DNA from: Alphaproteobacteria bacterium
Lineage (GTDB): Bacteria > Pseudomonadota > Alphaproteobacteria > JACAEB01
DNA: 64,000 nucleotides
Direction: 5' to 3'
Assembly (NCBI GenBank): GCA_024236075.1
Contig: JACKLE010000001.1
Coordinates: forward strand, 130,440 to 194,439
Below are positions 1 through 64,000 of this stretch, piece after piece. The translations under genes were made by a program, and so were the position numbers. The notes under the pieces were generated by a model that was not told where the DNA came from, made no database searches, and saw only the letters and a list, made by a program, of their open reading frames with translations. Numbering within the stretch: position 1 is the stretch's first letter; every line of letters starts with the position of its first letter.

Positions 1-369
1 GACATCGACGGCGACTATACCGAGACGCTTGCGCGCCTCGACTCGAACAAGAAGTCGATCGGCGTATTCGGCCTCGCCTTCTATGAGAGCAACACGGACA
101 AGCTGCGCGTCGCCACCGTTTCGGGCGTGACGCCGACGGGCGCGACGGTCGCTTCCGGCGAATATCCGGTTTCCCGTCCGCTGTTCTTCTACATAAAGAA
201 GGCGCACCTTCCGGTCATTCCGGGTCTCAAGGAATATGCCGAGTTCTTCGTCTCCGAAGACATGATCGGCCCCGGCGGCCCGCTGGAAACCAAGGGCCTC
301 GTGCCGGCGCCGGACGCCGAGCGCGAAGCCGTCCGCGCCACGGTGTCGGACGAAACGACCCTGAAGTAG
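1..369 (+). CDS. pstS: Phosphate ABC transporter substrate-binding protein PstS (3' part, 5' end outside window)
   Basis: Frame 1 is open from the window edge to TAG 367-369. The C-terminal translation (..VSGVTPTGATVASGEYPVSRPLFFYIKKAH..) looks PstS-like. It is followed by pstCAB-phoU-phoB. Confidence 0.85.
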   Translation, partial: DIDGDYTETLARLDSNKKSIGVFGLAFYESNTDKLRVATVSGVTPTGATVASGEYPVSRPLFFYIKKAHLPVIPGLKEYAEFFVSEDMIGPGGPLETKGLVPAPDAEREAVRATVSDETTLK

Positions 370-378
370 GCTTGGGGG

Positions 379-410
379 AGCGCCGGAGCCTCGGCTCCGG
401 CGCTTTTCAT
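379..410 (+). terminator. Intrinsic terminator/attenuator hairpin after pstS
   Basis: Perfect 12-bp stem AGCGCCGGAGCC/GGCTCCGGCGCT (379-390 / 393-404) with a 2-nt loop, then TTTTCATTT. It starts 10 nt after the pstS stop. Confidence 0.55.
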
Positions 411-605
411 TTGGGGGGCTGGCCGGAGCGGCGGGGGGTGTCGATTCCCTGCCGCGACCGTCGAGACCGCTGGCCCTTGGACCGACAGCGTTGGGGTTCG
501 CTGCACTGCCGCACGGGGCTTGAGTTCCGAATGGGCTGTGCGAAGCAGCATACGATGCACGGCGCCGGTTCCTGCGGCGGCGCAGGACAGTAGGGGAATG
601 TCCGG

Positions 606-2077
<1,472 letters not shown>

Positions 2078-2081
<4 letters not shown>

Positions 2082-3379
2082 GCGGGCCCTCAGACAGCGA
2101 GCGCATCGCGATCTCAGAGATCGTCGCCAGGGGCATCCGGCGCCGGCGTGCGGCCGAGGCGCGCTTCAAGACCTATGGCGCCATCGCCATCCTGATCGCA
2201 ATTGCGTTCCTTCTCACGCTCTTCGCCACGATCTTTTCGAACGGGATTTCCGCATTCACGCAGACCCATATCCGCCTCGAGCTCGCCCTCGATCCGGCGC
2301 TCATCGATCCCGACGGCACGCGCGATCCCGAGAAGCTCAAGAGCGGAAACTACCGCAAGATCATCGAGACCGCGCTCTTCAGCCGGCTGAACGTCGACGC
2401 GAAATCGCCGGATGCCAGGCTCGCGCGCCTCATGCTGAGCGACTTTTCCCACTACGAGCTGCGCGATCGAGTCGTGGGCAATCCCGACCTCGTCGGCACG
2501 ACGGAGTCGGTCTGGCTGCCCGCGCATTCGAACATCGACCAGTACATCAAAGGCGCGATCAAGAAGGAGACGCCCAACGAGCGCCGCCTCGTGAAGGATC
2601 AGCAGATCGCCTGGGCCGACGAGCTCGCGGCGGCGGGGGATCTGAAGCGGACCTTCAACCGCTATCTCTTCACGCGGGGCGCTTCGTCGAAGCCGGAGCT
2701 CGCGGGCCTCGAGGTCGCCCTCATCGGCTCGTTCTGGATGATGCTCATCGTGCTCGTCTTCGCCGTTCCCATCGGCGTGTCGGCGGCCGTCTACCTCGAG
2801 GAGTTCGCCAAGAAGAACAGCCTCAACGACATCATCGAGGTGAACATCAACAATTTGGCGGCCGTGCCCTCGATCGTGTTCGGCATTCTGGGTCTTGCGG
2901 TCTTTGTCAACACGATCGGGTTGCCGCGCTCGACGCCGGTGGTCGGCGGTCTCGTGCTGACGCTGATGACGCTGCCCACGATCATCATCGCGACGCGCGC
3001 AGCCTTGAAGGCGGTGCCTCCTTCGATCCGCGAAGCCGCGCTCGGCGTCGGCGCGTCGAAGATGCAGTCCATCTTCCACCACGTGCTTCCGCTTTCCGCG
3101 CCCGCGGTCCTCACGGGCACGATCATCGGCCTGGCGCAGGCGCTCGGCGAAACCGCGCCCCTGCTCATCGTCGGCCTTTTCGCCTTCGTCGTGCAGGCGC
3201 CCGCGACGCCCTTCGATTCCAGCTCGGCGCTTCCCGTGCAGATCTATCTGTGGGCGACCTATCAGGAACGCGGTTTCGTCGAGCGCACCTCGGCGGGCAT
3301 TATCGTGCTGCTTGCCTTCATGATCGGCATGAATCTCTTGGCTATCATCCTCAGGAGCCGCTTCGAGCGGCGCTGGTAG
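2078..3379 (+). CDS. pstA: Phosphate ABC transporter permease PstA
   Basis: 433 aa with a PstA-like C-terminal permease core (..LGVGASKMQSIFHHVLP..GLAQALGETAPLL..). 4-nt overlap with pstC. Confidence 0.9.
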
Positions 3380-3415
3380 TGCGGCACTGCGTGGACGCGA
3401 ACGGGAGAGTTCGAG

Positions 3416-4231
3416 ATGAGTGACTCAGGGACCATCCAGATGAGCCGTCCCACCGGCCGCGTGCCCGAAGGCGCGCCGGTCAAGATCGCCTCGCGCGACG
3501 TCAATCTCTGGTATGGCGAGAAGCAGGCGCTGTTCGGCATCGATCTCGACGTCCCGGACAACCATGTGACCGCCCTGATCGGGCCGTCGGGCTGCGGCAA
3601 GTCGACCTTCCTGCGCTGCCTCAACCGGATGAACGACACGATCGACATCGCCCGGGTCGCGGGCGACATCCGTCTCGACGGCGAGGACATCTACGCGAAG
3701 GCCATCGACCCCGTGCAGCTTCGCGCGCGCGTCGGCATGGTGTTCCAGAAGCCCAACCCCTTCCCGAAGTCGATCTACGAAAACGTCGCCTACGGGCCTC
3801 GCATCCACGGCATCGCCACGTCGAAGAAGCAGATCGACGAGATCGTCGTCACCAGCCTGCAGAAGGCGAGCCTCTGGGAGGAGGTGAAGGACCGCCTCGA
3901 CGAGCCGGGCACGGGCCTTTCGGGCGGCCAGCAGCAGCGTCTGTGCATCGCGCGGGCGATCGCCGTCAGCCCCGAGGTCATTCTCATGGACGAGCCTTGC
4001 TCCGCCCTCGATCCCATCGCCACCGACCGTATCGAGCAGCTCATCCTGGAGTTGAAGGAAAATTACTGCATCGCCATCGTGACGCACTCGATGAGCCAGG
4101 CCGCGCGCGTCTCGCAGCGCACCGCCTTCTTCCATCTCGGCTACCTTGTGGAAGTCGGCGACACGGCCGATATTTTTACCAATCCGCAGGACAAGCGGAC
4201 GCAGGACTACATCACCGGGCGCTTCGGGTGA
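3416..4231 (+). CDS. pstB: Phosphate ABC transporter ATP-binding protein PstB
   Basis: Walker [10 protein letters not shown], signature LSGGQQQRL, Walker B ILMDEP. Typical PstB ends (..QDYITGRFG). Confidence 0.95.
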
Positions 4232-5001
4232 GCCTCGTGCCGGACCCGGCGGCGCGCTCGCGGGAGGATCTGGCAGTCGTGTCGCAGCCGCCGTTTCGTG
4301 CTCCGATCGCGGATCTGGAGCATCTGTCCGCGAGCATTGCGCGCATGGGAGGGCTCTGCGAGAGCCAGCTCGGCGATTCGATCGAGGCCGTCACCCGTCG
4401 CGATTCGGCGCTCGCGCAGAAGGTCATCGAGCGCGATGCGGCGATCGATGCCCTCGAGCAGGCGATCGAGGCCGATTGCGTGCGCGTGCTCGCGCTGCGC
4501 CAGCCCCTGGCGGGCGACCTGCGCGAGACCGTCGGGGCGATGAAGATCGCGGTCGATCTGGAGCGCGTCGGCGACCTCGCCAAGAACGTCGCGAAGCGCA
4601 CGCTCGTCCTCAATCGCGAGGAGCCCGTGAAGCTCACCCAGGGCCTCTCGCGCATGGGCCGGCAGGCGCTGGCCCAGCTCAAGGAGGTGCTCGACGCCTA
4701 TTCGAGCACGAGCCCCGAGCGCGCCCTCGCGGTATGGCGCCGCGACGACGAGATCGACGAGCTGTACAACAGCCTCTTCCGCGAGTTCCTGACCTATATG
4801 ATGGAAGATCCGCGCACCATCGGCACGTGCACGCATCTCCTCTTCATCGCCAAGAATCTCGAGCGTGTCGGCGACCATGCGACAAATATTGCGGAAATTC
4901 TTTATTTCCGTCACACGGGCCGTTACATAAAGGACGCGAGGCCCAAGAGCGACGTGACGAGCCTCACGCGCTTCGATTTCGGATCGGGTGAAGAGAAATG
5001 A
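4228..5001 (+). CDS. phoU: Phosphate signalling/transport regulator PhoU
   Basis: PhoU repeat sequence (..[17 protein letters not shown].. and ..[18 protein letters not shown]..). GTG 4228 overlaps the pstB stop (GTGA). Alternative GTG starts at 4276/4279 cannot be excluded. Confidence 0.85.
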
Positions 5002-5747
5002 CACTGGCTGGCGAGAGCGCGGCTCCACCGAAAAAGGCGCGCACGGCCGCGAAGCCGCTCGTCGTCGTGGTCGAGGACGAGGCCCCGCTGACGACGCTGC
5101 TCTCCTACAATCTGGAGCGCGAGGGCTATCGCGTATCGATGGCGCGCGACGGCGAGGAGGCCCTTCTCATCGTCGACGAGGAGCGGCCCGACCTCATCCT
5201 CCTCGACTGGATGCTGCCGCAGATCTCCGGCATCGAGGTTTGCCGGCGCCTAAGGGCGCGCGCCGACACGCGCAACCTCCCCATCATCATGCTCACCGCG
5301 CGCGGCGAGGAGGCCGACCGCATTCGCGGCCTCGACACCGGCGCCGACGACTACATCACCAAGCCGTTTTCCATGACCGAGCTCTTCGCGCGCATCCGGG
5401 CGGTGATGCGGCGCATCCGGCCGGCGCTTGCCGACGACGTGGTGCGCGCCGGCGAGATCCAGCTCGACCGCGCGGCCCATCGCGTGCGCCGGGGCGGGCG
5501 CGACGTGCATCTCGGGCCGACGGAGTTCCGCCTCCTCGACCACCTGATCCAGTATCCGGGCCGCGTCTTCAGCCGCGAACAGCTTCTCGATGCCGTCTGG
5601 GGCTCGGACGTCTATGTCGAGGTGCGCACGGTCGACGTCCATATCGGGCGGCTGCGCAAGGCCCTCAACAAGAAGGGCGAGAACGATCCCATCCGCACCG
5701 TGCGCTCGGCGGGCTACGCCTTCGACGAGACCTTCGAGGCGCCCTGA
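4998..5747 (+). CDS. phoB: Phosphate regulon response regulator PhoB (OmpR family)
   Basis: Receiver domain (..LILLDWMLPQISGIEVCRRL..) plus a winged-helix C-terminus (..RTVDVHIGRLRKAL..IRTVRSAGYAF). The ATG overlaps the phoU stop. Confidence 0.9.
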   Translation: MTLAGESAAPPKKARTAAKPLVVVVEDEAPLTTLLSYNLEREGYRVSMARDGEEALLIVDEERPDLILLDWMLPQISGIEVCRRLRARADTRNLPIIMLTARGEEADRIRGLDTGADDYITKPFSMTELFARIRAVMRRIRPALADDVVRAGEIQLDRAAHRVRRGGRDVHLGPTEFRLLDHLIQYPGRVFSREQLLDAVWGSDVYVEVRTVDVHIGRLRKALNKKGENDPIRTVRSAGYAFDETFEAP

Positions 5748-5756
5748 CGCGACCTT

Positions 5757-6200
5757 TCAGCTCACCAGTCTCTTGCGCAGGCGGCGGTTCTGGGTCGGCT
5801 GATAGGCGAGCTGCTTGTGCGCCTCGCAATAGGGATGGCCGTCGGCCGCCTTGCGTCCGCAGAAGCGGAACTCGTCGCTTGCCGGATCGCCGATGGGCCA
5901 TTTGCACATGCGGTCGGAGACCGTCATCACCGTGACGAACTCGCCGTTCTCGAGCCGCAGCGGCTCCTCGACGAAAATGGGCCTCACCGGCACGGGCTTG
6001 GCGATGGGCTTGGCCACCGTCACGCGGCGCGGACGCTCCGAGCGCGTCGCGGTCGCGCGGCCCGAAAGGCCGAGGCGGTGGACCTTGCCGATCACCGCAT
6101 TGCGTGTCACACCACCCATGGTCCGCGCGATCTGGCTCGCGCTGAGGCCTTCCTGCCAGAGCTTTTTCAGGAGCTCGACGCGCTCATCTGTCCACGACAT
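5757..6200 (-). CDS. gcrA: Cell-cycle transcriptional regulator GcrA
   Basis: MSWTDERVELLKKLWQEGLSASQIA..GVTRNAVIGKVHRLGL.. and C-terminal ..MCKWPIGDP..FCG..YCEAH.. are GcrA hallmarks. Start taken at the internal ATG (6200), not the ORF-track start (6251). Confidence 0.85.
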   Translation of the reverse strand: MSWTDERVELLKKLWQEGLSASQIARTMGGVTRNAVIGKVHRLGLSGRATATRSERPRRVTVAKPIAKPVPVRPIFVEEPLRLENGEFVTVMTVSDRMCKWPIGDPASDEFRFCGRKAADGHPYCEAHKQLAYQPTQNRRLRKRLVS

Positions 6201-6460
6201 GGCTCTACCCCTTTTATGATCCGTGCGCAGGCGGGCAGCTGTTACCCACATTTAGTGCTGCATGCCGACTGTCTCGCTACATATCGTTATACAAGAGCGA
6301 GTCGTGCACAAGATCTATGGGACCGGTTTTCTGTGGAATCACGATATTGGGGGCGCGCCCGCCGCTCATGGGTGACCCGCGCCGCGCGGCCTTGGTGCCG
6401 CGCGGCCGCGCGCGCTAGGTTGCGCGCCGAACGGCGAACCCTTGGAGCGAGGGCCTGTGC

Positions 6461-7297
6461 ATGAGCGAGCTCGACCTGGCGGCGGCGCCCGCGCGGCCCT
6501 TTCCGAAGGCGGGCGAGCGGCGCTTCGGCCGCGTCAACACGCTCGGGGTTTGGACGCTCTATCGAAAGGAGGTCCAGCGCTTCACCAAGATCAGCGTTCA
6601 GACGATCCTCGCGCCCATGCTGAACGCGGTCCTGTTCCTCGCGATCTTCAAGCTCGCGCTCGGCGGCACGCGCAATCCCGTCCACGGCGTCGCATTCGCC
6701 GATTTTCTCGCCCCCGGGCTCGTGATGGCGGCGATCCTGCAGAACGCCTTCGCGAACTCGTCCTCCTCGCTCCTCGGCGCCAAGGTCCAGGGAAACTACG
6801 TCGATTTCCTCATGCCGCCGCTCTCGCCTCTCGAGCTGTCGTTCTGCTTCGTCATGGGCGGGGCGACGCGCGGGATCGTCGTCGCGCTCGCGGCCGGCCT
6901 CGCCATGGTGCCCTTCACCCAATTCCACATCACCCATCTCTGGGCGGTGCTCTTCTTCGCGGCGGCGGGCTCGACGCTTCTCTCGGTCATCGGCGTCATC
7001 GCCGGGATCTGGGCCGAGAAGTTCGATCACATGGCGACGGTGCAGAACTTCATCATCCTGCCGCTCTCGCTCCTTTCGGGAACCTTCTACTCGGTCGATC
7101 AGGCGCTCACGGGCGCCTGGCGCGCGGCGAGCCACCTCAACCCCTTCTTCTATCTCATCGACGGCTTCCGCTACGGCTTCATCGGCGCGGCCGACAGCGA
7201 CCTCGGGGTGGGCGTCGCCGTCGCGCTCGGCCTCATCGCGGCGCTCTGGTGGATCGCCTATCGCCTGCTGAAATCGGGTTACCGCCTCAAGGCTTAG
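6461..7297 (+). CDS. ABC-2 type transporter permease
   Basis: 278 aa, about six hydrophobic segments, ABC-2/NodJ-like sequence character. No ATPase partner adjacent. Confidence 0.7.
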   Translation: MSELDLAAAPARPFPKAGERRFGRVNTLGVWTLYRKEVQRFTKISVQTILAPMLNAVLFLAIFKLALGGTRNPVHGVAFADFLAPGLVMAAILQNAFANSSSSLLGAKVQGNYVDFLMPPLSPLELSFCFVMGGATRGIVVALAAGLAMVPFTQFHITHLWAVLFFAAAGSTLLSVIGVIAGIWAEKFDHMATVQNFIILPLSLLSGTFYSVDQALTGAWRAASHLNPFFYLIDGFRYGFIGAADSDLGVGVAVALGLIAALWWIAYRLLKSGYRLKA

Positions 7298-7460
7298 CCG
7301 GGCCGGGCTCCGAATTGACGCGCGCAGGCCTTCCAAGGAATACTTGACTTGTGGCCGCCGGTGACGTCCGGCGGCCTTCGTTTTCTCCATGCCATGCCCC
7401 GCTTGGGCTCCCGGGGCGGCCGATGGGACCGATGGAGCCCTTGCTGCGAAGGCGTCAGCC

Positions 7461-8690
7461 ATGAGCGCAAGACTGACCCGCGCGGATGGCCCGGCGGCGG
7501 GCGACCACCTTTTGCCGACCTACAAGCGGCGGGACGTCGTCTTCGCGCGCGGGGAGGGCGCCTGGCTCGAGGCGACCGACGGGCGGCGTTTCCTCGATTT
7601 CGGCTCGGGCGTCGCTGTGAACGCCCTCGGCCATGCCCATCCGCGCCTCGTCGCGACGTTGACGGCGCAGGCGGGGGCGCTCTGGCACGTCTCGAACCTC
7701 TTCCGCATCGACGGCCAGGAGCGCCTCGCCGAGCGCCTCTGCGCCGCGAGCTTCGCCGACCGGGTCTTTTTCGCCAATTCCGGCGCCGAGGCCATGGAAT
7801 GCGCCATCAAGATGGCGCGCCGCTACCATTGGGCGGCCGGCGCGCCCGAGCGCACGCGCCTCATCACCTTCGAGGGCGCCTTTCACGGCCGGACGCTGGC
7901 GACGCTCGCGGCCGGCGGCCAGGCCAAATATCTCGAAGGCTTCGGCGAGCCCGTCTCCGGGTTCGACCAGGTGCCCTTCGGCAACCTCTCCGCCGTCGAG
8001 GCCGCCATCGGGCCGCAGACCGCCGGAATCCTCGTCGAGCCGATCCAGGGGGAGGGCGGCGTGCGGGTGCTTCCCGGCGAGGCGCTGCGGGCCCTGCGCG
8101 CGCTCTGCGACGAGCACGGGCTCCTTCTCGTCCTCGACGAGGTGCAGACCGGCATGGGCCGCACGGGACGGCTCTTCGCCCATGAGCGCGCGGGCATCGC
8201 GCCGGACGTCATGGCCCTCGCAAAGGCCCTGGGCGCCGGCTTTCCCATCGGGGCGTGCCTCGCCACCGAGCGCGCGGCCCGCGCCATGACGCTCGGCAGC
8301 CACGGCTCGACCTTCGGGGGCAATCCGCTCGCCATGGCCGTCGGCAACGCCGTCCTCGACGTCGTTCTGGAGCCGGGCTTCCTCGCGCGCGTCGAGGAGA
8401 TGTCGAGCCGGCTCCGCCAGGGCCTCGCCCAGCTCAAGGATGCCTTCGGCGACCTCGTGGAGGAGGTGCGCGGCGAGGGCCTGCTTCTCGGGCTCAAGAC
8501 GCGCGTCGCGAACACCGATCTCGTCGATGCCGCCTTCGCCGAGGGTCTCATTGTCATAGGCGCGGGCGACAATGTCGTGCGCGTGCTGCCGCCGCTCATC
8601 GTCGCGGAGGGCGAGGCGAGCGAAGGGCTCGCCCGGCTCGAGGCCGCTCTCGGACGCCTGCGCGCGGCACGGCGGGAGGATCGTCCATGA
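7461..8690 (+). CDS. argD: Acetylornithine aminotransferase (class III PLP aminotransferase)
   Basis: ..[18 protein letters not shown].., ..[14 protein letters not shown].., ..[14 protein letters not shown].. (PLP-Lys region). Followed by argF with an ATGA overlap. Confidence 0.85.
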
Positions 8691-9643
8691 GGGCCGGGGC
8701 CCAAGCCAGGAGCGCGCCGCCGGGAGTGCGCCATTTCCTCGACCTGTCGGAATTCGACGGGCCGACTCTGCGGCGCATCCTCGAGGCGTCGCGGACGATG
8801 AAGGCAAAGCGCGCCGGGCTGCCGAAGGGCGCGGCGGACGCCCATGCGCCGCTCGCGGGGCGCCTCCTCGCGCTCATCTTCGAGAAGCCTTCGACGCGCA
8901 CGCGGGTCTCGTTCGACGTGGCGATGCGCCAGCTCGGCGGCCAGACCGTGTTTCTCACCGGCGACGAGCTGCAGCTCGGCCGGGGCGAGACCATCGCCGA
9001 CACGGCGCGCGTGCTCTCACGCTACGTCGACGCCATCATGATCCGGACCCTCGATCACGACGCGCTTCTCGAGCTAGCGGCCCATGCGAGCGTGCCCGTC
9101 GTGAACGGCCTCACGCGCCGCTCCCATCCCTGCCAGCTCATGGCGGACATCCTCACCTTCGAGGAGCATCGCGGACCCATCCGTGGGCGCACGGTCGCCT
9201 GGTCGGGCGACGGCAACAATGTCGCCTCGTCCTGGATCCACGCGGCGGTGCGCTTCGACTTCACGCTGCGTCTCGCCTGTCCGGAGGGGCATGGTCCGCG
9301 AACGGATCTCATCGCCTGGGCTCGGCGCGAGGGCGGCCGGATCGTCACGACGCTGGATCCTCTCGAGGCCGTCGCGGGCGCGGATTGCGTCGTCACCGAC
9401 ACCTGGGTGTCGATGGGCGACGAGGACGCGGAAGCGCGCCAGCTTCGCCTGGCGCCCTACCGGGTCGATTCGCGCCTCATGAAGGCGGCCGACCCGAAGG
9501 CGGTCTTCATGCATTGCCTTCCGGCCCACCGGGGCGAGGAGGTGACCGACGAGGTCATAGACGGACCGCAGTCCGTGGTCTGGGACGAGGCGGAGAACCG
9601 GCTGCACGCGCAGAAGGGCATTCTCGCCTGGTGCCTCGGCTGA
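8687..9643 (+). CDS. argF: Ornithine carbamoyltransferase
   Basis: ..[12 protein letters not shown].. (carbamoyl-phosphate motif), ..HPCQLMAD.., ..[13 protein letters not shown].. . Start at internal ATG 8687. Confidence 0.9.
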
Positions 9644-9647
9644 GGCG

Positions 9648-10625
9648 ATGGCCGAGGATACCGGCCTGACCTTCGCCGTGCCGGCCGACGACGTGCTGCT
9701 GCGCTTCGCCGTCGAGGGGGCGGACGTGCAGGGGCGGCTGGTGCGCCTCGGGCCGCTCGCGGACGCGATCCTGAGCTCCCACCCCTATCCCGAGCCGGTC
9801 GCGCGTCTTCTCGGCGAGGGGCTCGTCATCGCCGCCATGCTCGGCGCCGCGCTCAAATTCGAGGGCGACCTCATCCTCCAGGCGCGGGGCGACGGGCCGG
9901 TTCCGCTTCTCGTGGCGAGCTACCGCGCGGGCGGCCTTCTGCGCGGCTATGCGGATGTGCGCGCGGGAGCCGAGATCGCGCCCGACGCCGGCCTGTCGAG
10001 GCTCATGGGAAAAGGGCACTTCGCCATCACCATCGACCCGGGCGGCGAGATGAACCGCTATCAGGGCCTCGTCGCGCTCGAAGGCGAGAGCCTCGTCGAC
10101 TGCGCGGACGCCTATTTCCAGCAGTCCGAGCAGATCGCGACCGCGATCACCGTGCTCGTCGGCTCGCGCGTCTTGCGGGAGGAAGGAGTCGCGCGCGAGC
10201 GCCGGCAGGCCGCGGGCCTCATGATCCAGCATCTCGCCGCGGAAGGAGGGCGGCTCGACGATGCGGAGCGCGAGGCGCGCGTCGCGGCGCGTGCCGAGCG
10301 GGCGCTCACCTCGTCCGGCGAGGATGTCGAGGAGGCCTGGCGGCGCGCGCGCATCCTTCTCGCGACCGTCGAGCCGAGCGAGCTGCTCGACCCCGACGTG
10401 CCGCCGACCGAGGTCTTGCGACGCCTCTACGCCGAGGACGGCGTCAGGGTCTTCGAGCCGACGCCGCTCGCACGCGACTGCCGGTGTACGGATGCGCGAA
10501 TCCGCGCCATTCTCTCCGCCTACGGTGAAGCCGAGCTCGCGGACATGGTCGAGGACGGCGCCATTGCGGTGACCTGCGCCTACTGCAACCTTACCTTCCG
10601 CATACGTCCGGAAGAGCTGGGCTGA
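9648..10625 (+). CDS. hslO: Redox-regulated chaperone Hsp33
   Basis: 325 aa with the C-terminal zinc centre CRC..(28 aa)..CAYC typical of Hsp33. Confidence 0.85.
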   Translation: MAEDTGLTFAVPADDVLLRFAVEGADVQGRLVRLGPLADAILSSHPYPEPVARLLGEGLVIAAMLGAALKFEGDLILQARGDGPVPLLVASYRAGGLLRGYADVRAGAEIAPDAGLSRLMGKGHFAITIDPGGEMNRYQGLVALEGESLVDCADAYFQQSEQIATAITVLVGSRVLREEGVARERRQAAGLMIQHLAAEGGRLDDAEREARVAARAERALTSSGEDVEEAWRRARILLATVEPSELLDPDVPPTEVLRRLYAEDGVRVFEPTPLARDCRCTDARIRAILSAYGEAELADMVEDGAIAVTCAYCNLTFRIRPEELG

Positions 10626-10697
10626 GTCCCCTGCCTCAAATTGGCCGCTTCCTGCGGACCATGCTCGATCCGCCGCAGCCGACCCAAGGGAGCCAAC

Positions 10698-11282
10698 ATG
10701 GCAATCGCGCGCTTCGCCCTTTTCATCGCTCCGCTTGCAATGGCCGCGCTCGCGGCCTGCGCGAGCGCGCCGGCATCGACCGATGTCAGCTTCGCGCCCG
10801 TGAAGCCGATGTCCGTCCGGGCCTCGAGCATCGAGGTGCAGAAGGCGCCCGGAGCGGAGTCCCCCAGCGCGACGCTCGACTTCACGCCGCCGGTCGCGCT
10901 CGTCGACCTGCCGCAGGACTGGGCGAAAGCCCGCCTCTCCGCCGTAGGGGGCCCGGGCAAGGTGACGATCCTCATCACCGAGGCGCGCGTCGAGGACCGT
11001 CCCCTGCCGCACAAGCAGGGTCTTTCGGGGCTCTTCAGCTTCGAGCCGACCGAGGAGTTCGAGGCGCGCCTCGCCGTGCGCGTGACCTTCCAGGACGGCG
11101 ACGGCTTCGCCGCGGCGTCCGCGAGCGTCAAGGCCTCCGCGACAGTGCCCGAGCATTCCTCGAACGCGGAGCGCCAGGCCATCTACGCAAAGCTCATGCA
11201 GGACGTCGCGGAGGCGCTCGACCGGGAGCTGAGCGGACAGGTCCGCGACCATTTCCCCTATCGGGCCTTCGCCGCGCCGTGA
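10698..11282 (+). CDS. Hypothetical lipoprotein
   Basis: MAIARFALFIAPLAMAALAAC: signal peptide with lipobox LAAC. SD AAGGGAG lies before ATG 10698. No family recognised. Confidence 0.55.
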   Translation: MAIARFALFIAPLAMAALAACASAPASTDVSFAPVKPMSVRASSIEVQKAPGAESPSATLDFTPPVALVDLPQDWAKARLSAVGGPGKVTILITEARVEDRPLPHKQGLSGLFSFEPTEEFEARLAVRVTFQDGDGFAAASASVKASATVPEHSSNAERQAIYAKLMQDVAEALDRELSGQVRDHFPYRAFAAP

Positions 11283-11405
11283 TCGGCGAGTGATCGCCGG
11301 GCACCAAATCGCGCCCCGCGCGCAGAGGCGCGCAATGTGCTAAAACGGCTCGGCAGGCGGCCGAGCGCCGGTCGTCGAACCTTGGCCGAAAAGTGGGGTG
11401 TTGCC

Positions 11406-11696
11406 ATGGGAAGCGTCGGTCTTGCCACCCTGAACATCTTTCTCTCCCTGGTGCTGGGAGCCATAGCGCTCGTCTTCGTGAGCATCCAGTTTCCGGACCT
11501 CTTCTCGACGATCCTCGACGGCGCGGCGTGGGTCGAGGACCAGCTCGGCCATACGGGCCTCAAGACCCAGTACAATAACTGGGTGCGCTTCCTCATCGGG
11601 GACGAGCAGCTCACCTTCATGTTCTTCACGATCGCGATGCGCCTGCTGCTCGCGCTGATCGTGTCGGGCGTCAAGGCCCTGGTCGCCCGCGGCTAG
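11406..11696 (+). CDS. Small hypothetical membrane protein
   Basis: 96 aa with two hydrophobic helices and high GC3. The start is uncertain (GTG 11337 also possible). Confidence 0.4.
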   Translation: MGSVGLATLNIFLSLVLGAIALVFVSIQFPDLFSTILDGAAWVEDQLGHTGLKTQYNNWVRFLIGDEQLTFMFFTIAMRLLLALIVSGVKALVARG

Positions 11697-12856
11697 AGCG
11701 GTCCGCGCTCGAGCTCGCGCCACAGGGCGCGGAGGAAATCGACGCAGCTGTCGAGCTGCGCGATCTCCACATATTCGTCCGTCTTGTGCGCCTGGGCGAT
11801 GTCGCCGGGTCCGCAGAGCACGGACGGAATGCCCGCCTCCTGAAACAGCCCGGCTTCCGCGGCGTAGGAAACCGACCCGGCGGCGTTCGTGCCGAGCAGC
11901 CGCTTGGCGAGCGCCTCGCCGTCGCTCTCCTCCATCGGCCGAAGGCCGGGCACGCGGTGGCCGCGCGCCGTGCCGATGCGCGCCTCGGGAAAGCGCCGGC
12001 GCAGCTCCGCCTCGCGCCGCGCCGCGGCGGCCTCGAAGCGGCGATAGATCTCGTTCTCGTCGGTGCCGGGCAGCGGGCGGTACTCCCAGCGGAACCGGCA
12101 CTGGCGCGCGATGATGTTCGTCGCCGTGCCGCCCTCGATGCGTCCGACGTTGAGCGTGGTGTAGGGCGGCGTGAATCGCCCGTCCGGCACGGCGCGCGCG
12201 CGCATCTCCTCGGCGAGGGCACGCAGATCGCCAATGAGATCCATCGCGACCTCGATCGCCGAAAGTCCGGACTGCGTCTGGCTCGAATGGGCCTCGCGGC
12301 CCGTGACCTCGGTCTCGACCGCGACGATGCCCTTGTTCGCGTTGACGAGACTCATCGAGGTCGGCTCGCCGATGACCGCGAGGCGGATGGGCGGCATCGC
12401 CGCGGCGACATGCGCGACGAGGCTCGGCACGCCCATGCAGCCAACCTCCTCGTCATAGGAGAAGGCGAGGCGGAGCGGACGCGACAGATGATCCGTATGC
12501 AGATCGGGAAGCGCTGCCAGGATGCAGGCGAGGAAGCCCTTCATGTCCGCCGTGCCGCGTCCGTAGAGGCGCCCTTCCGCCTCGCGCAGGACGAATGGGT
12601 CGGAGGACCAGTCCTGGCCGTCGACCGGCACGACGTCGGTGTGGCCCGACAGGAGGATGCCGCCCGCGACCTCGGGGCCGAGGCTCGCCAGCAGGTTCGC
12701 CTTGGTGCCGTCCTCGTTCGGAAAGCGGAGGAAGCGAAAGCCGTATGGGGCGAGGCGCTCCTCCAGACGATCGAGAAGGGCGAGGTTCGAAAGCCGGCTC
12801 GTCGTGTCGAAGGCGACGAGCTCGGCAAGCGCCGAAACGGCGGGCCGATCCATCAT
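11693..12856 (-). CDS. argE: M20-family acetylornithine deacetylase (ArgE-like)
   Basis: ..LLSGHTDVVPV..RLYGRGTADMKG.. metal-binding motifs of M20 deacetylases. 387 aa. Confidence 0.7.
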   Translation of the reverse strand: MMDRPAVSALAELVAFDTTSRLSNLALLDRLEERLAPYGFRFLRFPNEDGTKANLLASLGPEVAGGILLSGHTDVVPVDGQDWSSDPFVLREAEGRLYGRGTADMKGFLACILAALPDLHTDHLSRPLRLAFSYDEEVGCMGVPSLVAHVAAAMPPIRLAVIGEPTSMSLVNANKGIVAVETEVTGREAHSSQTQSGLSAIEVAMDLIGDLRALAEEMRARAVPDGRFTPPYTTLNVGRIEGGTATNIIARQCRFRWEYRPLPGTDENEIYRRFEAAAARREAELRRRFPEARIGTARGHRVPGLRPMEESDGEALAKRLLGTNAAGSVSYAAEAGLFQEAGIPSVLCGPGDIAQAHKTDEYVEIAQLDSCVDFLRALWRELERGPL

Positions 12857-12873
12857 TGGCTCATGCTCGCACG

Positions 12874-14331
12874 TCAGTTCCGCCAGAACCAGGGATTGAG
12901 GAGGACGATCACGGTGAATAGCTCGAGGCGGCCGAGGAGCATGGCGGCCGTGAGGAGCCAGATCGCGGCGTCGGGCAGCGGGGCGAAGGTGCCCGCGGGA
13001 CCCACGACGGTGCCGAGCCCGGGGCCGACATTGGCAAGGCAGGTCGCCGTCGCCGAGATCGCCGTCGTCATGTCGAGGCCCATCAGCGTGAGCGCGATCG
13101 AGATCACGCCGAACGTCAGGATGAAGAAGAAGAAGAAGATGAAGACCGAGGCGACGACATCCTCCGAGATCGGCCGCCCCGCATAGCGCGCCGTGAAGAC
13201 GCCGTGGGGATGGACGACACGGCGCATCTGAAGCCAGAGGCTCGCCGAGACGATATAGAGGCGATAGACCTTGAAGCCGCCGCTCGTCGAGCCCGCGCAG
13301 GCGCCCGAGAAGGTGATGAGGAAGACGACGCCCGCGACGAAGGCGCCCCAGGCGCCGTAGTCGTTCGCCGCGAAGCCGGTGGTCGTGACGATCGAGGTCA
13401 CGTTGAAGAGCGAGAGGCGTATGGCGTCCGCGCTTCCCGCAAGCCCGCTTCCGGCCGTGAAGGCCGCCATGGCGACGGTCGCGACGGCGACGACCGCCAG
13501 GAAGACGCGCAGCTGCGGGTCGAGAAGCGCGAGGCGCAGCTTTCCCCGCGCGATCTGCACGAAGAGCAGCATCGGCAGGCCGCCCGCGAGCATGAAAGCG
13601 ATGCTCGTGTACTGGAGCGCCGGCGAGAAATGGCCGAACGAGGAATCGTGCGTCGAGAAGCCGCCGGTGGAGATGGTGGACATGGCGTGGGCGGCCGCGT
13701 CGAAGGTCGACATGCCGCCCGCCTTGTAGGCGATGAAGCAGGCGAGGGTCAGGATGAGATAGGCGAGGCTCACGGCGAGCGCGAGCTCGGCGGCGCGAGG
13801 CACGGCCTTCTCCGACTTCTCCGAGGATTCGAGTCGGAAGAGCTGCATCCCGCCGATGCGCAGCATCGGCAGGACGGCAACCGCGACGACGATGATGCCG
13901 ATCCCGCCGAGGAGCTGGAGCATGGCGCGCCAGAGGAGGATGCCCTCGGGCATGGCGTCGAGCCCCGTGATGACGGTCGAGCCCGTGGTGGTGAGGCCCG
14001 ACATCGCCTCGAACACGGCGTCCGCGAAGCTGAGCCCGCTATCGGCGAAGACGAAGGGCAGCGCGGCGAAGACGGCGAGCACGATCCACGAGACGAACGT
14101 CAGGATGAAGCCCTGCTCGATCGACAGCGTGCCGCGATAGCCCAGCTCGGTCAGCAGGAGGCTCCCGCCCACGAAGAGGGTGATCGCGGCGGAGACGAGG
14201 AAGCCGCGCCATTCGAGATTGCCGAGCGCGAAATCCACCCAGGCCGGCACGAGCATGGTGAGCCCGAGCACGACGACGAAGATGCCGATGATGTGGAGGA
14301 TCGGCCCGACTACGCGCACCCGGCGCACCAC
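12874..14331 (-). CDS. trkH: Trk-type potassium uptake protein TrkH
   Basis: 485-aa polytopic protein with TrkH selectivity-filter-like repeats (..TTTGST.., ..STGGFST.., ..TTTGFAA.., ..NVGPGLG..). GTG start. Confidence 0.85.
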   Translation of the reverse strand: MVRRVRVVGPILHIIGIFVVVLGLTMLVPAWVDFALGNLEWRGFLVSAAITLFVGGSLLLTELGYRGTLSIEQGFILTFVSWIVLAVFAALPFVFADSGLSFADAVFEAMSGLTTTGSTVITGLDAMPEGILLWRAMLQLLGGIGIIVVAVAVLPMLRIGGMQLFRLESSEKSEKAVPRAAELALAVSLAYLILTLACFIAYKAGGMSTFDAAAHAMSTISTGGFSTHDSSFGHFSPALQYTSIAFMLAGGLPMLLFVQIARGKLRLALLDPQLRVFLAVVAVATVAMAAFTAGSGLAGSADAIRLSLFNVTSIVTTTGFAANDYGAWGAFVAGVVFLITFSGACAGSTSGGFKVYRLYIVSASLWLQMRRVVHPHGVFTARYAGRPISEDVVASVFIFFFFFILTFGVISIALTLMGLDMTTAISATATCLANVGPGLGTVVGPAGTFAPLPDAAIWLLTAAMLLGRLELFTVIVLLNPWFWRN

Positions 14332-14393
14332 TTGGCCAGCAAAGGGATTCGCATGCGAGTCTGCCGCGCGCCAGCGCCCCGTTCAAGGGCGCC

Positions 14394-15029
14394 TCACCCG
14401 TCCATGGAGCTCGTCGGATTGCCGATGATGGCCAGGAACTCGCGCCGCGTGCTCGCATCCTCGCGCAGCGCGCCCAGCATGGTGCTCGTCACCATGGTGA
14501 CGCCCGCCTTGTGGACGCCGCGGGTCGTCATGCACTGGTGCTGGCCTTCGATGACCACGGCGACCCCGCGGGGCTCGAGCACGCTCTGAATGCAGCTCGC
14601 GATCTGCGCCGTCATCTTCTCCTGCACCTGGAGGCGCCGGGCATAGGCCTCCACCACGCGCGCGAGCTTGGAGATGCCGACGACCTTGTGGTCGGGCAGA
14701 TAGCCGACATGGGCCTTGCCGATGATGGGCGCCAGATGGTGCTCGCAATGGGACTCGAAGCGGATGTCCTTCAGCACGATGAGCTCGTCATAGCCCTCGA
14801 CCTCCTCGAAGGTGCGCTGAAGATAGCCGATGGGGTTCTCGCGGTAGCCCGCGAACCATTCCTCGAAGGCCCGCGCGACCCGCCCGGGCGTGTCGAGAAG
14901 CCCCTCGCGCGCGGGGTCGTCCCCGGCCCAGCGGATGAGGGTCGCGACGGCTTCCTCCGCCTCGGCCCGGCTGGGTCTGGCTTCGGCATTCGCCTTGCGC
15001 AGGGGCTTCACACGGTCGATTGCGCTCAT
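14394..15029 (-). CDS. folE: GTP cyclohydrolase I
   Basis: ..[35 protein letters not shown].. are diagnostic FolE motifs. Start at internal ATG 15029. Confidence 0.9.
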
Positions 15030-15155
15030 CTGCGGGTCCGCTTCTAGCGTGGGCACTCTCTGCCAACGGGCTCGGACGGCAGATATTTGCGGCGCCGGTC
15101 GGTCCGGCAAGGCGCGCCTTCGGGTCGGGCTCGTTGGAGCCCGATTTTAGCCCAT

Positions 15156-15566
15156 TCAGTGGAGATGTCGCGGCTCGTCGGGCCGATCGAGCGAAAATGC
15201 CGGAATCGTGACGTCGAAGACCTCGCCGGACGGTGTCTGCATGCCGTAGCGGCCTTCCATGAAGCCGGACGCGGTGCCGAGCGGCGTTCCGCTCGTGTAT
15301 TCGAAGCGCTCGCCGGGCTTCAGGACGGGCTGCTCGCCGACCACGCCCATGCCGCGCACCTCCTGCACCTTGCCGGTCGCGTCCGTGATGCGCCAATAGC
15401 GCGTGCGAAGCTGCACCACGTCCGCCCCGGCGTTCTCGATCGCGACGTGATAGGCCCAGACGTAGCGCCCTTCCTCGGGCGCCGACTGGTCGTCGAGGTA
15501 GACGGGCTCGACCCGCACGCGAATGCCGCGGGTCTTCGCCTCGTAGCGGTAGGCACGTTCGGACAT
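15156..15566 (-). CDS. apaG: ApaG (DUF525) protein
   Basis: ..IRVRVEPVYLDDQS..WAYHVAIENAG..QLRTRYWRITDA..GEQPVL.PGE.F.Y.S is the typical ApaG sequence. Confidence 0.85.
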   Translation of the reverse strand: MSERAYRYEAKTRGIRVRVEPVYLDDQSAPEEGRYVWAYHVAIENAGADVVQLRTRYWRITDATGKVQEVRGMGVVGEQPVLKPGERFEYTSGTPLGTASGFMEGRYGMQTPSGEVFDVTIPAFSLDRPDEPRHLH

Positions 15567-15567
15567 C

Positions 15568-16770
15568 TCAGCCGAGCCTCCGGAGCGCCTGCGCGAGGTC
15601 GTCCTTGAGGTCCTCGACGTCCTCGAGCCCGACGGAGAGGCGCACCATGGCGTCGGAGATGCCGAGCTCGGCGCGAGCCTCCGGCGAAAGGCGCTGATGG
15701 GTCGTCGTCGCGGGATGGGTGATAAGGCTCTTCGCGTCGCCGAGATTGTTCGAGATGTCGATGAGCCCGAGCCCGTTGAGGAGGCGGAAGGCCCCTGCCT
15801 TGCCGCCCTTCACCTCGAAGGTGACGACCGAGCCCCCCGCCGACATCTGCGCCATGGCGAGGTCGTGCTGCGGGTGGTCGCGCCGGCCCGGATAGAGGAC
15901 ACGCGTCACGCTCTCGTGCTCGGCGAGGAAGTCGGCGACGGTGGCCGCGGACCGGCAATGGGCGTCGACGCGTAAGGGAAGCGTCTCGAGCGCCTTGAGC
16001 AGCACCCAGGCGTTGAACGGGCTCAGGGTCGGGCCGGTGTTGCGCAGGAAGGGCTTCAGCTCCTCGAGGACGAAGGCCTCGTCCCCGAGGATCACGCCGC
16101 CGAGGCAGCGGCCCTGGCCGTCTATGTGCTTGGTCGCCGAATAGACGACGATGTCCGCCCCGAGCTCGCCGGGATGCTGCAGCAGCGGCGTCGCGAAGAC
16201 GTTGTCCACGACGAGCCGCGCGCCGGCCTCGTGGGCGATGGCCGCGACCGCGGCGATGTCCACGATGTCAAGCGTCGGATTTGCCGGACTTTCGAGGAAG
16301 ACCGCGCGCGTCGCGGGTCGCATGGCCTTGCGGAAGGCGTCCGTGTCGCGCCCGTCGACGAGGGTCGAGGGAATGCCGTAGCGCGGCAGAAGATCCTCGA
16401 CGATGTAGCGGCACGAGCCGAAGAGCGCCTTCGAGGCGACGACGTGATCGCCCGCCCTGAGCTGGCACATCAGCGCGGCGGTGACGGCGGCCATGCCCGA
16501 GGCGGTGGCGCGGGCGAGGGGCTTGCCTTCGAGGAGCGCCATGCGCCGCTCGAACATGTCGACGGTCGGGTTCTCGAAGCGGGAATAGGTGAAGCCCTGA
16601 TTCTCGCCCTTGAAGCGGGCCTCGGCCTCCTCGGCGCTCTGATAGACATAGCCCGAGGTGGCGATGATCGCCTCGCTCGTCTCGCGGAACCCGGTGCGGC
16701 TCGTCCCGCCGCGCACGAGGCGCGTCTGCGGCCGCCAGAATTTCGCTTGTCCTTTGGAATCGTCGGTCAA
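15568..16770 (-). CDS. metZ: O-succinylhomoserine sulfhydrylase (Cys/Met-metabolism PLP enzyme)
   Basis: ..YSRFENPTV.., ..VYSATKHIDGQGR.. (PLP-Lys), ..RLSVGLED... Homology begins near TTG 16770, preceded by GAGGAGG. The ORF-track ATG (17010) would swallow the riboswitch. Confidence 0.85.
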   Translation of the reverse strand: MTDDSKGQAKFWRPQTRLVRGGTSRTGFRETSEAIIATSGYVYQSAEEAEARFKGENQGFTYSRFENPTVDMFERRMALLEGKPLARATASGMAAVTAALMCQLRAGDHVVASKALFGSCRYIVEDLLPRYGIPSTLVDGRDTDAFRKAMRPATRAVFLESPANPTLDIVDIAAVAAIAHEAGARLVVDNVFATPLLQHPGELGADIVVYSATKHIDGQGRCLGGVILGDEAFVLEELKPFLRNTGPTLSPFNAWVLLKALETLPLRVDAHCRSAATVADFLAEHESVTRVLYPGRRDHPQHDLAMAQMSAGGSVVTFEVKGGKAGAFRLLNGLGLIDISNNLGDAKSLITHPATTTHQRLSPEARAELGISDAMVRLSVGLEDVEDLKDDLAQALRRLG

Positions 16771-16834
16771 CTTGGCCTCCTCGTCAGGAAAGCCGGCCGA
16801 ACGTTCGGGGTACTCGGCCTCGTGACCGTCCCGA

Positions 16835-16908
16835 CCTTTTAGCGGCGCTTTCGAGCATCTCGCTCGTCCCCGCGGCCCGCAAGCCGGCCGGCCCAAATCA
16901 CCGCGAGG
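16835..16908 (-). promoter_or_regulatory. SAM-II riboswitch (metA-element class)
   Basis: Minus-strand RNA CUCGCGGUGAUUUGGGCCGGCCGGCUUGCGGGCCGCGG..CUCGAAAGCGCCGCUAAAAGG carries the SAM-II signature blocks (GAUUU / GGCUUGC / AAAG..GCUAAAA). It ends 65 nt upstream of metZ. Confidence 0.7.
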
Positions 16909-17021
16909 ATGCGCTTCACTAGTGCCTGCCAGGAAGGCGGTCAAGGCCCGCCCATTTGTCCGGCGCGCCGGAATCGACCACACTCGGGCCCCTTCAGGGG
17001 CTAGGGGCAATTGGAGAGGCG

Positions 17022-18092
17022 ATGGCCGCCGCAGGCATTCTTCCCTATCAGGAGCTCAAGGAGGCCGCCGAGGGCGGTGCCGTCACATCGCCCGCGCCCG
17101 TGACCGAGGAGCAGGTCCAGCCCGCGAGCCTCGACCTGCGCCTCGGGCGGCGGGCCTACCGCCTGAGGGCGAGCTTCCTGCCCGGCCCCAACGCGACGGT
17201 CCTCGACCGCCTGCCCGAATTCATCATGCACACGATCGAGCTGACGCCCGGCGCGGTCCTCGAGACCGGATGCGTCTATCTCGTGCCGCTGATGGAGTGC
17301 CTCGCGCTGCCGGCCGGAATCTCCGGATTTGCCAACCCGAAGAGCTCAACCGGGCGCCTCGACGTCTTCACGCGCCTCATCACGGATCATTCGTCCGGCT
17401 TCGACCGGGTTTGCGACGGCTATCGCGGCCCGCTCTTCGCGGAGATCTGCCCGCAGACCTTCTCGATCCTGGTGCGGGAGGGATCGAGCCTCAGCCAGCT
17501 TCGCCTGCGCCGCGGCGTGGCGCATGTCGAGGATGCGGAGCTGTCGCGCCTCCAGGCCCGCGAGGGCATCGTCGACTGCGCGGGCGACATCGACCAGGGG
17601 CTCGCGCTGACCGTCGACCTCGTGGGCGAGGGGGCCATGCTGGGCTTCCGCGCCAAGCGCCATTCGGGCGTCGTCGACGTCGACCGCATCGCGGCCTACG
17701 ACCCGGTGGATTTCTGGGAGCCGATCCCGGCGGGCCGGCGCGGGCCGCTGATCCTCGATCCGGACGAGTTCTACATCCTCGCCTCGAAGGAGCGCGTGCG
17801 CATTCCGGCGAGCCATGCGGCGGAGATGGTCCCATTCAACCCGCTGGTCGGCGAGTTTCGCGTCCACTATGCCGGCTTTCTCGATCCCGGCTTCGGCTAC
17901 GGGCCGAGCGGGGCCTCGCGCATCGTGCTCGAAGTGCGCAGCCACGAGGTGCCCTTCGCGCTGGAGCACGGGCAGGTCGTCGGCCGCCTTCAGTTCGAGC
18001 GCATGGCCGCCGCGCCGACCCGGCTCTACGGCCGGGACATCCGCTCGCACTACGAAGGCCAGAGCCTCAAGCTCTCCAAGCATTTCCGCTGA
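17022..18092 (+). CDS. dcd: 2'-deoxycytidine 5'-triphosphate deaminase (long form)
   Basis: 356 aa. The N-terminus ..ILPYQELKEA..VQPASLDLRLG..AYRLRASFLPG.. is typical of the long alphaproteobacterial Dcd family. SD GGAGAGG lies before ATG 17022. Confidence 0.8.
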   Translation: MAAAGILPYQELKEAAEGGAVTSPAPVTEEQVQPASLDLRLGRRAYRLRASFLPGPNATVLDRLPEFIMHTIELTPGAVLETGCVYLVPLMECLALPAGISGFANPKSSTGRLDVFTRLITDHSSGFDRVCDGYRGPLFAEICPQTFSILVREGSSLSQLRLRRGVAHVEDAELSRLQAREGIVDCAGDIDQGLALTVDLVGEGAMLGFRAKRHSGVVDVDRIAAYDPVDFWEPIPAGRRGPLILDPDEFYILASKERVRIPASHAAEMVPFNPLVGEFRVHYAGFLDPGFGYGPSGASRIVLEVRSHEVPFALEHGQVVGRLQFERMAAAPTRLYGRDIRSHYEGQSLKLSKHFR

Positions 18093-18192
18093 AGCCGCGA
18101 AAGCGTCCCGGAACGGCACAGCGCTGCGCGCCGAAGCGGCACGAAGCGCCCCGCCGGCACAGCGCGCGCGCCTCGATGGCCCCGAAACCGGC

Positions 18193-18208
18193 TGGCACGT
18201 CCTTCGCT
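18193..18208 (+). promoter_or_regulatory. Candidate sigma54 (-24/-12) promoter
   Basis: TGGCACGTCCTTCGCT matches TGGCACG-N4-TTGCW with correct GG-N10-GC spacing and one mismatch in the -12 box. It lies 69 nt upstream of ATG 18277. Confidence 0.35.
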
Positions 18209-18276
18209 ATGGAAGCGCGTGAGCCGTGGCCCGCATGAGCTTCGGCAAAGCAAACGATGAAACGGGGTGCCTCCAC

Positions 18277-18951
18277 ATGAAGACCATTCAAGCACTTCTC
18301 GCCGGCGTCGCGATCGCCGCGCTCGCCGCGACGGCGGCCACCGCGACCGACAAGCACGATCAACATAAGAAGGCGCCGGAGCATTCCGACGTCCTCAATG
18401 GCCAGGTGAACATGAGCTCGGTCATCTCCGACCTCAAGCTCGACGTCTACGACGTCGACGGCGACGTGGTCGGAACGTCCGTCGCGATGGGCAATTCGGC
18501 CTCGGTCGCGACGCTCAACAACACCAATGTAACGAACACGCAGATCGCCAATCGCGGCAACATCGTCGCGGTGCTCGACGCCGAGATCGAGAAGGTGGAC
18601 GGGGACGTGTTCCTCACCTCCGCGGCGAGCTGCAATCAGCTCGCGGTCGGCACCGATCCCGACAAGACGAGCGTCAAGAACGATCAGCGCTGCGGCTTCG
18701 ATCCGCGCGTCGAGCTCAACGGCAAGATCGCGAATGTCGGCGGCGACGTCGTCGCGACGGGCGCGGCCTTCGGCAACAGCGCCACGGTCGACGCGATCAC
18801 GCGCGAGCTCTCCGTCAACAACACGCAGCGCAACGAAGCGCCGATCGGCGCCGATGTCGACCTCACCGTCCGCCGCGTCGGCGGCTCGGTGACGGCGACG
18901 GCCGCCGCCGTCGGCAACTCGCTCGCGGTGACCCACACGCCCGCGCCGTAA
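18277..18951 (+). CDS. Secreted curlin-like repeat protein
   Basis: Signal peptide MKTIQALLAGVAIAALAATAATA. About four 45-aa repeats, each with (V/G)G(D/S)V..T..A.GNS(A/L).V....N.Q, reminiscent of curlin/HfaA-type repeats. Confidence 0.6.
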   Translation: MKTIQALLAGVAIAALAATAATATDKHDQHKKAPEHSDVLNGQVNMSSVISDLKLDVYDVDGDVVGTSVAMGNSASVATLNNTNVTNTQIANRGNIVAVLDAEIEKVDGDVFLTSAASCNQLAVGTDPDKTSVKNDQRCGFDPRVELNGKIANVGGDVVATGAAFGNSATVDAITRELSVNNTQRNEAPIGADVDLTVRRVGGSVTATAAAVGNSLAVTHTPAP

Positions 18952-18978
18952 ACCCTCTTCACCCTCGTCCGACGAAAA

Positions 18979-19006
18979 GGGGGGAGCCCGAGGCTCCCCC
19001 CTTTTT
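18979..19006. terminator. Bidirectional intrinsic terminator
   Basis: GGGGGGAGCC-CGA-GGCTCCCCCC, a perfect 10-bp stem flanked by AAAA (5') and TTTTT (3'). It sits between convergent genes. Confidence 0.7.
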
Positions 19007-19021
19007 GGTTCGATCACCCGT

Positions 19022-19753
19022 TCAGGTCGCGACGACGAGCCGGTAGCCGAGGTCGCAGGCCTCGCGCTTCACGAGGTCGGCGTGCGCCCGCGCCCATGCG
19101 CCCGTCTCCAGATCGCGCGCGAGGCTTTCAAGACCTCTCGACACGTCTCCCAGGAGGCGGAACGACGACATGGCTGTGCGCACCTTTGGATCGAGATAGG
19201 CCGCTGGCCGGCGCCAATAGGCGCACAGGAAGCCGTCGGTGCAGTCGTGCGGAATGAGGACCGGCGCGATGTCGACGGCGCCGAGCCAGCGCGCATAGTC
19301 CGCCATCCGCGGCATCTGCGCCTCGTCGAGCGCCACGAGCTCGGGAAGGTAGTCCGCAAGCCAGAAGCCCCGGAAGGACGGGTCGTAGGTGAGGAGGACG
19401 ACGGGCCCCCGCGTGACGCGGCGCATCTCCTCGAGGCCTTTCTTCTTGTCGGTCCAATGATGAACGGTGAGGATTGCCATCGCCGCATCGAACGAGCGAT
19501 CCGCGAAGGGCAACTCCTCCGCATGCCCTCGAACGAGCCGCGCCGGCGAGGCCGGGCGTTGGCGGATCATTTCGGCAGAGGGCTCGAGCGCCGTCACGCT
19601 CCGGTCGGCGGGCTCGTAGGAGCCGGTGCCGGCGCCGACATTGAGGATGGTCTTGGCCGGCCCGAGAGCCCGTTCGACTACCGCCGCGATCCGCCAGTCG
19701 GGCTTCCTCAGGCGCGAGTAGTCGACGCCGATCGTGTCGTAGAGCGCGCTCAT
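19022..19753 (-). CDS. Class I SAM-dependent methyltransferase
   Basis: ..ILNVGAGTGSY.. (motif I) and ..FDAAMAILTVHHW.. . Start at internal ATG (MSALYDTIG..). Confidence 0.75.
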   Translation of the reverse strand: MSALYDTIGVDYSRLRKPDWRIAAVVERALGPAKTILNVGAGTGSYEPADRSVTALEPSAEMIRQRPASPARLVRGHAEELPFADRSFDAAMAILTVHHWTDKKKGLEEMRRVTRGPVVLLTYDPSFRGFWLADYLPELVALDEAQMPRMADYARWLGAVDIAPVLIPHDCTDGFLCAYWRRPAAYLDPKVRTAMSSFRLLGDVSRGLESLARDLETGAWARAHADLVKREACDLGYRLVVAT

Positions 19754-20246
19754 GGCGACGCGTAGCACACGGCGCTCGAGTTGTCAGGGGGAGGCCTCGA
19801 TACGGCCGGCTCAGCGCGCGGCGTGCAGCGTGGCCATCGCGCCCAGGGCGAAGAAGGCGCAGCTTCCCCCGGGCAGCACCGGGTGGCTCGCGGGCCTCAA
19901 GGATCCGGCGGTCGGGCACGCGCTCTCGCTCATGCATGCGCGGCTCAACGAGGACTGGACGACCGAGGGCTTGGCCGAGCGCGTGAACCTGTCGCGGTCC
20001 GCCTTCGCCGAGCGCTTTTCCGAAATCGTGGGCGTGCCGCCGATGCGCTATCTCCTCAACTGGCGCATGGCGGTCGCGTCGCATCGGCTGCGCGAATCCC
20101 GCCTCGCGATTTCCCAGATCGCCTTCGAGGTCGGCTATGAGTCGGAGGCTGCCTTCACGCGCGCGTTTCGTCGGGAGTTCGGCGTGCCGCCTGCCGCCTG
20201 GCGGAAAGCCGGCGCGGCCGGGCAGGCCGGCAACGGGGCGGTTTGA
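19752..20246 (+). CDS. AraC-family HTH domain protein lacking the usual N-terminal sensor domain (possible gene remnant)
   Basis: Only the C-terminal dual-HTH part is present (..WTTEGLAERVNLSRSAFAERF..PPMRYLLNWRM..IAFEVGYESEAAFTRAFRREFG..). The upstream space is occupied by the opposite-strand methyltransferase. Confidence 0.5.
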   Translation: MATRSTRRSSCQGEASIRPAQRAACSVAIAPRAKKAQLPPGSTGWLAGLKDPAVGHALSLMHARLNEDWTTEGLAERVNLSRSAFAERFSEIVGVPPMRYLLNWRMAVASHRLRESRLAISQIAFEVGYESEAAFTRAFRREFGVPPAAWRKAGAAGQAGNGAV

Positions 20247-20358
20247 CCGTAAGCGGCCCAGCGGCCCCCGGCCCGAAAGGCACGACGAACGCGGCCCGCT
20301 CTTGCAGAATTGCGGGCCTGCCCCTAGGAATCCGACGCGTGCCGCCTTCGGCGCGCTC

Positions 20359-20433
20359 GCGGGTGTAGCTCAGTGGTAGAGCTTCAGCTTCCCAAGCTGA
20401 GAGTCGTGGGTTCGATCCCCATCACCCGCTCCA
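20359..20433 (+). tRNA. tRNA-Gly (anticodon CCC)
   Basis: Cloverleaf read by eye: acceptor GCGGGTG/CACCCGC, D arm GCTC-AGTGGTA-GAGC, anticodon arm TCAGC-TTCCCAA-GCTGA, T arm GTGGG-TTCGATC-CCCAT. Encoded CCA. Confidence 0.9.
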
Positions 20434-20459
20434 ATGCGCCGAACCTGGAGGATCGACCC

Positions 20460-21635
20460 TTGAGCGGCGCGAACCCGCCGGCCGACCGCGGCGTCCGCGC
20501 CTTCGACCTCGCGGTCGTCGGCGGCGGGATCGTCGGCATCGCCCATGCTCTTGCGGGAGCGAAGGCCGGCCTCAAGACGGTCGTCGTCGAGCGCGATCGC
20601 GCGGCGAACGGCGCCTCGATCCGCAATTTCGGCTTCGTCACGGTGACCGGGCAGGCCTTTCGCGAGGTGTGGCCGCGGGCGCGGCGCACCCGCGAGATCT
20701 GGGCGGACCTCGCTCCGCGCGCGGGCCTTGCCGTGCTCCATCGCGGCCTCGTCCTCGCCGCGCACCGGCCGGAGGCGGTCGCGGTGCTCGAGGCGTTCAT
20801 GGACGGCCCGACGGCGCATGGCTGTGAGCTCCTCCCGGGGCGGGAGGCCGCCGCGCGCTTTCCCATGCTGCGTGCCGAGCGCCTCAACGCGGCGCTTGTG
20901 AGCCCCCACGAGCTGCGCATCGAGGCGCGCGAGGCCATTCCGCGCCTGTGGGCGCACCTCGAACGCGATCTCGGCGTCGGCGTGATGCGCGGCGTTGCCG
21001 TGCACGCCGTCGCGCCCGGCCGGCTCGCGACGAGCGCAGGCGAGATTCGCGCCGAGCATATTGTCGTCGCTCCGGGACCCGACCTGCGCACGCTCTTCGG
21101 CGAGATCATGGCGCAGGCGCGCGTGAGGCTCTGCCGGCTCCACATGCTGCGCCTCGCGCCGCAGGCCTTCCGAATGCCGTCGGCCGTCATGGCGGATCTG
21201 AGCCTCGTCCGCTATGGGGGGTATACGGATCTCCCGCCCGTTCCCGCCCTGCGCGCGCGCCTCGAAGCCGAGGTGGGGGCAAGCCTCGCCCACGGCATCC
21301 ACCTCATCGCGGTGCAGAGCGCCGACGGCTCGCTCGTCGTCGGCGACAGCCACCACGACGGCGATCCGCCGAGCCCTTTTGCCGCCGACGAGGTCGACCG
21401 CCTCATCCTCGGGCATGCGCAGGAGACGCTCGCGCTTACGAGCAGCGAGGTCGTCGAGCGCTGGCTCGGCGTCTATCCGACAGCGGACGAACCCTTCCTC
21501 ATCGCCCGGCCGCACCCCACGATCCGCCTCGCGATGGTGACGTGCGGCGCGGGAATGAGCACGGCCTTCGCGCTGGGCGAGGAGGTGATCGGCGAGCTGA
21601 CGGGCAAGTCCAGGCACGCGGGAGCACCGGCATGA
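20460..21635 (+). CDS. FAD-dependent oxidoreductase of the phnX-linked (TIGR03364-like) type
   Basis: Rossmann motif DLAVVGGGIVGIAHA. TTG 20460 is preceded by GGAGGA. Its stop overlaps the phnX ATG. The ORF-track start (20373) lies inside the tRNA. Confidence 0.7.
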   Translation: MSGANPPADRGVRAFDLAVVGGGIVGIAHALAGAKAGLKTVVVERDRAANGASIRNFGFVTVTGQAFREVWPRARRTREIWADLAPRAGLAVLHRGLVLAAHRPEAVAVLEAFMDGPTAHGCELLPGREAAARFPMLRAERLNAALVSPHELRIEAREAIPRLWAHLERDLGVGVMRGVAVHAVAPGRLATSAGEIRAEHIVVAPGPDLRTLFGEIMAQARVRLCRLHMLRLAPQAFRMPSAVMADLSLVRYGGYTDLPPVPALRARLEAEVGASLAHGIHLIAVQSADGSLVVGDSHHDGDPPSPFAADEVDRLILGHAQETLALTSSEVVERWLGVYPTADEPFLIARPHPTIRLAMVTCGAGMSTAFALGEEVIGELTGKSRHAGAPA

Positions 21636-22486
21636 TCTCGGCGCCCACGCGCCACCGCTATCGCGGCCGGCTCAAGGCCGTCATTTTCGACTGGGCCGGC
21701 ACGCTCGTCGATTTCGGAAGCCTCGCTCCGATGGGGGTCTTCGTCGAGGTCTTCTCTCGCTTCGGGCTCGAGATCAGCGTCGCCGAGGCGCGGGCCTTCA
21801 TGGGCCTCGCGAAGCGCGAGCACATCGCGGCGCTCCTGAACCTGCCGCGCGTCGCGGACGAATTCCGATCCGCCTACAGACGGGCTCCGGGCGAGGCCGA
21901 CATCGACGCGATCTACCAGGTCTTCGTGCCGGCGAACGTCGCGGCGATCCCTCGCCACTGTGACGCGGTCCCCGGCGCCGCCGAGACGATCGCCTCGCTG
22001 CGCGCGCGCGGCCTCGGGATCGGCTCGACCACCGGCTACACGCGCGAGATCATGGCCGTTCTGGCGCCGCTCGCGGCGAAGCAGGGGGTGAGGGTCGACG
22101 CCATGGTGTGCGCCGGCGACGTCCCCTGGGGACGGCCGACGCCCGCCATGATGTACAAATGCTTCCTCGATCTCGGCGTCTGGCCGGCGGCGGCCTGCGT
22201 GAAGGTCGACGACACGCCTGCGGGGATCGGCGAGGGCGTCGCTGCCGGGGCCTGGACGGTCGGGGTCTGCGTCAGCGGCAACGCCTTCGGGCGCTCGCTC
22301 GCCGAGACGACGTCCATGAGCCCGGCCGAGTTCGCCGAGTCCCGCGCGGCGGCGGCCGCGAGCCTTGCCGGGGCGGGCGCCCACATCGTGATCGACACCG
22401 TGGCGGACCTTCTTCCCGCGCTCGCGCGCGTGGAAGCCCGCCTTGCCACGGGCGCGGCTCCCGACGACGGGCCGTGCGGCGACTGA
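21632..22486 (+). CDS. phnX: Phosphonoacetaldehyde hydrolase (phosphonatase)
   Basis: HAD motif I ..AVIFDWAGTLVDFGS.. plus ..GLAKREHI.. (Schiff-base Lys region), ..TTGYTREIM.., ..KVDDTPAGIGEG.. typical of PhnX. Confidence 0.85.
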   Translation: MISAPTRHRYRGRLKAVIFDWAGTLVDFGSLAPMGVFVEVFSRFGLEISVAEARAFMGLAKREHIAALLNLPRVADEFRSAYRRAPGEADIDAIYQVFVPANVAAIPRHCDAVPGAAETIASLRARGLGIGSTTGYTREIMAVLAPLAAKQGVRVDAMVCAGDVPWGRPTPAMMYKCFLDLGVWPAAACVKVDDTPAGIGEGVAAGAWTVGVCVSGNAFGRSLAETTSMSPAEFAESRAAAAASLAGAGAHIVIDTVADLLPALARVEARLATGAAPDDGPCGD

Positions 22487-22520
22487 GGGCGTCGTCCCGG
22501 CGGCGTGGGACGCGAAAGGC

Positions 22521-22892
22521 CTAATGCGGCTTTCCCGCCGAGGCCCAGGCGCGGGCGGCCTCGCGGTCGGAGCGGCCGAAATAGCGGATGTCTGCGCGGA
22601 AGAACGGCGCGAAGAGCTTGATCGCCCATTCCTCCCAGGCCTTGTCGCCAACCACGGCGACGCGCTCGAAGTCTCTCCGGTGCGCCAGGCCGAATTCGAG
22701 ATCGCGCCAGAGCGCGTCGCAGTTCCAGCCCGCAAAGTCGGGCGCGAGCTCGATGAGCATCGGGACGCGGCCCCGCATGCGCGCCATCATGCGCTCGAAC
22801 TCGGGGACGAAGCTTTCGTAGTCGGCGCCCGTGAGCCGGCCATGAACCGCGACCCGAACGAGGCCGTCATCGCCCGTAGAGATGTGAAACAT
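22521..22892 (-). CDS. SpoIIAA/STAS-like small protein (DUF3478-type)
   Basis: 123 aa: MFHISTGDDGLVRVAVHGRLTGADYESFVPEFERMM..FERVAVVGDKAWEEW... SD GAGGAGAGG lies before ATG 22892. Confidence 0.6.
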   Translation of the reverse strand: MFHISTGDDGLVRVAVHGRLTGADYESFVPEFERMMARMRGRVPMLIELAPDFAGWNCDALWRDLEFGLAHRRDFERVAVVGDKAWEEWAIKLFAPFFRADIRYFGRSDREAARAWASAGKPH

Positions 22893-22935
22893 GCGCCTCT
22901 CCTCGCGCAGCGCCCAGCCGTCGACCTGCGCCAAC

Positions 22936-22961
22936 AACGCGCGAAGCGGGCTCGGGGTTCC
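22936..22961 (-). promoter_or_regulatory. Candidate EcfG-type (general stress ECF sigma) promoter
   Basis: The minus strand reads GGAAC-N17-CGTT exactly (GGAAC 22961-22957, CGTT 22939-22936). It ends 44 nt upstream of the STAS-like start. Confidence 0.45.
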
Positions 22962-22987
22962 GCGCGGGATGCGTCCCAAAACGGAAA

Positions 22988-23011
22988 GGCCCGCATCGGG
23001 CGATGCGGGCC
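22988..23011 (-). terminator. Intrinsic terminator after the 427-aa orphan gene
   Basis: GGCCCGCATC-GGGC-GATGCGGGCC, a perfect 10-bp stem flanked by AAA/TTT. It begins 26 nt downstream of the stop at 23037. Confidence 0.55.
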
Positions 23012-23036
23012 TTTGCGACAGGATCGGACGCGCGAG

Positions 23037-24320
23037 CTATTCCTGGTCTTCCGTCGGCAAGACGATGGAAAGGCTTTCGCCGCGCCGGCGCGAATAATCA
23101 AAGTCGAGGTCGAGGCTGAGGTCGGCGAAGACCTTGACCCAGGTCGACTTGTCCTCCGCGACCGGCACCTCGTCGAGGTGGTATTCGCGATAGACGAGGT
23201 CGCCGTCGGCATTGGTGCGCCGGGCATAGTCCTCGACGAGGCCCTGCTCGCGATACATCACCACTTCCTGGCCCACGGGTCCGCCGAGATCGACGCTGCC
23301 GAAGCCAACAGAAGCGCCCCGCAGCTTGTTGAACATGCCGTCGGCTTCGGGAGCCGAGCCCTCGAGGCAGATCACCTTCACGCGATTGGCTTTCTTCGTC
23401 GGGTCCGAGGCGTTGAAGAGGACCATGTACGAGTTCCAGTCCTTCGCGATGAGATAGCCCGAATAGGTCTCCGCGAAATATTTGCCCGTGGTCGGATTGG
23501 TCCAGCCCTGGAAGAGCTTCACCGAGGCCGGCACCGCGCTCTTCTCGCGGCGAATCTCGAGGAAGCCGCGCAAGAGATAAGGCTGGTTGAAGCTGTAGAC
23601 CTGGTAGTGGGCGACCGCCTCTTTCTCGGCAGGTTCGGGGAGCTTGTTGCCGAGCTTCGCCGACAGGGCGTGGAAGATCATCTCGCCGCCCTGGACGTCG
23701 GCCCACTCGCTGACCGGATAGGGGAAGCGGGAGAGGCCCGACCGGTCGAGATAGTCGGCGAGGCCGCGCACCTGGATCGGCTCGAGCTTCTCATACATGA
23801 GGCCGGGTGCCGAGCGACGCGCCACGGCCTTGAGCAGCTCGACTTGTCCGTCGCGGAAATGCAGCGCGCTGAAGCGGCGCCGGGCGGCGACGTGCTTTTC
23901 CTGCAGCCGCGTCAGCTTCTCTTCGCTCTCTTCGCGCTTGGCGAGATCGCCGTCCTTGATCGCGTCGGTGCGCGTCTTGCGGGCCTTCTCGATGTCGGAG
24001 ACGAGCTTGGCGAGGTCGTCGCGCTGGAAGCGCTCGTAATTGATCAGGATCTGGTCGGCCTGGACGTAGCCGGCCTGGCGGATGGCCGGCAGCGCCCTGA
24101 TGAGCGCGCGCGCCGCCGCTTCCGTGTCGGCGTCGAGCTTGCCCTTCACGATCGCGCGGGGATGGAAGCTGTAGTGACCGATCTCGAGCGCCGAGCCGGG
24201 CTTGGGCACTTGCGGCGCGCGGCCGAAGAAGGTGGGCCAGCGCCAGGCGATCGGCGCGAGAAAGCGGCGCGGCTCGTCCTGCCGGCGATCGTCGAAGCGT
24301 TGCATGATCCCGTTGCTCAT
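23037..24320 (-). CDS. Hypothetical protein, 427 aa, no family recognised
   Basis: ATG 24320. Natural-looking composition (K, F, Y, W, N present) unlike the R/A/G-rich antisense ORF 22443-24629. Central charged helical stretch (..DIEKARKTRTDAIKDGDLAKREESEEKLTRLQEKH..). No signal peptide or TM segment. Confidence 0.65.
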   Translation of the reverse strand: MSNGIMQRFDDRRQDEPRRFLAPIAWRWPTFFGRAPQVPKPGSALEIGHYSFHPRAIVKGKLDADTEAAARALIRALPAIRQAGYVQADQILINYERFQRDDLAKLVSDIEKARKTRTDAIKDGDLAKREESEEKLTRLQEKHVAARRRFSALHFRDGQVELLKAVARRSAPGLMYEKLEPIQVRGLADYLDRSGLSRFPYPVSEWADVQGGEMIFHALSAKLGNKLPEPAEKEAVAHYQVYSFNQPYLLRGFLEIRREKSAVPASVKLFQGWTNPTTGKYFAETYSGYLIAKDWNSYMVLFNASDPTKKANRVKVICLEGSAPEADGMFNKLRGASVGFGSVDLGGPVGQEVVMYREQGLVEDYARRTNADGDLVYREYHLDEVPVAEDKSTWVKVFADLSLDLDFDYSRRRGESLSIVLPTEDQE

Positions 24321-24683
24321 GGCGGTCGGTACCTCGTTCTAGGTCCCTTCAAACATTCAATCCGGCGCGCCCGTAGGGCGAAGCCGAAACCCCATCGCGG
24401 CCGCGCCCGGGGTCCCGGGCAGGTCGCGGCAGAGAGCCGCGGGGAGGGATGGCCAGAACAACGCACGGGCCCCCCGGTCCGCAGCGCACTCGCAGGCGGC
24501 GCTCGCGAAGACGTTTCCGCCTCTTGTGTCCCATCGCCCGGCGCGGGGCAGGATGGCGTGCGGTCTCGCGATCAGCGCCTGCGGCGCGGCCGAAGACACC
24601 CGACCGCGCCGAATTGGTTAAAAGCTTAACACAGGGTTTTCGGGCCGACGAGTCCCATCGAAGGTCGGCGCCAGGGAAGCGGA

Positions 24684-26213
24684 CTACTCGTCCTCGGGGG
24701 CCGGCGCCGCTTCCGTCGCAAGCTCGACATTGTAGCCCCAGAGCCGCTCCACATGGCGCAAGACCTGGATCTTCATGCCCTCGTGGAGCGGCCGGCCGCG
24801 ATTGGGCAGATGCTTCAGGCGCAAGGTCCGGTCGCCTTTGAGGTCGGCCGCGACGACCTGGATGTTGGGCTCGATCTGGCCGAGATCGTATTGCGTGGCG
24901 AGCGCGTCGCGCACGTCCCGGTAGCCCTGCTCGTTGTGGATCGCCGAGACGCGGTAGACCGGCTCGTTCTCCTCGTCGTGCAGCGCGAAGAACCGGAAAT
25001 CCCGGATGACCTTCGGGCTGAGATATTGCTGGATGAAGCTCTCGTCGCGGAAGTTCGCCCAGGCCTCCTTGAGCGCGCCGCGCCAGTCCTGCGAGCCGGC
25101 GAGGTCCGGGAACCAGTCGCGGTCCTCGTCGGTCGGCTCGGTGCAGATGCGACGGATGTCGGTCATCATCGCGAAGCCGAGCGCGTAGGGGTTGATTCCC
25201 GAATAGCGCGGATCGTCGAAGCCCGGCTGGAAGACGACGCTCGTATGGCTGTGCAGGAACTCGAGCAGCGAGCCCTCGTTGATGAGCCCCTGCTCGAAGA
25301 GCGCATGCATGATGTAGTGGTGCACGAAGGTCGCGCAGCCCTCGTTCATGACCTTCGTCTGCTTCTGGGGATAGAAGTACTGCGCGATATTCCTCACGAT
25401 ACGGAGGATCTCGCGCTGCCACGGCCGCAAGGTCGGCGAGACCTTCTCCAGAAAGTAGAGGATGTTCTCCTCGGGCAGGCCCGGCATGCGGGCCTCTTCT
25501 TCCCAGTCGTCATCCCCGCCCGAGCGGTCGTCGGCGCGCCCCTCGCTCTTGGGGAGCGTGCGCCAGAGATCGGAAAAGCGCTCGGCCTCGTATTCGAGGC
25601 GCTTGCGGACGCGCTCGGTCTGCGCCTCGCGCGAGAGGCGCGGAGGCCTCTTGTAGCGGAAGACGCCCTGGTCCATCAGCGCATGGGCCGAGTCGAGAAT
25701 CTCCTCGACCGCTTCGTGGCCGTAGCTCTCCTCGCATTTGGCGATATAGAGCTTGGCGAAGTTCAGATAGTCGAGGATGCCCTCGGCATCCGTCCACTGA
25801 CGGAACAGATAGTTGTTCTTGAAGAAGTGGTTGTGGCCGAAGGCGGCGTGCGCTGTGACGAGCGCCTGCATGGTCGTCGTGTTCTCCTCCATCAGGAAGG
25901 AGATGCACGGGTTCGCGTTGATGACGATCTCGTAGGCGAGGGCGGAATAGCCCTTGCGGTACATTGTCTCCTCGCGCGCGAAGATCTTGCCGAACGACCA
26001 GTGCTGGTACATGAGCGGCATGCCGTGCGCGGAATAGGCGTCGAGCATCTGCTCGGATGAAATGACCTCGATCTGGTTCGGATAGACGTCGAGCTTCAGG
26101 TCCTCGAGCGCGACCTTCTCGATGGCGTCGTAGACGCGCGAGAGCGTCGGAAAGTCCCAGTCGGCATCCTCGAAGAGGAGCTTCGTCGCCGGCTTGTCCG
26201 AGGAGAGGCTCAT
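24684..26213 (-). CDS. SpoVR/YcgB family protein
   Basis: 509 aa. ..MPLMYQHWSFGK..YEIVINANPCISFLMEENT..AHAAFGHNHFFKNN.. are SpoVR hallmarks. Confidence 0.9.
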   Translation of the reverse strand: MSLSSDKPATKLLFEDADWDFPTLSRVYDAIEKVALEDLKLDVYPNQIEVISSEQMLDAYSAHGMPLMYQHWSFGKIFAREETMYRKGYSALAYEIVINANPCISFLMEENTTTMQALVTAHAAFGHNHFFKNNYLFRQWTDAEGILDYLNFAKLYIAKCEESYGHEAVEEILDSAHALMDQGVFRYKRPPRLSREAQTERVRKRLEYEAERFSDLWRTLPKSEGRADDRSGGDDDWEEEARMPGLPEENILYFLEKVSPTLRPWQREILRIVRNIAQYFYPQKQTKVMNEGCATFVHHYIMHALFEQGLINEGSLLEFLHSHTSVVFQPGFDDPRYSGINPYALGFAMMTDIRRICTEPTDEDRDWFPDLAGSQDWRGALKEAWANFRDESFIQQYLSPKVIRDFRFFALHDEENEPVYRVSAIHNEQGYRDVRDALATQYDLGQIEPNIQVVAADLKGDRTLRLKHLPNRGRPLHEGMKIQVLRHVERLWGYNVELATEAAPAPEDE

Positions 26214-27133
26214 GACGCGGCACCTTCGATGAGGAGGCGGAGGAGGGCGGGGACGAGGCTGCGGCCCGCAAGGCGCGTCTCGCTATGGCCGAGACCGGGC
26301 AGCACCGCGTAGGGCGCGCCGGGAAGGATCGCCGAGCGCACGGCGACGAGGCCGTCATTGGCGCCCGCATCCTCCGCGATCCAGGCGCGAGACGGCAGGC
26401 GCGCGAAGGCGGAGGCGTCGCCGGCCGCGACCGTGCTCGCCACCGAGAAGGCGGCCATGCGCTCGAGGATCGCCGTTACGCCGTGGCCGTGAGCGGCGAA
26501 ATAGGCCGCGCGCGTGGCGGTCGCGCAGTCGACGAGGGCCTCGCCCGACCCCGCGAGAAGCGCGAGGGCCGCTCGCGCGAGCGGCGCGGCCGGGTGCGCG
26601 AGGAGGGCATCGGCGAGCGGCGAGCCGTGGACCGGCGACTGCACCGTCGCGAGCCCCAGGACCTTTTCGCGCAGGGCCGATGGGGCGCGGCGCAGCGCCT
26701 CGAGCGAGTCGAGGCCTCCCTTCGAAAAGGCGACAAGGAGGAGCGGCCCGGGCGCCGCGGCGATCTCCTGCAGGAGGCGCTCCGCATTCGCCGCAACGGG
26801 CGCGCTCGACGAGAGCCGCGCGGGATGCGCGCGAATGCCATGGCGGGCGAGAAGCCGCGCCTCATCTGCGAGCGCGCCGAGCCCGATCCGGGCCCCGAGG
26901 CCGCCGAGAAGCGCCGGAACGAGCAGGACGCCGCCCTTTGAGCCGAGCCGCGCGACCACCGGGGCAAGGAGCCTGCCATCGCCACCCGGGTCGTCGAGAA
27001 GTCGAAGGAGCCGCGCCGTGGCGTTGCGCTCCGGGTCGGGGATGGGCGCGAGGATCGACGTCGCCGGCGCAGGCTCGCGCCAGAACGGTCCGGCGACCCT
27101 CAGCCCGCCGACAAGAAATGCGCTGCCCGCCAT
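26210..27133 (-). CDS. Alpha/beta-hydrolase-like protein (uncharacterised)
   Basis: Nucleophile-elbow-like A-F-S-K-G (..LLLVAFSKGGLD..) plus later ..NDGLV.. and ..GLGHSE.., a possible Ser-Asp-His triad. SD GGAAAGAGG. The stop overlaps the spoVR ATG (ATGA). Confidence 0.5.
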   Translation of the reverse strand: MAGSAFLVGGLRVAGPFWREPAPATSILAPIPDPERNATARLLRLLDDPGGDGRLLAPVVARLGSKGGVLLVPALLGGLGARIGLGALADEARLLARHGIRAHPARLSSSAPVAANAERLLQEIAAAPGPLLLVAFSKGGLDSLEALRRAPSALREKVLGLATVQSPVHGSPLADALLAHPAAPLARAALALLAGSGEALVDCATATRAAYFAAHGHGVTAILERMAAFSVASTVAAGDASAFARLPSRAWIAEDAGANDGLVAVRSAILPGAPYAVLPGLGHSETRLAGRSLVPALLRLLIEGAAS

Positions 27134-27185
27134 CACGCCTCTTTCCGCCCCGAAGCGACGAGCGCCCCGAGTCTCGATCTTGATC

Positions 27186-27482
27186 TTAGAGCGTTTTCAA
27201 GATGTGAAAACCCGCAGGCGGCACGGCGTCGCCATCCTCCAGGATCGTCAGCGAGCCGACATGCGCGGCCGGCGGCCCCATGCGCGCCCGCACGAGCATG
27301 GCCTCGACCGCGGCGGGGGCTCCGTGAAACAGGGCTTCGACCGTGCGGTCATGGCAGTTCGTGACCCAGCCTGAAAGCCCGAGCTTGCGGGCATTGTCCT
27401 GGATATAGGCCCTGAGGCCGACGCCCTGGACGTGGCCCGCGATGCGGACATGGACGGTCCGTTCGATCTGGGTGGTGCTCAT
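27186..27482 (-). CDS. acyP: Acylphosphatase
   Basis: 98 aa with ..VRIAGHVQGVGLRAY.. and ..GWVTN..D.TVEA.. canonical acylphosphatase motifs. Strong SD GGAGGAG. Confidence 0.85.
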   Translation of the reverse strand: MSTTQIERTVHVRIAGHVQGVGLRAYIQDNARKLGLSGWVTNCHDRTVEALFHGAPAAVEAMLVRARMGPPAAHVGSLTILEDGDAVPPAGFHILKTL

Positions 27483-27565
27483 CGCTCCTCCGCGGCTCGC
27501 ATGCGCCCTCCCTCCTTAAGAATATAGGGCGCGAACGCGGGCCTGCAGGGGGAAAACGGGATCGC

Positions 27566-28882
27566 TCAGCGCTCGGCGCTCTCCTTCGAGAAGAGCTCGT
27601 GGAAGACCGGGAAGATGTCCTGGGGCCGCGCGATGCGCTTGGTGGCGAAATTGGGCCAGCGCTTGTGCACGAGGCGATAGGCCCGCCAGAGCTCGGCGCC
27701 CGTCTCCTCGTCGGCGAAGACCTCCATCTCGCGCTCGTCGAGGATCTCGATATAGGCGTAGTACTGACAGAGAGGCATGATCTTCGCCTGCAGAAGATCG
27801 ACGCAGTGGGCGGCGTCGCCCGACTGGGTGTAGCCGTCGGAGGCCTGGGCGACGTAGACGTTCCATTCCTCGGTCGCGTAGCGGTCGTGCCAGATCTTCA
27901 GCATCTCCTCGAGCGCGGTCGAGACGATCGTGCCGCCCGACTGGCGCGAATAGAAGAAGGTCTCCTCGTCCACCTCCTGCGCCTCGTGGGTGTGCCGTAT
28001 GAAGACGATCGACACCTTCTCGTAGCGCCGCTTGAGGAAGAGGTGCAGCAGCATGAAGAAGCGCTTGGCAAGGTCCTTCTCGCGCTCGCCCATGGAGCCC
28101 GAGACGTCCATGAGGCAGAACATCACCGCCTGGCTCGTGGCGACGGGGCTCGCCTGAAAGGCGTTGTAGCGCACGTCGAGAGGATCGAGATAGGGAATCC
28201 ATTTGCGCTTGCGCTCGAGCTCCTCAAGTTCGGCGACGACGCGCACGATCTCTTCGCGATCCGCCTCGCTCGGATCGTGCTTTGCCTCGAGCGCGAAAAG
28301 CCGCGCCTTTAGCTCGGCGATCTCGTCCGCGCTCGGACGTTTCAGCGCGAGGCGCCGCCCGTACGAATTCCGCATCGTGCGCACGAGATTGAGGTTCGTC
28401 GGGGAGCCCGCGACGGTGAAGCCGGCGCGCCGCCAGGCGAAGGTCTTGATCTCCTTGAGCTGCGTCTTGACGAGGTTCGGCAGCTCGAGATCGTCGAAGA
28501 AGATGTCGAGGATCTCGTCCTCGCTCAGCGTGAACTGGAAGTCGTCCTCGCCTTCGCCCGATTGCGAGGCCTGCTTGCCGCCGCCGCCCTGGCCCGAGCG
28601 CGGCTTGCGGATTTCGTCTCCCGGCACGAAGTCGCTGTTGCCGGGCACCACGTGCTCGCGCGTGCCGCCGGACTGGGAATGCACGAAGCGCGGCTCGCGC
28701 GTGCCCTTCGAGTCGATGGAGATCTGGTGTTCCTTGCCGACGTCCGAGACGTTGCGGTCCTTGAGGGACTTCTGGACGGCGTCCTTGATCTGGGCGCGGG
28801 CGCGGCGGAGGAAGCGCTGACGGTTGGCGAGGCTCTTGCCCTTGGGGTTCAGCCGTCGGTCGATGAAGTGGTGCGTCGACAT
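27566..28882 (-). CDS. yeaH: YeaH/DUF444 (UPF0229) protein
   Basis: 438 aa. N-terminus ..FIDRRLNPKGKSLANRQRF.. and C-terminal vWA-like ..FCLMDVSGSM.. are typical of the prkA-linked DUF444 family. Confidence 0.9.
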   Translation of the reverse strand: MSTHHFIDRRLNPKGKSLANRQRFLRRARAQIKDAVQKSLKDRNVSDVGKEHQISIDSKGTREPRFVHSQSGGTREHVVPGNSDFVPGDEIRKPRSGQGGGGKQASQSGEGEDDFQFTLSEDEILDIFFDDLELPNLVKTQLKEIKTFAWRRAGFTVAGSPTNLNLVRTMRNSYGRRLALKRPSADEIAELKARLFALEAKHDPSEADREEIVRVVAELEELERKRKWIPYLDPLDVRYNAFQASPVATSQAVMFCLMDVSGSMGEREKDLAKRFFMLLHLFLKRRYEKVSIVFIRHTHEAQEVDEETFFYSRQSGGTIVSTALEEMLKIWHDRYATEEWNVYVAQASDGYTQSGDAAHCVDLLQAKIMPLCQYYAYIEILDEREMEVFADEETGAELWRAYRLVHKRWPNFATKRIARPQDIFPVFHELFSKESAER

Positions 28883-29002
28883 GGGGCGATGGGCTCAACC
28901 AGCAGCGATAGCGAGCGGGGACCGGCGCATGAGGGCCGGCGAGAGCTCGTGGGGAGATGCGCCCTTTTCGCTATCCGCCACGCGCCGATCGCCAATTCCC
29001 GC

Positions 29003-30952
29003 TCATCCGGCCTTGTTCACCCGCATATACCATTCCACGAGCCGGCGCACCTGGCGCTCCGAATAGCCGCGAGTGAGCATGCGGGCGACGAACTCGTTGT
29101 GCTTCTTCTGAGTCTCGGTGTCCTTCTTCGACTCGAAGCTGATGACGGGCAGCAGATCCTCGACCTGGCTGAACATCCGCTTCTCAATGACCGAGCGCAG
29201 CTTCTCGTAGGACGTCCAGGCCGGGTTCTTGCCGTTGTTGGCGGCGCGCGCGCGCAGCGCGAACTTCACGACCTCGTTGCGGAAGTCCTTCGGATTGGCG
29301 ATGCCGGCCGGCTTCTCGATCTTGGAGAGCTCCTGATTGAGCAGCTCGCGGTCCATGAGCTGGCCCGTGTCGGGGTCCTTGAAGTCCTGATCCTCGATCC
29401 AGGCGTCGGCATAGGCGATGTAGCGGTCGAAGAGGTTCTGTCCGTACTCGGAGTAGCTCTCGAGATATGCCTTCTGGATTTCCTTGCCGATGAACTCCGC
29501 ATAGCGGGGGGCGAGATCGGCCTTGATGAACTCAAGGAACCGTCGCTCCGTGTCCTCGGAATATTGCTCGCGCTTGATCGCGGTCTCGAGCACGTACATG
29601 AGGTGCACCGGGTCGGCCGCGACCTCCTCCGTGTCGAAATTGAAGGTCTCGGAGAGCACCTTGAATGCGAACCGCGTCGAGATGCCTGTCATGCCCTCGT
29701 CGACGCCGGCCGCGTCGCGATACTCCTGCAGGGTCTTGGCCTTGGGATCGGTGTCCTTCAGCTTCTCGCCGTCATAGACGCGCATCTTGGAGAAGACGTT
29801 CGAGTTCTCGTGCTCCTTGAGGCGCGTCATCACCGAGAAGCGCGCAAGGAGCTTCAGGGTCTCGGGCGAGCAGCGCGCATGGCCGAGCTCGGAATTGCCG
29901 AGCAGCTTCTCGTAGATCAGCGTCTCCTCGGTGACGCGCAGGCAGTAGGGCACCTTCACGACGCAGATGCGGTCGAGGAAGGCCTCGTTGTTCTTGTTCG
30001 ACTTGAAGAGCGTCCACTCGGCCTCGTTCGAATGCGCGAGCACGATGCCCTGGAACGGAATGGGGCCGATCGCCTCGGTGCCGATGTAGTTCGATTCCTG
30101 CGTCGCGGTGAGCAGAGGATGCAGAACCTTGATCGGCGCCTTGAACATCTCCACGAATTCGAGAAGGCCCTGGTTCGAGCGGCAGAGGCCGCCCGAGTAG
30201 GCATAGGCGTCGGCGTCGTTCTGCGCGAAATGCTCGAGCTTGCGGATGTCGACCTTGCCGGTCAGCGCCGAGATGTCCTGATTGTTCTCGTCGCCCGGCT
30301 CCGTCTTCGAGACGGCGATCTGGCGGAGCTTCGAGGGATAGAGCCGCACCACCTCGAATTTCGAGATGTCTCCGTTGAACGAGTCCAGCCGCTTCACGGC
30401 CCAGGGGCTCATGATGCCGGTGAGGCGCCGCCGCTCGATGCCGTACTTGTCCTCCAGCAATTGAATGAGCTCGGAGGACTGGAAGAGGCCCAAGGGCGAT
30501 TCGAAGACGGGGCTGATCTCGTCGCGGGCCTTGAGGACGTAGATGGGGTTCTTCTCCATCAGGTCCTTCAGCCGCTCCGCGAGCGAGGACTTGCCGCCGC
30601 CGACCGGGCCGAGGAGGTAGAGGATCTGGCGCTTTTCCTCGAGGCCCTGCGCGGCATAGGTGAAATAGCCGACGATGCGCTCGATCGTGTCCTCCATGCC
30701 GTAGAAGCCATCGAAGGAGCGGTAGCGCTTGATCGTCCGGTTGAAGAAGATTCGGCTGAGGCGCGGGTCGCGGGAGGTGTCGAAGAGGTCGGGCTCGCCG
30801 ATCGCGGCGATCATGCGTTCGGCGGGGCTCGCATACATCATCGGGTCGTCGCGTGCGCCGAGGAGGTAGTCGCGCAAGGAGATCGCCTCGTGGCGCTCGC
30901 GCGTATAGACCTCCTGGAAGATGTCGAAGACGTCGAGATCCTTGCTCGTCAT
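29003..30952 (-). CDS. prkA: PrkA/YeaG family AAA-type serine protein kinase/protease-like protein
   Basis: 649 aa. P-loop ..LLGPVGGGKSSL.. and overall PrkA-like sequence. Start taken at MTSKDLDVFDIF.. (30952), not the ORF-track 31030. Confidence 0.9.
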   Translation of the reverse strand: MTSKDLDVFDIFQEVYTRERHEAISLRDYLLGARDDPMMYASPAERMIAAIGEPDLFDTSRDPRLSRIFFNRTIKRYRSFDGFYGMEDTIERIVGYFTYAAQGLEEKRQILYLLGPVGGGKSSLAERLKDLMEKNPIYVLKARDEISPVFESPLGLFQSSELIQLLEDKYGIERRRLTGIMSPWAVKRLDSFNGDISKFEVVRLYPSKLRQIAVSKTEPGDENNQDISALTGKVDIRKLEHFAQNDADAYAYSGGLCRSNQGLLEFVEMFKAPIKVLHPLLTATQESNYIGTEAIGPIPFQGIVLAHSNEAEWTLFKSNKNNEAFLDRICVVKVPYCLRVTEETLIYEKLLGNSELGHARCSPETLKLLARFSVMTRLKEHENSNVFSKMRVYDGEKLKDTDPKAKTLQEYRDAAGVDEGMTGISTRFAFKVLSETFNFDTEEVAADPVHLMYVLETAIKREQYSEDTERRFLEFIKADLAPRYAEFIGKEIQKAYLESYSEYGQNLFDRYIAYADAWIEDQDFKDPDTGQLMDRELLNQELSKIEKPAGIANPKDFRNEVVKFALRARAANNGKNPAWTSYEKLRSVIEKRMFSQVEDLLPVISFESKKDTETQKKHNEFVARMLTRGYSERQVRRLVEWYMRVNKAG

Positions 30953-31209
30953 TTTCTCATCACCTGCGTTCGGTTCGCCCGTTGCTCGCCCTCGTCCTCT
31001 GCCCGCGCCGGGAACCGGGGGCCCGTCCAAATTCTTTCGTCGCGGCGCATGCGGCTCCGCCTGGCCGAGCCGCGACAGGGCAAATCCCGCATCCGCGCAT
31101 CGCCTGCCCCATTGTGCGCCCGGGGGCGAGGTCGAGGAAAAGTGGTGCGCGCCCGTCCGTCGCGCCGGCCTTGCAGGTCCGGAACGTAAAACCCTAGCAA
31201 TGCAGGGTT

Positions 31210-31235
31210 AACGGAACCGATACCTTCAAAGTTCC
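31210..31235 (-). promoter_or_regulatory. Candidate EcfG-type (general stress ECF sigma) promoter for the prkA operon
   Basis: The minus strand reads GGAAC-N17-CGTT exactly (GGAAC 31235-31231, CGTT 31213-31210). It ends about 258 nt upstream of the prkA ATG. Confidence 0.4.
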
Positions 31236-31813
31236 CCGTCCCCTTGGGCGCCGCGCCGGCGGCGCCGTCCGTCAATCCCTGCCCGGCCGGAAGGCCGGGC
31301 CGTGCAACCGCTCTGCAAGGCATGCCATTCGCGTGCCGAACCGGCGCGCCCTTGCCTGGGCTCGTTCCGAATTGGCCGGAGCCGGGTCTGCGAAAGGTGA
31401 CACGTCCATCGACCGAGTCGCGCCCCTCCGCGAATCCGTCCGTCCACGTCTTCCGGCGGATCGTCACGCGCCCGCCGGCTTCATCCTCGCCACTCGCCAG
31501 GATACCTCGCTCCCGGTTGCGACGCCGCATCGCAGCGCCCCTTGCCGCTGCAGCGCAGCAGCCATCACCGATGTAACCACTGTTCGCGCTCGGATAGAAG
31601 CCTTCATTCGCTTTCCATGTAATTTGCTCAAGATTCTTGGCAACGATATGGCAAGGCGCTCGCCCTCGCGCTACGCTCGATATCGCGCGGCGCTCGGCAG
31701 GGCTCGCGCGCGGATGCTGCAAGCGGTGCGCCTCGCATGCGCGCTGCGGAAGTCTGCCGCGACTTTGTTCATGTGCTGCCCCGAATTGATGCAGGGAGAG
31801 CGAGCCCCACGCG

Positions 31814-32383
31814 ATGAGCGCAGTTTCCGCCCTCAGCGTACGACCCGCCATCGAGGCCGATGCGCAAACCATCGGCACCGTCTACGTCGCCTCGTGGCTC
31901 GACACCTATGCCGGGCTCATCCCGTCAACCGTATTAAGGCGCCTCGACGCGCGCCAGGTCGCCGGCCGCATGCGTGCGCTGCTGCGCGCGCCGCGCGCCC
32001 GCGAGCGCATTCTCGTCGCCGAGCGGGACAAGGCCGTGATCGGCATGGCGACCTTCGGACGCAGCGCCGATCGAGGCCTCGGCTTCGATAGCGAGCTCTA
32101 TACGCTCTATGTGGACCCGGCCCATTTCGGGCGCGGGGCGGGCGGCGCGCTTCTCGATGCGGTGCTCGGCGCCGAAGCGGCTCGGGGAGCGGCTTCGCTC
32201 GTCGTGTGGGTGCTGGCGGCCAATCCGGCGCGCTTCTTCTATGAGGCGAAGGGCGGAAAGCTCATCGCGACCCGCGAGCTGAAGCAGTGGGGCGTGCGCC
32301 TGCCCTCGCTCGGCTATGGCTGGTCGGAGCTGAAGCCCGTGCGGGGCGCGCGGGCGGGCGGGCGGGCCGCCCGGCGGAACTGA
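31814..32383 (+). CDS. GNAT family N-acetyltransferase
   Basis: ..LYVDPAHFGRGAGGALLDAV.. is the acetyl-CoA binding motif (Q/RxxGxG/A). 189 aa. Confidence 0.75.
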   Translation: MSAVSALSVRPAIEADAQTIGTVYVASWLDTYAGLIPSTVLRRLDARQVAGRMRALLRAPRARERILVAERDKAVIGMATFGRSADRGLGFDSELYTLYVDPAHFGRGAGGALLDAVLGAEAARGAASLVVWVLAANPARFFYEAKGGKLIATRELKQWGVRLPSLGYGWSELKPVRGARAGGRAARRN

Positions 32384-32407
32384 ACCGGCCGGCGGCAATC
32401 CGGCCCG

Positions 32408-32947
32408 TCAGTCCTCGAGCTGCGCAAGCTCCTTTGGCTTCACGACATCGGCGAGCTCGCATTCGTGCGGCATTACGTCGCTCCACGTCGCGGTCGGCGC
32501 GACGAGGACCGCGAGAGCCGCGGTCGGGAAGCCGCCGGCGACCTTCGCCCTGGCGGCGCGCTCATGTTCCGCGCCCGGCTGGCGCGCGAGCATGTCGATG
32601 AGATCCTCGAGGCCGGGATTGTGGGCGATGATGAGCGTGCGCGCGGAGGTATCCGGCAGGCGGCGCACCTCGCGCAGCATATTGGGCGCCGGCACGTGGT
32701 AGATGCCCGACTCGACCATCGTCGGAATGCCCGATCCGAGGAAGGGGCGCACGAGCTCGAGCGTCTCGAGCGTGCGCGTCGCCGAGGAGCACAGGATGAA
32801 ATCGGGGATATAGCCGCGATCGCGCATATAGGCGCCGATCACGGGGCCCGAAGCCCGCCCGCGCTCGTTCAGATGGCGGTCATGGTCCTCGACGGTCGGA
32901 TCGGACCAGGACGATTTGGCGTGGCGCAAGAGATAGAGCGTCTTCAT
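32408..32947 (-). CDS. Histidine phosphatase family protein (SixA-like)
   Basis: MKTLYLLRHAKSSW.. (RHA/G catalytic motif) and ..LIIAHNPGLEDL.. . 179 aa. Confidence 0.75.
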   Translation of the reverse strand: MKTLYLLRHAKSSWSDPTVEDHDRHLNERGRASGPVIGAYMRDRGYIPDFILCSSATRTLETLELVRPFLGSGIPTMVESGIYHVPAPNMLREVRRLPDTSARTLIIAHNPGLEDLIDMLARQPGAEHERAARAKVAGGFPTAALAVLVAPTATWSDVMPHECELADVVKPKELAQLED

Positions 32948-32973
32948 GGCGTCAGGCGATACTCTCCCAGTCC

Positions 32974-33801
32974 TCAGGCGGCTGGTCCATCGGCGCGGAT
33001 CGGCAGTACGAGAAGACCGGCGAGAGATTGCGCTTCCGGTCCGTCGAAACCGTCGAGACCGACACGCATGCCCCCGTGCCCGAGCGAGGGCTCGGCCACA
33101 TAGGTTCCGAACAGCCGGTCCCACAGGGACAGATAGAAGCCGAAATTCGCGTTCGTCTCCACCGGGATGCGCGAATGATGGACGCGGTGCATGTCCGGCG
33201 TGACGAGAACGAGGCGCAGGGCGGCATCGACCGGTCGCGGCAGGGCGAGGTTGGCATGGTTGAACATCGCCATCCCGTTGAGAACGACCTCGAAGATCAC
33301 AACTGCAGCGGGCGGGATCCCCAGGGCGAGCACCGCCAGCACCTTGAGGCCCATCGACAGGGCGATCTCGGCGGGGTGGAAGCGCAGGGCGGTCGTCACG
33401 TCCACATCGAGATCCGTGTGATGGGGCCGGTGAAGGCGCCATAGCGGCGCGATTCGATGAAGCGCCACATGCTGGGAATAGACGAGGAGATCGAGCGCCA
33501 GAACGCCGATGGCCAATGCGGCCCAGCGGGGCAGCTCCGCGGCGTGGAGAAGCCCGATCCCTCGGCCTTCCGCGAGGACGGCCGCGCCGACGGCCACGAG
33601 CGGGGCGGCAATGAAGGCAAGGAGGCGCACGAGCCCGGCGCCCGCCGCTCCCATGGCGAGATTGGCGAACCAGCGCCGGCCTCGCCCGCGCGCTCGCGAC
33701 CGGCGGGGAAAGGCGGACTCCAGTCCGGCGAAAGCGGCGAGGAGGCCAAGATAGGCCGAGAGCCGCAGGATCGGCTCATTGGCAATGAGGAACGTTTCCA
33801 T
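32974..33801 (-). CDS. Sterol desaturase / fatty acid hydroxylase family membrane protein
   Basis: Histidine boxes HVALH.., HRPHH, HRVHH, with several TM segments. Confidence 0.75.
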   Translation of the reverse strand: METFLIANEPILRLSAYLGLLAAFAGLESAFPRRSRARGRGRRWFANLAMGAAGAGLVRLLAFIAAPLVAVGAAVLAEGRGIGLLHAAELPRWAALAIGVLALDLLVYSQHVALHRIAPLWRLHRPHHTDLDVDVTTALRFHPAEIALSMGLKVLAVLALGIPPAAVVIFEVVLNGMAMFNHANLALPRPVDAALRLVLVTPDMHRVHHSRIPVETNANFGFYLSLWDRLFGTYVAEPSLGHGGMRVGLDGFDGPEAQSLAGLLVLPIRADGPAA

Positions 33802-34023
33802 GGCGCGCCATGCTATCGCACGCGCGGTGCCGAGCGTCTGGAATCGATGCGGACGGGGGGCTATCCTGGCCCGGCTGAATCCGGGCGGCGCTCGGGGCCC
33901 TCGGCCTTCCGCTCGCGGCCTGGATCCGCGCGACAGCGCGCGGGACCCCGTGCGCCAACTCTCATATGCCCCGGCCTGGCGAGGCGCGCATGCGCCCGCT
34001 CGCGCCGGGGCCTTCTTTGATCC

Positions 34024-34437
34024 TCAGAGGGTCATATGACGCGCGCGGGCGGAGCGTTCGATGGCCGCCGCCGCCAGGCGATCGATCTCGAGCTTGTTGC
34101 GGATGAGCTCGAGGACGCGCAGCTCTTCCTGCGCGACGCGGCTGTCGGCGGCCGCGACCTCGACCGCGACGGCATAGGCGGTCTCGCGCAGCTTCGCCGG
34201 GATCGAGCTGCGCGCAAGCTCGAGAACCGCGTCGAGCCCTCCGTCGGCGGAGAGAATCTCGCCCACTTCCTCGGCCGCCACGACAAGGCGCTCCGGGTCG
34301 AAGTCGCGGAAGACCGGGAACTTCTGCACGATGTAGCCGATCTCGCCGAGCTCTCCGTCCGTCATGTTCGCGTCCGAGGCGGACACGAGAACCATGAGGT
34401 AGATGAGCGCCTGGTGGGGGCTGACCTTTGCCGACAT
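34024..34437 (-). CDS. TerB-like (tellurite resistance TerB family) protein
   Basis: 137-aa helical protein: ..LIYLMVLVSASDANMTDGELGEIG..AYAVAVEVAAADSRVAQEELRVLELIRNKLEI.. has TerB-fold character. Confidence 0.55.
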   Translation of the reverse strand: MSAKVSPHQALIYLMVLVSASDANMTDGELGEIGYIVQKFPVFRDFDPERLVVAAEEVGEILSADGGLDAVLELARSSIPAKLRETAYAVAVEVAAADSRVAQEELRVLELIRNKLEIDRLAAAAIERSARARHMTL

Positions 34438-34526
34438 CGCGCTGTCCTCGCCTGAAGGAGCCGTGAAAGTGCGGCGACACTAGAAACAAGGGTGCGCCCG
34501 CGCAAGGCGGGGCACGGAGCCCGGCC

Positions 34527-34949
34527 ATGATCGAGATCACACGCAGGATCCGCCTCTCCGAATCGGAGCTGAAGGAGGAATTCATCCGTGCCTCGGGGCC
34601 GGGCGGCCAGAACGTCAACAAGGTCGCGACGGCCGTGCGCCTCTCCTTCGACGTCGCCGGCTCGCCCTCGCTCGCCGAGGAGGTGCGGGAGCGGCTCGTG
34701 CGCCTCGCGGGCCGCCGGCTCTCCAAGGAAGGGGTTCTCTCGATCGTGGCGCAGCGCTTCCGCACCCAGGAGCGCAACCGCCTGGACGCGCGGGAGCGCC
34801 TCTTCGACCTGATCCGCCGCGCGGCGGAGCCGCCCGTCCGACGACGGGCGACGGCGGTGCCCAGGGCGTCGAGGCAGGAACGGCGGGACGCGAAAGGCCG
34901 GCGCGCGCAGGTGAAGGCGCGGCGCGCCCGCCCGTCCGCGGAGGAGTGA
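34527..34949 (+). CDS. arfB: Alternative ribosome-rescue factor ArfB (peptidyl-tRNA hydrolase, GGQ)
   Basis: 140 aa. ..RASGPGGQNVNKVATAV.. GGQ motif plus a basic C-terminal tail. Confidence 0.85.
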   Translation: MIEITRRIRLSESELKEEFIRASGPGGQNVNKVATAVRLSFDVAGSPSLAEEVRERLVRLAGRRLSKEGVLSIVAQRFRTQERNRLDARERLFDLIRRAAEPPVRRRATAVPRASRQERRDAKGRRAQVKARRARPSAEE

Positions 34950-35022
34950 GGCGCGCATTGCCAGGACAGCCCAAAGGGCTTAACCGTCCAAATCCTCCCC
35001 CGGCCCCCCGAGCCCGCGAGCC

Positions 35023-36627
35023 ATGAGCCAAGCCCTGCACGACGCGATGATGGCCTCGACGGCCTGGCCTTTCGAGGAGGCGCGCAAGCTTCTCGCCCGG
35101 CTCGAGAAGCACCCGGAAACCTCGCCCGTTCTCTTCGAGACCGGCTACGGGCCCTCAGGCCTGCCGCATATCGGCACGTTCGGCGAGGTCGCGCGCACGG
35201 CCATGGTGCGGCATGCCTTCGAGTGCCTCGCGCCGGGCGTCGAAACCCATCTCATCGCCTTTTCCGACGACATGGACGGCATGCGGAAGATTCCGCCCAA
35301 CCTGCCGAACCAGGAGATGCTGAAGGCGCATATCGGCAAGCCGCTCTCGCGCGTGCCCGATCCCTTCGGCACCCATGAGAGCTATGCCGCGCACAACAAT
35401 GCGCGCCTTCGCGCCTTTCTCGACGAGTTCGGCTTCGCCTACGAATTCATGAGCTCGACGGCGACCTATGCCTCGGGCGCCTTCGACGCCGCACTCCTGC
35501 GCATGATCGCGGTCTATGACGAGGTCATGGCCATCATTCTGCCGACCCTCGGCCCGGAGCGGCGCGCGACCTACAGCCCGTTCCTGCCCGTGAGCCCGAA
35601 GACCGGCCGCGTCCTCCAGGTGCCGCTCCTCGGACGCGACGCGGCGGCGGGAACGATCCTTTTCGCGGACGAGGACGGGACGCGAACGGAGCTTCCCGTC
35701 ACGGGCGGGCACGTCAAGTGCCAGTGGAAGGCCGACTGGGCGCTGCGCTGGTTCGCGCTCGGCGTGGACTACGAGATGGCGGGCAAGGATCTCATCGATT
35801 CCGTGACGCTCTCCTCGAAGATCGTGCGCGCGCTCGGCGGGACGCCGCCCGAAGGCTTCAACTACGAGCTCTTCCTCGACGACAATGGAGAGAAGATCTC
35901 GAAGACCCGCGGCAACGGCCTCACCATCGAGGAGTGGCTGCGCTATGCGAGCCCCGAAAGCCTCGCGCTTTTCATGTATCAGGCGCCGAGGAAGGCCAAG
36001 CGCCTCTATTTCGACGTCATACCGAGGGCCGTCGACGACTACCTTCAGTTTCTCAAGGCCTATCGCGGCCAGGACGGCGCCGAGGCGATCAGGAATCCCG
36101 TCTGGCACATTCATGCCGGCCATCCGCCGGCGGAGGACGTGCCGCTGACCTTCGCTCTGCTCCTCAATCTCGTCAGCGCCTCGAACTCCGAGGACCGCAG
36201 CGTGCTATGGGGCTTCATTCGCCGCTACGACAAGACACTGTCACCGGAGAAACATCCGCTCCTCGACCGCCTCGTCGACTACGCGATCACCTATTTCCAC
36301 GATTTCGTGAAGCCGGCGAAATCCTTCCGTCCGCCGACGGACAAGGAGCGCGCTGCGCTTGCGGACCTGAAGGATCGATTCGCGACGCTGGCCGACGAGA
36401 CGCCCGACGCCGATGGCGAGGCGATCCAGGCCGTCGTCTACGAAGTAGGCAAGGCCCACGGCTTCGAGCCGCTGAGGGACTGGTTCTCGGCGCTCTATGA
36501 AGTGCTCCTCGGCCAGTCCCAGGGGCCGCGCTTCGGCTCGTTCGTCGCCCTCTACGGGCTCGGCGAGACGGTCGCCCTTCTGGAACGGGCGCTCGCCGGC
36601 GGCCTTGCCGCGCCTGCCCGCTCCTGA
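35023..36627 (+). CDS. lysK: Lysine--tRNA ligase, class I
   Basis: 534 aa. ..[15 protein letters not shown].. (HIGH-like) and ..[11 protein letters not shown].. (KMSKS-like) are characteristic of class-I LysRS. Confidence 0.9.
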
Positions 36628-36658
36628 GCCGTCATTTCGTCCGCCGCAGGAAGAAATC

Positions 36659-36686
36659 GGGCCCGGCGGCTTCCGCCGGGCCCTTT
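36659..36686. terminator. Bidirectional intrinsic terminator (lysK / paralog B)
   Basis: GGGCCCGGCGG-CTT-CCGCCGGGCCC, a perfect 11-bp stem, then TTT on the plus strand. On the minus strand it is followed by GATTTCTTCC. Confidence 0.65.
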
Positions 36687-36691
36687 GGCCG

Positions 36692-38263
36692 TCAGGGACG
36701 CCAGTCGCTGTTGTGCAGGAAGACCTTCTGCACATAGGGCGAGGTGACGTGGTACTTGAACGCCTCGATGATCCCGCTCACCGTCGATCCGGTCGCATGG
36801 CTGTCGTAGCTGCAGGTGCTGTTGCCGAGCCAGTGCTCCTGCTCGTCGTCGTCGAGGATGGCGAGATTGGCGCCGTCATGCGTGCCGCCGTCCCAGCCGC
36901 GGCCGTCCGGCATGAGCGAGGGCGTGTCAATGCGGCCCTTGTTCTTGGGCAGGTCGGGATTGAGGATATTGGTCGAGATCGAAGGACCCGTGATGTCCGT
37001 GATCTCGATCACGTGGCAGCCGTAATGTCCGTTCGATGCCTCGCCCGCCCCCGAGTCGAACCAGTTGGGCGCGGTGATGGCGATGAGGGTCGAGCCGTCG
37101 GCCGCCAGCGCGATGTCGGTCGCACCGAGCGTGAGGTCGTCGTCGGGGCTTTCGATCCGTCCCGCGTCCTTGATCTCGACGGCCTGCGTGGGTCCGAACA
37201 GCAGACCGACATATTCCCAGCTCCACGTGTTCACATAGGACGAATGCGGATTTTGCTGCGATCTGAAGACATGGGTCCCCGTCTTCTGGATATCGATCCC
37301 CTCCTCGTCGAACGCGAAGCACTGCGTCACGAGATAGAGGCGATTGTCCGTGTGGTAGTAGAGGGCCGGCTCCTGCCACATGGCGCAATCCTCCGTGTCC
37401 TCGCCGCCGAGGTCCGTGAGATTGACGATGGACCAGTTGTCGGATGAGGACGTGCCCTCGGACCCGCCGGTGCCCTTGTTGTCCTCGAAATTCGCGACGC
37501 CGTTGCAGCTCCCGGTGCACGAGCTGTCGTCCCACGCGCCGATGTCCGGGTCCGCGCCGACGCTTCCTATGAAGAGCTGGCGGTGCTTGGTGTCCGGATT
37601 CGTCACCTGATTGTAGAGGTTGTCGACGGTGTTCGACATGACGAGCTCCAGGCGGTCGCTCGTCGCGACCTTTCCGGATCCCTCCTTGTGCCAATATTTA
37701 TCGCGAATGCCGACCCAGTAGTCGTTGCCGATCTTGGCCATGTTGAAGGTTTCCGAGTTCGTCACGCCGTAATATGCCGTGTTGGCGTAGCGAGGATCTT
37801 CGTCCCAGCGAAGGGGGATGAGCTTCATCTTCTCGCCCGTCGGCTGATAGTAGCCGTTGCTCAGCGTGAAGTTCGAGCCCGAGTCCGTCGTCTTCACGTA
37901 GTGAGTCTCGACGCTGACGACCCATGGGCTCGGCGGCGAGCTCTGGCGGCGAATCGTGTGCGGATAGGAATAGGCCAGCCACAGCGTCGCGCTGCTGCCC
38001 GTCCCGCTCTGCCAGCGGATCACGGGATCGGCATTGCCTTCGAGGTTCGTCACGTCGGTCGGCAGCGGATCGAGGCTCTCGAGATCCACATAGGGGCACG
38101 TTGGCGCGTCGCCGGGAGGATTGGGGTTGGACACTGAATCGTCGTCCTCGTAGCAGGTGACGATATCGATGTTCACGGCGGCCTGCGACGTTCCGCACCA
38201 GACCAGGGCCGGCAGCGAGAGAACGGCGGTGCCGAGGAGCCGGGCGCCTATGGAGCGCTTCAT
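36692..38263 (-). CDS. Exported 8-Cys protein of unrecognised family, paralog B (523 aa)
   Basis: Signal peptide MKRSIGARLLGTAVLSLPALVWCGTSQA. Colinear with paralog A over its full length. ATG 38263 with AGGAAA SD. Confidence 0.75.
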   Translation of the reverse strand: MKRSIGARLLGTAVLSLPALVWCGTSQAAVNIDIVTCYEDDDSVSNPNPPGDAPTCPYVDLESLDPLPTDVTNLEGNADPVIRWQSGTGSSATLWLAYSYPHTIRRQSSPPSPWVVSVETHYVKTTDSGSNFTLSNGYYQPTGEKMKLIPLRWDEDPRYANTAYYGVTNSETFNMAKIGNDYWVGIRDKYWHKEGSGKVATSDRLELVMSNTVDNLYNQVTNPDTKHRQLFIGSVGADPDIGAWDDSSCTGSCNGVANFEDNKGTGGSEGTSSSDNWSIVNLTDLGGEDTEDCAMWQEPALYYHTDNRLYLVTQCFAFDEEGIDIQKTGTHVFRSQQNPHSSYVNTWSWEYVGLLFGPTQAVEIKDAGRIESPDDDLTLGATDIALAADGSTLIAITAPNWFDSGAGEASNGHYGCHVIEITDITGPSISTNILNPDLPKNKGRIDTPSLMPDGRGWDGGTHDGANLAILDDDEQEHWLGNSTCSYDSHATGSTVSGIIEAFKYHVTSPYVQKVFLHNSDWRP

Positions 38264-38313
38264 GACGTTTCCTTTCGGTGATTTTCTTGTGGCTGGAATT
38301 CGAACGGGAAAAC

Positions 38314-38349
38314 GTCCGTGGCCGCTCGAACAGGGAAGCGGCCACGGAC
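38314..38349 (-). terminator. Hairpin (partial terminator) between paralogs A and B
   Basis: GTCCGTGGCCGC / GCGGCCACGGAC, a perfect 12-bp stem with a 12-nt loop. On the minus strand it is followed by GTTTTCCCGTT. Confidence 0.5.
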
Positions 38350-38369
38350 AGTGCCTTAGTCAGGGAGGC

Positions 38370-39887
38370 CTACGGACGCCATTTCGTGTTGTGCATGAAG
38401 ACGTTTTGGAAATAGGGGTCCGTCTCGTGATATTTGTAGGCCTCGATGATGCCGCTCACGGTCGATCCCGTGGCGCGGTAGTCGTAGCTGCAGGTCGAGT
38501 TGCCCAGGGGGTCCGCGTTCAGCGAGAGATTCGCCCCGTTGTGCGTTCCGCCGTCCCAGCCATAGCCGTCCGGCATCAGTGAGGGCGTGTCGATGCGCCC
38601 ATAGTAGACCGGCAGGTCCGTATTGCCGCCCGTGCGTTCGATCGAGGCCGTCGTGATGTCCGTGATCTTGAAGACGTGACAGCCGAAATGGCCGTTGTTC
38701 GCCTCGCCGCCCGACGCCGGATAGAAGTTCGGCGCCGTGATCGCGATGATGGAGCCGTCAGCAGCCTGAACGATGTCCGTCGCCGTGAAGGTCAGCTCGT
38801 CGTCCGGGGCCTCGATGCGTCCCGCATCCTTGAGCGCGACGGCTTCCGTCTGCCCGTAAAGGCGGCCGACATAGGACCAGGTCCACTGATTGGGATGGCT
38901 CTGGTCGGGGTTCGCCTGGGAGCGGAAGAGGAAGGTGTCGCTCTTCGAGAGGTCGGTCGACCCCGATCCGAGCGCGAAGCAATGCGACGAGAGGTAGAGC
39001 CGGTTGTCGGTGTGGTAGTAGAGCCCCGGCTCCAGCCAGATGCTGCAATCGGCCGTGTCGTTGCCGCCGAGCGCCGTCAGGTCGACCACCGAGAAGTTGT
39101 TGTTGGCGCCGGTGCCCATGCTGCCGCCGGTGCCCTTGTTGTCCTCGAAATTGGCGACGCCGTTGCAGTTCGCTCCGCAGGTGCCGATGCCCGAAGGGGC
39201 GCCGAGCGTGCCGGTCAGGAGCTGGCGATGGGTGGTCGAGGGATTCATGACCTGCGTGTAGATGCCGTCGACGCTGTCGGCCATGACGAGCTCCAGCCGC
39301 TCGCTCGTGTAGACCTTCCCCTGACTTTCCTTGTGCCAATATTTGTCGCGCACGCCGACCCATTTGCCGTTGCCGACCTTGGCGAGGTTGTAGGTCTCCG
39401 AGTTGGTGACCCCCCACGGCGCGAAGAGGTTCACGCGGGGATCCTTGTCCCAGCGATAGGGCACGAGCTTCATCTTCTGTCCGGAAGGCTGCGGCCCGCT
39501 GGAGAGGCCGAAGCTGCCGCCGGAGTTCGTGGTCTTCATATAATGCGTCTCGACGCTCACGACCCAGGGCGAGAGGAATGTGCGCTTGATCGCCGCCGGA
39601 TAGGAATAGGCGAGCCACATGGTGGCGGAGCTGCCCGAACCGCTCTGCCAGCGGATCACAGGATCGGCATTGCCGAGCAGATTTGTCGGAGAGGTCGGCA
39701 GGGGATCGAGCGATTCGAGATTGACATAGGGGCAGGTATTGCCCGGCGGAGAGGGCGGGGAGACGGTGTTGTCGTCCTCATAGCAGGTCACCGTCTGCGT
39801 GTTGATTGCGCTTGCCGGTGTCGCGACGAGCGGGACGCCTAGGGCAAGCGCCATCGCCCCGAGAATTCGGGTGTGTCCTATCGACAT
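38370..39887 (-). CDS. Exported 8-Cys protein of unrecognised family, paralog A (505 aa)
   Basis: ATG 39887 preceded by GGGAGGA (the ORF-track start 39899 is a TTG). Signal peptide MSIGHTRILGAMALALGVPLVATPASA. Confidence 0.75.
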   Translation of the reverse strand: MSIGHTRILGAMALALGVPLVATPASAINTQTVTCYEDDNTVSPPSPPGNTCPYVNLESLDPLPTSPTNLLGNADPVIRWQSGSGSSATMWLAYSYPAAIKRTFLSPWVVSVETHYMKTTNSGGSFGLSSGPQPSGQKMKLVPYRWDKDPRVNLFAPWGVTNSETYNLAKVGNGKWVGVRDKYWHKESQGKVYTSERLELVMADSVDGIYTQVMNPSTTHRQLLTGTLGAPSGIGTCGANCNGVANFEDNKGTGGSMGTGANNNFSVVDLTALGGNDTADCSIWLEPGLYYHTDNRLYLSSHCFALGSGSTDLSKSDTFLFRSQANPDQSHPNQWTWSYVGRLYGQTEAVALKDAGRIEAPDDELTFTATDIVQAADGSIIAITAPNFYPASGGEANNGHFGCHVFKITDITTASIERTGGNTDLPVYYGRIDTPSLMPDGYGWDGGTHNGANLSLNADPLGNSTCSYDYRATGSTVSGIIEAYKYHETDPYFQNVFMHNTKWRP

Positions 39888-39969
39888 GTTTCCTCCCAAG
39901 ATTATTGCCGTCCCGCCGTCCTGGAGGGACGATCCTCAGGCTACGGAGCACCTCTTAAGGGGTGCCGCG

Positions 39970-39984
39970 GCATCTTGCGTGCCA
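39970..39984 (-). promoter_or_regulatory. Candidate sigma54 (-24/-12) promoter for paralogs A/B
   Basis: The minus strand reads TGGCACGCAAGATGC: perfect -24 TGGCACG, correct GG-N10-GC spacing, -12 box ATGC. It ends 82 nt upstream of ATG 39887. Confidence 0.45.
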
Positions 39985-40387
39985 CCCGGGCGGGAGTCAA
40001 GAAATATTGTACTGTGTACATGTTTTGCCGGGCTCCCCGGCTGCTCGCGCAGCCGCGCCTCGGGTCGCTCGGTTCCGTCGCAGGAATAAAACCTATTCGG
40101 ACCAATGCCTTAATTGAAGCGCGCGTCCCGAGGATTCGCCGTCAATCGGCGGGCAATGGCGGCTCCCGCCGGCCCGGCAAAAAATGACCGGCGAAAACGT
40201 ATACAATGTGCATGTCGCGTCAAGGGCGACGGCACGGTTCGGCGGGATGGAGCCGCGGCGTCGCGCCGGTATCGTGCAGCGGCGTGGACCGGAATTTTCG
40301 GTCCGCTCTCTTCAATGTGTCCGCGGCTGGCGCGGGAAGAGGGCGAGGCGATCGGGCGGGATACGGCCCGGCGTCGGTGCCGGACCC

Positions 40388-41260
40388 TCACTCCGCCTTC
40401 GGCGTGCCGTCGTCGTGCAGCGGACCCATCGGGCGCTGCTCCCACGGCATGACGCCCGGATATTCGCGCGGAATGACGTTGTTGATGCGGCCGAGCCCGT
40501 GATTCTGCATGAAGCCGAGGCGCGCGAGGAGCGCCGGGCGCTCCGCACGCAGAATGTCGCGGTCGAGGCCCAGGGTGAAGTTTTCCTGCGAGCGGATATA
40601 GGGCTTGCAGCAATACATGAGGATGGCGGGCCGCCGCTCGTCCTTGGTGACGTTCGAGCCGGTGCCGTGCCAGAGACGGCCTTCGAAGACGAGGGCCGAT
40701 CCCGCGGGTGCTTCGGCGCTGATGAGGCGGGACGGGGGGATCTCCGGGCTGTGATGGCTCTCCACATGCGAGCCCGGCGCAAGCAGCGTGCCGCCGTTCT
40801 CCTTCGTGAAGTCCCCGAGGAGGAAGAGGATGTTCGCGACCATCGGCTTCGGGGTCCAGCCGACATAGCCCTGGTCCTGGTGGAGGTACATGGGCTGGCC
40901 GCCGGGCCCGGCGATGTTCGCCGTGAGGCTCGACAGAAGCCAGTCGCGTCCCAAAAGATGCGACATGAAGGTGTCGACCAGGGGATGCAGCACCAAGTCG
41001 CGGAAGACGCGCCCCTTGTTGACGAGGAAGAAGAGGCGCTGATTGGCGCCGCCTCCGTCGAACGTGCCGAGGCGGTGCGCCCGCTCGCCGGCCGCCTGCT
41101 CGAGCGTGCGCTCCCGCAGGACGGCAAGTTCCTCCGCACTCAGAGCGTTCTCCAGAATGCCATAGCCGAAGGCGGCGAGATCGCCCTTGACGCGCGTGAT
41201 GTCGCGCGTGGGCTTCGGCAGCGTTGTCGCATCGTGGACCACGGGGCTCTGCATGTTCAT
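40388..41260 (-). CDS. Phytanoyl-CoA dioxygenase (PhyH) family Fe(II)/2-oxoglutarate oxygenase
   Basis: 290 aa. ..MYLHQDQGY.. (H-x-D), ..ENGGTLLAPGSH.., ..GRLWHGTGSN.. are typical PhyH-family motifs. Confidence 0.8.
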   Translation of the reverse strand: MNMQSPVVHDATTLPKPTRDITRVKGDLAAFGYGILENALSAEELAVLRERTLEQAAGERAHRLGTFDGGGANQRLFFLVNKGRVFRDLVLHPLVDTFMSHLLGRDWLLSSLTANIAGPGGQPMYLHQDQGYVGWTPKPMVANILFLLGDFTKENGGTLLAPGSHVESHHSPEIPPSRLISAEAPAGSALVFEGRLWHGTGSNVTKDERRPAILMYCCKPYIRSQENFTLGLDRDILRAERPALLARLGFMQNHGLGRINNVIPREYPGVMPWEQRPMGPLHDDGTPKAE

Positions 41261-41282
41261 GAGCGCGTTCCTTGCCCTTGTC

Positions 41283-41939
41283 TTACTGGCTTGCCCAGAC
41301 GATCCGGGCGATCCATTCGATGTCGCGCACCTCGAAGCTCAGATCGGCGAAGTCCGGGTTGAACGAGCCCAGCTCCACCTTGTGCGCGGTCAGACGCTTC
41401 AGGAGCTTGGCCATCACCTCCCCGGCCTTCGTCTTCGCGACCACCCTGTCGCCCCGCCGGACGGGCGCGTTCGGCGCCACCACGAGAATGTCGCCGTCGC
41501 GATAGACCGGCAGCATGCTGTCCCCGCTCACTTCGAGCGCGTAGGCATTTTCATCGCTAATTCCGGGAAAATCCACCTCATCCCATCCAGAACCGACAGG
41601 AAAGCCAGAATCGTCGAAAAAACCGGCGGATCCGGCCTGAGCGAATCCAATCAGCGGCACGAAGCGCCGGACGCCGGGTCCCTGGCCGTGTCGGGCTCCG
41701 AGGTGGGCGACGAAGCTCTCCATGCTCGCGCCGGTGGCGTCGAGGATCTTCGAGATGCTCTCGGTCGAGGGCCAGCGCGGCTTTCCAGCCGTTGTGATGC
41801 GTTTGGACCGGTTGAAGGTGGTGGGATCGAGGCCCGCCATGCGCGCCAGGCCCGAAGGCGAATAGCCATGCGCGCGCGCGAGCGCGTCGATCGCGTCCCA
41901 GATCGCTTCGTGGGTGAGGGCGATGGGCGTGCCCTTCAT
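41283..41939 (-). CDS. HTH (XRE-like) + S24 LexA-like peptidase domain transcriptional regulator
   Basis: N-terminal HTH (..GYSPSGLARMAGLDPTTFNRSK..) and a C-terminal S24 domain (..LEVSGDSMLPVYRDGDILVV.. with Ser, ..VVAKTKAGEVMAKLL.. with Lys). Confidence 0.75.
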   Translation of the reverse strand: MKGTPIALTHEAIWDAIDALARAHGYSPSGLARMAGLDPTTFNRSKRITTAGKPRWPSTESISKILDATGASMESFVAHLGARHGQGPGVRRFVPLIGFAQAGSAGFFDDSGFPVGSGWDEVDFPGISDENAYALEVSGDSMLPVYRDGDILVVAPNAPVRRGDRVVAKTKAGEVMAKLLKRLTAHKVELGSFNPDFADLSFEVRDIEWIARIVWASQ

Positions 41940-41953
41940 GCATGCTTCCCGAA

Positions 41954-41970
41954 ATTCCTAAAATAGGAAT
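41954..41970. promoter_or_regulatory. Candidate operator (perfect 7-bp inverted repeat)
   Basis: ATTCCTA-AAA-TAGGAAT, an A/T-rich perfect palindrome. It lies 15 nt upstream of the S24 regulator start, in the divergent region with the DUF952 gene. Confidence 0.4.
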
Positions 41971-42060
41971 GTTAGCATAGGCTGTGAATCTGCCCGGCGC
42001 AAGCACGAGCTGCGCAGGTTTCGATTGGCGCGGGACGGCGCACGCGCTATGGGAACGGCC

Positions 42061-42444
42061 ATGCTGGCGCATGCGTCTCCCGCCTATGTCTACAAGGTCG
42101 CTCCGCGCGCGGATTGGGCGCGCGCGGCCGCCGAGCGTCTCTATCGCGGCTCGGCCGATGATGCGCGGGACGGGTTCATCCACCTTTCGACGGCCGAGCA
42201 GCTCGCCGGCACGCTCGCCCGGTATTTCGCCGGGCGGGAGGATCTCGTTCTCGTCGCAGTGAGGTCGGAGGCGGTGGGCCCGGCCCTGCGCTACGAGGCC
42301 TCGCGGGGCGGCGCGCTGTTCCCGCATCTCTACGGGCCGCTCGCGCTCGATGCCGTCGCCGGGGTCGCCGATATCGTCCTCGGTGCCGAGGGCCACGAGC
42401 TGCCCACGGAGCTTCCGGGTCTCGGCGGGGTGCGCGCGCCATGA
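42061..42444 (+). CDS. DUF952 family protein
   Basis: 127 aa. ..YVYKVAPRADW..DGFIHLSTAEQL..LVLVAV..LRYE.SRGG.LFPHLYGPL.. is typical DUF952. The stop overlaps the pyrD ATG. Confidence 0.7.
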   Translation: MLAHASPAYVYKVAPRADWARAAAERLYRGSADDARDGFIHLSTAEQLAGTLARYFAGREDLVLVAVRSEAVGPALRYEASRGGALFPHLYGPLALDAVAGVADIVLGAEGHELPTELPGLGGVRAP

Positions 42445-43547
42445 GCTCCGGCCTTTTCCGCCTCGCGCGCCCGCTTCTCCATCGGCTCGAGCCCGAGACG
42501 GCCCACCGCCTCACGATCACGGCCCTCGCGAAGGGCTGGGTGAGCCACCCGCGCGAGGCCGATCCGCCCTCGCTCGAGACGCGCGCCCTCGGCTTCGTCT
42601 TTCCCAATCCAATCGGGCTCGCGGCCGGCTTCGACAAGAATGCCGAGGTGGCGGATGCGATGCTCGCACTGGGCTTCGGCTTCGTCGAGGTCGGCACGAT
42701 CTGCCCGCGGCCGCAGGAGGGCAATGCGCGCCCGCGCGTGTTCCGCCTCGCGGAGGACCGCGCGGTCATCAACCGCCTCGGATTTCCCAGCGAGGGGCTT
42801 GCCGCGGTAAAGCCGCGGCTCGAGCGGCGCTGGGGCGCGAGCGGCATACTCGGCGCCAATATCGGCGCCAACAAGGATTCGCACGACCGCCGCATGGACT
42901 ACGACATCTGCCTGCGCGCGCTTTATGGGTATACGGACTATTTTACGATCAACGTCTCCTCGCCCAATACGCCGGGCCTGCGCGGCCTTCAGGGCCGGCG
43001 GGAGCTCGACGACCTGCTCTCCATGCTCACCGCGACCCGGGCCGAGCTCGACCGCGGCTCCGGGAGGCCCGCGCCGCTTGTCCTGAAGGTCGCGCCCGAC
43101 CTCACGCCTTCGGGTCTGGAGGACGTCGCTTCGGTGGTCGAGACGCACAAGCTCGATGGCGTCATCGTCGCCAACACGACGATCGAGGAGCGCGATGCCC
43201 TGAAGAGTGCCAACCGGGTGCAGGCGGGCGGGCTTTCGGGACCGCCGCTCTTCAAGCGCTCGACGGAGATGCTGGCCGATCTCTACCGCATGACCGGAGG
43301 CCGCGTTCCCCTGATCGGCGCGGGCGGAATCTCCTCCGGGCGCGACGCATATGTGAAGATCCGCATGGGCGCCTCGCTGGTCCAGCTCTATACGGGCCTC
43401 ATCTATCAGGGGCCCGAGCTCGTTCGCCGCATCAAGCGCGAGCTCGCGAGCTTCCTCAAGGCCGACGGGCTCTCGAGCGTCGCCGAGGCCGTCGGCACGG
43501 GCGCGGACGGCACGCACCGCGCGGTTCTGAAGAACATGATGGGCTGA
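42441..43547 (+). CDS. pyrD: Dihydroorotate dehydrogenase (quinone), class 2
   Basis: 368 aa. ..FPNPIGLAAGFDKNAE..GFVEVGT..NISSPNTPGLR..GVIVANTT..GGLSGPPL..GAGGI.. . Confidence 0.9.
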   Translation: MSSGLFRLARPLLHRLEPETAHRLTITALAKGWVSHPREADPPSLETRALGFVFPNPIGLAAGFDKNAEVADAMLALGFGFVEVGTICPRPQEGNARPRVFRLAEDRAVINRLGFPSEGLAAVKPRLERRWGASGILGANIGANKDSHDRRMDYDICLRALYGYTDYFTINVSSPNTPGLRGLQGRRELDDLLSMLTATRAELDRGSGRPAPLVLKVAPDLTPSGLEDVASVVETHKLDGVIVANTTIEERDALKSANRVQAGGLSGPPLFKRSTEMLADLYRMTGGRVPLIGAGGISSGRDAYVKIRMGASLVQLYTGLIYQGPELVRRIKRELASFLKADGLSSVAEAVGTGADGTHRAVLKNMMG

Positions 43548-43653
43548 GCCTTGTTCCGACCGGTCGCGCGCCCCAGATCCCCCGGTCTGGATTCTCCTCT
43601 CCGAGAGGCCTAGATCCTCGGGGCGGGGTGGATGTGCTTTTGTGAAGAGCGTC

Positions 43654-44412
43654 ATGGCTTCTGCGCGGAATCAGGCCGGTGTTGCGTCGTCTCGCGAGGA
43701 CGACCGCGCCCCTGTCTACTATGCCATCGGCGATATTCACGGTCGGCGCGACTGCCTCGACGCGCTTCTCGCGCGCATCGTTCGCCACGGCGCCCGCGCC
43801 GACGAACGGGACGTGCGTGCGCGCGTCATCGTGACGCTTGGCGACTATGTCGACCGAGGGCCCGATTCGCGCGGCGTCATCGAGCGGCTGATGCGCGGCG
43901 TCGAAGGCTTTTCCCTCGTCACGCTCAAGGGCAATCACGAGGCGATCTTCCTCACCGTGCTCGCCGATCCTGCGCCCGACCTCTGGGCCTGGTGGCGGCG
44001 CAATGGCGGCCATTCGACGCTGTCGAGCTACGGCCGGCTGCCCGAGGGGCCGCCGACGCGCGCATGGCTCGAGGATCACGTTCCCGAGGCGCACCGGCGC
44101 TGGCTGGAGGCGCTGCCTGTCGTCCATGCACCGGACGGCCTCGTCTTCGTGCATGCCGGCATTCGTCCGGGCGTGCCGCTCGACGCGCAGAGCGAAGAGG
44201 ATATGCTCTGGATCCGCCAGGAGTTCCTGGACTCGCGGGTCGATTTCGGCGGGCGTATCGTACACGGACATACGCCCAACGAGACGCCCGAGATCCTCGC
44301 GAACCGCATCAATCTCGACACACTCGCCTATGCGAGCGGCATTCTCACTTGCGCGGTCATCGACGGCACCGATCCCCGCGGCACGCCGGAGATTTTGCAG
44401 ACCTCGCTCTGA
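43654..44412 (+). CDS. PPP-family metallophosphoesterase (Ser/Thr phosphatase 1 / ApaH-like)
   Basis: GDIHG, GDYVDRGP and GNHE motifs. ATG 43654 is preferred over GTG 43642. Confidence 0.75.
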   Translation: MASARNQAGVASSREDDRAPVYYAIGDIHGRRDCLDALLARIVRHGARADERDVRARVIVTLGDYVDRGPDSRGVIERLMRGVEGFSLVTLKGNHEAIFLTVLADPAPDLWAWWRRNGGHSTLSSYGRLPEGPPTRAWLEDHVPEAHRRWLEALPVVHAPDGLVFVHAGIRPGVPLDAQSEEDMLWIRQEFLDSRVDFGGRIVHGHTPNETPEILANRINLDTLAYASGILTCAVIDGTDPRGTPEILQTSL

Positions 44413-44419
44413 ACGCCTG

Positions 44420-44866
44420 TCATGGACCGGGCTTGAGCAGCGCCTGCGTGTTCTCGCGCGCCTGGCCGAGAAGGAAGTGGCCGTGCGCGATCGCGATGGG
44501 CCGGGTCTCGTCGTCCTGCCAGGCATTGGCCGAGACGTTTGCGACGTTGCGTCCGAGCTTGGTGACGCTGGCGCGCGCCCGCGTCGCGACCGGTCGGCCG
44601 GAGCGGCGGTACTCGATCGTGAAGGTGATGGCCTTGGGCAGGGGCTCGAGTCCGATCTCGGCGCACAGCGCGCCGATGGCCGCGATCTCGAGCAGCGCGC
44701 CGATGACGCCGCCGTGCAGCGCCGGCAGGAGGGGATTGCCTATGAGGCTCTCCGCAAACGGAAGGCTGGCCGTCAGCCGCTCTTCCTCGAAGCCGAGCCG
44801 CACGCCGAGGAAGCGCGCATAGGGAACCGCCTCCAGGAGCGCCGCGAGATCCTCGCTGGCGCTCAT
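44420..44866 (-). CDS. PaaI-family hotdog thioesterase (copy 2)
   Basis: 148 aa. ..NPLLPALHGGVIGALLE.. is the typical PaaI motif. Its ATG overlaps the stop of copy 1. Confidence 0.7.
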   Translation of the reverse strand: MSASEDLAALLEAVPYARFLGVRLGFEEERLTASLPFAESLIGNPLLPALHGGVIGALLEIAAIGALCAEIGLEPLPKAITFTIEYRRSGRPVATRARASVTKLGRNVANVSANAWQDDETRPIAIAHGHFLLGQARENTQALLKPGP

Positions 44867-45327
44867 GGTCCTCCGGCCTCCCCGTCGGGTCCGAGCATGA
44901 AGGTCGCCGTCGCGGCCGCGACCGGGTCGGTGCCGTCTCCCTCGTGGGCGAGGCCTCGCACGAAGGCGATGCGCCGGGTCACGCGGGTGCACGCCGCCTC
45001 GCCGACGACGGTCGCGCCGGGTGTCGCGGGCCGCATGTAGTCGATCCGGAGGTCGAGCGTCGCCATGGTGCGCAGACGCGTGAGCGCCGCGTAGGCCGCC
45101 ATGCCGCACACGGTGTCGAGCAGCGTCGTGATGGCGCCGCCATGAAGGACGCCGGTCGCGGGGTTTCCGACCAGCCTTGGATCGTAGGGTAGCGCGATCA
45201 CGGCGCGCGCCTCGCCGAAGGCACGAAGCGCCAGGCCCAGCGCACGCGCATGGGGTATGGCATCGAGCCATGGCACGGGGCCGGTCTGCCCGCCGCGACC
45301 CGTTCCGCCGTTCTCAGCATCGTTCAT
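44863..45327 (-). CDS. PaaI-family hotdog thioesterase (copy 1)
   Basis: 154 aa. ..NPATGVLHGGAITTLLDT.. . Confidence 0.7.
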   Translation of the reverse strand: MNDAENGGTGRGGQTGPVPWLDAIPHARALGLALRAFGEARAVIALPYDPRLVGNPATGVLHGGAITTLLDTVCGMAAYAALTRLRTMATLDLRIDYMRPATPGATVVGEAACTRVTRRIAFVRGLAHEGDGTDPVAAATATFMLGPDGEAGGP

Positions 45328-45419
45328 GGCCCGCAGTCCTCGGGCGTTCCGCTTCCCCTGTCAACGATACCCTCTTTCCGTGTGGTTTGACGGGCCTTCG
45401 AACGCGGTTAGACTGCACG

Positions 45420-45440
45420 GTCAACCGGTATTCGGTCGAC
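45420..45440. promoter_or_regulatory. Candidate TetR operator
   Basis: GTCAACCG-gtatt-CGGTCGAC: 8-bp arms complementary at 7/8 positions. It lies in the divergent thioesterase/TetR intergenic region, 34 nt before the TetR start. Confidence 0.3.
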
Positions 45441-45473
45441 GAATGCAGGCCAATTGGATGTGGGGTACCGCAG

Positions 45474-46115
45474 GTGAACGAGATTGCCCAGGTCATCGAG
45501 CTTGACGAAGAGCTCATCGGCAAGCGCGAGCGCACAAAGGCGAACAATCGCCGGGCTATCTTGAATGCCGCCCGCGAGGTCTTTTCCGAGCTCGGCTATG
45601 GCGCCGCGAGCGTGCGCGACATCATTCGCCGCACGGGCCTCGCGTCGGGTACGTTCTACAACTACTACCGTTCGAAGGAAGAGGTGTTCGAGGCGCTGCT
45701 CGACGACGTCACGATGTCGCTGCGCCCGCGTCTCACCGATGCGCGCCGCAATGCCAGGACTTTCGACGATTTTCTCTTCGCGAGCTACCGCGTCTATTTC
45801 GACTTCTGCTGCAACGACCGCGCCGCGTTCAATCTCCTGCGCGTCAACGCGGACGAGGTGCGCATCAAGATGAACACCCACGAGGTCGACGCCTCGGTGG
45901 CGGATGTGCGCACCGATCTCGTCGCGGCCATGAAGGCGGGCCTTTGCCCGCGCGTCGATCCCGATCTCCTGACGGCGAGCCTCGTCGGCATCGGGCGCGA
46001 CATGGCGAACTACCTCATGACGCAGGCGCGGCCCGACATCGACGCGGCGGCGGCCTTCGCGACGGCGCTCGTCATCTCGGGCGTCGAGGGAATGGCGCGC
46101 CGCGGCAAGGCATGA
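45474..46115 (+). CDS. TetR/AcrR family transcriptional regulator
   Basis: ..RRAILNAAREVFSELGYGAASVRDIIRRTGLASGTFYNYY.. is a TetR HTH. GTG start at 45474 (no in-frame ATG nearby). The stop overlaps the next ATG. Confidence 0.75.
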   Translation: MNEIAQVIELDEELIGKRERTKANNRRAILNAAREVFSELGYGAASVRDIIRRTGLASGTFYNYYRSKEEVFEALLDDVTMSLRPRLTDARRNARTFDDFLFASYRVYFDFCCNDRAAFNLLRVNADEVRIKMNTHEVDASVADVRTDLVAAMKAGLCPRVDPDLLTASLVGIGRDMANYLMTQARPDIDAAAAFATALVISGVEGMARRGKA

Positions 46116-47098
46116 GGGCGCTGGTCTGCCGGGAGCTCTCGGCGGATCTTTCGGGCGTCAGATTGGAGCGGGCCTGGCCCGATCCGCCGCCGCCCGGGCC
46201 CGGCAAGGTTCGCGTGCGGCTCGCCTATGCGGCGCTCAACTTTCCCGACCTTCTGATGACGCGCGGGCTCTATCAGATGAAGCCCGAGCTGCCTTTCGTC
46301 CCGGGCGGCGAGGCCGCGGGCCATGTGCAGGATGTCGGCGAGGGCGTCGAAGGCGTCGCGCCGGGCGATCCCGTCATTGCGAGCCTCGCGACCGGCGGGC
46401 TTGCCGAACGGGCGCTGCTTCCGGCCGCGGCCCTGCGGCCCGTGCCGGACGGGCTCACGCTCGCTGAGGCGGCGGGCTTCACCACCATGTACATGACGGC
46501 TTTCGTCGCGCTCGACCGGCGCGGGCGGCTCGCCGCCGGCGAGACGCTGCTCGTGCACGGCGCGGCCGGCGGGGTCGGCCTTGCCGCCGTCGATCTCGGT
46601 CTCGTCATCGGCGCCCGCGTCATCGCGACCGCGTCGACGCCCGACAAGCGCGCATTTCTCGCGGAGCGGGGCGCCCACCATGTGATCGCGCCGGAGCCGG
46701 GATTTCGCGAGGAGGTCAAGGCGCTCACCGGCGGGCGCGGCGCCGACGTGATCTACGATCCCGTCGGGGGCGCGGTCTTCGCCGAATCCATGCGCTGCAT
46801 CGCCTGGGACGGACGCCTGCTCGTCGTCGGCTTCGCGAGCGGAACCATTCCTCAGCTCACGGCCAATATTCCGCTCATCAAGGGCTTTTCCGTGGTCGGC
46901 GTGCGCGCGGGCGAGCACGGACGGCGTCACCCGGAGGACGGGCGCGCCTGCCGCGCCGCCATCGACGGGCTCGCCGCCGAGGGGCGCCTCAGGCCCCATG
47001 TCGGGGCGGTCCTGCCGCTCGGGGATGCCATCGAAGGCCTCAGGCGCCTCGACCGCCGGGAAGCGGTCGGCAAGATCGTCATCGACTGCGCGGCGTGA
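46112..47098 (+). CDS. NADPH:quinone oxidoreductase (zinc-independent MDR family)
   Basis: 328 aa. ..LNFPDLL...G.Y..KP.LPFVPG.EAAG.V.. and ..LVHGAAGGVGLAAV.. . Confidence 0.8.
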   Translation: MRALVCRELSADLSGVRLERAWPDPPPPGPGKVRVRLAYAALNFPDLLMTRGLYQMKPELPFVPGGEAAGHVQDVGEGVEGVAPGDPVIASLATGGLAERALLPAAALRPVPDGLTLAEAAGFTTMYMTAFVALDRRGRLAAGETLLVHGAAGGVGLAAVDLGLVIGARVIATASTPDKRAFLAERGAHHVIAPEPGFREEVKALTGGRGADVIYDPVGGAVFAESMRCIAWDGRLLVVGFASGTIPQLTANIPLIKGFSVVGVRAGEHGRRHPEDGRACRAAIDGLAAEGRLRPHVGAVLPLGDAIEGLRRLDRREAVGKIVIDCAA

Positions 47099-47107
47099 GA
47101 GCCCCGG

Positions 47108-49045
47108 TCAGGGCGTGTACCAGACAGGCGAGGACCAGGCGCGTTCGCGAATGAGCGGGGGCACCCAATCCGCGCTCGGCGGCTCGCGACCGTCCGCGAG
47201 CGCCTGGGCCGTCGACCAGCGGCAAGTCGGGTTCTCGAGCACGCGCGCATAGTAGAAGGCGCGCTTGGCCGCATCGAACTCGGGATCGCGCCAGAGCATG
47301 GTCATGGCATCCGCGCCCTTGTCAGCCGAATAGGCGCAGGTTGCCATGTCGACGGCCGCGCCATTGTCCGGACACTGATGGGTCTCGGGATCGGGGGAAA
47401 GGCCGTCGGAGCACGCGATATCGAATACCTGCTCTCTCATGTCCTCGCCGTCGAGCCAGCCCTTGACGATCTGAATCTTGGCGAGAGGCGCGCTCATCGG
47501 ATCGCGCGTCGCCTCCACGAGGAGAGCCGGCGCGCCGTCCCCGCGAGGGAGGTCGGAGCCCATAGCCACGCCCTGCGCATAGGCCTTCGCGATGCGGTCA
47601 GGGTCGGCATCGAGGCCGTCTGGGAAGCCGAAGCTCGCGAACACGCGCACCGCCATGCGCCCTCCGGAGGTCGCGAAGGTCTCGCGGCGCTTCATGGCGG
47701 CGAAGATCGCCTCGCGCGTGTTCTCCTCCGCCCACACCGCGGCGAGCCCGCCGGGGTTGAAGCGCAGGAAGCCGCTCTGGCCGAGCGGCACGGGCGTGAG
47801 GCGCGTCTCGAGGCTCGCGTCGCGGCGGCCGTGGCCGCCGGGAAAAGTTGCCTCTTCCGTCGCGCCGGGGGTGGCGTTGTGCGTGTCCGTCGAGCCGATG
47901 AAGCCGTATTTGAAGGGATTGACGCCGCGTTCGGCCTCGGTCTTGAGGCCGAGCTTGAGGCCGTCGCGGGCGGTGGAGCCGAAGCGCTGGCAACCGCGCT
48001 TGTCGCCCTCGGCGCACACCGGAAAGACCTGCTCGAAGCCGCATTCCTCGTCGGAGGTCAGAACTCCGACCGTGCATTCCGACGCGCCCTTGATCTGGAA
48101 CATCTCGGCAATGCGCTCGATGCGGGCGCGCCGCGCGAGATCTTCATCCGTATACGGTGTGCCGTCCCGGCGCTCCAGGCTGAAGGCGTAGCCCCAGGAG
48201 ATGTTCTGGTTGTGCGGGATCGCGATGACGTCGCAGGCGCCCGTGCAGGCTTCCTCGAGCCAGCGCCAGAGCTCGGAATCGAAGACGAGGTCGTAGGTGC
48301 TCTTCGGCTCGTCGGGGACGTGCGTGTTCGCGAAGATGACGTTGCGGTGCAGATGGCCTCCGCTCGGGGCGGGCTGCGTGAACTCGTAGCCGATGAAGGT
48401 CGTGAACTTGCCGGGCTCGTAGAACTTCGCCGCATTGGTCCGGGTCATGTCCCAGACCATGGCCCGTAGGTCGTTGCAGCGCTTCATGCCCTCCTCGCCC
48501 TCGCAGAAGCCGGCGGCGCGCTCGGGCGGAATGGCGCTGTAGCCAGCGCCGAGCTTGCCGCCGTTGAGGCGGCCCCAGTCCTGATCGCGCAGCGCGAGGC
48601 ATGTGTCGGTGTCGTAGACGCCGCTGTTTTCATCCGTACACAGATCCGGCACGCCCCACCACTCTATGTGGTCGGTGACGCCGGCGAAATCGAGCGGCCT
48701 GTCGAGCTTGACCTTGCGGTCGCCCCAGATTGCGACCTCCTCGCCATGGGCGAAGCGATAGGCATCCTCCTGCGTGACGCGATTGCCGAAAGTGTAGCTG
48801 TCGAACGAGGCGGCCGAATGGACGTGGAGATCGCCGTAGAGCGGCACGCGGTCGGCCGCGGTCTTGGACGGCAGGGCCGTTTCCGCGGGAGGCGTGGGAT
48901 CGGCGGCGGGCTCGGGAGCGGGAGGGGCCTCGGCCTCCGTCGCCGGAGGAGAAGCCGTCTCCGCGTCCTTGCGCTCGTCGCAGGCCGCGAGCAGCGTGGC
49001 GACCGAGAGCGCGCCGATGAGCGTCCGCAATGTCCGGCGTGTCAT
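47108..49045 (-). CDS. DUF3604 family exported PHP-like metallo-phosphoesterase, paralog 1 (lipoprotein)
   Basis: MTRRTLRTLIGALSVATLLAAC lipobox. ..YGDLHVHSAASFD.., ..VTDHIEWWG.., ..IPHNQN.., ..IGSTDTHNATPG.., C-terminal ..RAWSSPVWYTP. SD AGGGAG lies before ATG 49045. Confidence 0.8.
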   Translation of the reverse strand: MTRRTLRTLIGALSVATLLAACDERKDAETASPPATEAEAPPAPEPAADPTPPAETALPSKTAADRVPLYGDLHVHSAASFDSYTFGNRVTQEDAYRFAHGEEVAIWGDRKVKLDRPLDFAGVTDHIEWWGVPDLCTDENSGVYDTDTCLALRDQDWGRLNGGKLGAGYSAIPPERAAGFCEGEEGMKRCNDLRAMVWDMTRTNAAKFYEPGKFTTFIGYEFTQPAPSGGHLHRNVIFANTHVPDEPKSTYDLVFDSELWRWLEEACTGACDVIAIPHNQNISWGYAFSLERRDGTPYTDEDLARRARIERIAEMFQIKGASECTVGVLTSDEECGFEQVFPVCAEGDKRGCQRFGSTARDGLKLGLKTEAERGVNPFKYGFIGSTDTHNATPGATEEATFPGGHGRRDASLETRLTPVPLGQSGFLRFNPGGLAAVWAEENTREAIFAAMKRRETFATSGGRMAVRVFASFGFPDGLDADPDRIAKAYAQGVAMGSDLPRGDGAPALLVEATRDPMSAPLAKIQIVKGWLDGEDMREQVFDIACSDGLSPDPETHQCPDNGAAVDMATCAYSADKGADAMTMLWRDPEFDAAKRAFYYARVLENPTCRWSTAQALADGREPPSADWVPPLIRERAWSSPVWYTP

Positions 49046-49129
49046 GGGTCGGGGCTCCCTTCGCGAAATTGTCATACGAGCTAACGAATGGGGTCGCATT
49101 TCCCTGCGCGAAGCCGGCGGGGCGCGTGC

Positions 49130-51022
49130 CTACGATCTCGGCCCGTACCAGATGGGCGAGGACCAGGCGCGCTCGCGGATCGTGGGCGCGACCCAGTCCG
49201 AGCTCGGCGGCTTCCGGCCGTCCTCGATCGCCTGAACGCTCGACCAGCGGCAGGTCGGATCCTCGAGGACGCGGGCATAATAGAAGGCCGGCTGCGCGGC
49301 GTCGAAATGAGGATCGCGCCAAAGGGCCGAGAGCGCGTCGGCGCCCGCCTCGCCGGTCCGCGAGCAGGTCGACAGGTCCACGCCGGCACCATTGTCCGGA
49401 CACTGATGGGTCCGGGCGTCCGGCTCGCGGCCGCCGGAGCACGCGACGTCGTAGACCGCTTCCCACATCTTGTCGCCGTCGAGCCATCCCTTGACGATCT
49501 GGAGCTTGGCTAGCGGCGCGCCGAGCGGGTCGCGAGCGGCTTCGACGAAGAGGGCGGGCGTAGCGCCGTCCGGGCCGCGCGGCAGATCCTGGCCCATCGC
49601 GGTGCCTTGGCTATAGGCGCGCGAGGCGCGGTCGGGCGCGGCGAGCAGGTCGTCTGCGAAGCCGAAGCCCGCGAACATGCGAATGGCGATGCGTCCGCCC
49701 GAAGTGCCGAAAGTCTCCCGCCGCCGCATGGCCGCGAAGATCGCCTCGCGTGAGTTCTCTTCGGCCCACACGCCGGCGAGCCCTCCGGGGTTGCGGCTGA
49801 GCGCGCCGCTTCTCGTCCCGCGCGGCGAGGGCACGAGGCGCTTGGCGGCGGCATCGTCGCTCGTGCCGTGCGCCCCGCGGTAGGAACGCTCCTCCGTATC
49901 GCCCGGATTCGAATTGTGCGTGTCGCTCGATCCGATGAAGCCGAACTTGAACGGGTTGATGCCGCGCTCCTGCTCCGTCTGAAGACCGAGCTTCAGCGCG
50001 TCGCGCACCGTCGATCCGAAGCGCTGGCAGGCGTTCTTCTGACCTTCCTCGCAGGCGGGATAGATCTGCTCGAACGCGCAGGCCTCGTCGGTCGTGCCTA
50101 TGCCGAGCGTGCACTCGGACGAGCCCTTGATCTGGAACATCTCGGCGAGAGGCTCGACCGCCGCGCGTCTCGTCAGATCTTCGTCCGTGTAAGGTGTTCC
50201 GTCCCGGCGCTCCAGACGGAAGGCAAAGCCCCAGGAGAGGTTTTGGTTGTGCGGAATCGAAATGGCGTCGCATCTCCCGGTGCAGGCTTCCTGAAGCCAG
50301 CGCCACAGCTCGGAATCGAAGACGAGGTCGTAGGTGCTCATCGGCGTTTGCGGAACGTCGTCGTTGGCGAAGACGACGTTGCGGTGCAGCGACCCGCTGG
50401 CGGGACCGGGCTGGGTGAACTCGTAGGCGACGAATGTCGTGAACTTGCCGGGCTCGTAGAACTTCGCGGCGTTCGCCCGGGTCATCGCCCAGACCTTGGC
50501 CTTGAGCTCGTCGCACCGCCGCTTGCCTACCTCGCCCTGGCAGAAACCGTCGGCGCGCTGTGGAGGAATTGACTGGATGCCCGCGACGCCGTCGCGCATT
50601 CCGGCCCAGCTCCGGCCGCGCGCGGCGGTGCAGGCCTGCGTCGCGTAGGCGTCGCTCGCCTTATCCGTACACAGATCCGGATAGCCCCACCACTCGATGT
50701 GATCGGTGATGCCGGCGAAGTCGAGCGGGCGGGCGAGCCGCGCCTTGCGTCCGCCGTAGAGCGTGACCTCCTCGCCCCGCGCGAAGCGGTAGGCCTCTTC
50801 CTGCGTCGCTCGGTTTCCGAGCGCGAAGCTGTCGTAGGAGGCCGCCGTGTGGACATGGAGATCGCCGTAGAGCGGCCGGCGGAGGGCAGGGCCGCCTTGC
50901 GGCGGCGCGGCGCCAGCGGCCGCCATCTCTCGGTCTTCCTCGGCCACGGCCGGCGGCGAGCCCGCGAAACATGCTGCGAGCGCGAGAAGAATCGCGACCG
51001 AATGGGACGACCGGAGGTTCAT
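49130..51022 (-). CDS. DUF3604 family exported PHP-like metallo-phosphoesterase, paralog 2
   Basis: MNLRSSHSVAILLALAAC.. signal/lipobox. ..YGDLHVHTAASYD.., ..ITDHIEWWG.., ..IPHNQN.., ..IGSSDTHNSNPG.., ..RAWSSPIWYGP. Confidence 0.8.
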   Translation of the reverse strand: MNLRSSHSVAILLALAACFAGSPPAVAEEDREMAAAGAAPPQGGPALRRPLYGDLHVHTAASYDSFALGNRATQEEAYRFARGEEVTLYGGRKARLARPLDFAGITDHIEWWGYPDLCTDKASDAYATQACTAARGRSWAGMRDGVAGIQSIPPQRADGFCQGEVGKRRCDELKAKVWAMTRANAAKFYEPGKFTTFVAYEFTQPGPASGSLHRNVVFANDDVPQTPMSTYDLVFDSELWRWLQEACTGRCDAISIPHNQNLSWGFAFRLERRDGTPYTDEDLTRRAAVEPLAEMFQIKGSSECTLGIGTTDEACAFEQIYPACEEGQKNACQRFGSTVRDALKLGLQTEQERGINPFKFGFIGSSDTHNSNPGDTEERSYRGAHGTSDDAAAKRLVPSPRGTRSGALSRNPGGLAGVWAEENSREAIFAAMRRRETFGTSGGRIAIRMFAGFGFADDLLAAPDRASRAYSQGTAMGQDLPRGPDGATPALFVEAARDPLGAPLAKLQIVKGWLDGDKMWEAVYDVACSGGREPDARTHQCPDNGAGVDLSTCSRTGEAGADALSALWRDPHFDAAQPAFYYARVLEDPTCRWSSVQAIEDGRKPPSSDWVAPTIRERAWSSPIWYGPRS

Positions 51023-51097
51023 GACGGCTCAGCCTTTTCTTCTGGCTGATACGGAGCCGTGGGTCGGCTCCCTGCGGCCGGCCGGGCGGCGCCGTCC

Positions 51098-52957
51098 CTA
51101 GCGGTCGGGCGAGTACCAGACCGGCGAGGACCAGGCGCGCTCGCGCTGGGTCGCGGGCAGTCCCCTCGGCGGCTCGCGATTGTCGGCGTGCGCCTGTAGT
51201 GTCGACCAGCGGCAGGTCGGGTTTTCCAGCACCCTGGCATAGTAGTAGGCGCGCGCCTTGGGATCGAAATGCGGATCCGTCCAGGCCACCTGGAACGCGT
51301 CGACACCCACGCCCTCGTCGCGCGAGCAGGTGGCGAGGTCGACGCTCGCGCCATTGTCCGGGCACCGGCCAGTCTTCGCATCGGGCGCTGCGCCGCCGGC
51401 GCAGGCGATGTCGACGACCGCCTCCTGTGGAACGCCGTTCTCCAGCCAGCCCTTGACGATCTGCACCTTGAAGAGCGCCGCGCTGGCCGGGTCGCGGCTC
51501 GCCTCGACGAGGAACGTCGGCGCGCGCGAGCCCCGAGGCAGGTCGCCGCCCATGGCCGTACCGAGCGCATAGGCCATCGAAGGCCAGTTGGCCTCGGCCA
51601 GGAGATCGTTCGATAGCCGGTCGCCCGCAAAAAGGCGGATCGCGAGGCGGGGGCCCGAGGTCGCGAAAGTCTGGCGCCGCTTGAGAGCCGCGAAGATCGC
51701 GGGCCGCGTGTTCTCCTCCGCCCAGACGCCCGCGAGCCCGCCCGGATTGTAGTAGGCCGCCGCCGGCGAGCCCTTGCGATCCGGGCGGCCGGCGACCGAA
51801 AGGCGCTTTTCGACCGTGTCGTCGAGTGCCCCGCCCTGACCTTCATAGGCCCATTCGTCCGTGCTCCCGGGTGCCGCGTTGTGGTTGTCCGTCGAGCCGA
51901 TGAAGCCGAGCTTGAAGGGATTGAGCCCATTTTCCGCTTCCGCCTCGAGGCCGCGGGCAAGCCCGCCGCGGATCGTTGAGCCTTGGCCTTCGCAGAGGTT
52001 CGTCTCGCTGCCCTCGCAGACGGGCCAGAGCTGGTTGAAGGCGCATTCCTCGTCGGGCGCGCCGAGGCCCACCGCGCATTCCGAGGCGCCCTTGATCTGA
52101 AAGATCTCCGCGACGGTCTCGTAGCGGGCGCGACGGCTCAGATCCTTGTCCGTATACGGCTTTCCGTCGCGCTTCTCGAGACGGAACGCGAGCCCCCAGG
52201 AGTAGTTCATGTTGTGCGGGATGGCGACGACGTCGCAACTACCGGTGCATGCATCGTCGAGCCACGCCCAAAGGCCGTCCTCCATAGCCACGTCGAAGGC
52301 CGACATCGCATGATCCGGAACGTCCGCATTGGCGAAGATGACGTTGCGATGCATCATCCCGCCATTCGTGAGCGCGGGCGAATATTCGTAGCCGATGAAG
52401 GTCGTGAGGCGCCCCGGTTCGTTGAAGCGGTCCGCGACGTCGCGCATGAGGGACCACGTCACCTTCGCGGCCTCGCGGCACTCCTCGCCCGTGCAGGTCG
52501 GCGCGAGCCGGCGTGCCGGCCATGCCGCGACGCCGCCCCACGCAAGGCCGAAGACGCTGCCGTCGCCGGCGCGCACGCGCCTGCACATGTCGGTCGTGTA
52601 GCCCGGCCAGCGTTCGTCGTGGCAGATCTGAAATTCTGCAAAGCTCTCGGAATGGTCCGTGACGGCAACAAAATCGAGCGGCCGCGCGAGACGGATCTTG
52701 CGCCCGCCGAAAATCTCGATCTCCTCTCCGCGCGCGAAGCGGTACGCGTCCTCCGGCGTGTTTGCGCGATCGCCGACGATGAACGCGTCCATCGACACAT
52801 GCGTGTGGACATGGAGCTCGCCGAAATAGGGATGGCTAGAGGAACTGCCGCCGGCTGCGTCCTCGGGCGAGGCGGCCTCGGCCAAACTGCAAACGAGGGC
52901 GAACGCCGAAGCGATGGCGATGCCGTAGGCACCTATAGTCGAGTGTCCCTGATTCAT
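51098..52957 (-). CDS. DUF3604 family exported PHP-like metallo-phosphoesterase, paralog 3 (more divergent)
   Basis: Start at MNQGHSTIGAYGIAIASAFALVCSLAEA (52957). ..FGELHVHTHVSMD.., ..VTDHSESF.., ..IPHNMN.., ..IGSTDNHNAAPG.., ..RAWSSPVWYSP. The ORF-track N-terminal extension to 53233 is not supported. Confidence 0.75.
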   Translation of the reverse strand: MNQGHSTIGAYGIAIASAFALVCSLAEAASPEDAAGGSSSSHPYFGELHVHTHVSMDAFIVGDRANTPEDAYRFARGEEIEIFGGRKIRLARPLDFVAVTDHSESFAEFQICHDERWPGYTTDMCRRVRAGDGSVFGLAWGGVAAWPARRLAPTCTGEECREAAKVTWSLMRDVADRFNEPGRLTTFIGYEYSPALTNGGMMHRNVIFANADVPDHAMSAFDVAMEDGLWAWLDDACTGSCDVVAIPHNMNYSWGLAFRLEKRDGKPYTDKDLSRRARYETVAEIFQIKGASECAVGLGAPDEECAFNQLWPVCEGSETNLCEGQGSTIRGGLARGLEAEAENGLNPFKLGFIGSTDNHNAAPGSTDEWAYEGQGGALDDTVEKRLSVAGRPDRKGSPAAAYYNPGGLAGVWAEENTRPAIFAALKRRQTFATSGPRLAIRLFAGDRLSNDLLAEANWPSMAYALGTAMGGDLPRGSRAPTFLVEASRDPASAALFKVQIVKGWLENGVPQEAVVDIACAGGAAPDAKTGRCPDNGASVDLATCSRDEGVGVDAFQVAWTDPHFDPKARAYYYARVLENPTCRWSTLQAHADNREPPRGLPATQRERAWSSPVWYSPDR

Positions 52958-53550
52958 GGGCTCTGCCTGCCGACCGCGATCGGCTCCTCCCCGCGATATG
53001 GGCGCCGAGAGCTTCGGCGCGAACTCCTGCAACCGCGCGGCCTGTCCGCACGGAGCCAGTGGGAATTCCGATGACATTCCGTTCCGGGACAAATACCGGA
53101 ATGCGCGGCTCAGCTTCCCGCCTCGACGGCCCTTCGACGGCGCTCCAGCGCGTGCCGCGACGGCTATCTGACACTCGGAGAGTTTGGAGCACAAGGCGTC
53201 AACATTGCGCAAATGCGTTTTCCGTTGCCGCAATCAGACCCGCTTGCGGGGCAGTACATCGCGGCCTGGAAAGGTCATCTCGTCCGTACAAAATTTCAAC
53301 TACTCCGTTTGTGTGCTACTTATATACAGATATAAGAAAGTATGATCCGTCTGTTTTGCGAGACAAATAGAACCAAATTGAGATCTTGAGGTTTGTTTGC
53401 GCAACGGAAGTCGGCATCGATATTTGAGATCTCTGCGCGAATTTGTTATAGGGCATCAACATCTGCTTCCAGTTGGTTCGGCCTGGTCCGGGGCCGGGCG
53501 CTCATGGCGCCTGCGCTCGATGGCGTGGTCCGGGCCGGTTCAATCGAAGG

Positions 53551-54408
53551 ATGCCCAGAGTGTCGGAACGATCTCATATCGGCCGAGTTGCGCCGTCACA
53601 CGCCCCTGTGCTCGACGAATTCGATCAGCGCTTCGGGCGCGATCCCACGGCGGTGCGCGAGACCGATCACTACCGAGCGGAATATGTCCGCGGCTTCGTC
53701 GAGAAATGGGACGAGCTCATCGACTGGGATGCCAGGGAAGTGAGCGAGGGGCGCTTTTTCATCGACGTCCTCAAGGCGCGCGGCAAGAAATCGGTGCTGG
53801 ACGTCGCAACGGGAACGGGGTTCCACTCCGTTCAGCTCGCGCTGGCGGGCTTCAATGTGGTGAGCGCGGACGGCTCGGCCGAGATGCTCGCCAAGGCGTT
53901 CGAGAACGCGCGCCGTCGCGACCTCATCCTCAAGACCGTGCACGTCGACTGGCGCTGGCTCAATCGCGACATTCACGGCAAGTACGACGCGATCATCTGC
54001 CTGGGGAACTCCTTCACTCATCTCTTCCTCGAGACGGATCGCCGCCGCGCGCTCGCCGAGTTCTATGCGGCCCTGAAGCACGACGGGCTCCTCATCCTGG
54101 ATCAGCGCAACTACGACGCCATCCTCGACGACGGCTTCTCGTCCAAGCACAAATACTACTATTGCGGGGACCAGGTGACGGCCGAGCCCGAGCATGTCGA
54201 CGAGAGCCTCGCGCGCTTCCGCTACGCCTTCCCGGACGGCTCGACCTACCATCTCAACATGTTCCCGTTGCGCAAGGCGTATGTCCGAAAGCTGATGAAG
54301 GAGGTCGGCTTCCAGCGCGTCCAGACCTATGGCGACTTCCAGGAGAGCTACGAGGGCGAGCGCCCCGACTTCTTCATCCATGTGGCGGAGAAGAGCTTCC
54401 ATGAGTAG
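53551..54408 (+). CDS. Glycine/sarcosine N-methyltransferase (GSMT)
   Basis: Long blocks match GSMT of halophilic cyanobacteria as I recall it: ..RETDHYRAEYVRGFVEKWDELIDW..VLDVATGTGFHS..VSADGS.EMLAKAFEN..DWRWLNRDIHG.YDAIICLGNSFTHLF..LNMFPLRK.Y...M.EVGFQ..YGDF...Y....PDFFIHVAEK. The start (ATG 53551 vs TTG 53473) is uncertain. Confidence 0.85.
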   Translation: MPRVSERSHIGRVAPSHAPVLDEFDQRFGRDPTAVRETDHYRAEYVRGFVEKWDELIDWDAREVSEGRFFIDVLKARGKKSVLDVATGTGFHSVQLALAGFNVVSADGSAEMLAKAFENARRRDLILKTVHVDWRWLNRDIHGKYDAIICLGNSFTHLFLETDRRRALAEFYAALKHDGLLILDQRNYDAILDDGFSSKHKYYYCGDQVTAEPEHVDESLARFRYAFPDGSTYHLNMFPLRKAYVRKLMKEVGFQRVQTYGDFQESYEGERPDFFIHVAEKSFHE

Positions 54409-55252
54409 GTCCGCCGGCGCGGCGCGCGCGGTCGCCGAAAGCTACTACGACAGCCCGGATGCCGACGGCTTCTACCGGATCGTCTGGGGCGGCGAGGACA
54501 TCCATATCGGCCTCTACCAGCGCGAGGACGAGGACATTGCGACCGCGAGCCGGCGGACCGTGGAGCGCATGGCGCTGTTGCTCGACGAGAGCCCGCATGG
54601 GCTCGGACCCCAAACCAGGGTTCTCGACATCGGCGCCGGCTATGGCGGGGCGGCGCGCCACCTCGCGGCGACCCGGCGCGCGCACGTCAAATGCCTCAAC
54701 CTTTCGCGCGTGGAGAACGAGCGGAACGCAGCGCTGACCGAGGAGGCAGGGCTCTCGGACCGCATTGCCGTCAGGCACGGCAGCTTCGAGGACATCCCGG
54801 CAGAAGCCGCGAGCTTCGACGTCGTCTGGTCGCAAGACGCCATTCTTCATGCCGGCGACCGTGCGCGCGTCCTTGCCGAGGTCGCGCGGGTCCTGAAGCC
54901 GGGCGGCAGCTTCGTCTTCACCGATCCCATGCAGGCGGACGGCCTCGACGACCCATCCGCGCTCGAGCCCATCTATGCGCGGCTCCAGCTTCAGAGCCTC
55001 GCCTCCATCGGCTTCTATCGCGAGGGCCTTGCCCGCCTGGGCTTCGAAGAGGCGCTCGTCCTGCCTTTGACCGGCCAGCTCGCCTGTCACTACCGCCGCG
55101 TCGGCGAGGAGCTCGCCCGCGCGCGCCCGCGCCTTCGCGGGCGTGTCAGCGAGGCCTATATCGACCGCATGCTGACGGGTCTCGCCCACTGGGTCGAGGG
55201 CGCGCGGGCCGGCCATCTCGAATGGGCGATCCTTCATTTCGTGCGCGGCTGA
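54401..55252 (+). CDS. Sarcosine/dimethylglycine N-methyltransferase (SDMT)
   Basis: ..YYDS.DADGFY..IWGGEDIHIGLY..VLDIGAGYGGAAR...CLN.S.VENERN..FDVVWSQDAILH..VLKPGG.FVFTDPMQ.. is SDMT-like. 8-nt overlap with GSMT. Confidence 0.85.
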   Translation: MSRSAGAARAVAESYYDSPDADGFYRIVWGGEDIHIGLYQREDEDIATASRRTVERMALLLDESPHGLGPQTRVLDIGAGYGGAARHLAATRRAHVKCLNLSRVENERNAALTEEAGLSDRIAVRHGSFEDIPAEAASFDVVWSQDAILHAGDRARVLAEVARVLKPGGSFVFTDPMQADGLDDPSALEPIYARLQLQSLASIGFYREGLARLGFEEALVLPLTGQLACHYRRVGEELARARPRLRGRVSEAYIDRMLTGLAHWVEGARAGHLEWAILHFVRG

Positions 55253-55266
55253 GAGGCGCAGAGCCC

Positions 55267-56790
55267 ATGCGCGCGAAATCGGGCCTCCTCAAGGGCCTCA
55301 ACCCGACGGTCGCGATCCTCGCCAAGGCCCTCGTTCTCTCCTTCGTCCTGTTCGGCGTGCTCGAGACCGATCTCGCATCGGAGGCTTTCGAGGCGCTGCG
55401 GGAGGCGATCGTCGCGACGGTCGGCTGGCTCTATGTGCTCGTCGTCGCCGGCGCGCTCATCCTTGTGCTGTTCCTCATGGCGAGCCGATATGGGAGCCTG
55501 CGTCTCGGCAAGCCGGACGAGCGCCCGGCCTTCGGGCTGTGGTCCTGGTTCTCCATGCTCTTCGCGGCGGGCATGGGTATCGGGCTCGTCTTCTGGGCGG
55601 TCGCCGAGCCCGTCATGCATTTCGTCTCGAATCCCTTCGTCGCGGCGGGGGGCACGCCCAAGGCCGCCGAGGTCGCGATACGCCTAACCTTCTTTCATTG
55701 GGGCCTTCATCCTTGGGCGGTCTATGCCCTCGTCGGGCTGTGCTTCGCCTATTTCAGCTTTCGGCGCGGCCTGCCGCTCACCGTGCGCTCCTCGCTCGAG
55801 CCGATCTTCGGCGCGCGCGTCTGGGGTCCCGTCGGCCACGCCGTCGACATTCTCGCGATCTTCGCCACGACCTTCGGCGTCGCGACCTCGCTCGGGCTCG
55901 GCGCCGTGCAGATCAATGCGGGGCTCGAGCACCTTTTCGGCTGGCGCGTGTCCGTCGGCCATCAGCTCGTCATCATCGCCGCGATCACGGCCGTCGCGGT
56001 TACCTCCGTCGTCTCCGGCCTCGAGCGCGGCATCCGCATCCTCAGCGAGGCCAATCTCTGGATGTCCATCGTCTTTCTCGCTTTCGTGGCGAGCTTCGGC
56101 CCGACCGAATATCTCATCGAGACGCTCGTGCAGGGGGTCGGCGATTATCTGCAGAACATTGTCGGGCTCAGCTTCTGGACCGATGCCAACGCCAATCGCG
56201 GGTGGCAGGCGGCCTGGACCACCTTCTATTGGGGCTGGTGGCTGAGCTGGGCGCCCTTCGTGGGGCTCTTCATCGCGCGCATCTCCCGTGGGCGGACGAT
56301 TCGCGAGTTCCTGGCGGGCGTCCTCCTCGCGCCGACCCTCGTCACCTTCGTGTGGCTCGCCGTTCTCGGCGGGACGGCGCTTCACCTCGCCCTCGGCGGC
56401 GACGACAGCCTCGTCGCCGAGGTCAACACGGACGTGACGCTGTCGCTCTATGCGACGATCGAGACCCTCGACCCGGGCGTTCTCGGCAAGGTCGTGGCGG
56501 GGCTCGCGACGCTTCTCGTCGCCACCTATTTCGTGACCTCGTCGGACTCCGGCACGCTCGTCGTCAACACCATCCTGTCGGTGGGGGAGCTTCGGCCGCC
56601 GGTTCTGCACCGCGTCATCTGGGGCGTGAGCGAGGGCGCGGTGGCCGCGACGCTGCTCGTGGCCGGGGGCCTCTCCGCGCTTCAGTCGGCGGCGATCTCG
56701 GCCGCGCTTCCCATCGCGGTCATCCTGGTCCTGATGGCCGTTGGCCTCCTCAAATCGCTCGCGCGCGAGATGCCGGCCCCCCGGATCTGA
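55267..56790 (+). CDS. BCCT family (betaine/carnitine/choline) transporter
   Basis: 507 aa, about 12 TM segments. ..WSWFSMLFAAGMGIGLVFWAVAEP.. and ..TTFYWGWWLSWAPFVGLFIARISRGRTIREF.. are BCCT signatures. Confidence 0.85.
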   Translation: MRAKSGLLKGLNPTVAILAKALVLSFVLFGVLETDLASEAFEALREAIVATVGWLYVLVVAGALILVLFLMASRYGSLRLGKPDERPAFGLWSWFSMLFAAGMGIGLVFWAVAEPVMHFVSNPFVAAGGTPKAAEVAIRLTFFHWGLHPWAVYALVGLCFAYFSFRRGLPLTVRSSLEPIFGARVWGPVGHAVDILAIFATTFGVATSLGLGAVQINAGLEHLFGWRVSVGHQLVIIAAITAVAVTSVVSGLERGIRILSEANLWMSIVFLAFVASFGPTEYLIETLVQGVGDYLQNIVGLSFWTDANANRGWQAAWTTFYWGWWLSWAPFVGLFIARISRGRTIREFLAGVLLAPTLVTFVWLAVLGGTALHLALGGDDSLVAEVNTDVTLSLYATIETLDPGVLGKVVAGLATLLVATYFVTSSDSGTLVVNTILSVGELRPPVLHRVIWGVSEGAVAATLLVAGGLSALQSAAISAALPIAVILVLMAVGLLKSLAREMPAPRI

Positions 56791-56889
56791 GGGGTCCGCG
56801 CGCCGGCCATGCGCGTGCCGCGTCTTGCGCATGGCGGCACGGCTGCGCCTAATACGCCGGTCAAGAGAGAGAGATTGAGGAGGAAGGCC

Positions 56890-57657
56890 ATGTCGCTCTT
56901 CGACCTTCAGGGCCAGGTTGCCGTCATCACCGGCTCCTCGCGCGGCATCGGCCGGGCGATCGCCGAGCGTTTCGCGGAGGCGGGCGCCAAAGTCGTCATC
57001 AGCTCGCGAAAATCGGGACCTTGCGAGGAAGTCGCGGGCGCGATCAACGCCGCCCGGGGCAACGGCACCGCCATCGCCGTTCCGGCCAATATTTCCTCCA
57101 AGGAGGATCTGCAGCGCCTGGTCGACGAGACGCGCAAGGCGTTCGGGAAGATCACGGCCCTTGTGTGCAACGCGGCCGCGAACCCGTTCTACGGGCCGAT
57201 GTCGGACCTGCCGGACGACGCGTTCAACAAGATCTTGCAGAACAACATCGTCTCCAACCACTGGCTCGTCCAAATGGTCGCCCCCGAGATGATCGCGCGC
57301 AAGGACGGCAGCGTCATCATCGTTTCATCCGTCGGGGGCCTGAAGGGAAGCCCGGTGCTCGGCGCCTATTGCATCTCTAAGGCGGCGGATATGCAGCTTG
57401 CACGCAATCTCGCGGTCGAGCTCGGACCGTCCAATATCCGGGTGAACTGCATCGCGCCCGGGCTCATCCGTACCGATTTCGCGCGCGCCTTGTGGGAAAA
57501 CCCCGACGTCCTCAAGCGCGTCACGGCCACGGCGCCCTTGCGGCGCATCGGCGAGCCCGACGAGATCGCGGGCTGCGCGGTCTACCTCGCCGCGCCGGCG
57601 GGGCGCTTCACGACGGGCCAGGTCTTCGTCATCGACGGCGGCGCGACCATCGCATGA
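56890..57657 (+). CDS. SDR family oxidoreductase
   Basis: TGSSRGIG cofactor motif, NAA, catalytic Y-x-x-x-K (..YCISKAA..). SD GAGGAGGA lies before ATG 56890. Confidence 0.85.
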   Translation: MSLFDLQGQVAVITGSSRGIGRAIAERFAEAGAKVVISSRKSGPCEEVAGAINAARGNGTAIAVPANISSKEDLQRLVDETRKAFGKITALVCNAAANPFYGPMSDLPDDAFNKILQNNIVSNHWLVQMVAPEMIARKDGSVIIVSSVGGLKGSPVLGAYCISKAADMQLARNLAVELGPSNIRVNCIAPGLIRTDFARALWENPDVLKRVTATAPLRRIGEPDEIAGCAVYLAAPAGRFTTGQVFVIDGGATIA

Positions 57658-57702
57658 TCTGTCCGCCGCTCGAGCGGCACGAAAAAATCGGGAGGAGCCG
57701 GG

Positions 57703-58662
57703 ATGATCGGAACGCGGCGAAATTTGCTGCTGACAGGCGCGGGAGGATTGACGCTCGCCGCCTGCGCGGATCTGCCCTTTGGGTCGGGCGACAAGAAGGC
57801 AGGGGATGAGCGCATGCCGGTCGAAGTTGCGAGCGCCTATGCCGAGTCCGTCGCCTTGGTCGGGTATACGGAGGATCTCGCATCGGAGGTTTCGGTGCGG
57901 CTCGCGCGCTTTCCGGTCGCGGGCGCCGGCACCCTGTGGGCCGTGGCGATCATCGGCGGAAAGACGTTCGGCCTCGGCGAGCCCATAAAGCTCTCCTCCG
58001 CGGCGCAGGCGACCCCCGTCAACAGCGAGACCGCGCTCTATGACGAGCGCGGACCGGCCTCGGCGCGCTTCCTGCGCCACCATCTCTCCCTCGCGAGCTT
58101 CGACGGCGCCATGAACGTCACGGCGCCCATGCATGCGACCGGCCATCCCCCTCCGGGGCCCGGAACCGTTCCCGTCGGGATCGAGGCGAGCTTTTCCGCG
58201 ATCCATGCCCCCGTGCTCGCGCGCGACGGCCGGCGCGAGGTCTTCGGCGTCATCGACGCCAAGGTGACGACGCCCGACGGGCCCGTCGCCTTCTCCGGGC
58301 CGGCAAAATGGCACGAGCAGTCCGGCGACCGGACGGCATTCGCCCCGCGCTTCACCTACATCGCCGTCTCGAATCGGGAGCGGGCGCTGCTCGCCGTCGC
58401 GCGCGAGGATTCGGACTATGGCTTCGCGGTCATCGACGGAAAGACCGTTCAGGTCGTCAAGGTGACGGTCGGTCCGATGGCCGAGCGCCGTTCGCTGAAG
58501 GTCGTCCTGGAAGACGGGCGCAAGATCGCCGGCACGCTCGACGTCGTGCACGAGACCTCCATGCCTGTCGAGGGCCGTCGTCGCCTGAGCACCACCGTCA
58601 TGGCGCGCACCAGCATCGGCGATCTCGTCGGACATGCCAATGACTGGGACCCCAAGGCTTGA
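57703..58662 (+). CDS. Hypothetical Tat-signal lipoprotein (319 aa)
   Basis: MIGTRRNLLLTGAGGLTLAAC: twin-arginine motif plus lipobox. SD GGAGGAG. No family recognised. The stop is 5 nt before the carboxylase ATG. Confidence 0.6.
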   Translation: MIGTRRNLLLTGAGGLTLAACADLPFGSGDKKAGDERMPVEVASAYAESVALVGYTEDLASEVSVRLARFPVAGAGTLWAVAIIGGKTFGLGEPIKLSSAAQATPVNSETALYDERGPASARFLRHHLSLASFDGAMNVTAPMHATGHPPPGPGTVPVGIEASFSAIHAPVLARDGRREVFGVIDAKVTTPDGPVAFSGPAKWHEQSGDRTAFAPRFTYIAVSNRERALLAVAREDSDYGFAVIDGKTVQVVKVTVGPMAERRSLKVVLEDGRKIAGTLDVVHETSMPVEGRRRLSTTVMARTSIGDLVGHANDWDPKA

Positions 58663-58667
58663 GCGGC

Positions 58668-61600
58668 ATGAGCCTCGCGCGCCTGCTCATCGCCAATCGC
58701 GGCGAGGTTGCGGTGCGCGTCGCGCGTGCCGCGCGCGCGCTCGGGATCGAAACCGTCGCCATCTTTTCGGAGGACGACGCGCAGTCCCTGCATGTCTCGC
58801 TGGCGGACCGGGCCCATGCGCTCGAGGGCGTCGGCCCCGCGCCCTATCTCGATCGTGAGCGGATCGTCGCCGCCGCCCTCGCCACGGGCTGCGATGCCGT
58901 TCATCCCGGCTACGGCTTCCTGAGCGAGTCGGCCGCGTTCGCGAGTGCGGCCCATGAGGCGGGACTCGTCTTTGTCGGCCCGAGCGCCGAGACGCTCGAC
59001 CTGTTCGGCGACAAGGGCCATGCGCGCGGCCTTGCGCGCTCGCTGGGCATTCCGGTTCTCGCCGGCACGGAGGGGCCGACAAGCCTCGACGAGGCACGCG
59101 CTTTCTTCGAGTCGCTTCCGGCCGGCGGCGCCATGATGATCAAGGCCGTCGCGGGCGGCGGCGGGCGCGGCATGCGGAGCGTCCGCGTGGCGGGCGAGAT
59201 CGATGGAACCTATGAGCGCTGCCGGTCCGAGGCGCTCGCGGCCTTCGGCGTGGGCGAGGTCTATGTCGAGGAGATGATGCCGGATGCCCGGCATATCGAG
59301 GTCCAGATTGTCGGCGACGGCACCGGAGACGTCGTTCACCTCTACGAGCGCGATTGCAGCCTTCAGCGCCGTCACCAGAAGATCGTAGAGATCGCTCCGG
59401 CTCCCAATCTGCCGCAGGCGATGCGTGAGGCGATGCTCGAAGCGGCCGTCGCGCTCGCGCGCGCGGCGCGCTACAGCGGTGTCGGCACGATCGAGTTTCT
59501 CGTCGACGGCAAGAGCGGACGCTTTGCCTTCATAGAGGCCAATGCGCGCCTCCAGGTCGAGCATCCGATTACGGAGGAAGTGATCGGGATCGACATCGTC
59601 AAGACCCAGCTCAAGATCGCGGGCGGAAAGGGCCTGAAGGAGCTTGGGCTCGTCCAGTCGCGGATCGCGCCCCCCCGAGGCGTCGCCCTGGAGCTGCGCA
59701 TCAACATGGAGACGCTCGAGGCCGGCGGAGCCCTGAGGCCGGGCCATGCGCGCCTCGGCCACTATCTGCCCCCGACCGGCCCGGGATTGCGCGTCGACGG
59801 CGCCGGCTATCCGGGCCTCGTTCCCTCCCCTCGCTTCGACTCGCTCCTCGCAAAGCTCGTCGTGCATACGCCGGAGGGCGGGCTCGCCGAGGCGCTCGCC
59901 ATGGCGCGGGCCGGCCTCGAGGAGTTCGAGATCCAGGGACCGGCGACGAATATTGCATTCCTGCGCGCCGTGCTCGCGCGCGAGGAGATTGCGGAATGGG
60001 ACGTCTCCACGCGTCTCGTCGACGATCGCTTGGACGATCTCGTGGAGGCGGCGAAAGCGCCGGGCTCGCGTCGCGGCCCGCACGCGGCCGCACCCGCTTC
60101 GCTTCAGCCGGGCGGCTCCGTCGCGGACATGGCATCGGCTCCTCCGGGCACGGAGGCCGTCGTTGCGCCCATGGCCGGGACGCTCGTGGCCTATTCGGTC
60201 GGGGTCGGCGACGCCGTCGCCGCCGGCGCCGAGGTCGCGGTCCTCGAAGCGATGAAGATGGAGCATCTGGTCGCAGCATCGGCGGGCGGCGTCGTGCGCG
60301 CGCTGGCATGCGAGCCGGGCACGACCGTCGGCGAGGGCGAGGCGCTCCTCTACGTCGAGCCGGCCGAGGTGGCTGCGGCCGCACGCGCCAACGAGTCCGC
60401 GCGCGATCTCGATCGCATCCGCACGGATCTCGCCGAGGCCCTGGAGCGTCACGCGATCACCGAGGATGCCCGCCGTCCGGAGGCGGTCGCGCGGCGCCGC
60501 AAGACAGGTCAGCGCACGGCGCGCGAAAACGTTGCCGATCTCGTCGATCCGGGCTCCTTCATCGAATATGGCGCGCTTGCGCTCGCCGCGCAGCGCCGCC
60601 GCCGCTCGGAAGAGGAGCTCCTCAAGATGAGCCCCGCCGACGGCATGATCGCCGGCATCGGATCCGTAAACGGAGCGCTTTTCGACGAGGATCGCGCGCG
60701 CACCATGGTGCTCGCCTACGACTATACGGTTCTGGCCGGCACGCAAGGCCACATGAATCACAAGAAAAAGGACCGCATGCTGCACCTCGCCGAGCGCTGG
60801 CGTGTGCCGCTCGTCCTTTTCGCGGAAGGCGGCGGCGGGCGGCCCGGCGATACGGACGCGGCCGGCGTCGCCGGGCTCGACATCGTCACCTTCGCGCAAT
60901 ATGCGCAGCTCAACGCGCTGGTACCCATCCTTGGGATCGTCTCGGGACGTTGTTTCGCCGGAAACGCCGCGCTGCTCGGCTGCTCCGACGTCGTCATCGC
61001 CACCGAAAATTCGACCATCGGCATGGGCGGCCCCGCCATGATCGAGGGGGGCGGGCTCGGCACCTACGCGCCGGAGGAGGTCGGGCCCGTGGCCGCCCTC
61101 GCGCCCGCGGGCGTCCTTGACCTCATCGTGCCCGACGAGACGGCGGCCGTCGCGGCGGCGAAGAAATATCTCGCCTATTTCCAGGGCCCGACGGCGAATT
61201 GGACCTGCGCGGATCAGCGCCTTCTGCGCGGTCTCGTGCCCGAGAACCGGCTGCGCGTCTACGACGTGCGCCGCGTCATCGAGGCGCTGGCCGACGAGGG
61301 GTCCGTGCTCGAGCTTCGCCGCGAGTTCGGCCACGGCATGATCACGGCCCTCGTGCGCGTCGAAGGCCGGCCCATGGGCCTGGTCGCCAACAATCCCATG
61401 CATCTTGCGGGCGCGATCGATTCGCCGGGGGCGGACAAATCCGCCCGCTTCATGCAGCTGTGCGACGCGCACGGCCTGCCGCTTCTCTTTCTCTGCGATA
61501 CGCCGGGCATCATGGTGGGCCCGCAATCGGAGCGCACGGGCACGGTGCGCCACGCCTCCCGCCTCTTCGTCACGGCGGCGAACCTTTCGGTTCCTCTCTT

Positions 61601-61973
61601 CACCGTCGTCCTTCGCAAGGGCTATGGCCTCGGCGCGCAAACCATGGCGGGAGGCAGCTTCCAAATGCCGTTCTTCACCGTGTCCTGGCCGACCGGCGAG
61701 TTCGGCGGCATGGGGCTCGAGGGCGCGGTGCGGCTCGGCTATCGCCGCGAGCTCGAGGCGATCGACGATCCGGGCGAGCGCGAGGCGCATTTCCGCGCCA
61801 TGGTCGACCGCATGTACAAGCACGGCAAGGCCGTGAACATGGCGGCGCATCTGGAGATCGACGACGTCATCGATCCGGCCGACACGCGACGCTGGATCGT
61901 GCGCGGCCTTGCTTCCGTGCCCAAGGAGCCGCCGCGCCAGGGCAAGCGCCGGACGATCGTCGATACGTGGTGA
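58668..61973 (+). CDS. Single-chain biotin-dependent acyl-CoA carboxylase (BC-BCCP-CT fusion, LCC-like)
   Basis: N-terminal biotin carboxylase/ATP-grasp (..LLIANRGEVAVR.., ..KAVAGGGGRGMR.., ..EANARLQVEHPITE..), a biotinyl domain with EAMKME (AMKM at nt 60249-60260), and a C-terminal carboxyltransferase domain (..MVLAYDYTVLAGTQG.., ..GRPMGLVANNP..). Confidence 0.85.
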   Translation: MSLARLLIANRGEVAVRVARAARALGIETVAIFSEDDAQSLHVSLADRAHALEGVGPAPYLDRERIVAAALATGCDAVHPGYGFLSESAAFASAAHEAGLVFVGPSAETLDLFGDKGHARGLARSLGIPVLAGTEGPTSLDEARAFFESLPAGGAMMIKAVAGGGGRGMRSVRVAGEIDGTYERCRSEALAAFGVGEVYVEEMMPDARHIEVQIVGDGTGDVVHLYERDCSLQRRHQKIVEIAPAPNLPQAMREAMLEAAVALARAARYSGVGTIEFLVDGKSGRFAFIEANARLQVEHPITEEVIGIDIVKTQLKIAGGKGLKELGLVQSRIAPPRGVALELRINMETLEAGGALRPGHARLGHYLPPTGPGLRVDGAGYPGLVPSPRFDSLLAKLVVHTPEGGLAEALAMARAGLEEFEIQGPATNIAFLRAVLAREEIAEWDVSTRLVDDRLDDLVEAAKAPGSRRGPHAAAPASLQPGGSVADMASAPPGTEAVVAPMAGTLVAYSVGVGDAVAAGAEVAVLEAMKMEHLVAASAGGVVRALACEPGTTVGEGEALLYVEPAEVAAAARANESARDLDRIRTDLAEALERHAITEDARRPEAVARRRKTGQRTARENVADLVDPGSFIEYGALALAAQRRRRSEEELLKMSPADGMIAGIGSVNGALFDEDRARTMVLAYDYTVLAGTQGHMNHKKKDRMLHLAERWRVPLVLFAEGGGGRPGDTDAAGVAGLDIVTFAQYAQLNALVPILGIVSGRCFAGNAALLGCSDVVIATENSTIGMGGPAMIEGGGLGTYAPEEVGPVAALAPAGVLDLIVPDETAAVAAAKKYLAYFQGPTANWTCADQRLLRGLVPENRLRVYDVRRVIEALADEGSVLELRREFGHGMITALVRVEGRPMGLVANNPMHLAGAIDSPGADKSARFMQLCDAHGLPLLFLCDTPGIMVGPQSERTGTVRHASRLFVTAANLSVPLFTVVLRKGYGLGAQTMAGGSFQMPFFTVSWPTGEFGGMGLEGAVRLGYRRELEAIDDPGEREAHFRAMVDRMYKHGKAVNMAAHLEIDDVIDPADTRRWIVRGLASVPKEPPRQGKRRTIVDTW

Positions 61974-61977
61974 GCCC

Positions 61978-63411
<1,434 letters not shown>

Positions 63412-63514
63412 GGCGCCAGTCTAAGCCGCCTCGCGCCCGGGCAACAGGCTTGCGCGCTTCCGTGCCAGGTCCCAAATGGCACGGGGAGACCATGTTCGAA
63501 AGGTTCGAGGCTCC

Positions 63515-64000
63515 ATGATCGAAAGCGCAATCGTGATTCGCGCGCGGGCCGCGCGCATCGAGGACGATGCGCTCGTCTGGGAGGACGAGGGCGACACGAC
63601 ACGGCGGCTGCCGTTCTCCGACATCGTCGAGATCGTCGTGCAGACGACCGGCGCCGGTGCCTCGCGCAAAAGCGAGATCCGCGTGACGACCCGCGACGGG
63701 CGCGTGCTCCTCCTCATCGAGGACGGCAAGGTGACGCTCAAAGGGCCGGGCGCGGGCGAGCTGGCACGAGCCCTCACCGCGGCGGTCTCGGCCGCCAATC
63801 CCTCCGTCGTCATCCGAACGGGCGTCGGCGCGGTCGGGGCGCTCTTCTTTCTTCTGCTCGCGCTCGCCGTCATCGGCCTCGTTGTCGGGCTCGTCTTCGT
63901 CGTCGTATTTTTCGGCCTCCTGTGGGCCGCAATCGGGGTGGCGCTCTTCAGCGTGCTCGCGCTGCCGCGTATTCTCGGAGCCTTGCTGCGGCGGTGGAGG
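63515..64000 (+). CDS. Hypothetical membrane protein (5' part, runs off window end)
   Basis: Not in the ORF track because no stop is reached. ATG 63515 opens a high-GC3 frame (MIESAIVIRARAARIEDDALVWEDEG..) ending in hydrophobic segments (..GAVGALFFLLLALAVIGLVVGLVFVVVFFGLLWAAIGVALF..). Preferred over antisense ORF 63421-63873. Confidence 0.45.
   Translation, partial: MIESAIVIRARAARIEDDALVWEDEGDTTRRLPFSDIVEIVVQTTGAGASRKSEIRVTTRDGRVLLLIEDGKVTLKGPGAGELARALTAAVSAANPSVVIRTGVGAVGALFFLLLALAVIGLVVGLVFVVVFFGLLWAAIGVALFSVLALPRILGALLRRWR

What the first reader, a model, noticed from the sequence alone, without database searches (positions are those of the whole stretch)
47108..52957. Three tandem exported DUF3604 (PHP-like metallo-phosphoesterase) paralogs forming a ~5.9-kb array
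Three consecutive minus-strand genes (645, 630 and 619 aa), separated by 84 and 75 nt, encode paralogs of the uncharacterised DUF3604 family.
- All retain a PHP-type metal-ligand set that I can read directly: HVH(T/S), TDH(I/S)E, IPHN(Q/M)N and IGS(T/S)D(T/N)HN. All share the C-terminal RAWSSP(V/I)WY signature and several conserved Cys.
- All are exported. Two have lipoboxes (LLAAC, LALAAC) and one has a Sec signal.
- Paralogs 1 and 2 are close to each other. Paralog 3 is clearly more divergent.
To my knowledge no substrate has been assigned to this family. A triplicated extracytoplasmic array suggests substrate diversification, for example toward phospho(di)esters or another metal-dependent hydrolysis. 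It sits beside, and divergent from, a betaine-synthesis operon and behind an unusual AT-rich control region.
Basis: partly seen in the sequence, partly recalled or inferred. Interest (0 to 1): 0.68.

Follow-up and report, generated by a model that had tools for sequence, protein, structure and literature searches.

The report
Three tandem exported DUF3604 metallohydrolase genes
Three neighbouring genes encode intact, exported members of a very large but still uncharacterised enzyme family (DUF3604); the description is correct, but such tandem sets are common in this family and the genes are already annotated this way, so the locus itself is fairly ordinary.

Summary
Three minus-strand genes (645, 630 and 619 aa; gaps of 84 and 75 nt) are full-length PF12228/DUF3604 proteins (E about 1e-186).

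- **Active site.** All three keep nine residues (H, H, D, H, E, H, H, D, H) in the same order and of the same type as the trinuclear-metal ligands of characterised PHP enzymes. They also keep 12 family-invariant cysteines.
- **Export.** Two carry lipoboxes and one carries a Sec signal.
- **Fold.** AlphaFold models (pLDDT 89-91) have one significant PDB match, 3E38. That is the only solved homologue of the Sec-exported Zn3 phosphodiesterases Sb-PDE/No-PDE. The match is distant (TM 0.36-0.49).
- **Known function.** No paper assigns a function to DUF3604.

The locus itself is not unusual. NCBI already annotates the genes as DUF3604. The family has about 14,000 50%-identity clusters, and 19 of 80 sampled loci hold 2-6 copies.

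New at family level: DUF3604 genes are repeatedly adjacent to a PPIC-type PPIase plus a HupE_UreJ_2 membrane protein (26-28 of 81 loci) and occur fused to HupE_UreJ_2. That module is absent from this window.

The best reading is envelope metal-dependent hydrolases, probably phosphoesterases, that arose by lineage-specific duplication and now carry different targeting signals. The substrate is unproven. Verdict: new members of a known, uncharacterised kind; moderate-low interest.

The parts
47108..49045 (-). D1: DUF3604 paralogue, 645 aa. Predicted lipoprotein (LLAAC, Cys22, Asp at +2) with a Pro/Ala-rich linker of about 45 aa before the catalytic domain.
   Evidence: ORF. PF12228 E = 1.5e-186. 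Lipobox. N-terminal sequence. All nine ligands and the family-invariant Cys are kept.
48980..49045 (-). D1 signal peptide plus lipobox (residues 1-22, MTRRTLRTLIGALSVATLLAAC).
   Evidence: This is a sequence pattern only.
49046..49129 (-). 84-nt D2-D1 spacer. It holds a GGGAG Shine-Dalgarno-like site about 11 nt before the ATG and no terminator-like site.
   Evidence: Weakly similar to the other two upstream regions.
49130..51022 (-). D2: DUF3604 paralogue, 630 aa. Predicted lipoprotein (LALAAC, Cys18, Phe at +2).
   Evidence: ORF. PF12228 E = 1.4e-186. AlphaFold model pLDDT 90.6. Foldseek top hit 3E38.
50831..50866 (-). D2 motif I, GDLHVHTAASYD (residues 53-64). It carries H56, H58 and D64, the proposed alpha-metal and gamma-metal ligands.
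   Evidence: Invariant in 60 homologues. hhalign places H56/H58/D64 on YcdX H7/H9/H15.
51023..51097 (-). 75-nt D3-D2 spacer. It holds an AAAGG Shine-Dalgarno-like site and no terminator-like site.
51098..52957 (-). D3: the most divergent DUF3604 paralogue, 619 aa. Sec-type signal without a lipobox, so predicted soluble in the periplasm.
   Evidence: ORF. PF12228 E = 1e-183. Deviates from family-conserved residues at E436Q, F194L and E318N (D2 numbering) but keeps all ligands. The identical protein and synteny occur in two Logan assemblies.
52958..53559 (.). 602-nt divergent intergenic region between D3 and the glycine/sarcosine methyltransferase gene. It holds an AT-rich core at 53300-53457 and a 7-4-7 palindrome at 53318-53335.
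   Evidence: No Rfam family. No Pho, Fur or Zur box.

Best explanation
**What the genes are.** Three intact paralogous genes, probably transcribed as one unit, encode Sec-exported two-domain enzymes of about 64-68 kDa from family DUF3604.

**Domain layout.**
- The N-terminal 400 or so residues form a highly derived PHP-like barrel. It carries all nine ligands of a trinuclear metal centre and disulfide-rich inserts.
- The C-terminal 170 or so residues form an Ig-like beta-sandwich.

**Proposed mechanism (inferred).** By analogy with the characterised trinuclear PHP enzymes (Sb-PDE/No-PDE, histidinol-phosphate phosphatase):
- the alpha and beta metals (H56, H58, D367; H213, H258; bridged by E201) activate a water molecule;
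- the gamma metal (D64, H108, H369) stabilises the leaving group.

The most likely chemistry is hydrolysis of phosphate mono- or diesters in the cell envelope.

**Origin and divergence of the copies.**
- They arose by lineage-specific duplication. D3 split first and D1/D2 more recently.
- All three remain under purifying selection.
- They differ most visibly in targeting:
  - D1 is a lipoprotein with Asp at +2, which means inner-membrane retention under the E. coli rule.
  - D2 is a lipoprotein with Phe at +2.
  - D3 is soluble.
- The array may therefore place the same chemistry in different envelope compartments, act on different substrates, or both.

**Shown:** family, intactness, ligand conservation, export signals, paralogy.
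**Inferred:** metal content, phosphoester substrate, compartment assignment, co-transcription.
For: - **Family and intactness.** All three are full-length PF12228 matches.
- **Ligands.**
  - Nine ligand-type residues are invariant in 60 homologues and kept in all three paralogues. Of 148 family-conserved columns, 132 are unchanged and none of the 16 changed columns is a ligand or a Cys.
  - Their order, H-H-D-H-E-H-H-D-H, equals the published ligand list of No-PDE/3E38: alpha H61 H63 D260; beta H142 H203; bridge E135; gamma D68 H93 H262 (PMC11656708).
  - Each lies in or just after a predicted beta-strand.
  - hhalign puts H56/H58/D64 on YcdX H7/H9/H15.
- **Fold.**
  - AlphaFold models have pLDDT 90.6 and 89.0.
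  - The only significant PDB match is 3E38, with Foldseek probability 1.0 and E = 1.6e-5 to 1.9e-5.
  - 3E38 is the sole solved homologue of Sb-PDE/No-PDE. Those enzymes are signal-peptide-bearing, probably Sec-exported, DTT-sensitive, Zn-containing phosphodiesterases.
- **Weak sequence link.** 43 of 60 family members weakly hit the CehA/McbA metallohydrolase domain model.
- **Export.** 99 of 105 complete homologues have a hydrophobic N-terminus and only 1 looks Tat-like. Twelve invariant Cys fit oxidative folding outside the cytoplasm.
- **Selection.** dN/dS is 0.30-0.48.
- **Operon structure.** No terminator-like site lies in the two spacers.
Against: - No experimental datum exists for any DUF3604 protein.
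- Neither the Pfam PHP model nor any PDB sequence is detectably similar, even with a profile.
- TM-scores to 3E38 are only 0.29-0.49.
- The hhalign match to YcdX covers motif I only, with probability 5%.
- No pst, pho or phn gene and no Pho box lies nearby.
- The family's recurrent partners elsewhere are a PPIase and a HupE-type membrane protein, not phosphate-acquisition genes.
- The nearest named sequence family includes carbamate hydrolases, not phosphoesterases.
- The +2 lipoprotein sorting rule is established for E. coli, not for this alphaproteobacterial MAG.
Confidence: 0.5

Rival explanations
1. The proteins are exported trinuclear-metal hydrolases, but they act on non-phosphate substrates. 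Candidates are carbamates, carboxylic or sulfate esters, amides, or a hydrophobic natural product.
For: - 43 of 60 family members weakly match NF038032, the CehA/McbA (carbaryl hydrolase) metallohydrolase domain. The best E is 2e-5, and it is the only recurrent non-DUF3604 hit.
- One family member is fused to two SnoaL-like domains (P0136).
- Neighbours elsewhere often include monooxygenases, SDRs, enoyl-CoA hydratases, acyl-CoA ligases and sulfatases.
- In this window the flanking genes are a quinone oxidoreductase, a TetR regulator and thioesterases.
Against: - Scores against NF038032 are 12-17 bits against a cut-off of 80.
- A complete nine-ligand, three-metal site is what the characterised phosphoesterases of this superfamily carry.
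- The metabolic neighbours vary from locus to locus and are common in these genomes in any case.
Confidence: 0.25
2. DUF3604 works in metal trafficking with the HupE-type permease.
- One form: it hydrolyses an imported metal chelate in the periplasm so that the metal can be taken up.
- Other form: it is an enzyme whose unusual metal (for example Ni or Co) must be supplied by the permease, and the PPIase acts as its foldase.
For: - A PPIC-type PPIase occurs next to DUF3604 genes in 28 of 81 loci and HupE_UreJ_2 in 26 of 81. The two partners are nearly always on the same strand, in the fixed order PPIase then HupE.
- Three independent 50%-identity cluster representatives are HupE_UreJ_2-DUF3604 fusions.
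- One locus reads ECF sigma, FecR, STN-TonB receptor, TonB receptor, DUF3604 x2, PPIase, HupE.
Against: - Neither partner is in this 64-kb window.
- About two thirds of sampled loci lack them, including the SAR11 loci.
- TonB receptors are present in only 9 of 81 loci.
- The fusion proteins are predicted from metagenomes and could be gene-calling merges.
- No Fur or Zur box was found here.
Confidence: 0.15
3. The three copies are simply redundant (a gene-dosage effect), or one or more are decaying. In that case the array has no functional diversification.
For: - Tandem duplication is common in the family.
- D3 has lost three otherwise near-invariant residues: E436Q, F194L and E318N.
- dN/dS involving D3 is higher, at 0.41-0.48.
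Against: - All three reading frames are intact, and all ligands and Cys are kept.
- dN/dS is below 1 for all pairs.
- The copies are 33-47% divergent in protein sequence and carry three different N-terminal targeting signals.
- The DNA shows no recent conversion.
Confidence: 0.07

Closest known systems
Pfam PF12228 (DUF3604), an uncharacterised family
   Same: All three proteins match over the full length at E about 1e-186. Length, two-domain layout, signal peptide, invariant His/Asp/Glu set and 12 Cys are as in the rest of the family.
   Different: Nothing essential differs. The three, together with P0003-P0005, form a small subclade at 50% identity or more, set apart from the bulk of the family at 49% or less. 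They lack the PPIase/HupE partner genes seen in about a third of loci.
Sb-PDE / No-PDE and PDB 3E38 (BVU_3505): exported trinuclear-Zn PHP-family phosphodiesterases (PMC5460133, PMC11656708)
   Same: - Both have a Sec-type signal peptide and apparent disulfide dependence.
- Both carry nine metal ligands of the same type and order, with the Glu bridge and the beta-metal His close together (E135/H142 against E201/H213).
- Both have a two-domain architecture.
- 3E38 is the only significant structural match of the D2 models.
   Different: - DUF3604 proteins are about 200 aa longer (about 620-645 aa against 441 aa) and carry large Cys-rich inserts.
- No sequence similarity is detectable by HMMER, and TM is below 0.5.
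- The substrate-pocket residues cannot be compared.
- No activity data exist for DUF3604.
Canonical PHP phosphatases (E. coli YcdX, 1M65; L-histidinol-phosphate phosphatase)
   Same: Motif I (D-L-H-x-H-T-x-x-S-x-[H/D]) aligns, including the third-metal ligand. The nine-ligand logic is the same.
   Different: - Only 18 columns align, with probability 5%.
- Pfam PHP (PF02811) gives no hit.
- The canonical enzymes are cytoplasmic, about 250 aa long and lack disulfides.
CehA/McbA family metallohydrolase domain (NCBIfam NF038032)
   Same: It is a recurrent weak match, seen in 43 of 60 family members. The matches cover the HxH region and the NPGGLAGVWAEEN region.
   Different: Scores of 12-17 bits for the window proteins are far below the 80-bit cut-off. 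The named members of NF038032 hydrolyse carbamates.
DUF3604 - PPIC-type PPIase - HupE_UreJ_2 gene module (seen here in other genomes; not described in the searched literature)
   Same: The enzyme family is the same, and arrays of one to six DUF3604 copies occur next to the module.
   Different: The module's two partner genes are absent from this 64-kb window.

Membership tests
Pfam PF12228 DUF3604 | Whole-protein score above the gathering threshold (20.4 bits), with the match covering the full model. | tested here: met
   Scores are 621.8, 621.9 and 612.5 bits, covering profile positions 3-4 to 591 of 591.
PHP superfamily (trinuclear-metal phosphoesterase fold) | Nine metal ligands in the order HxH, D/H, H, E, H, H, DxH. 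| tested here: met
   - H56 H58 D64 H108 E201 H213 H258 D367 H369 (D2 numbering) are invariant in 60 homologues and present in D1-D3.
- The order equals the No-PDE/3E38 ligand list.
- The test rests on sequence pattern.
PHP superfamily (trinuclear-metal phosphoesterase fold) | Distorted (beta/alpha)7-barrel fold similar to solved PHP structures. | tested here: inconclusive
   - The only significant Foldseek hit is the PHP-like 3E38 (probability 1.0, E about 2e-5), but TM is 0.29-0.49 and rmsd 7-13 A.
- The next hit is the Pol III alpha PHP chimera 4GX9, at E = 0.36.
PHP superfamily (trinuclear-metal phosphoesterase fold) | Match to the Pfam PHP model PF02811, or sequence similarity to a solved PHP protein. 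| tested here: not met
   - No PF02811 hit at E of 1 or below in any of 60 members.
- No PDB sequence hit with a single sequence or a profile.
- hhalign against YcdX aligns motif I only, with probability 5%.
PHP superfamily (trinuclear-metal phosphoesterase fold) | Three bound metal ions and metal-dependent phosphoester hydrolysis. | not testable with these tools
   This needs purified protein, ICP-MS and enzyme assays.
Sb-PDE/No-PDE-type exported PHP phosphodiesterases | Sequence relatedness: the paper's similarity network used an alignment score of 40, about 30% identity. | tested here: not met
   3E38, a member of that network, is not found by phmmer or hmmsearch. Foldseek identity is 11-13%.
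Sb-PDE/No-PDE-type exported PHP phosphodiesterases | Sec signal peptide and an extracytoplasmic location. | tested here: met
   All three have hydrophobic N-terminal segments, and none has a Tat motif. This is a prediction only.
CehA/McbA family metallohydrolase (NF038032) | Score at or above the curated cut-off of 80 bits. | tested here: not met
   16.9 bits for D3 and 12.3 bits for D2.
Bacterial lipoproteins | Lipobox [LVI][ASTVI][GAS]C at the end of a signal peptide. | tested here: met
   - D1 has L-A-A-C22 and D2 has L-A-A-C18.
- D3 has no lipobox, so the feature is not met for D3.
- No SignalP or LipoP run was possible.
DUF3604-PPIase-HupE_UreJ_2 module | A Rotamase_2 PPIase gene and a HupE_UreJ_2 gene adjacent to the DUF3604 gene or genes. 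| tested here: not met
   tblastn of 51 PPIase and HupE proteins from the other loci finds nothing in the window. Profile searches also find none. The remaining 457 kb or so of the source contig could not be examined.

The most novel reading that the evidence does not exclude
DUF3604 may be an unrecognised, globally distributed class of Sec-exported, disulfide-stabilised, trinuclear-metal phosphoesterases.
- It would be a functional counterpart of the PhoA, PhoX and PhoD alkaline phosphatases or phosphodiesterases.
- It is found from SAR11 and marine Halieaceae to soil Acidobacteriota.
- In many lineages it would mature through a dedicated membrane-anchored PPIase foldase and a HupE-type metal permease.
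- In this MAG, three paralogues would place the activity in three envelope compartments: inner-membrane lipoprotein, outer-membrane lipoprotein and soluble periplasmic protein.
Probability: 0.25. Interest if true: 0.65.

Novelty: new member of a known kind. Interest (0 to 1): 0.35.

Why it matters
The locus adds three more members to a family that public annotation already recognises, so on its own it changes little.

The family is a large known unknown:
- It has about 14,000 50%-identity clusters.
- It is present in abundant marine and soil lineages, including streamlined SAR11 genomes.
- It has no solved structure and no assigned activity.

If the proteins are envelope phosphoesterases, they would be a missing term in accounts of organic-phosphorus turnover. 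If they depend on the PPIase and HupE-type partners, they would be a new example of a dedicated maturation or metal-supply module for a periplasmic enzyme.

The three paralogues here are divergent and differently targeted, which makes them a convenient matched set for heterologous expression and substrate screening.

Tried and rejected
1. **Sequence search of the PDB.** A single sequence and a 60-sequence profile found only chance hits.
2. **hhalign of the family profile against E. coli YcdX.** The recalled sequence was verified as identical to 1M65. Only motif I aligned, with probability 5%.
3. **Second AlphaFold model of the catalytic domain alone.** The aim was to pull in more PHP structures. 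3E38 was still the only significant hit.
4. **Literature.**
   - 'DUF3604' returns one paper, with only a table entry for Chlamydia CT_425. 'PF12228' returns none.
   - CT425/CTL0684 returned only listing-type papers, which were not read further. 3E38/BVU_3505 added nothing beyond the two PDE papers.
   - A search on HupE_UreJ_2 failed on syntax and was not repeated.
5. **Regulatory signals.**
   - There is no Rfam family in the window apart from one tRNA.
   - There is no Pho, Fur or Zur box in the 602-nt intergenic region.
   - Promoter and terminator scans were at chance level.
6. **Link to the betaine operon.** The divergent arrangement recurs only in assemblies of the same organism. No other locus shows it, so it is treated as coincidental adjacency.
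7. **Context of the nearest outside relatives.**
   - P0005 is not on record.
   - P0004 sits on a 7-kb contig with a GntR regulator and a DUF1501/DUF1800 pair, which is uninformative.
8. **SAR11 context.** It is uninformative: typA upstream and an ABC-2 transporter downstream on the other strand.
9. **C-terminal extensions of longer family members.** They have no Pfam domain. They fall into two unannotated groups and are absent from the window proteins.
10. **Antisense ORFs across the region.** These include 47378-48469 (+) and 51983-53074 (+). They were rejected as high-GC artefacts. GC3 of the minus-strand genes is 0.82-0.86, and the antisense ORFs cluster only because the sense genes are conserved.

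Full report
**Observation**

The region 47108-52957 holds three consecutive minus-strand ORFs.
- D1 is 47108-49045 (645 aa), D2 is 49130-51022 (630 aa) and D3 is 51098-52957 (619 aa). The spacers are 84 and 75 nt.
- Third-position GC of 0.82-0.86 marks the minus strand as coding. The long plus-strand ORFs across the region are the usual high-GC antisense artefacts.
- Each protein matches Pfam PF12228 (DUF3604) from end to end, with E = 1.5e-186, 1.4e-186 and 1e-183.
- D1 and D2 are 67-69% identical. D3 is 53-55% identical to both.
- At DNA level the unit repeats at about 2.03 and 1.96 kb with 60-80% identity, so the duplications are old and show no recent gene conversion.

The window comes from a MAG labelled 'Alphaproteobacteria bacterium' (contig of 520,931 bp).
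- NCBI already names all three proteins 'DUF3604 domain-containing protein' (P0001, P0002, P0006).
- The exact D3 protein, with the same neighbours, also occurs in two Logan assemblies (SRR12358675 and SRR12358676).
- Those assemblies place the start of the divergent methyltransferase gene at window 53560, so the intergenic region is 602 nt.

**Are the genes intact and functional-looking?**

- In an alignment with 117 outside homologues, 148 columns are at least 90% conserved. D1-D3 together deviate in only 16 of them, mostly conservatively, and never at a putative metal ligand or a conserved cysteine.
- D3 carries the least conservative changes: E436Q, F194L and E318N in D2 numbering.
- Nei-Gojobori dN/dS is 0.30 for D1/D2 and 0.41-0.48 for pairs with D3. 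That indicates purifying selection on all copies.
- A neighbour-joining tree puts D1 and D2 as sisters. With three metagenomic proteins (P0003-P0005) and D3 they form a small subclade apart from the bulk of the family. The array is therefore a lineage-specific expansion.

**Export**

- D1 (MTRRTLRTLIGALSVATLLAAC/DERKD) and D2 (MNLRSSHSVAILLALAAC/FAGS) have lipoboxes. D3 has a hydrophobic Sec-type N-terminus without one.
- Across the family, 99 of 105 complete homologues have a hydrophobic N-terminal segment. 22 have a lipobox-like motif and only 1 has a Tat-like motif.
- Twelve cysteines are invariant in 60 homologues, as expected for a protein that folds oxidatively outside the cytoplasm.
- D1 has Asp at +2 after the lipid-modified Cys, followed by a Pro/Ala-rich linker of about 45 residues. 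D2 has Phe at +2.
- Under the E. coli sorting rule (established knowledge, not tested in this lineage), D1 would stay in the inner membrane, D2 would go to the outer membrane and D3 would be soluble.
- This difference in targeting is the clearest divergence between the copies that can be read from the sequence.

**Fold and active site**

*Structure searches*
- An AlphaFold2 model of D2 built on 60 homologues has mean pLDDT 90.6 and pTM 0.90. A second model of residues 45-460 alone has pLDDT 89.0.
- Against the PDB, both models have one significant Foldseek match: 3E38 (BVU_3505), a 'two-domain protein containing predicted PHP-like metal-dependent phosphoesterase'. Probability is 1.0 and E is 1.6e-5 and 1.9e-5.
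- The TM-scores are only 0.29-0.49. The next hit is a Pol III alpha PHP chimera at E = 0.36.
- Weaker, non-significant full-length hits (E about 0.01-0.09) are to Ig-like beta-sandwich domains such as RhoGDI, UNC119 and the KirBac cytoplasmic domain. They are consistent with the all-beta C-terminal region of the model.
- No PDB chain is similar in sequence, even to a family profile, so DUF3604 has no solved relative.

*Sequence searches*
- The Pfam PHP model does not hit any of 60 members.
- 43 of the 60 weakly match NCBIfam NF038032, 'CehA/McbA family metallohydrolase', with a best E of 2e-5.

*Ligand comparison*
- Nine residues invariant in the family are H56, H58, D64, H108, E201, H213, H258, D367 and H369 in D2 numbering. 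Each lies in or just after a predicted beta-strand.
- They have the same types and order as the ligands reported for No-PDE/3E38: alpha-metal H61, H63, D260; beta-metal H142, H203; bridging E135; gamma-metal D68, H93, H262 (PMC11656708).
- The short Glu-to-His spacing typical of that subgroup is also shared.
- hhalign of the family profile against E. coli YcdX aligns motif I only. It puts H56/H58/D64 on YcdX H7/H9/H15, at low probability (5%). My recalled YcdX sequence was first verified as identical to 1M65.

The 'PHP-type ligand set' reading is therefore well supported at the level of pattern and predicted fold. DUF3604 is nevertheless a very distant branch. It fails the sequence-based membership tests for Pfam PHP, for the Sb-PDE network and for NF038032.

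**What is known**

- 'DUF3604' occurs in one paper of the searchable library. It appears there only as a table entry for Chlamydia trachomatis CT_425 in a transposon-mutant list. 'PF12228' occurs in none.
- The nearest characterised enzymes, reached through 3E38, are Sb-PDE of Sphingobium sp. TCM1 and No-PDE of Novosphingobium.
  - Each is 441 aa with a cleaved signal peptide that has no Tat motif.
  - They are inhibited by DTT and o-phenanthroline and contain Zn as a trinuclear site.
  - They are selective phosphodiesterases (PMC5460133; PMC11656708).
- They show that an exported, disulfide-containing, trinuclear PHP enzyme acting on phosphodiesters exists. This is an analogy, not membership.

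**Family-wide context**

*Size and spread*
- A profile search of 1.84 billion cluster representatives finds 13,956 clusters at E of 1e-3 or below. 1,905 of them are at E of 1e-30 or below.
- Eighty genome loci were fetched. They span Pelagibacterales, Halieaceae, Porticoccaceae, Hyphomonadaceae, Caulobacteraceae, Acidobacteriota (Vicinamibacteria, Thermoanaerobaculia), Myxococcota and Flavobacteriaceae.

*Arrays*
- Nineteen of the 80 loci hold more than one DUF3604 copy within 10 kb. Five hold three or more, and two Vicinamibacteria loci hold 5-6 in tandem.
- The triplication here is therefore typical of the family and not a peculiarity.

*Recurrent partner genes*
- Clustering all flanking ORFs showed two recurrent partners: a PPIC-type peptidyl-prolyl isomerase (Pfam Rotamase_2, E = 1.4e-16) and a HupE_UreJ_2 membrane protein (E = 1.5e-49).
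- Iterated profile searches find the PPIase in 28 of 81 loci and HupE_UreJ_2 in 26 of 81.
- The two are always in the order PPIase then HupE. They are nearly always on the same strand as, and directly next to, one to six DUF3604 genes. Typical orders are D-P-H, P-H-D, D-D-P-H and D-D-P-H-D-D-D-D.
- One Rhodospirillaceae MAG reads ECF sigma, FecR, STN-TonB receptor, TonB receptor, DUF3604, DUF3604, PPIase, HupE.

*Fusions*
- Three separate 50%-identity cluster representatives (P0154, P0177, P0211) are HupE_UreJ_2-DUF3604 fusion proteins.
- Another (P0136) carries two SnoaL-like domains.
- The HupE-like proteins keep an H-x3-G-x-D-H motif like that of HupE nickel/cobalt permeases. This is my reading of the sequence printed, and the comparison motif is from memory.

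*In this window*
- Neither partner gene is present.
- The neighbours are a PIG3-type quinone oxidoreductase, a TetR regulator and two thioesterases on one side.
- On the other side lies the divergent glycine/sarcosine methyltransferase, sarcosine/dimethylglycine methyltransferase and BCCT operon.
- None of these recurs next to DUF3604 elsewhere.
- The SAR11 context is uninformative.

**Regulation**

- No terminator-like site lies in the two spacers, and each gene has a Shine-Dalgarno-like site. Co-transcription from upstream of D3 is plausible but unproven.
- The 602-nt divergent region has no Rfam match and no Pho, Fur or Zur box.
- Its AT-rich core (53300-53457) and the 7-4-7 palindrome CTTATAT-ACAG-ATATAAG (53318-53335) lie closer to the methyltransferase operon than to D3.

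**Interpretation**

With high confidence (about 0.85), the three genes encode exported, metal-dependent hydrolases with a trinuclear centre. With moderate confidence (about 0.5), the bond hydrolysed is a phosphate ester. [quoted passage not shown]

The rival readings are:
- A non-phosphate hydrolase, on the CehA/McbA hint and the SnoaL fusion (0.25).
- A role tied to metal trafficking with the HupE-type permease (0.15). This fits the family-wide gene linkage but has no support inside this window.
- Mere redundancy or decay (0.07). Conservation and the divergent targeting signals argue against it.

**Verdict**

- The locus consists of already-annotated members of a known uncharacterised family, and the tandem arrangement is common there.
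- It is a sound target for biochemical characterisation, but not a surprising genomic feature.
- The more interesting result is at family level: the conserved, sometimes fused, PPIase and HupE_UreJ_2 partnership of DUF3604.

Noticed in passing
window 53318-53335 (within the AT-rich core 53300-53457): A perfect 7-4-7 palindrome, CTTATAT-ACAG-ATATAAG. In addition, TTGAGATCT occurs twice (about 53377 and 53424) in the 602-nt divergent region. The position suggests an operator for the glycine-betaine methyltransferase operon rather than for the DUF3604 genes. No Rfam hit and no Pho, Fur or Zur box was found.
   Followed up: partly
window 53560-56790 (+): A complete glycine-to-betaine methylation operon.
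- Glycine/sarcosine N-methyltransferase: NF051855, 490 bits against a cut-off of 350.
- Sarcosine/dimethylglycine N-methyltransferase: best hit NF041675, 318 bits, below the cut-off of 550.
- A BCCT betaine transporter.
This points to a halotolerant or halophilic lifestyle for the MAG.
   Followed up: partly
window 57703-58662 (+) and 58659-61973 (+): A 319-aa ORF with a lipoprotein-type N-terminus (LTLAAC) and no Pfam or NCBIfam family. It overlaps the start of a 1104-aa single-chain biotin carboxylase-BCCP-carboxyltransferase fusion. An amidase follows on the opposite strand (61978-63411).
   Followed up: no
L001-L081 (for example L081 8082-13772; L010 6486-20066; L071): DUF3604 genes in many phyla are adjacent to a fixed PPIC-type PPIase then HupE_UreJ_2 gene pair (26-28 of 81 loci). 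Arrays reach six DUF3604 copies. No description of this module was found in the searched literature.
   Followed up: yes
proteins P0154, P0177, P0211, P0136: Natural fusions occur: HupE_UreJ_2-DUF3604 in three separate 50%-identity clusters, and two SnoaL-like domains fused to DUF3604 in one.
   Followed up: partly
proteins P0123, P0126, P0149, P0172, P0236 and P0183, P0202, P0208, P0239, P0242 (C-terminal 130-180 aa): Two distinct, recurrent C-terminal extension domains without any Pfam match are appended to DUF3604 proteins in other organisms. One of them also occurs as a separate or extended ORF in L058 and L071.
   Followed up: partly
L019, L022, L023, L027 (Pelagibacterales): DUF3604 is present as a single gene, apparently without the PPIase/HupE partners, in streamlined SAR11 genomes. 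In L027 it lies downstream of typA/bipA. This suggests a function worth keeping under genome reduction.
   Followed up: partly
window 43642-44412 (+): A separate calcineurin-like metallophosphoesterase (Pfam Metallophos, E = 8e-13) lies 2.7 kb beyond the array, past the thioesterase, TetR and oxidoreductase genes. It is unrelated in fold to DUF3604.
   Followed up: no
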